DNA of 24,769 nucleotides from Verrucomicrobiaceae bacterium (GCA_044340175.1 JBIIUD010000001.1:1-24769), one strand, 5' to 3'; positions 1 to 24,769 are shown, numbered from the stretch's first letter. Made by a program: numbers and translations. The notes: a model not told the origin generated them from the sequence alone.

Positions 1-1848
1 ATCGCGGAACAGTGCTGTCTGCAAAAAGGCGGCGTCCGAATGCAAAAACGCAAACACCTCTGCGCGCTCTTTTTCAGCCTTTGACTCCAAAGCCCACCAT
101 GCCAGCAGCGGCAGATGCCCACTCGAGTCCTCGACGGCAGCCCCCCACAATATCGGCAGCGCATGCTCCGCTTTCAATTTCTTCGCCGTTGCTAACAGTT
201 GTGCGCGCACCTCGAGATGCGGCTCGGTTTTTGCCAACGCGCCTAACTGAGAGGCCTCACTCCGTTGCTGTTCGCCCACCATCTTCACCGCCCACCGCCG
301 CAGATACGGATCAGCGTGCTGTAGCGGAAGTTCCTCCACTGCCTCCAGCGCCTCCAAAGCCCAGAGCGTTTCCATGGTCAGCGGCAGTGCCTTGAGCTTC
401 GGGATCAACGTCTTCATCTGCCGCCACCCAATTTCCAGCACCGCCTGCTTCCGGAACCACTCGTTGGCGTGGTTCAAGTAACCGAGCAAGTCTTCACCGC
501 TGGCTTTACTCAAATCAAAGGGCTTGAGTTTGGGGGCGCCACTCGCAGGCCTCACCCGGTAAACTCGACCGCTTGTCTTGTGCCAATCATCGATCGGACG
601 CACGTGGCTCAACCGTGTGTCATACCAGTCCACCATGTAGAAGCCGCCGTCGGGGCCCACACCCGACCACACAGGACGAAACCACCGATCTGGTGAGGAC
701 ATCAGCAGTTCTTCATCCTTCGTTTTGAATGACGATCCATCAGACATCCGCTCACTCACGTAGACAATGTTAGCCAGCGAGTTAGGAGCGATGATTTTCC
801 CCTCATACGCGCTGCCCAGTAGGCCACCCTCATAAATCGTGAAGGCTTGCGGAAAACGTTTGTTATCCCCCTCATGCTTCATGTGCTCGAAGTAACCGAA
901 CGCATAGGGATTGGTCAGAGGCCCGTGCTTGCCCCAGCCCTTGATACCATAGCTACCCTGCTCGTAATGCATGCCCCGCGTGTTGCCATTGTTGGTGCCA
1001 GAAAACACCCTCCCTTTGCTGTCGATGTCCAGACTGAACGTGTTGCCACCGCCCTCCGCATAGATCTCAAACAGCTTCTTTTTCGGGTGATAGCGCCAGA
1101 TGCATTGTCCCTCCCATTTCACATTTTTACTGTTCGCACTGCTGACATTGCCTGTCGTCGTGCTGCCATTCGCCCCATATAGCCACCCGTCCATTCCCCA
1201 TTGCAGGCTGGTCGCCACACTATGGGTGTCTTCCAGACCAAACCCGCTGAGTTCGACCACCGGATCCCCTTCCGGCAGTCCATCTCCGTTGGCATCCTCG
1301 TAGCTCAGCAGATAGGGCGGGTTCAAAACCCAAATGCGGCCACTGCCCGTCAAGGCCGCACTGGCGATGTTCAATCCAGTGATGACATCTGTGTGTTTGT
1401 CGAAGTCGCCATCGCCATCGGTATCCTCAAACATGGTGATCTTGTCCGCGCCTTTCTCACCCCGTGGCGGTGGCAGCGGCACCTTGTCAAACTTGGCCCG
1501 CAAGTGGGAGTCATAGCTGACAATTTTGAGCCCCGCCGGAAACTGATACTGGCGGTATTGTGTCACCCACATGCGACCCTTGGAATCCCAACTCGCATAC
1601 AAAGGCTGCTCCACAGCGGGTTCCGCCGCCATCAGGTCCACCGTCAAATCCGGACGGACTTGAAATTGCTTCACCGCCTCTTCGGGAGAGGTGGGCGGCG
1701 TGTCATCGGCCAGGGTGCCACGGCCACTGAAAGTCTCGATCACTTTTTGGACTTGGTCCGTACCGGCAATGGCCTGAGCGTTGGACTTGGGTTCCACTGA
1801 CCACGCAGGTCCGCAGACGGCAACAAGCAAAAAGCAGCGTAACTTCAT
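1..1848 (-). CDS. PVC-type heme-binding CxxCH / membrane-bound dehydrogenase-domain protein (beta-propeller plus HEAT-like repeats); 3'-truncated by the window edge
   Basis: Missing from the ORF track because it runs off the left edge. Manual translation from the ATG at 1848 gives MKLRCFLLVAVCGPAWS (signal-like), then AEPAVEQP..WDSKGRMWV, EDTDGDGDFDK, LQWGMDGWLYG, DRWFRPV..GPDGGFYMVDWYD and later HLPLLAWWALE, all typical of this family. No stop was seen in the stretches translated. The CxxCH motif itself lies outside the window. Confidence 0.88.
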   Translation of the reverse strand, partial: MKLRCFLLVAVCGPAWSVEPKSNAQAIAGTDQVQKVIETFSGRGTLADDTPPTSPEEAVKQFQVRPDLTVDLMAAEPAVEQPLYASWDSKGRMWVTQYRQYQFPAGLKIVSYDSHLRAKFDKVPLPPPRGEKGADKITMFEDTDGDGDFDKHTDVITGLNIASAALTGSGRIWVLNPPYLLSYEDANGDGLPEGDPVVELSGFGLEDTHSVATSLQWGMDGWLYGANGSTTTGNVSSANSKNVKWEGQCIWRYHPKKKLFEIYAEGGGNTFSLDIDSKGRVFSGTNNGNTRGMHYEQGSYGIKGWGKHGPLTNPYAFGYFEHMKHEGDNKRFPQAFTIYEGGLLGSAYEGKIIAPNSLANIVYVSERMSDGSSFKTKDEELLMSSPDRWFRPVWSGVGPDGGFYMVDWYDTRLSHVRPIDDWHKTSGRVYRVRPASGAPKLKPFDLSKASGEDLLGYLNHANEWFRKQAVLEIGWRQMKTLIPKLKALPLTMETLWALEALEAVEELPLQHADPYLRRWAVKMVGEQQRSEASQLGALAKTEPHLEVRAQLLATAKKLKAEHALPILWGAAVEDSSGHLPLLAWWALESKAEKERAEVFAFLHSDAAFLQTALFRD

Positions 1849-1925
1849 CCCTTTATAACGTCATGAAAGAAGCCGGTTTCTTGCCGGGATGTCACGGGTT
1901 CCGGTACTTTTGTGCAGGAGCTTGG

Positions 1926-3314
1926 TTAAGCCTTCAAATCCAACGCCTGTAGAATGAGGTCATGCACCTCAAAGTTGCGCAGGAAAGCCGGAAAGCGTTG
2001 GCTCCCTGGGCCATAAGCGCAGAACTCCACAAGCTCGCCCGTATGATTACCACTGGTCCAGCCAACACCCGTGTGGCTCTTGATGATGTCGGGCCAAGCA
2101 GCCTTCAGCCCCTGGGCTAACTTGATTTCTTCCGGCAAGAGTTCCAAGCCCGTGAACTGCTTCAAAGCCACCCCCAGTTTTTCTCCACTGAGACCATCAA
2201 CGCCATTTTGCTTCAGCCATTCAAGCGAGCGTGAAAAACCCTGCAAGCGATCAAAGTAGTGGTTGCTCGCGTTGTAAAGGCCCGGTCCAAAACCCTGGTC
2301 AGCCTTTGCGCTGACACCGTTCATTTGGATGCCCCCGCAGCCATGATCCGTCGTGATCATCAGCAGTGTGTCGGGATGCTTTTCCACAAACGCGAGCACC
2401 TCCCCAATGGCATCGTCGAAGGCGATCTGGTCATGAACCGAAGCCGCCGCATCATTGGCATGCCCCGCATGATCAATGCGAGCGCCTTCAATCAGCAGAA
2501 AAAAACCATCGGAAGCCTGACTCAAGCGCCCTAGAGCAGCACGGCTCATCTCCGCGAGCGTTGGCACTTGCTCAGCGATTTTTTCCACCTGATTCCGGTC
2601 CAGACTGAAAGGCATATGGCTATCGGAGAAGAGTCCCAGCATGGGCTTCAGGGCCTCATGACTGGCGTTCATCAGCGCACTGCGCCGGGTAAACACGTCA
2701 TAACCCGCCATTCCATACTGTGCTCGCATCGCCTCGCTGAAAAACTTTTGCCCGCCTCCCAGCAACACATCCACGCGCCGATCCAGATACTGTTGGGCGA
2801 TGCCTTCCTCATCGGCTCGACTGTCCACGTTGGCGGCAAAACCTGCGGGCGTGGCGTGGGTGATGGTCGCGGTTGTTACCAGTCCCGTTTTGCGGCCGGA
2901 CTTTTGCAGCTTCTGGTGCAACGTCGTCACTTCCCCCCCCTGCGGCAAAACATTCAGCACGCCGTTGTTAACGCGTTTGCCTCCACCCCACGAACTGGCC
3001 GCCGCCGCCGAGTCCGTCACACAACTGTTCGCGGAAAAAGTCTCCATCAAACTGCGCACCACGGGTCTCTCACGGTAGAGCGTTATCCAATGAGGTTCTT
3101 TTTGCAAAACTGCCCCCTGATACTGCCGTGCTAGTGAAAGCGCGCCATGGTTCATGCCATCGCTCACCATCAAGATCACGTTGCGCGCCGTTCCCGCGTT
3201 TTCTGCGACTTTCCGAGTCTCTGCCGAGGACAACGACCTTTCAGCACCAAAGAGAGCGCTGGTCAGCACTGAGGCGCGGAGAAAGTGTCGGCGGGATGTT
3301 TGGAGGTCGTTCAT
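1926..3314 (-). CDS. phoA: Alkaline phosphatase (PhoA family) with a Tat signal peptide
   Basis: ILMVSDGM, TDSAAAAS (catalytic Ser), THATPA..DSR, IEGARIDHAGHAND, TTDHG and HTG metal/substrate motifs. SRRHFL twin-arginine motif if the start is the ATG at 3314; the track's longest start is 3347. Confidence 0.93.
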   Translation of the reverse strand: MNDLQTSRRHFLRASVLTSALFGAERSLSSAETRKVAENAGTARNVILMVSDGMNHGALSLARQYQGAVLQKEPHWITLYRERPVVRSLMETFSANSCVTDSAAAASSWGGGKRVNNGVLNVLPQGGEVTTLHQKLQKSGRKTGLVTTATITHATPAGFAANVDSRADEEGIAQQYLDRRVDVLLGGGQKFFSEAMRAQYGMAGYDVFTRRSALMNASHEALKPMLGLFSDSHMPFSLDRNQVEKIAEQVPTLAEMSRAALGRLSQASDGFFLLIEGARIDHAGHANDAAASVHDQIAFDDAIGEVLAFVEKHPDTLLMITTDHGCGGIQMNGVSAKADQGFGPGLYNASNHYFDRLQGFSRSLEWLKQNGVDGLSGEKLGVALKQFTGLELLPEEIKLAQGLKAAWPDIIKSHTGVGWTSGNHTGELVEFCAYGPGSQRFPAFLRNFEVHDLILQALDLKA

Positions 3315-3567
3315 TGGGTCAAAGATGGGAAAGCAAGAAGCCCTCAAGGCTCATACACCAAAACGCGGTTCTCGTCTGTGTCATTTCCGGCATTTAAATC
3401 ACCCGCAGTTTATTGGGACTCGGCGTTTCAGAGTTCAGTCGGACCTCAAAAATGAAGCTTCTGCTGCTACCTTAGAATAAGCGGCAGAGGCACAGGCAAC
3501 GACCTACTCAGCAAAGCAGTCGCAGTGAGCTTCGCCTTTCTGTTTGGCAGCCCCTCAGGACAAATTA

Positions 3568-3590
3568 CGTCTAAACTTATGCTTTAGACG
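3568..3590. promoter_or_regulatory. Perfect 8-7-8 inverted repeat, candidate operator
   Basis: CGTCTAAA-cttatgc-TTTAGACG in the intergenic region between the divergent phoA and ORF 3768. Confidence 0.4.
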
Positions 3591-3767
3591 ATAAAGCATC
3601 AATTTATTGCATGTACGCAGACCCACATTGCACGAATTTATCGATGATGCACGTTTCCCATGGCATAGCGATGGACAAATGGTGCCTTACACCTATTCTT
3701 CCATCACAATTCGATGCCATTTGCGAGTTACTGAACCGAAGTTGATTGCGATCTTGAGCCACAGCCT

Positions 3768-4253
3768 ATGCCACACAGAAATACTGGAGGGCGTCCACCC
3801 AAATACAACGAACCGAGTCGGCCCGTAACCGTGACACTGCCGGAGAGTACCTTGCGCCAATTGGAGCAAATCAGCCCCGATAGGGGACTAGCCATTGTTA
3901 AACTTACCAACCATCTGAAGGCAGACAAGGTCAGTTCTTCACGAGTGGAAATCTTGGATGTCGGGCGCAAAAGCGGTCTCATCATTGTGGGCCCTTGCCC
4001 AGTACTATCAAAAATACCTTTCCTTCACCTTGTTGAAGTCGCTCCCACACGCTTTCTCCTGGCGGTTGACAGCGAGCAGGACTTTGCCGCACTGGAGTTG
4101 GCCATTCAGGATCTTTTGGATTCCAAAGAGCCCAATCCACAAGATGAGCAGGAAATCCTTGACGAATTGCTTTCAACCATCCGTCATCTGCGACGCAATC
4201 GCCAAACGAGCCATGCTGAGATTCTTCTGGTGAACTTGCAAAACTCACCTTAG
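3768..4253 (+). CDS. Hypothetical protein, putative ribbon-helix-helix-like DNA-binding protein (paralog A)
   Basis: 161-aa ATG ORF beginning GGRPPK..SRPVTVTLPESTLRQL..DRGLAIV. Gapless alignment to ORF 4470-5000 with 62 of 157 identities (hand count) supports a real gene. Confidence 0.8.
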   Translation: MPHRNTGGRPPKYNEPSRPVTVTLPESTLRQLEQISPDRGLAIVKLTNHLKADKVSSSRVEILDVGRKSGLIIVGPCPVLSKIPFLHLVEVAPTRFLLAVDSEQDFAALELAIQDLLDSKEPNPQDEQEILDELLSTIRHLRRNRQTSHAEILLVNLQNSP

Positions 4254-4469
4254 GCCACGGACACCCTCCTTAGCCATTCTCCGATGCGCACTGACACGGC
4301 AAACGGCCAACTGTCGTCAGTTTCGTGTGTTCTTGCAAATGAGGCAGAGGTTAACGAATCACAATCATAAAACCAAATTTATTCTCATTTCTATGGAGAT
4401 AGTTTGCCGCCGAAAGATTGCTTCGCTCTGTTCCTCGCAAGTAATCATGATCTCGCTTCACCTCAGTCC

Positions 4470-5000
4470 ATGCCCAATCAAACCAGAGTCGGCAGACCCG
4501 CCAAATTTGAAACTCCTAGGCGGGCTGTGACCATCACCCTGCCTGAGTCCACATTGAAACTGCTGCAGAGCTTGGATGAGGATCGCAGCATCGCCATCGT
4601 TCGTGCTGTCGATACCGCTCAATCACAGCATTCCGATCGACTGCCTATCGAGATTGTCCCCGTGGGACAACATAACGGTCTGATCCTCACCGTTTTTGTT
4701 TCCGCGTATTTCAGAATTCCCTTTGTAAAACTCGTCGAAGTGGAACCGGGTCGCAATTTCATTGCTTTGGATCCAGGCCATAGCATCGCTGACCTAGAAA
4801 TCGCCATCACTGATCTTGTCAACGAAGGGGAAGAACTCACGGAACGGGACAGGTTACTGATGGAAACCCTGCTAGCAATGCTTCGAAAATTAAGAAAGTC
4901 GGACAAAGTACGCATGGCTGAAATTCTCTTGGTCAATTTGGGGTCAATGCCACCGGAACAAGCCCTCCGGTCAAATACTGAGAATAATCTTATCTGTTAA
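4470..5000 (+). CDS. Hypothetical protein, putative ribbon-helix-helix-like DNA-binding protein (paralog B)
   Basis: Start placed at the ATG at 4470 (MPNQTRVGRPAK) because it aligns exactly with the start of paralog A; the track gives 4404. Shares TLPESTL, IPF..LVEV.P.R and AEILLVNL with paralog A. Confidence 0.8.
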   Translation: MPNQTRVGRPAKFETPRRAVTITLPESTLKLLQSLDEDRSIAIVRAVDTAQSQHSDRLPIEIVPVGQHNGLILTVFVSAYFRIPFVKLVEVEPGRNFIALDPGHSIADLEIAITDLVNEGEELTERDRLLMETLLAMLRKLRKSDKVRMAEILLVNLGSMPPEQALRSNTENNLIC

Positions 5001-5065
5001 TTAATATAAACCATTGATTTCGCATCATTTCCCCGTAAGAATGGCTGGTCGCACCGCCTCCTTTG

Positions 5066-7144
5066 ATGCATATCCACTCGGATTCAAATTCGAAACTGCA
5101 CCCATCTTCGGCTTGGCGTCGCGCTGCGGCAGGCTTTCTCGCTCTCCCCTTAGCCACCCAAATCTTGTGGGGAATCTTGTTCGTCAGCGGCCTCTTCCTC
5201 CTTGAGTATTTTGGTGACTTGAAGCGTCCAAGTGACACTTCATGGTTCAAGGACATCGCCGCAAACCAAAGGCATAGCTTCAAGACCTTTCTCAACGTGG
5301 GACTGTGGTATGGCACGTTGATTCATCTACTGCTGATCAGTTGTCTGCTTGGAACCGTGCGTTGGTGGGGGAAAGGCCAACCAGCCAAGTATGTGATCAC
5401 GCTTGGCCGATCCAGTCAGCGCTATGACAAGGCGTTCTGGATACTCCTGATGATTCTATGCATCAGCGCAGGCATGCTGCGATGGCCGAAAATGAGTTTG
5501 TCTTATTGGGGAGATGAAGGCTGGGCTATCGCGCCCTATGTTTACGGCAAGCATGTGCCAGTTGACCCTGCAGAACCCCAAGGGGCGTTGGTTCACAAGC
5601 CGGTTTCCTGGACAAACACCGCATTCGACGACCGCACCTGTGGCAATCATTACCTCTTTAGCTTGGCACAAAGGGCCACTTTGACGACTTGGCGCTGGTT
5701 CAGGAATCTACCGCCTGACGCTTTCGACGAAACCATCTCACGACTACCCCCTTTCGCTGCCGGACTGGCTTCCTTGGTTGCCTTAGCAGGAATGTTACGC
5801 TGGCTTGGGCGACCGATCGCTGGCCTAGCCGCAACTGCCCTGATGGCCCTCCACCCCTGGCACCTGAGATACTCAACCGAGGCTCGTGGGTACACCATGA
5901 TGCTGTTTTTCCTCATCGTTTGTTGTTGGTTAGGATTCATCGCATTGCGATCAGGCAAGTGGCGTTGGTGGCTCTCCTTTGGGCTGGCCGAGTTTTTGTG
6001 CATGTACTCTTGGAAAGGCGTGATGTACCCACTGGCAGCAGCCAACATAGTGCTTCTCATGTGGATCTGTTGGGGCAAACTCTGTCAAACTCAAATGATG
6101 TCCACCGAGAGTCGCGCCGGAACGGCATGGCGCTGGCTGGTAGCCAACGTCATCGCCGCAGGCCTTTTCATCAACCTTGTTTATCCCTGTCTTCTCCAGG
6201 TTAAAGATGCTAAAGAACACTTGATCCAGCTTTCAGGTCGCCCCATGGGCCGGCTATGGTTAGACAACTCCATCAGCGGTATCTTCACGGGCATGCCTTG
6301 GCACATTGAGGAAAAGGAAAACCCGACCGAAGTGGTTCTCAGTCAACAACTCAAAATCCGCCCGTTGCAAACAAGCGCTGAGCTAGTTGCCCTCGCTTCG
6401 CTTCTCGCTTTAGGTCTGATCGACATGGCAAGACGTCAACCGTGGCTCGCTACAATCAATTTGTCTTTCTATATCTCAGCCATTTTTGGCGCTTGGTTTT
6501 TCCGTTATGTCATTGATGCAGAATGGATATCTTGGTACTTTCTCTTTCTTATCTTTCCCCTTTCCTTTCTGGCCAGTTTAGGAGTTGATTCGCTTTTCCA
6601 GAAGGCGAAATCGTTCTGGAATTCGCGCGCAAACTCGCATGCCATCCGTCACCGTTCTTGTTCCTTAATGGCCATCGTTTGCGCGGTGCTTGGATTCGCA
6701 CTTCCTGCCTCATTCGCGACCCTGACACACCCAGCATCAGCACTCATGTGTCATCAAGCTTACGAGGACCATCGCGGTGCTTTTCAAATCACCCGAGGTC
6801 GCCATGAGACGCTCCATGATAAAACACCTTCCAAGGTCTGGACTGTTTACCTTTGGCGCTACATCACTCTGTATGACCCCCGCGGAGATACCCATGTCAG
6901 GAGAGCAAACGAACTGCACAAGCTCATCGCCGAAGTAGAACGGCAAAAGGGGGAGCTCTACGTCATTGTGGGCCACCGCCAGTTGGCTCGCTCGATTAGC
7001 ACTGGCATCATGAACATGGTCGAGCACTCGGGCAAATTCCACCATTTGCAAACCTTCTGGGCACCCGAGGAACTCCATTGTCTGCACTGTTACAAGTATC
7101 AGCCGCAGGCTCCGTTGCGAGCGACGCCACCATCGGAACAGTGA
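5066..7144 (+). CDS. GT-C fold membrane glycosyltransferase (PMT/GT39/ArnT-like)
   Basis: Polytopic hydrophobic protein with SYWGDE (acidic pair after a TM helix), RLP and HPWHLRYSTEARGY motifs. ATG at 5066; the track starts at the TTG at 5063. Confidence 0.85.
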   Translation: MHIHSDSNSKLHPSSAWRRAAAGFLALPLATQILWGILFVSGLFLLEYFGDLKRPSDTSWFKDIAANQRHSFKTFLNVGLWYGTLIHLLLISCLLGTVRWWGKGQPAKYVITLGRSSQRYDKAFWILLMILCISAGMLRWPKMSLSYWGDEGWAIAPYVYGKHVPVDPAEPQGALVHKPVSWTNTAFDDRTCGNHYLFSLAQRATLTTWRWFRNLPPDAFDETISRLPPFAAGLASLVALAGMLRWLGRPIAGLAATALMALHPWHLRYSTEARGYTMMLFFLIVCCWLGFIALRSGKWRWWLSFGLAEFLCMYSWKGVMYPLAAANIVLLMWICWGKLCQTQMMSTESRAGTAWRWLVANVIAAGLFINLVYPCLLQVKDAKEHLIQLSGRPMGRLWLDNSISGIFTGMPWHIEEKENPTEVVLSQQLKIRPLQTSAELVALASLLALGLIDMARRQPWLATINLSFYISAIFGAWFFRYVIDAEWISWYFLFLIFPLSFLASLGVDSLFQKAKSFWNSRANSHAIRHRSCSLMAIVCAVLGFALPASFATLTHPASALMCHQAYEDHRGAFQITRGRHETLHDKTPSKVWTVYLWRYITLYDPRGDTHVRRANELHKLIAEVERQKGELYVIVGHRQLARSISTGIMNMVEHSGKFHHLQTFWAPEELHCLHCYKYQPQAPLRATPPSEQ

Positions 7145-7257
7145 TTTTCAGTGAGTTAAGAACGACCTATTGTATAGGCTATCTTGGCAAGTTAAGGCAT
7201 CGCCTAGCCTCGCTGATATTCGCATCATAGAACCTCCGCTCGATTCTTGAATGAAAG

Positions 7258-8142
7258 TCATTGCCCCTTCCCAATCAGGGTGGTGAACTCTGCGTAGTTT
7301 CTGATGTAATCCTCGGGATCGTAGTATTCAGATGCAAACACCATCAAAGTGCTATCGCTCGTGTGTTTGTACTCGGTGGCCCAAATCATTGGAGGCACGT
7401 AGATCCCAAGGGTGGGCCGATCCAGAAGGATTTCTTCCCGCTGTTGCCCATCATCAACGACGACCGCACATGACCCCCGCACACAAATCAAGAATTGCTC
7501 ACACTCACGGTGAGCGTGCTCACCCCGGATGCGCGCATTAGGAACATCAAAGGTGATGAAATAGCGGAGAGGCCGAAAAGGGATGGTTTTCTCAAATTCA
7601 CCCACCGTCAGATTCCCCCGAGGATCACTGATGAATGGAAGCTCAAAAAGGCGTACCCCACGCACGCGACAAAGCATGCCCAGTCCTTGAACGGCGGGCG
7701 TTGCTTGGGAGGCCGTCTTGACAGCCACACTTGCACCCCTAAACCCAACCACCTTGGCTGGATTCCCCGCGACGATCGCGTATGGCTGGACTGAATTCAG
7801 CACGACGGAACCAGGCTCCACCAACGCTTGCTCACCAACGGTCACTCCTGCGGCCAAAGTCGCGTTTCCTCCGATTTGGCTCCCCCGGCAAATCAGGGTA
7901 ACTGGCGCGCCGTTCGTGTTTCGAGGGCGCACGAATACCACATTCGCGCCGATCTCAACTCCGTCCTCAATCGCCACATTTTCATGCAAGATGACACCTC
8001 CTTCGATGTGTACGTCAGCACCCACCACCGCGCCTTTGTGAACAAAGCAATGACTTCCAAACGAGCAGCCAAAACCCACCTGCGCTTCCGGCGAGATTTC
8101 AACGAACGGACCTTTCTGAATCTGAAGTACTTGCGTGGTCAT
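7258..8142 (-). CDS. WxcM-like bifunctional protein: N-terminal hexapeptide (LbH) acetyltransferase-like domain plus C-terminal FdtA/QdtA cupin sugar 3,4-ketoisomerase
   Basis: Hexapeptide repeats ending in AIVAGNPAKV, followed by DPRGNL..RGEHAH..EQ (two-His ketoisomerase motif)..VFASEYYDPEDYIR. Confidence 0.9.
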   Translation of the reverse strand: MTTQVLQIQKGPFVEISPEAQVGFGCSFGSHCFVHKGAVVGADVHIEGGVILHENVAIEDGVEIGANVVFVRPRNTNGAPVTLICRGSQIGGNATLAAGVTVGEQALVEPGSVVLNSVQPYAIVAGNPAKVVGFRGASVAVKTASQATPAVQGLGMLCRVRGVRLFELPFISDPRGNLTVGEFEKTIPFRPLRYFITFDVPNARIRGEHAHRECEQFLICVRGSCAVVVDDGQQREEILLDRPTLGIYVPPMIWATEYKHTSDSTLMVFASEYYDPEDYIRNYAEFTTLIGKGQ

Positions 8143-8152
8143 CTCAGGCTTA

Positions 8153-9106
8153 TCATCTGGTTGGAATGTGCTGCAGCCGGTGCCGGATCAATGCTTGAGG
8201 CTTCCCGGATACAGTCATGTAAGCACGTCCGAGGTACTCACCTATGACCCCCAGCATGATCAGTTGCGCCCCTGAAAAGACGAACACAGCCGCCATCAAG
8301 GAAGCCCAACCGGGAGCGCGAGTCCCAAGAATCAGCAGTTCCAATATGACCAGGAACAGAACCATGAGGCCTGTCACACACAGCGCTCCTCCAAGCATGC
8401 TTGAGACTCTCAGCGGCATGATGCTGAAATTGAAAAACATATTCATCCAGAGCCTCACGAGTTTTTGGAAGGTGTAGCCACTCGTGCCTGTGTGACGCTC
8501 CTCATGAAGCACGAGTCGTGTTTCAATTCTTTGGGTCGCACCCAGGATCAACCCATCAATGTAGGGATAAGGGCCGGAATAACGAGTGACATCCTCAACC
8601 AATCCTCGGCGCAACGCCCGGAAACTGCACAGGTACAACTTTTTTGGCTTACCAAGTAGCCAACTCGCCACCTGATTCGTCATGGAACTGCCCAGATTGC
8701 GAAACCAATGGTGCTTCTTTTCCTCATACCGCCCATACACCACATCTGCCTTCGATTGCTTCAGATGTTCAACCAGCTTTAAGGCCTCGCTGACCGGATT
8801 CTGCAAATCATCGTCAAGATTGACCACGAACTCACCACTGGCCTGACGATAGCCCTCCAGGACAGCGGCATGTTCGCCAAAATTCCGTGCTAGATCGACA
8901 AACACAACGGGGATCGGCATGTTCTTGATGAGTTCCGGAACCCTCTCACCGGTGCCATCGGGACTGCCGTCGTTGACCAGGACTAACTCAAAGCTGAGGT
9001 CTGTTTTGAGATCTTTGAAGGCCTGCAATAAGGGCTCCAATGCCTGGCCTGTATTGTATAGCGGCACTACAAAACTCACTTCCGGAGAGACGGCATTTTC
9101 AGACAT
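8153..9106 (-). CDS. GT2 polyprenol-phosphate glycosyltransferase (ArnC/GtrB/DPM-like)
   Basis: VVPLYN, LVNDGSPDGT, RNFGEHAA and NLDDDLQNP motifs plus two C-terminal TM helices. The ATG at 9106 overlaps the upstream stop by 8 nt. Confidence 0.92.
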   Translation of the reverse strand: MSENAVSPEVSFVVPLYNTGQALEPLLQAFKDLKTDLSFELVLVNDGSPDGTGERVPELIKNMPIPVVFVDLARNFGEHAAVLEGYRQASGEFVVNLDDDLQNPVSEALKLVEHLKQSKADVVYGRYEEKKHHWFRNLGSSMTNQVASWLLGKPKKLYLCSFRALRRGLVEDVTRYSGPYPYIDGLILGATQRIETRLVLHEERHTGTSGYTFQKLVRLWMNMFFNFSIMPLRVSSMLGGALCVTGLMVLFLVILELLILGTRAPGWASLMAAVFVFSGAQLIMLGVIGEYLGRAYMTVSGKPQALIRHRLQHIPTR

Positions 9107-10277
9107 GATCAGCCTCCAGAGTGTTCTGATTCGTTGCCGTAAGATCGAGCTGTTTCGGCTCAAAAGCCAACAGAGCAGACGTCACTTTTTCGAGACTGTC
9201 GGTCTTCAAATAAGGATGCAAAGGTAATGTGAGGACCTCTCTTGCCAGGAGCTCTGTTGTAGGAAGCGCTGGACTTTGAGCCGCATAAGCCGCGTAGCCT
9301 GCCTGCCTATGAATGGGCTGTGGATAATGAATGGCTACCGGCACGCCCAACTCAGTCATGTGAGCATGCAACTCATCCCGCTGGTCACTGCGCACCACAA
9401 AGAGATGCCATGCATGCAGACAATGCGGCTTCACCTCAGGCAACCGCACCGGATACCCCGCATGGATTTGGCCACGGTACCAGTCAGCGAGACTTCGGCG
9501 CTTCTCGAGTTGCTGTGGCAGAGTACGTAACTTCACCCGCAAAATGGCGGCTTGAAGCTCGTCCAGGCGGCTATTGACACCCTCATAGTCACTGATGTAC
9601 CGCCCAACCCAGCCGTATTGACGCAGAATGTGAATGCGCTCCGCGAGCTCTTTGTCAGAGGTCACCACAGCTCCCCCATCACCCACCGCTCCCAAGTTTT
9701 TCGTGGGGTAAAAACTGAAGGCTGCGGCCCGCGCAATCGATCCCACTTTCCGCCCTTGATACTCGGCACCATGTCCCTGCGCGCAATCCTCCAAGAGCGT
9801 GATGCCATGCCGAGCACAGATCTTTTGAAGGGCCTCCATGTCACATGGGTGACCATAAAGATGCACCGCGAGCACCGCACGCACATTGGCACCGTGATCC
9901 GAGCTGAGCAGCCCTTCCAAAGCGGCTGGACAGAGGGTCTGAGTCACCGGTTCGACATCGACAAAGATGGGCTCCGCTCCTGCACGAACAATGGCCGCGG
10001 CACTGGCGACGGCCGTATGCGAAGGCACCACTACCCGATGCCCTTGTCCTATCTCCAAGGCCCGCAGCATCAGCTCGATGGCATCGGTTCCATTTGCCAC
10101 GCCGATCGCGTGATCCACACCCACGAATGCGGCGAATTCTTCCTCAAAAGCGGCGACTTCCTGGCCCAAGATGTAAACGCCCCTCCGCAGCACTCCATTC
10201 ACAGCCTCATCAAGCTCTGTCTGATGAGCCAAATAGTCGTCGAGGGGAAAAGCGGTGATTCGGTTCATGTTATTCAC
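9099..10277 (-). CDS. DegT/DnrJ/EryC1/StrS PLP-dependent sugar aminotransferase (FdtB/QdtB-like by context)
   Basis: AVHLYG, EDCAQGHGA, FSFYPTKNLGAVGDGG (PLP Lys) and NSRLDELQAAIL. The GTG start shares GTGA with the upstream stop; an alternative ATG is at 10268. Confidence 0.94.
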   Translation of the reverse strand: MNNMNRITAFPLDDYLAHQTELDEAVNGVLRRGVYILGQEVAAFEEEFAAFVGVDHAIGVANGTDAIELMLRALEIGQGHRVVVPSHTAVASAAAIVRAGAEPIFVDVEPVTQTLCPAALEGLLSSDHGANVRAVLAVHLYGHPCDMEALQKICARHGITLLEDCAQGHGAEYQGRKVGSIARAAAFSFYPTKNLGAVGDGGAVVTSDKELAERIHILRQYGWVGRYISDYEGVNSRLDELQAAILRVKLRTLPQQLEKRRSLADWYRGQIHAGYPVRLPEVKPHCLHAWHLFVVRSDQRDELHAHMTELGVPVAIHYPQPIHRQAGYAAYAAQSPALPTTELLAREVLTLPLHPYLKTDSLEKVTSALLAFEPKQLDLTATNQNTLEADHV

Positions 10278-12157
10278 GGGGGGGTGGCAACGTCTAGCTT
10301 GGGTAAGATCACGGACTTGGTCCCAGACAGCGGTGTTACAAGACCCTTCAACGGATCAAACGCGTAGGCACGGATCATCACTTCACCATTAGGCAGTTCA
10401 CGCCGCTTGAGACCCAATGGCGCAGCTACCATGAAAGTTCTCTCCTCTCCACTCAACGGCTCATAGACCCATCCAATGCGGTCCTCGTGCACGCGCGCCC
10501 CCTCCTTCTCCGCTTTGTTGTGCATGACCGTAAAGCGCGAAGCTATACCCAACCATTTTTCCTCACCCCCGGGAGTTTGATAAGAAAGCGCTACTGCTTT
10601 AACCGGACCAAGCGTTTGCGCATTGAAAGCCCAGCCGATCACTCGCACCCCTCCTTTGACTGCCTCCGCTCCGGTCAATTGTCCCTTAACGCCTTCCTTT
10701 GAAGCTTGTGGAACATCGCTCACATTTTCTGAAGCGATCGTTTTGACATGCAACAAACCCTCCAATTCCAACCTATCGAGCAATCCGACGTTTTGGTGTG
10801 TGTTCCACGGCCGCGTCGCCGCTAAAAAGACAGGTTCAGGCGCTACTTTTCGAAGCGCTACGGCCGCCTCCATAGAGTAACCGTGACGCTTCATACGCTC
10901 AACATCCATCCACCCCTGTGCTGTTCCAAACGCGGCGCCAATTCCCATTAGAACTAGAGACAGGATGGTGACACGCCGCCAACGGCGGCCTTGTGTTAGC
11001 GTTAACAAGCCGAAAAGCCCGAGGAAAAACCACCCCGTGAAGGCAGGGTAGCGTGAGTGGAAAGGACCATGTCCTCCTTCTCCCATCCGCGCCAGGGTGA
11101 CGGCCATGGTATTGCCCAGGCCGAGCAAGACAAGCATGATCCATGGGGCCACTTCGTTTTCGCTGAGGCTTGAACGCCTGCGCCAGAGATGCAGCAGGCT
11201 AGCTGCCAAAACCGCTAATGCGGCGACTGTCACGCCTACCGAAACCCAATCTTGGACAGCCACACGTTCCGAACGCGCCGCCGTGACATAGATATCTGAT
11301 AGAGGTGCTCCCAGAACTTTGGCAAAAAATGAGGCGGCAGTGAGAGGTTCATTGATCAGAGTGGTGAACAACCCTGAATCGCCGATCCCTTTAGACTTAG
11401 GCCACCCCTTCGCATAGACCCACCCCGCATAGACAGAACTGGCCAGCCAAGTCATGACAGCCACGATACCGGCTCGAGGCCATTTTTTCTGAGCCACTTT
11501 CCAAAGTAAGAGAGCGCCTCCTAAAACGACCGCCAACCACCCATTCGCAAAAGAAAAGACGGCGATCCAGGATAGCAGAATCGCAAACATCACTCTAATA
11601 CTGAATAACCCGTTTTGGTTCAGCACCCAAAGCATAAGCAGCGTTGCAGCCACTGGCATCATGTAGCATAGCTGAATGCCCCATGACCAATTCATCCACT
11701 GCGCAGGCGACAACATCAGAAAAACTCCAAGCAGGCCTGCCACCACTTCCGCATAACTGAACTTTTGGCGCTTTGTCCACCAATCCACTGTGACCGCCAC
11801 AGCGACTCCGCCGAGCCCCACACACAGCAGAGACTCAAGCACTGGATTCCAGCTCCACTGCTTGATCACTAGTGCATGAACCCATTGCACCGCGTCATGT
11901 CGGCTGTCATTGCCAACGGACCTTAAAAAACTCCAAAAACCCTCACCATCAATCCACTTGAAGTAGGGTTGAATCACCAACCCCCAGTCATCCATCCTCG
12001 GCACATAGCACGTCGCCGTCACAGCGATGACCACTGGTGGAATCAAGCCTACCAATAGGCCTAGCCAGAGCAGCCAAGGTTTTGCACGTTGCTTGTTGTT
12101 TTCGCTTATTATCTCTTCCAAGTCTTGAGTTTCTACGCAAGAACCAAGGAGCTGCAA
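10274..12157 (-). CDS. Polytopic membrane protein, probable GT-C-type transferase with a C-terminal extracytoplasmic beta domain
   Basis: About 10 or more hydrophobic segments; PRMDDW acidic pair after TM1; LSPAQWMNWSWGIQ, SFANG and HSRY motifs; soluble tail of about 190 aa. The start is non-ATG and uncertain. Confidence 0.7.
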   Translation of the reverse strand: MQLLGSCVETQDLEEIISENNKQRAKPWLLWLGLLVGLIPPVVIAVTATCYVPRMDDWGLVIQPYFKWIDGEGFWSFLRSVGNDSRHDAVQWVHALVIKQWSWNPVLESLLCVGLGGVAVAVTVDWWTKRQKFSYAEVVAGLLGVFLMLSPAQWMNWSWGIQLCYMMPVAATLLMLWVLNQNGLFSIRVMFAILLSWIAVFSFANGWLAVVLGGALLLWKVAQKKWPRAGIVAVMTWLASSVYAGWVYAKGWPKSKGIGDSGLFTTLINEPLTAASFFAKVLGAPLSDIYVTAARSERVAVQDWVSVGVTVAALAVLAASLLHLWRRRSSLSENEVAPWIMLVLLGLGNTMAVTLARMGEGGHGPFHSRYPAFTGWFFLGLFGLLTLTQGRRWRRVTILSLVLMGIGAAFGTAQGWMDVERMKRHGYSMEAAVALRKVAPEPVFLAATRPWNTHQNVGLLDRLELEGLLHVKTIASENVSDVPQASKEGVKGQLTGAEAVKGGVRVIGWAFNAQTLGPVKAVALSYQTPGGEEKWLGIASRFTVMHNKAEKEGARVHEDRIGWVYEPLSGEERTFMVAAPLGLKRRELPNGEVMIRAYAFDPLKGLVTPLSGTKSVILPKLDVATPP

Positions 12158-12204
12158 GCCTTTTTATCGATTCGCCAGGCGTCGCCCCAGCACGTCAAGC
12201 GCAC

Positions 12205-14097
12205 TCACTTCGATTGTGCCCGGTAAATCCAGTAATGGTTCTCAGATTCAATCCCGTCAAAGCGTGCCACCTCAGCGAACCGTGCGGTGTCTTCAATCAT
12301 CGGGAAGCCCGTCGGCAGCATTGATCGATTGAAATGATAATGCCCGAGCACCAGATACACAGGCGTTCCCTCTGTCTTTGCATTCGCAAGGGCCTGCTGG
12401 ATCTGAGCCGCGTCATCCACGGGTAGCAATCTCGGGACGAACACCGCCAACGCCTCGCGCCCATGGCCATAGCCCAGCACCTTTGCCTTTTCACCGCCAT
12501 GAATTTCCAACCATGTCGCCACATCACGAATGGGTTCAATCGGATTTGTCAAAAGCACCTCAGATCCGCGCACGGCGGTCATCAACAGTGCTATCCACAC
12601 CCCTGCCTGAACCCCTTTCATCCAACGTGTTTTTAAACCCCACCCTAATGCCAAGCCGATAACCACCACCGGCACCAGCGCAATGGCAAAGCGACTGTAG
12701 TAGTAGGTGCCGACAACCCAGGTGGAAAACGCAAAAGCCATGCCCGAAAACAGCAGCCCGGCGATCAACCACGGAGTGGAAGTGTCCCTTCGGCAGGCCT
12801 GCACAACATTCCACAGCAGCAAGGTCACCGTAAGCGCGATCAAGACAATGCCACTCATGGGTGACCCCCAGAGCGTCTCCAACTGCGGTAATCCAACCCC
12901 TAAGTCAGTGCCTGCGGTGGGTTCCCGCCAGCGCACTCCGGTCAGCACACGCGAGACTGTGTCCTTGAGAATGACCGCATCCAGAGTGTGCCCCTGTCCT
13001 TCCTGCCCGGCCCAATGGCGAGCCTGCAAGACACAAGGCAAAAACAGTTGGATGAAGAGTAGCCCGGAACAAAGATGCGCCACGATCAATCGCAGGCTTA
13101 CGGCGGCTCGATCAGAAGCATTGCTCTGAGATTTAACCAACAAGACGCCAAGAAACAAGGTCATCACCGCCACATCCAGGAGACCATGCGGAAAGGCCCA
13201 AAGCCAGAGGCACTGATTGATGGCCAACCAAATCCAGCCCACCTCGTCCCTTCCCGCCAAACGCAGTAATCGAGTGCAGGCCAGCAAGGAAGATAACACC
13301 AGTGGCATCACCAAAGCGTAGCCCCGTGCATCCACACCGTAGCGGATCGCCATGGGATGCACCGCTAGCAGCAGCGCTCCCGCCAGTGCCGCCACCGGTC
13401 CAGCACCCCAGGAAAGCAGAAGCCAGCCCGTCAGCAGGATTGCTCCCGCTGAGAGCGCCAAGGCAGGCAAGCGCGCCACCAAATCACTGAACTCATGCCT
13501 TGGCGCACCTGTCAGCCACCGCCACAGATCAAGACTCGTCTTTTGCAGCAGAGACAGGGGCACATGGTTGGTCGGCTTCTGATAATAGAAGGCGCAACGT
13601 TTCCATGACGTCGGACTGAACTTGAGTGCCTCAGGGTCCTCCGCTTTTTCATCCGCTTTCCAACTCCCATGCACGCATTGACGGATCGACCATAACTCAT
13701 CCCACCACAAACTCTTGGATGCCAGTGGAACACGCAGAGCTGTGCCGAGCACCACGATTCCTAGCAGACCCACAATCACTCCTTTGCTTAACTTAGCCCT
13801 GGTCCGCACTGCGCCCGAGGCGGGTTCCGCTTTCCATGGTCGCAACCACCAGCGCGCTGTCAGCATCAGGATCAACAGCAGCACGGAATTGAGGGCCGCC
13901 GCTGCTTGGATGCCAACATTCACATCCAGCTCCCAAGGTATGGTGGCATCGGCATTCGAAGCCATGAGCGTCTGGATCTTGGCCCAAGCATCCCGAGCTG
14001 AAGGCCCCCGCAGCACTATGGCTAGAGAGGCAAGCCAGGCCAAAGCTAGCAGTGCCTGTATCCGCCGCACCGACGACTGAAAGATTGCGGCGATCAT
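12205..14097 (-). CDS. GT-C fold membrane glycosyltransferase (PMT/GT39/ArnT-like), paralog of 5066-7144
   Basis: SLWWDE, RLP and HPMAIRYGVDARGY motifs. The ATG at 14097 lies 1 nt after the corA stop; the track start is 14130. Confidence 0.85.
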   Translation of the reverse strand: MIAAIFQSSVRRIQALLALAWLASLAIVLRGPSARDAWAKIQTLMASNADATIPWELDVNVGIQAAAALNSVLLLILMLTARWWLRPWKAEPASGAVRTRAKLSKGVIVGLLGIVVLGTALRVPLASKSLWWDELWSIRQCVHGSWKADEKAEDPEALKFSPTSWKRCAFYYQKPTNHVPLSLLQKTSLDLWRWLTGAPRHEFSDLVARLPALALSAGAILLTGWLLLSWGAGPVAALAGALLLAVHPMAIRYGVDARGYALVMPLVLSSLLACTRLLRLAGRDEVGWIWLAINQCLWLWAFPHGLLDVAVMTLFLGVLLVKSQSNASDRAAVSLRLIVAHLCSGLLFIQLFLPCVLQARHWAGQEGQGHTLDAVILKDTVSRVLTGVRWREPTAGTDLGVGLPQLETLWGSPMSGIVLIALTVTLLLWNVVQACRRDTSTPWLIAGLLFSGMAFAFSTWVVGTYYYSRFAIALVPVVVIGLALGWGLKTRWMKGVQAGVWIALLMTAVRGSEVLLTNPIEPIRDVATWLEIHGGEKAKVLGYGHGREALAVFVPRLLPVDDAAQIQQALANAKTEGTPVYLVLGHYHFNRSMLPTGFPMIEDTARFAEVARFDGIESENHYWIYRAQSK

Positions 14098-14098
14098 T

Positions 14099-15076
14099 TT
14101 ACAGCAGTTTTTTGCGCTTAAAGTACACAATCGGAGCCGCTGCGGAGAGCACTAACAAACCTAACACAATGGGATAGGCCATCGGATGACGCAGCTCCGG
14201 CATGTGCTCAAAGTTCATCCCGTAAATGCTAGCGATCAATGTCGGCGGCAGAAAGAGCACGCTCGCGATGGTGAAAATTTTGATGATCTGGTTCTGTTGG
14301 ATGTTGATCAGCCCTAGCGTGGACTCCAGCAGGAAGGTCATCTCTTGTTGTTGCTGGTTGGTGTAGTCATCCAGGGATTTCACGTCGCGCATCACGCTCC
14401 GGAATTGCCCAGCCAAAGCACCACGCATCCACGTCGCTGCATTGTTGAGGAAATACTGCAGCATCCGGTTGATGCTCACGAGACTTTCCCGCAGGTTCGC
14501 CACCAGCGCACTGCGCCGCCCCAGTAACCGCACCACCTCACCCAGGTCTTTTTCGGTGGCCGCATTCGCCCGACCGGTATCGAGCGCGAAGACTTCCCGC
14601 CCGATCTTCTTCAGATCAGCCTCCACCGTTTGCAATGCATCGGCGATCCTTGCCACGATCAACTCCATCATCAGCAGAAACACCGCGTCACTCGAGATCG
14701 GCGTCGCGCACTGTCGCCTGACCTGATCGGCGAACACTCGAAAAGCATGGGGATCCGCATAACGCACAGTCGTGAGACAATCGGGTGCCACAACGAAAGT
14801 GATCGCTGTCGTATCAGGATCTGACGTCTCCAGGCCCACCGGAATCCACGCCGTCATGTAGAGCGCGTCTTTCTCGCTGTAGAGTCGGCTGGACTCCTCG
14901 ATCTCCTGCATCTCCTCACGCGTCGGCAGTTGGTACTCCAGCCATTTTTCCGCTTCCAACTCCTCAGGGCGTGAGGGATTCAGCAGGTCCAGGTAAACGA
15001 GATTGTCCGGAAAGGGGAGAGACTTCTCGTCCTGCCAGTCAATGAGAGTGCCTTGTTGAGTGATGAGTCGAACCAT
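14099..15076 (-). CDS. corA: Magnesium/cobalt transporter CorA
   Basis: 325 aa, large soluble domain, two C-terminal TM helices and the signature PPTLIASIYGMNF..MPEL. Confidence 0.96.
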   Translation of the reverse strand: MVRLITQQGTLIDWQDEKSLPFPDNLVYLDLLNPSRPEELEAEKWLEYQLPTREEMQEIEESSRLYSEKDALYMTAWIPVGLETSDPDTTAITFVVAPDCLTTVRYADPHAFRVFADQVRRQCATPISSDAVFLLMMELIVARIADALQTVEADLKKIGREVFALDTGRANAATEKDLGEVVRLLGRRSALVANLRESLVSINRMLQYFLNNAATWMRGALAGQFRSVMRDVKSLDDYTNQQQQEMTFLLESTLGLINIQQNQIIKIFTIASVLFLPPTLIASIYGMNFEHMPELRHPMAYPIVLGLLVLSAAAPIVYFKRKKLL

Positions 15077-15198
15077 GCGTGCAAAGAAGGGGGAGGGTGG
15101 GAATCTAGTGCCGCACCAGACTCACCGCCACGGAAAAGGCAGCGAGAAAAGCCTGGGATCTGGACATACAAATATCTGATTGCAGCGGGCTTAGCAAA

Positions 15199-15227
15199 TT
15201 GAATAAAGCCACCAAACTCACTATAAT
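15199..15227 (+). promoter_or_regulatory. Sigma70-type promoter
   Basis: TTGAAT (15199-15204), 17-nt spacer, TATAAT (15222-15227), about 60 nt upstream of the ATG at 15290. Confidence 0.6.
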
Positions 15228-15289
15228 TAAGGTTCTGGACGTTATGGAGAACAGCACCAGAAAGTGTGGATATAGAAATCTGCACGACC

Positions 15290-16156
15290 ATGAAGAATTC
15301 CTTTTTGTTCCTGGCTCTCCTCGTTTCAGCAGGTGCTGTTGCCAACGCCGCCACCCCCAGCCGAGTGTCTGAATTTACGACTCTGACAGGTCGCACCTAC
15401 CGTCAGTGCCGTATCAGTCAGGTGCATCCCGATGGGGTTTCTTTTTTCCACTCCAAGGGCGCTGCCAAGGTGCTCTACGCGGACATGTCTGACGACTGGA
15501 AAAAGAAACTGGGCCACAGCGTCGAGCGTGAGCAGGAGCATCAAAAGCAGGCCTCCATGAAAAAGTTCCTGCAACAGGAAAACGAGGCCAAAGCTCGGCA
15601 GCAATGGGCCGCCAATCAGCAGGAGCAGGCAGAAAGGCAACTGCGCATTCTGGAGCGCGCCGCCCTGTTCAGGGAGCGCCAAGGTCTGATTTACCAGCAG
15701 CAGCTTGCCGCTCTGTATGGTGCCCAGGTACCCGCCTTCGGTCCCGCCCCTGCTGTGGGCTGGCCTGGCACTTACTTTGGACCGTTGAATGCTGTGCATG
15801 GCCCCAGTTTTGGGGGACGCCCCTGGTGTGATCGAGGCAGTATCAGCCTCGCCTCCATCGGTGGGGGAAGCGGAGGGTACCTCAGCATCCGGAGCAACAA
15901 CTGTGTCTGGATCGGTGGCGGTCATGCCTGGAGAAACCCCGCGGTATGGCAGAGCCCCACCCTTGGTTCCTACATTCCCGGGAAGTTTGCGCCGTTTGGT
16001 TCGGCCGGACCCTTTGGCGGCGTTTACTTGGGCGGTGCACGCGCCCTTGGACAGGTCGGTCTTGGCAGTGTCGCTTGGGGGTTCGTGCCGCCTGCACCCG
16101 CCGCCGCTGCCGTCCCAAGCTTCCGAGGCAGTGTGTCCATTCCCGCTGCCAAATAG
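15290..16156 (+). CDS. Secreted hypothetical protein: signal peptide, small beta-rich domain, coiled coil, Gly/Pro/aromatic-rich tail
   Basis: MKNSFLFLALLVSAGAVANA Sec-type signal at the ATG at 15290, E/Q/K/R-rich helical middle, and an upstream promoter match. Confidence 0.8.
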   Translation: MKNSFLFLALLVSAGAVANAATPSRVSEFTTLTGRTYRQCRISQVHPDGVSFFHSKGAAKVLYADMSDDWKKKLGHSVEREQEHQKQASMKKFLQQENEAKARQQWAANQQEQAERQLRILERAALFRERQGLIYQQQLAALYGAQVPAFGPAPAVGWPGTYFGPLNAVHGPSFGGRPWCDRGSISLASIGGGSGGYLSIRSNNCVWIGGGHAWRNPAVWQSPTLGSYIPGKFAPFGSAGPFGGVYLGGARALGQVGLGSVAWGFVPPAPAAAAVPSFRGSVSIPAAK

Positions 16157-16246
16157 TACCGCACCGGCGCTCGCGACTCAAAGATGCAGTCGCAGATTTG
16201 TCATCGGTATTGACAGATCAGGCCCGCGTGTCTGTTATCTGCAGGG

Positions 16247-17521
16247 ATGATAAAGCGCCTGCTCCTGCTCCTCCCTGTCTCCTTCAGCCTCATGACTCCC
16301 GATTCTGCCCCTGCTCGCGAAGGTGTGAACGAAGACGAGGCCCATGTCGGTAGCTACACGTTGCCAGACCCATTGCACCCTGCCGGCAGTCAGCCCATCC
16401 CATCTCAGGCCGATTGGGAAGCCAGAGGTCGTGCCGCCACCCAGGCTTTGTTCGAGCAGCATGTCTATGGCAAAACGCCCAGCGGACCTTGGAAACTGGT
16501 GACGGAAACCCTCAGCATCAAAAAGGACGCGCTCGGTGGCAAGGCCACGCGGTATCTGATTCAGATTCGTCTGGCCGATGTGCCTGCCTGGCCGGGCATG
16601 CAAATGATGGTTTACAGCCCGAACGCTGCCAACCGCCCTGTGCCAGCTTTTCTCTGCCTCAGCTTCGGCGGCAATCACGCTGCCTCTGCTGAGTCGGATG
16701 TCCCGCTCTCCGACCGCTGGCAGCGCTCGTCGAAAGACAAAGGCGTCGTGGACAATCGCGCAACCGAAGCTGCCCGCGGCACCGAGAGCGGACGCTTCCC
16801 CTTTGAACTTGCCATCAGCCGCGGCTACGCCATCGCCACCGCCTATTGTGGCGACATCGAGCCCGATCATGCGGAAGGCTGGAAAGACGGGGTACGGGGT
16901 GCCTTAGGCGTTAAAGGCACACCGGGTGAGTGGGGCTGCATCGGCGCTTGGGCCTGGGGCCTGTCCCGCATGTTGGACGCCTTGGAAACCGTGCCGACCA
17001 TCGATACCACACGCTGCGCCACCGTTGGGCACTCGCGTCTTGGCAAGGCCTCGCTGTGGGCTGGCGCTCAGGATACCCGCTTTGCCATGGTCATCTCCAA
17101 CAACTCCGGTGAAGGAGGTGCTGCTCTCAAGTACCGTCACTTTGGGGAAACGCCGGCCATTATCACCCAAGCCTTCCCGCACTGGTTCACCGCCACCTAC
17201 ACCAGCTACGGCGCCGATCCGAAAACCTGCCCGGTGGATCAGCACCAGCTCATCGCCCTCGTCGCCCCGCGTCCCGCCTACGTCGCCAGCGCCACAGAAG
17301 ATCTTTGGGCAGATCCGAAAGGCGAATTCCTGGCCGCCAAAAACGCCGAGCCGGTCTATGCGCTGTTTGGCAAGCCAGGACTCACCGTGGAGGCTCAGCC
17401 CGCTGCCGACACCCCTGTCGGCGACCACATCGGTTACCACCTCCGCACGGGTAAGCACGACATCGACGCCTACGACTGGACGCAGTACTTCAACTTCGCA
17501 GATCGCCACTACGCCAAGTGA
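16247..17521 (+). CDS. Carbohydrate esterase family 15 (4-O-methyl-glucuronoyl methylesterase-like), secreted
   Basis: Signal peptide; GAWAWG, GHSRLGK (catalytic Ser), SGEGGA, FPHWF, DQHQLIALVAPRP, EDLWADP and GKHD..YDW motifs. Confidence 0.92.
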   Translation: MIKRLLLLLPVSFSLMTPDSAPAREGVNEDEAHVGSYTLPDPLHPAGSQPIPSQADWEARGRAATQALFEQHVYGKTPSGPWKLVTETLSIKKDALGGKATRYLIQIRLADVPAWPGMQMMVYSPNAANRPVPAFLCLSFGGNHAASAESDVPLSDRWQRSSKDKGVVDNRATEAARGTESGRFPFELAISRGYAIATAYCGDIEPDHAEGWKDGVRGALGVKGTPGEWGCIGAWAWGLSRMLDALETVPTIDTTRCATVGHSRLGKASLWAGAQDTRFAMVISNNSGEGGAALKYRHFGETPAIITQAFPHWFTATYTSYGADPKTCPVDQHQLIALVAPRPAYVASATEDLWADPKGEFLAAKNAEPVYALFGKPGLTVEAQPAADTPVGDHIGYHLRTGKHDIDAYDWTQYFNFADRHYAK

Positions 17522-17525
17522 CCAA

Positions 17526-17583
17526 CCCCGAGGGGCGAGCCGCTGGCTCGCCCGAGTGCGACCGAGCCGGTCGCACCACGGGC
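17526..17583. repeat. REP-like inverted doublet of two 9-bp hairpins between convergent genes
   Basis: GGGCGAGCC-gct-GGCTCGCCC (17533-17553) and GTGCGACCG-agc-CGGTCGCAC (17556-17576). No U-tract, so not a canonical intrinsic terminator. Confidence 0.6.
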
Positions 17584-17601
17584 CAAAGCCTAGCTATCCT
17601 A

Positions 17602-19029
<1,428 letters not shown>

Positions 19030-19085
19030 GTGAGTGATGTGTGACCAGTGTTAGAGAGGATCCGCCTTTTTCAAGTCGGGCAAAG

Positions 19086-19113
19086 AGGCTAGCACAGAAG
19101 TCACAGAGTGCAA
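19086..19113 (-). promoter_or_regulatory. Possible sigma70-type promoter for leuC
   Basis: The minus strand reads TTGCAC-16 nt-TAGCCT with a TGn extension before the -10. Confidence 0.3.
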
Positions 19114-19120
19114 ATGCCCG

Positions 19121-20272
19121 TCATCCCTCTCTGTCATCCAGCCCGTACAGTGCCCGCACCAGCCCCAAAGCCTTCTCCCCCGGCAGCACCCCCAGTTCCA
19201 TCTGATTCATCACATAGGCAAACGCTACCCCGTGCTCCGGATCTGCAAACGCCAGACTGCCGCCCGCTCCCGGGTGCCCAAAGGCCCGCAAAGAGGGCCC
19301 GAAGAGGGGCTGGAGTTTTTTCCCGGTGCCCACCGCCACCGCATCCTTCATCATCCCCGCGCTGAAGGCCACTTGGCGGCAGATCACCTCATCCACCCGG
19401 TCCGTCGCCGCCTTCTCAAAGACCGCCGTGTCCAGCTTTCCCGCCGCCAGCTCCGCATACAGCCGCCCCAGACCCTGAGCCGATCCCACACCGCCCATCG
19501 CTGGGTAACCTGCCCGCCACGTCTCAGATCGATTGAAATCCGCCACCGCATTCAACCCCACCGGACTCTGAAACGCTCGCAATGTCACCGAACCCGGTGT
19601 TTGAAACGCCTTCATGAAAGCATCTGCCTTCAGCGCCTCCGTCATCCGCCCCGGGTAAAGCGTCGCCACTCTCTGGTCTTCGGATTCCGGCAAACCAATC
19701 CAAAAATCCGCGCCAGCGGGCCGCCTCAGGCGACTCTCAAAAAACTCGCCCAGAGTAGCCGCCCCGGTCACGCGTCGCACGACTTCATCCATCAAGAACC
19801 CAAACGTCCTTGCCTGATACGCCTGCGTTTCCCCAGGCCCACCGAGCGGCACCTGGCGTTCCAGTGCCCGCACCACCGCCGCATGGTCCAGGACCGACAC
19901 CTTTTCATCCAGCACGGCCAAACCCGCCGTGTGAGAAAGCACATCGATCAGCCGCACCGCTTCCTTGCCCCCTTGTTCAAAATCTGGCCACACGTCCACC
20001 ACAGGTCGCTCCAGACTCACCCCGGCCTCCCGCAGGGCCGTCACACAAGCCCAGGCCGCCAAGCCCTTGGTGCAGGACCACACCGGCACCAGCGTCGCCA
20101 CCGTCCACGGCTCCTGGCCCTCCCGCGTCAGCGTCCCCCCGGCCAGACTCAGCACCTCGACCCCATCCTTCCAGACACTGACCGCCGCCCCGAGCTCCCC
20201 CCGATCACGGAAATTCCCCTCAAACCACTGCCCCACCGCCTCCAGCCTCTCTGACGAACAAATTTCAACCAT
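19121..20272 (-). CDS. Serine hydrolase, beta-lactamase/family VIII esterase-like
   Basis: WSCTKG (SxxK), LSHTAGL, YQARTFG (catalytic Tyr) and FGHPGAGGSLAFADP. No signal peptide is evident. Confidence 0.92.
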   Translation of the reverse strand: MVEICSSERLEAVGQWFEGNFRDRGELGAAVSVWKDGVEVLSLAGGTLTREGQEPWTVATLVPVWSCTKGLAAWACVTALREAGVSLERPVVDVWPDFEQGGKEAVRLIDVLSHTAGLAVLDEKVSVLDHAAVVRALERQVPLGGPGETQAYQARTFGFLMDEVVRRVTGAATLGEFFESRLRRPAGADFWIGLPESEDQRVATLYPGRMTEALKADAFMKAFQTPGSVTLRAFQSPVGLNAVADFNRSETWRAGYPAMGGVGSAQGLGRLYAELAAGKLDTAVFEKAATDRVDEVICRQVAFSAGMMKDAVAVGTGKKLQPLFGPSLRAFGHPGAGGSLAFADPEHGVAFAYVMNQMELGVLPGEKALGLVRALYGLDDREG

Positions 20273-20354
20273 CCCACCAGTAAATCCAAACCCATCCGTA
20301 GCGCAACTTCACCCTTACGCCCCTCGAATGACAAATAGGCAACGTTGAACCGGA

Positions 20355-20834
20355 CTAAAGCTTCTGCAGCGCTGGCCGTAACACATCCAAATCTGGATCC
20401 TTCCGCGCTACGGCGCGCAGGCTGCCGTCCATCTCGAACGATTGCCGCAGCAGCTTCAGTGCCTTCTCCATGTCTCCCAAGCACGCGTGATAGCAGCCCA
20501 TGTTATAGTAGAACACCGGCTTCGAACGCAGGGCTGTCGGCCCCCGGCTCAGCATGTCCACGGCCTCATCCGTCCGGCCCAATTCATGCAGGCAGAAGGC
20601 GGCGTGGATGAACCCCCCTGGCTCTTCAGGCTCCATTTCACAAAGCCGAAGCGTCAGAGCCAGAGCATCCGCCCAGCGACTTTCCGCCATCAGGCAAAGC
20701 AACAGGATTTCCTGCACATCCACCCGCTCCATCGCCGCCTCACTCAGCCCCGCCAGTTCCGCACGCGCTTCTGTGTAGAGCGCGAGTTCGACGTAACCCT
20801 GTGCGGCTAGGATTCTGCGTTCAGTTTCGGTCAT
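20355..20834 (-). CDS. Tetratricopeptide repeat protein
   Basis: From the ATG at 20834: AQGYVELALY..A, HAAFCLHELG, YYNMGCYHACLG..KAL..L and A..DPDL. The track's upstream extension overlaps the divergent gene and is unlikely. Confidence 0.85.
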   Translation of the reverse strand: MTETERRILAAQGYVELALYTEARAELAGLSEAAMERVDVQEILLLCLMAESRWADALALTLRLCEMEPEEPGGFIHAAFCLHELGRTDEAVDMLSRGPTALRSKPVFYYNMGCYHACLGDMEKALKLLRQSFEMDGSLRAVARKDPDLDVLRPALQKL

Positions 20835-20928
20835 CGTGAAAAAAAGAAGACGCAATTCTTGCGCCAGAACTCCGACTCCTGTCGAAGTTCCATTTGCGCC
20901 CTCCCCAATGAGAACGTAAATCCGCGCC

Positions 20929-21858
20929 GTGAACAAGGCTTTTGTTTTGGGCGCAGGCCTCGGGGAGCGCCTCCGCCCGCTGACCGACCAGTTACCCAAA
21001 CCCCTCATCCCTTTCTATCATCGGCCCCTCATCTGCGCCGCCTTTGACCATGTCATCTCCGCAGGAGCACGTGACATCGTCATCAATACCCACCATCTCC
21101 CGCACGCCTACGCCGAGGCTTTCCCCACGTCACTCCATCAGGACATCCCGCTGCACTTTCGCAACGAGGCCCCTGAACGCCTCGAAACAGCGGGCGGCAT
21201 CGCCAATGTGCGCGATCTTTTGGACGGCCCCGAACCCTTCATCGTTTACAATGGGGACATCCTCACGGACCTCCCGCTCGAGCCGCTGATCGCCCACCAT
21301 CACGACACTGGAAACCTTGTCACCCTCGCCCTGCGCAACACCGGCCCCGCCCTGCACATCGCCATTGATCCCGCCTCGGGTGGGCTCATCGACATCCACA
21401 ATAGGCTCGGCACAGGACACCCTGGCAGCCACCTTTTCACCGGCATCTACATGGTCAGCCCTGCCTTTTTCGATTGGCTGACCCCTGGCAAAAAAGAGTC
21501 GGTCATTCCCATCTTCCTGAAACTGATCGAAAGCGGGCACCGCATCGGTGGGCTCGTGCTTGATGAAGGCAGTTGGTGGGATCTCGGAAACCGCACCACC
21601 TACCTGGACGCCCATCTGGCCCGGTCGGGCACTGCGCTCGGCCAAACCGCCATCCACCCGCTCGCTCAGGTTCATCCCAGCGCCACTCTACTGGGCCAAA
21701 ACATCATCGGCCCGCATGCAATCGTCGAGGCCGGTGCTGTTTTACAGGACAGCCTGCTTTGGCCTCATGCCTACGTCCAGGCCGGAGCCCACCTCAACCG
21801 CACCATTGTGCGCTCCCGCATCACCGCCTCCGGCTCCCATGAAAACGCCGATCTTTAG
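20929..21858 (+). CDS. Sugar-phosphate nucleotidyltransferase, MurU-like, with a C-terminal LbH tail
   Basis: LGAGLGERLRPLT..LPKPL, LETAGGI, PFIVYNGDIL and WWDLG motifs; GTG start; adjacent to an AmgK-like kinase. Confidence 0.88.
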   Translation: MNKAFVLGAGLGERLRPLTDQLPKPLIPFYHRPLICAAFDHVISAGARDIVINTHHLPHAYAEAFPTSLHQDIPLHFRNEAPERLETAGGIANVRDLLDGPEPFIVYNGDILTDLPLEPLIAHHHDTGNLVTLALRNTGPALHIAIDPASGGLIDIHNRLGTGHPGSHLFTGIYMVSPAFFDWLTPGKKESVIPIFLKLIESGHRIGGLVLDEGSWWDLGNRTTYLDAHLARSGTALGQTAIHPLAQVHPSATLLGQNIIGPHAIVEAGAVLQDSLLWPHAYVQAGAHLNRTIVRSRITASGSHENADL

Positions 21859-21900
21859 ACTCGTTTTCCTGCCCAGCGCCCCTCATTATCCTCGAAACTC

Positions 21901-22896
21901 ATGCCGCCCGAACACGAAGCCCTGCTCATTCTCACCTGCCAGAAGTTTCCCAAACTGACGGGCCTGCCCTGTGAATTTGAGCCCATCCTCAAAGGCGGCT
22001 CAGACCGGCATTACTACCGCCTCTCCTGGCCAGGCTCTGACCAGTTTCCCATGATCCTCATGGTCTATACCCACGCGCGGCGGGACAACCCCAAATTTGC
22101 GCCCGCCACCCGCCGCCTCACTGCCCTCGGCGTTCATGTCCCCACGATTTTTCTCCATGACGCCGATCGCCTCTGCATCTGGCTTCAAGATCTCGGTCGA
22201 GATGATCTCCACGCTCACCGAGACGAACCCTGGGAAATCCTCCGCGCCCGCTACCAAGCCACCCTCCAAGAAGTCGCGAAAATTCACGCCATCACGGAAG
22301 TGGGCCTCACCGCTCAAGACCGTGCCGAACTCGAGCCGCCTTTTGACGACAGCCTCTACCTCTGGGAGCAGGACTATTTCCTCGATCACTTCGTCCGCGC
22401 TCACCTCCACCGGGATTTCCCAGATGAAGGCAGCGCCGCCGTGGAACAAAGCCTTACCGAACTCCGCCGCCGTCTCACCAGCCTGCCCCGCTGCTTGGTC
22501 CACCGCGACTTCCAAAGTCAAAACATCCTTCTCCACGAAGACAAAGCCTGGCTCGTCGATTACCAAGGCCTCCGCCTCGGTCTCGCCGAATACGATCTCG
22601 CCTCCCTGCTTTACGATCCCTACGTCTCCCTCACTCGCTCTCAACGCGAAGAGCTGTTGCAGTATTATGCCGACCTCCGGCATCTCTCCTTCACCAAACT
22701 TCGAGAGACCTTCCTCCTCTGCGCCGCTCAGCGTCTCATGCAGGCTCTGGGGGCCTACGGAAACCTCAGCCGCAATCTGGGCAAACCCCAGTTCCTCCAG
22801 CACATCCCCACCGCCGTTGAACGCCTGAATAGCATCTGCGAGGAATCCCAACTCCTCCGACCCCTGACCGCCCTGCTCAAACCCAGGGCCGACTGA
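21901..22896 (+). CDS. APH-fold phosphotransferase, AmgK-like anomeric MurNAc/GlcNAc kinase
   Basis: GGSDRHYYR, LQDLG, HRDFQSQN (HxDxxxxN), VDYQ..G..EYDLASLLYDPY and QRLMQALGAYG motifs. Confidence 0.88.
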   Translation: MPPEHEALLILTCQKFPKLTGLPCEFEPILKGGSDRHYYRLSWPGSDQFPMILMVYTHARRDNPKFAPATRRLTALGVHVPTIFLHDADRLCIWLQDLGRDDLHAHRDEPWEILRARYQATLQEVAKIHAITEVGLTAQDRAELEPPFDDSLYLWEQDYFLDHFVRAHLHRDFPDEGSAAVEQSLTELRRRLTSLPRCLVHRDFQSQNILLHEDKAWLVDYQGLRLGLAEYDLASLLYDPYVSLTRSQREELLQYYADLRHLSFTKLRETFLLCAAQRLMQALGAYGNLSRNLGKPQFLQHIPTAVERLNSICEESQLLRPLTALLKPRAD

Positions 22897-22958
22897 TTTT
22901 CAGTTCCGATTCGTTTGCCCTTGCCAAGCCGCCCCCAAACGCTGCGTACTTCTCACGC

Positions 22959-23744
22959 ATGCGCATCTGGGACCTCCACTGTCATCTCACCGGCCTCCCC
23001 GGCCTCACCCCCGAAGAGCGGGCCACCCACCTCATTCGCTACGCGGACCGCATGGGCATCGAACGCCTCTGCGTTTACATGGGCCTGCGCTTCCTGCAAA
23101 ACCCCACCGCAGAGCAGCTCGTCCAACAGAACAATGATGTCCTGCGCGCCCGCGCCGCCTTCCCCGACCGCCTCTTTGGCTTTGTTTATTTGAGTGGCGA
23201 GCACCTTGAAACCAGCCGCGCCGAGCTCGAGCGCTGCGTCGCCAACGGCCCCATGGTCGGCGTCAAACTCTGGGTCGCTAGTCGCTGCAATGACCCAAGC
23301 TTGCACCCCCTGATCGCTCGCGCCGCCGAGTTAAAAGCCGTCATCTTCCAGCACACCTGGATCAAAACCGGCGGCAACTACCCCGGCGAATCCACCCCAG
23401 ATGACCTCGTCGCCCTCGCCCAACATTTCCCCGACGTCCCTCTCATCTGCGGCCACACCGGCGGCAACTGGCACCTCGGCCTACGAGCCATCCAACACCA
23501 ACCGAATCTCTATGCCGACCTCGCCGGCAGCGATCCCACCGCCGGCTTCACCGAAGCCGCCGTCGCCGCCCTCGGCCCCGACCGCGTCCTCTACGGCAGC
23601 GATGCCCCCGGCCGCAGCTTCTCCAGCCAGCTCGCCAAAGTCCACGGCGCCGACCTCCCACCCGCCATCAAACAAAAGATCTTCCACACCAACCTCCACC
23701 GCCTCCTCACCCCCATCCTCCAAGCCAAAGGCATCAGCCCCTAG
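22959..23744 (+). CDS. Amidohydrolase_2 family metal-dependent hydrolase
   Basis: DLHCH, GVKL, QHTW, CGHTGG and YGSDAP: a full set of putative metal ligands. Confidence 0.9.
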   Translation: MRIWDLHCHLTGLPGLTPEERATHLIRYADRMGIERLCVYMGLRFLQNPTAEQLVQQNNDVLRARAAFPDRLFGFVYLSGEHLETSRAELERCVANGPMVGVKLWVASRCNDPSLHPLIARAAELKAVIFQHTWIKTGGNYPGESTPDDLVALAQHFPDVPLICGHTGGNWHLGLRAIQHQPNLYADLAGSDPTAGFTEAAVAALGPDRVLYGSDAPGRSFSSQLAKVHGADLPPAIKQKIFHTNLHRLLTPILQAKGISP

Positions 23745-23772
23745 CATCCATCAAGCCCCAAGCTAGCCGACC

Positions 23773-23875
23773 CACTGACCTCACTGACCTCACTGACCTC
23801 ACTGACCTCACTGACCTCACTGACCACTGACCACTGACCACTGATTACTGATTACTCCACTGATCACTGATTACC
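23773..23875 (+). repeat. Compound short tandem repeat: (CACTGACCT)x5 followed by about 7 heptamers YACTGAY
   Basis: Five perfect 9-mers at 23773-23817, three CACTGAC at 23818-23838, then CACTGAT, TACTGAT, TACTC, CACTGAT, CACTGAT and TACC. Confidence 0.95.
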
Positions 23876-23887
23876 AAAAACACCCCC

Positions 23888-24730
23888 ATGCCCACCCGCC
23901 GCTCCTTTCTCACCCAAGCCGCAGGTCTCACCACCGCCCCCCTGATCGCCCTCGGTAGCACCCCGCCCTCCGCCACCGATGTCACCTTCACCGACGTCAA
24001 CATCCACCTGCACCGCTGGCCCCACCACCGCCTGCCGCACGACGATTCACCCGCTCTTGCCGAGCACCTGCAGATCAACGGCGTCACCCAGGCCTGGGTC
24101 GGCAGCTACGACGCCCTGCTTCAACAGGATCTCACCTCCGTCAACGCTCGTCTCGCCGCCGACTGCGCCAACACCGCCCCCGACCTTTTCCTTCCCATCG
24201 GCACCCTCAGTCCGCTCCATCCCCGCTGGCAGGACGACCTCAAACGCTGTCAGCAAACCCATGGCATGAAAGCCCTGCGCCTCTACCCTGGCTTTCATCA
24301 CTACACCCTCGCTGACCCCGCCTTCCGCCAACTCGTCGAAGCCGCCGCCGCGGCCAAGCTCCCTCTTCAAATCGTCTCTCAACTCGAAGATGCCCGCACC
24401 CAGCACACCGCCCTACAAACCCCCGCCGTCGATCTCAAACCGCTCCCTGCTCTTCTCAAAGACATCCCCGAAGCCCGCATCATGGTCCTCAACGCCAGTG
24501 CCGCCATGATTCACACGGCCCTTCAACCCGCTGAAAATCTCTGGATCGACATCGCCAAACTCGAAGGCTGCGGCGTCCTCGAAACACTCCTGCAAACCTG
24601 GCCAGCCCAGCAACTCGCCTTCGGTTCCAATGCCCCCTTCTTCTACTGGCAGGCCGCCAAGCTCAAACTTCAAGAGTCTGCTCTGACCCCAGCCCAGATC
24701 CACACCCTGACCCGCCCGTCTTTTCTGTGA
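23888..24730 (+). CDS. Amidohydrolase_2-like protein with a Tat signal and degenerate metal site
   Basis: TRRSFL Tat motif; DVNIH, LRLYPGFHHY and FGSNAP. TIM-barrel amidohydrolase pattern with substituted ligands. Confidence 0.82.
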   Translation: MPTRRSFLTQAAGLTTAPLIALGSTPPSATDVTFTDVNIHLHRWPHHRLPHDDSPALAEHLQINGVTQAWVGSYDALLQQDLTSVNARLAADCANTAPDLFLPIGTLSPLHPRWQDDLKRCQQTHGMKALRLYPGFHHYTLADPAFRQLVEAAAAAKLPLQIVSQLEDARTQHTALQTPAVDLKPLPALLKDIPEARIMVLNASAAMIHTALQPAENLWIDIAKLEGCGVLETLLQTWPAQQLAFGSNAPFFYWQAAKLKLQESALTPAQIHTLTRPSFL

Positions 24731-24769
24731 GCCACCCCGGTTCGGCCCTCCTCAACGGCCACTCCGTCT

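Follow-up and report, generated by a model that had tools for sequence, protein, structure and literature searches.

A 24,769-nucleotide stretch of DNA from a Verrucomicrobiaceae bacterium (GCA_044340175.1), referred to here as the window, carries four genes, E-D-C-B, that most likely form the functional unit of the locus; of the three GT-C genes, E alone is linked to the sugar genes. The four genes probably constitute a portable module for glycosylation outside the cytoplasm.

Gene layout and linkage

The following genes were assigned.

A, 5066-7144, plus strand: flanking gene, convergent with B, for a putative GT-C paralogous to F; WGDE at residues 149-152, counted from the TTG at 5063
B, 7258-8142, minus strand: WxcM/FdtD-like fusion protein; RGEHAH at residues 206-211
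C, 8153-9106, minus strand: polyprenyl-phosphate GT2, a GT-A domain followed by two membrane helices at the C-terminus
D, 9099-10277, minus strand: PLP-dependent sugar 3-aminotransferase of the FdtB/QdtB/WxcK type
E, 10274-12157, minus strand: predicted dedicated GT-C glycosyltransferase of the module; MDDW at residues 55-58
F, 12205-14097, minus strand: flanking GT-C of a multi-copy Verrucomicrobiaceae family; WWDE at residues 142-145
CorA, 14099-15076, minus strand: CorA-family Mg2+/Co2+ channel (Pfam CorA, 164.9 bits)

The spacings calculated from these coordinates are +47 nt (F/E), -4 nt (E/D), -8 nt (D/C) and +10 nt (C/B), the starts of D and E being uncertain by a few codons. Genes A to F, their acidic motifs, the RGEHAH sequence and all four spacings had been given in a preliminary description of the locus and were found as described. 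The distance between the CorA stop codon and the ATG that starts F is 1 nt, and the tight gene run therefore reaches CorA.

The order E-D-C-B is the same in the related loci L015/L154, L164, L165, L166 and L046, and E adjoins D-C-B in every homologous locus with enough contig. The flanks of these loci vary and represent at least three genomic contexts. The order D-C-B is conserved in seven or more loci with 56-78% identity. The combination of an FdtA-type isomerase and a 3-aminotransferase with an ArnC/GtrB-type GT2 and a GT-C enzyme, which had been the core of the preliminary description, was kept in every related locus examined. The neighbourhood survey that it had called for confirmed the co-occurrence of E-D-C-B across loci and separated F and A, which are independent of the sugar genes.

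Presence and absence within the genus were scored genome-wide for B and E and, in G426, G404 and G431, for C; D was followed by locus linkage only. B and E are both present in two genomes of the same genus, G426 and G435, and C was also found in G426. A genome-wide search of G404 (93% complete) found none of B, C and E, and in G431 (90% complete) both B and E are missing, the GT2 search giving only a weak partial match. The expected precursor genes are encoded elsewhere in the genome, where there are two copies of RmlA and, at the end of a contig, a cut-off fragment of RmlB. A search for GtrA (PF04138) in the genome (71% complete) found none, and neither the window nor the L015 and L164-L166 modules contain one. 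There is no flippase gene within E-D-C-B, and the window contains no formyltransferase, deformylase/deacylase or small SMR-type genes.

The flanking genes F, A and CorA

The structure of F was modeled (pLDDT 91.7) and compared with solved structures. The VIA Z scores were 25.1 for ALG12, 24.8 for STT3, 24.1 for Pmt4 and 22.6 for ArnT; 37 GT-C entries scored between 25.1 and 11.5, and the next match scored 7.7. The acidic motif directly follows membrane helix 116-139, and W142, D144, E145 and W147 are invariant in the F/A family (32 sequences). F has no GT-C match in Pfam or NCBIfam, and the hhalign comparison of its profile with E. coli ArnT returned a probability of 0.3%, that is, no sequence relation. 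PF13231 is carried by a few distant F homologs. A aligns with F from end to end at 25% identity (E 6e-36) and matches Pfam PMT_2 with 24.5 bits, under the 26.1-bit cut-off; a GT-C fold may be assigned to it only through paralogy to F. Of the three GT-C transferases reported initially, E and F were thus recovered by structure comparison of their models and A by paralogy only, the searches having given no above-threshold match to PMT_2 for A or to GtrII for E.

One alternative, the scheme proposed initially, is that A, E and F draw on a single lipid-linked 3-amino sugar and attach it to three different acceptors. The GT-C fold and the conserved acidic motif in the models of E and F, with A as a paralog of F, are consistent with this idea, as is the arrangement in the window and in L015/L154, with A, E and F placed around the sugar genes. 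A precedent is found in Rhizobium, where one polyprenyl-phosphate sugar donor, carrying galacturonic acid, is used by several GT-C enzymes (RgtE with RgtA-D). However, CorA adjoins F in 9 of the 9 related loci examined, and the CorA-F pair occurs throughout the family without sugar genes nearby (L147, L149, L151, L153, L156 and L157). In G404, CorA-F lies beside A, whose ortholog is 477 nt from F with no cassette between them, and searches of that genome turned up neither B nor C nor E. L165, for its part, has E-D-C-B but lacks both F and A. Moreover, in 12 of 15 genera each genome carries 2-6 members of the F/A family. Delivery of the sugar by all three enzymes is therefore very improbable, and this part of the preliminary description was not retained. 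F is one half of a family-wide CorA-F pair that is not specific to the module, and CorA is the partner of F, not of the sugar genes. We propose that F, with CorA, and A are older neighbors that flank the module and function independently of it.

Enzymes of the E-D-C-B module

B matched both Pfam FdtA (PF05523, 174.7 bits) and Hexapep (53 bits) and is therefore a fusion of an LbH acyltransferase and a cupin isomerase. The gene had been described simply as a ketoisomerase, which is correct for the cupin with its RGEHAH motif but overlooks the fused domain. The WxcM-like protein 4mzu is matched over the full length (4.1e-74, residues 15-287); its RGEHAH aligns with that of B with the His pair kept, and R206, H209 and H211 are invariant across 9 orthologs. 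The cupin matched both FdtA (2pa7, 2e-31) and QdtA (4zu7, 1e-21), and the product of B and D would be either Fuc3N (galacto) or Qui3N (gluco). D matched Pfam DegT (368.8 bits), and its best solved matches include the 3-aminotransferases DesV (1e-94) and QdtB (1.6e-89). The lysine motif, YPTKN, is at residue 190.

The C-terminal cupin 3,4-ketoisomerase half of B is intact, and the N-terminal LbH half looks degenerate. The LbH motif GPNATFTND is replaced in B by GANVVFVR, a gap of three residues and PRNT, the N-terminus is shortened and MVGAGAVV has become LVEPGSVV. The FxN(D) motif is gone from 5 of 5 Verrucomicrobiaceae orthologs, with a different replacement in each, and the FxN motif is present in 69 of 80 fusions elsewhere. 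The identity of B to its ortholog is 67% in the LbH half and 88% in the cupin half; the LbH half is thus the faster-evolving one in this lineage, and in normal fusions the relation is the other way round. A stand-alone second LbH gene lies beside the fusion in 7 of 9 other lineages that lack the FxN motif, but none adjoins it in this lineage. Because the acetyltransferase half looks degenerate, a free, un-acylated 3-amino sugar may be the donor, as the preliminary description had assumed. The LbH reading frame is nevertheless open with 67% identity to the ortholog, so some activity may remain, and a sugar not N-acetylated by B is only slightly favored over an acetylated one.

Alternatively, the locus may encode a Wxc-type system of the ordinary kind. 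In that case B would have kept an active N-acetyltransferase in its LbH half, the donor would therefore be undecaprenyl-phosphate-Fuc3NAc or -Qui3NAc, and E would add neutral acetamido-sugar side branches to a polysaccharide in the manner known from Xanthomonas. To our knowledge, every polyprenyl-phosphate amino-sugar synthase uses an N-acylated donor, which favors this interpretation. It is further supported by the full-length match to the bifunctional 4mzu, by the open LbH frame and its conservation between genus-level orthologs and by a gene order identical to wxcK-L-M (PMC12573098). The loss of FxN(D) in all five orthologs, the reversed rates of the two halves and the missing stand-alone LbH gene argue against an active acetyltransferase, and this alternative appears rather unlikely.

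C matched Pfam Glycos_transf_2 (86.9 bits). The match to ArnC (9hwj, E 1.8e-44) extends over residues 9-309 of 317 and covers both C-terminal membrane helices, and GtrB (5ekp) is matched over the full length (E 2.8e-39). Two hydrophobic segments are located at 260-307 of the 336-residue frame. The score against NCBIfam ArnC is 178.8 bits, under the 529-bit cut-off. The aminotransferase-GT2-WxcM-fusion order was found in 41 of the best 80 fusion loci, from many phyla, and these 41 cassette loci define the cassette (WxcL-like) GT2 clade, Xanthomonas sequences not being among the 80 loci fetched. In the GT2 tree, which has long branches and whose groups were named after the first tree had been seen, the clade of C joins E. 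coli ArnC (100/98) and the cassette GT2s form a separate single clade (100/100). Joining the two was rejected by the AU test (p 3.5e-5). The phylogeny thus places C on the ArnC side of the family; C is not orthologous to the cassette GT2s, so that its sugar cannot be deduced by orthology.

The position of C in the tree, with ArnC and other GT2s, would fit a different scheme, in which the lipid carrier receives from C some unrelated sugar, such as one derived from a UDP-sugar, for use by E, and the product of B and D goes to a cytoplasmic glycosyltransferase whose gene lies elsewhere. The products of FdtA and FdtB are classically destined for cytoplasmic glycosyltransferases. However, C is separated from D by -8 nt and from B by +10 nt, the D-C-B order is preserved in the seven or more loci noted above, and within the genus the presence or absence of B, C and E coincides. 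Furthermore, no cytoplasmic glycosyltransferase is encoded in or beside the module. Two separate sugars are accordingly most unlikely.

E comprises a membrane part (about residues 20-465) and a C-terminal Ig-like beta-sandwich (489-620). In comparisons of the E model (pLDDT 78.9, pTM 0.81) with solved structures, VIA Z was 16.1 (Pmt4), 13.4 (STT3) and 13.0 (ArnT); the 16 highest-scoring entries, at 16.1-10.6, are GT-C enzymes without exception, and the next match scored 7.5. In AFDB, E comes closest to an RgtA/B/C/D-like protein (TM 0.67/0.74). The acidic motif comes directly after membrane helix 5-48, and in the family alignment (13 sequences) D56 is invariant and D57 nearly so (at least 90% of sequences). 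The acidic pairs pointed out in the preliminary description are therefore real, since D56 in the E family and D144 and E145 in the F/A family do not vary. All three motifs, WGDE of A included, come immediately after a membrane helix, and in E and F/A the conserved acidic residues fit the GT-C pattern of acidic residues in the first extracytoplasmic loop, behind the first core helix. E has no GT-C match in Pfam or NCBIfam, GtrII included, its sole Pfam hit being a sub-threshold DUF998, and a search of PDB sequences gave no match. A search of 5.8 billion proteins yielded only 12 homologs. Judging by the modeled fold, E represents a rare GT-C family without annotation and with an Ig-like C-terminal domain.

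Proposed pathway and comparison with known systems

In the proposed pathway, dTDP-4-keto-6-deoxyglucose would be supplied by RmlA/RmlB, isomerized to the 3-keto sugar by the cupin half of B and aminated by D to dTDP-3-amino-3,6-dideoxyhexose (Fuc3N or Qui3N). We infer that C would transfer this sugar to undecaprenyl phosphate and that a flippase encoded outside the module would carry the lipid-linked sugar across the membrane. E, with its conserved Asp pair after the first membrane helix and its Ig-like, presumably periplasmic domain, would then transfer the sugar to an envelope acceptor, probably polysaccharide or LPS. Several points count against this pathway: C falls outside the cassette GT2 clade, the module has no flippase gene, no GtrA was found in the genome (71% complete), and the LbH half of B may retain activity. 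In the known cationic-sugar pathways (Ara4N, GalN, GlcN), moreover, the sugar is loaded in N-acylated form and deacylated later, and no deacylase is present here.

A more specific explanation, advanced tentatively and rather doubtful in its full form, is that an un-acylated, positively charged 3-amino-3,6-dideoxyhexose is loaded directly on undecaprenyl phosphate by the ArnC-clade enzyme C and placed by E on LPS or an anionic envelope polymer. If true, the module would be an Arn-like charge-modifying system that draws on dTDP-sugar chemistry and dispenses with N-acyl protection and deprotection. All amino-sugar lipid-carrier pathways known to us use N-acyl protection and deprotection steps.

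The Arn system (arnB-arnC-arnA-arnD-arnT-arnE-arnF, Ara4N on lipid A) has the same order of aminotransferase, GT2 and N-acyltransferase/keto-sugar-enzyme fusion; as represented by the E. coli locus, its ArnC groups with C and a GT-C enzyme acts last. However, the fused domains are non-homologous (LbH and cupin here, formyltransferase and SDR in Arn), D is a 3-aminotransferase and not ArnB, and the window has no ArnD or ArnE/F. As to membership of the Arn pathway, only a clade-level kinship of C with ArnC holds.

In the three-component Gtr systems for O-antigen glucosylation, a membrane GT2 first puts a monosaccharide on polyprenyl phosphate, and a GT-C then transfers it in the periplasm (PMC11127046). 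Those of Shigella, Salmonella and E. coli prophages (GtrA, GtrB, Gtr*) resemble the module through the full-length match of C to GtrB. In contrast, the module itself encodes genes for a dTDP-derived amino-dideoxyhexose, no GtrA was found and E does not match Pfam GtrII. FdtD of Shewanella denitrificans (4mzu, deposited as 'WxcM-like protein') shares the two-domain architecture and the His pair of B, but its LbH domain keeps GPNVTFTND where B has GANVVFVR and the three-residue gap.

ORF12 of Citrobacter youngae (GT136), part of a three-component system for pentofuranose, is a GT-C with an extra periplasmic sugar-binding-type domain and is encoded beside the synthase of its own lipid-linked donor (PMC11127046). 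The extra domain recalls the C-terminal beta-sandwich of E, but there is no sequence relation, the donor is PRPP-derived rather than a dTDP-sugar, and a MATE flippase is present there. As for the Rhizobium Rgt system, AFDB labels the best structural relatives of E 'RgtA/B/C/D-like', but the donor genes of the module co-vary with a single GT-C.

The preliminary description had stated that no characterized system with this combination was known, but the Xanthomonas order wxcK-L-M(-N-O) matches it (PMC4878081, PMC12573098), as do the 41 cassette loci. The X. hortorum gene table gives wxcK-wxcL-wxcM-wxcN-wxcO (PMC12573098), and in Xanthomonas the rhamnan O-antigen of wxcK and wxcN mutants lacks its Fuc3NAc side branches (PMC4878081). 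Wxc region 3 of X. campestris and X. hortorum has the aminotransferase, membrane GT2 and bifunctional acetyltransferase/isomerase in the order of D-C-B, followed by membrane proteins, and likewise ties a dTDP-3-amino-3,6-dideoxyhexose pathway to a step outside the cytoplasm. In other phyla the cassette is often followed by GtrA and polytopic proteins, and the small ORFs after the fusion were GtrA in 8 of 8 tested. Compared with Wxc region 3, C falls outside the WxcL-like clade, no GtrA-type WxcN was found, the acetyltransferase half of B looks degenerate and E belongs to a different, rare GT-C family. The module is most likely a variant of this widespread Xanthomonas-type system that differs in its GT2, LbH half, GtrA and E family.

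Gene content and linkage of the locus

The window is one complete 24.8-kb contig of a metagenome-assembled genome (71% complete); among named taxa, Verrucomicrobiaceae such as Roseimicrobium and Verrucomicrobium are closest to it. Seven genes lie between 5066 and 15076.

Genes of the locus
A, 5066-7144, + strand: polytopic protein; PMT_2 match of 24.5 bits, slightly below the cut-off
B, 7258-8142, - strand: fusion of a hexapeptide-repeat (LbH) domain and an FdtA cupin
C, 8153-9106, - strand: GT2 glycosyltransferase
D, 9099-10277, - strand: DegT aminotransferase
E, 10274-12157, - strand: polytopic protein without a significant family match
F, 12205-14097, - strand: polytopic protein without a family match
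CorA, 14099-15076, - strand: CorA channel gene (Mg2+/Co2+)

The spacings of +47, -4, -8 and +10 nt in the preliminary description were reproduced from the gene coordinates, and the motifs WGDE, WWDE, MDDW and RGEHAH were all found at the same positions. A single nucleotide separates the CorA stop from the ATG of F. A scan of 4900-15500 for promoters and terminators gave nothing decisive upstream of CorA or between A and B. Elsewhere in the window, 16247-17521 encodes a secreted-looking protein with a glucuronyl-esterase domain (GCE_fung, 103 bits) unrelated to the sugar genes, and 22959-24730 holds two adjacent Amidohydro_2 genes, one scoring strongly (99.6 bits) and one weakly (31.8 bits).

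Homologs of E are few, only 12 in a collection of 5.8 billion proteins. The order E-D-C-B, hereafter the module, was present in every E-homolog locus with a long enough contig (L015/L154, L164, L165, L166 and, in another genus, L046), so that the expected co-occurrence in relatives was borne out for these four genes. The flanks of the module vary: in L165, which lacks both F and A, it lies between an upstream sulfatase gene and a downstream RHH-like gene, and in G123, the genome that carries L046, the module and the F ortholog are on separate contigs. Two RHH-like paralogs also lie upstream of A (window 3768-4253 and 4404-5000), with homologs near the module elsewhere, at L165:7726-8196 (68% identity, directly 3' of B in a locus lacking F and A) and L015:17421-17882 (57% identity). 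The RHH-like genes may encode a regulator that accompanies the module from locus to locus.

Of the family's 15 genera, 12 have orthologs of F, each genome carrying 2-6 paralogs, and F follows CorA in all loci examined. The pair of CorA and an F-family gene is kept across Verrucomicrobiaceae genera (window 12205-15076; L147, L149, L151, L153, L155-L157), and it stands without any sugar genes in Roseimicrobium gellanilyticum (L147) and in L149, L151, L156 and L157. In G404, a 93% complete genome of the window's genus, a spacer of 477 nt separates CorA-F from a convergent A; a genome-wide search for B, C and E found none of them. Within the same genus, B and E were not found genome-wide in G431, and both are present in G426 and G435; C, sought in G426 alone of these two, was found there. 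G416 is a further carrier in this genus. This contrast, drawn from searches for B, C and E, argues that E-D-C-B is a single presence/absence unit. F and A, which flank the module, are older than it. Since CorA-F and A are retained in G404 without it, the function of F and A must be independent of the module, and the proposal that three GT-C transferases deliver one sugar is not supported. No trace of the module genes E, D, C and B was seen in the G404 spacer, which fits insertion and deletion alike. A short ORF of about 85 residues in this spacer region (L153:9381-10000) has no similarity to the module genes.

Fold of the membrane proteins

When A, E and F were compared by sequence with solved structures, nothing useful came up, and none of the three reached a curated sequence-family threshold. 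The F-family profile likewise matched neither E. coli ArnT nor the E-family profile. The GT-C assignment therefore depends on fold and not on sequence. The model of F, built from 32 homologs (pLDDT 91.7), had 37 GT-C matches with Z from 25.1 to 11.5, among them ALG12, STT3, Pmt4, PglB and ArnT, and the next match stood at 7.7; its GT-C core begins at about residue 113 and is preceded by an extra two-helix hairpin. The model of E, built from 13 sequences (pLDDT 78.9), had 16 GT-C matches with Z from 16.1 to 10.6, the next one (7.5) arising from a separate Ig-like domain at residues 489-620. The best AFDB cluster for E was an RgtA/B/C/D-like protein (TM 0.67/0.74).

In the predicted models, then, both E and F have a GT-C fold. 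A is a paralog of F (25% identity along the whole sequence, E 6e-36) and was assigned the fold on this basis; E has no sequence relation to either A or F. The acidic motifs are invariant, or almost so, within each family. As to the three GT-C proteins claimed at first sight, the fold was upheld in this way for all three, but the shared delivery role was not, as only E goes with the sugar genes. In the model, the Ig-like domain of E looks like the accessory domains that bind glycans in other polysaccharide-modifying GT-Cs, although the fold identifies no acceptor.

Sugar enzymes and the acetyltransferase half of B

The solved bifunctional protein 4mzu (WxcM-like) aligned with the whole of B (E 4e-74), and the cupin histidine pair is kept. 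The closest solved aminotransferases to D include the sugar 3-aminotransferases DesV and QdtB. The alignments of C to ArnC (E 2e-44) and to GtrB (E 3e-39) run end to end and take in the DxD region as well as the two C-terminal membrane helices; the score of C was far under the ArnC equivalog cut-off. Two RmlA genes and one RmlB fragment, cut off where its contig ends, were located in other parts of the genome, so the precursor dTDP-4-keto-6-deoxyglucose is likely to be available. The sugar-nucleotide steps of the proposed mechanism are very probable. That C would load this sugar on undecaprenyl phosphate and E transfer it is somewhat favored by gene linkage and analogy. In G123 the module order is E-D-methyltransferase-C-B; the insert, at L046:11432-12202 (- strand), is a class I SAM methyltransferase of 256 residues (Methyltransf_11, 74 bits), which hints at N- or O-methylation of the sugar in that genome.

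The LbH half is degenerate in all five Verrucomicrobiaceae orthologs of B. Its N-terminus is shortened and the motif GPNATFTND is replaced by FVR-PRNT, FVRPGAG, TLVGSATGGSS or FADSRLG. Identity in this lineage is lower for the LbH half than for the cupin (67 vs 88%; 43 vs 70-78%), whereas in ordinary fusions the conservation of the LbH half matches or exceeds that of the cupin (79/71, 66/55 and 67/66). The conserved LbH motif FxN, whose asparagine we take to be catalytic, is kept in 69 of the fusions at the best 80 loci; the L047 and Pseudomonas orthologs are examples of fusions that have it. In seven of the nine other lineages lacking FxN, a second, free-standing LbH gene adjoins the fusion, which suggests that loss of the motif would mean loss of LbH activity. 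FxN-less fusions beside such a gene are seen at L101, L109, L115, L134, L135, L141 and L144. The pattern is a recurrent one, in which one fusion domain decays and a separate LbH gene replaces it.

No free-standing LbH gene accompanies the window module. A replacement encoded elsewhere in the genome was considered and may exist; the other LbH matches in the cassette-bearing genomes are weak (34-46 bits). On balance, we lean slightly toward a non-acetylated donor sugar.

The Verrucomicrobiaceae variant and the wider cassette

WxcM-like fusions occur in at least 566 species genomes. In 41 of the best 80 fusion loci (L065-L144), a full-length membrane GT2 lies roughly 100 nt from the fusion and an aminotransferase about 1 kb away, in the D-C-B order of the window. 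The taxa include the Pseudomonas syringae group, Zoogloea, Janthinobacterium, Lysobacter, Delftia, Legionella drozanskii, Dactylosporangium, Streptosporangium, Nonomuraea, Gemmataceae, Acidobacteriota and Kiritimatiellia, and the phyla Pseudomonadota, Actinomycetota, Acidobacteriota, Planctomycetota, Myxococcota, Gemmatimonadota and others. Most cassettes are flanked by large polytopic proteins. In a Pfam scan of 27 such neighbors from other phyla, six matched GT-C families (GtrII, YfhO or PMT_2); the other 21, unannotated and without a GT-C family match, may represent new GT-C families.

A tree of 59 membrane GT2s placed the cassette enzymes from every phylum, other Verrucomicrobiota included, in one clade on the GtrB side (100/100), whereas C and four Verrucomicrobiaceae orthologs formed a separate clade grouped with E. 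coli ArnC (100/98). An AU test rejected the union of the two clades (p 3.5e-5), with the caveats for tree and test that branches are long and that the groups were named only after the first tree. The separation indicates that the GT2 in the middle slot of the module is not the usual one. Furthermore, the small ORF directly 3' of the fusion in other phyla was GtrA in 8 of 8 tested, whereas a search of the 71% complete window genome found no GtrA.

To our knowledge, the envelope glycans of Verrucomicrobiota are almost unstudied, and the module offers a four-gene handle on one putative envelope modification whose presence differs among species of a single genus. The variant, with its swapped GT2, its eroded acetyltransferase half and no GtrA found, is a natural test of whether polyprenyl-phosphate amino-sugar donors can be made without N-acylation; its interest would be higher if the donor is indeed the free amino sugar. 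A literature search found no biochemical demonstration of a lipid-linked Fuc3NAc intermediate, and we know of none for the cassette's implied product, a lipid-linked 3-acetamido sugar.

While the genes, motifs and spacings of the preliminary description stood, its interpretation did so only in part: besides the three-GT-C delivery, the supposed lack of a characterised precedent fell away. The same gene order is that of the Xanthomonas wxc region, where the wxcK transaminase, wxcL glycosyltransferase and wxcM bifunctional acetyltransferase/isomerase are followed by wxcN and wxcO (PMC12573098), an organisation shared with the 41 loci. Fuc3NAc side branches of the rhamnan O-antigen are lost in wxcK and wxcN mutants (PMC4878081), a review assigns the side chain to a distinct mechanism (PMC8042644), and periplasmic glycosylation by three-component systems is, in general terms, well documented (PMC11127046). 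The reach of the Xanthomonas-type aminotransferase–GT2–WxcM–GtrA cassette thus extends over many phyla, and the system described here belongs to this known, widespread kind as a lineage-specific variant, not as a new category.
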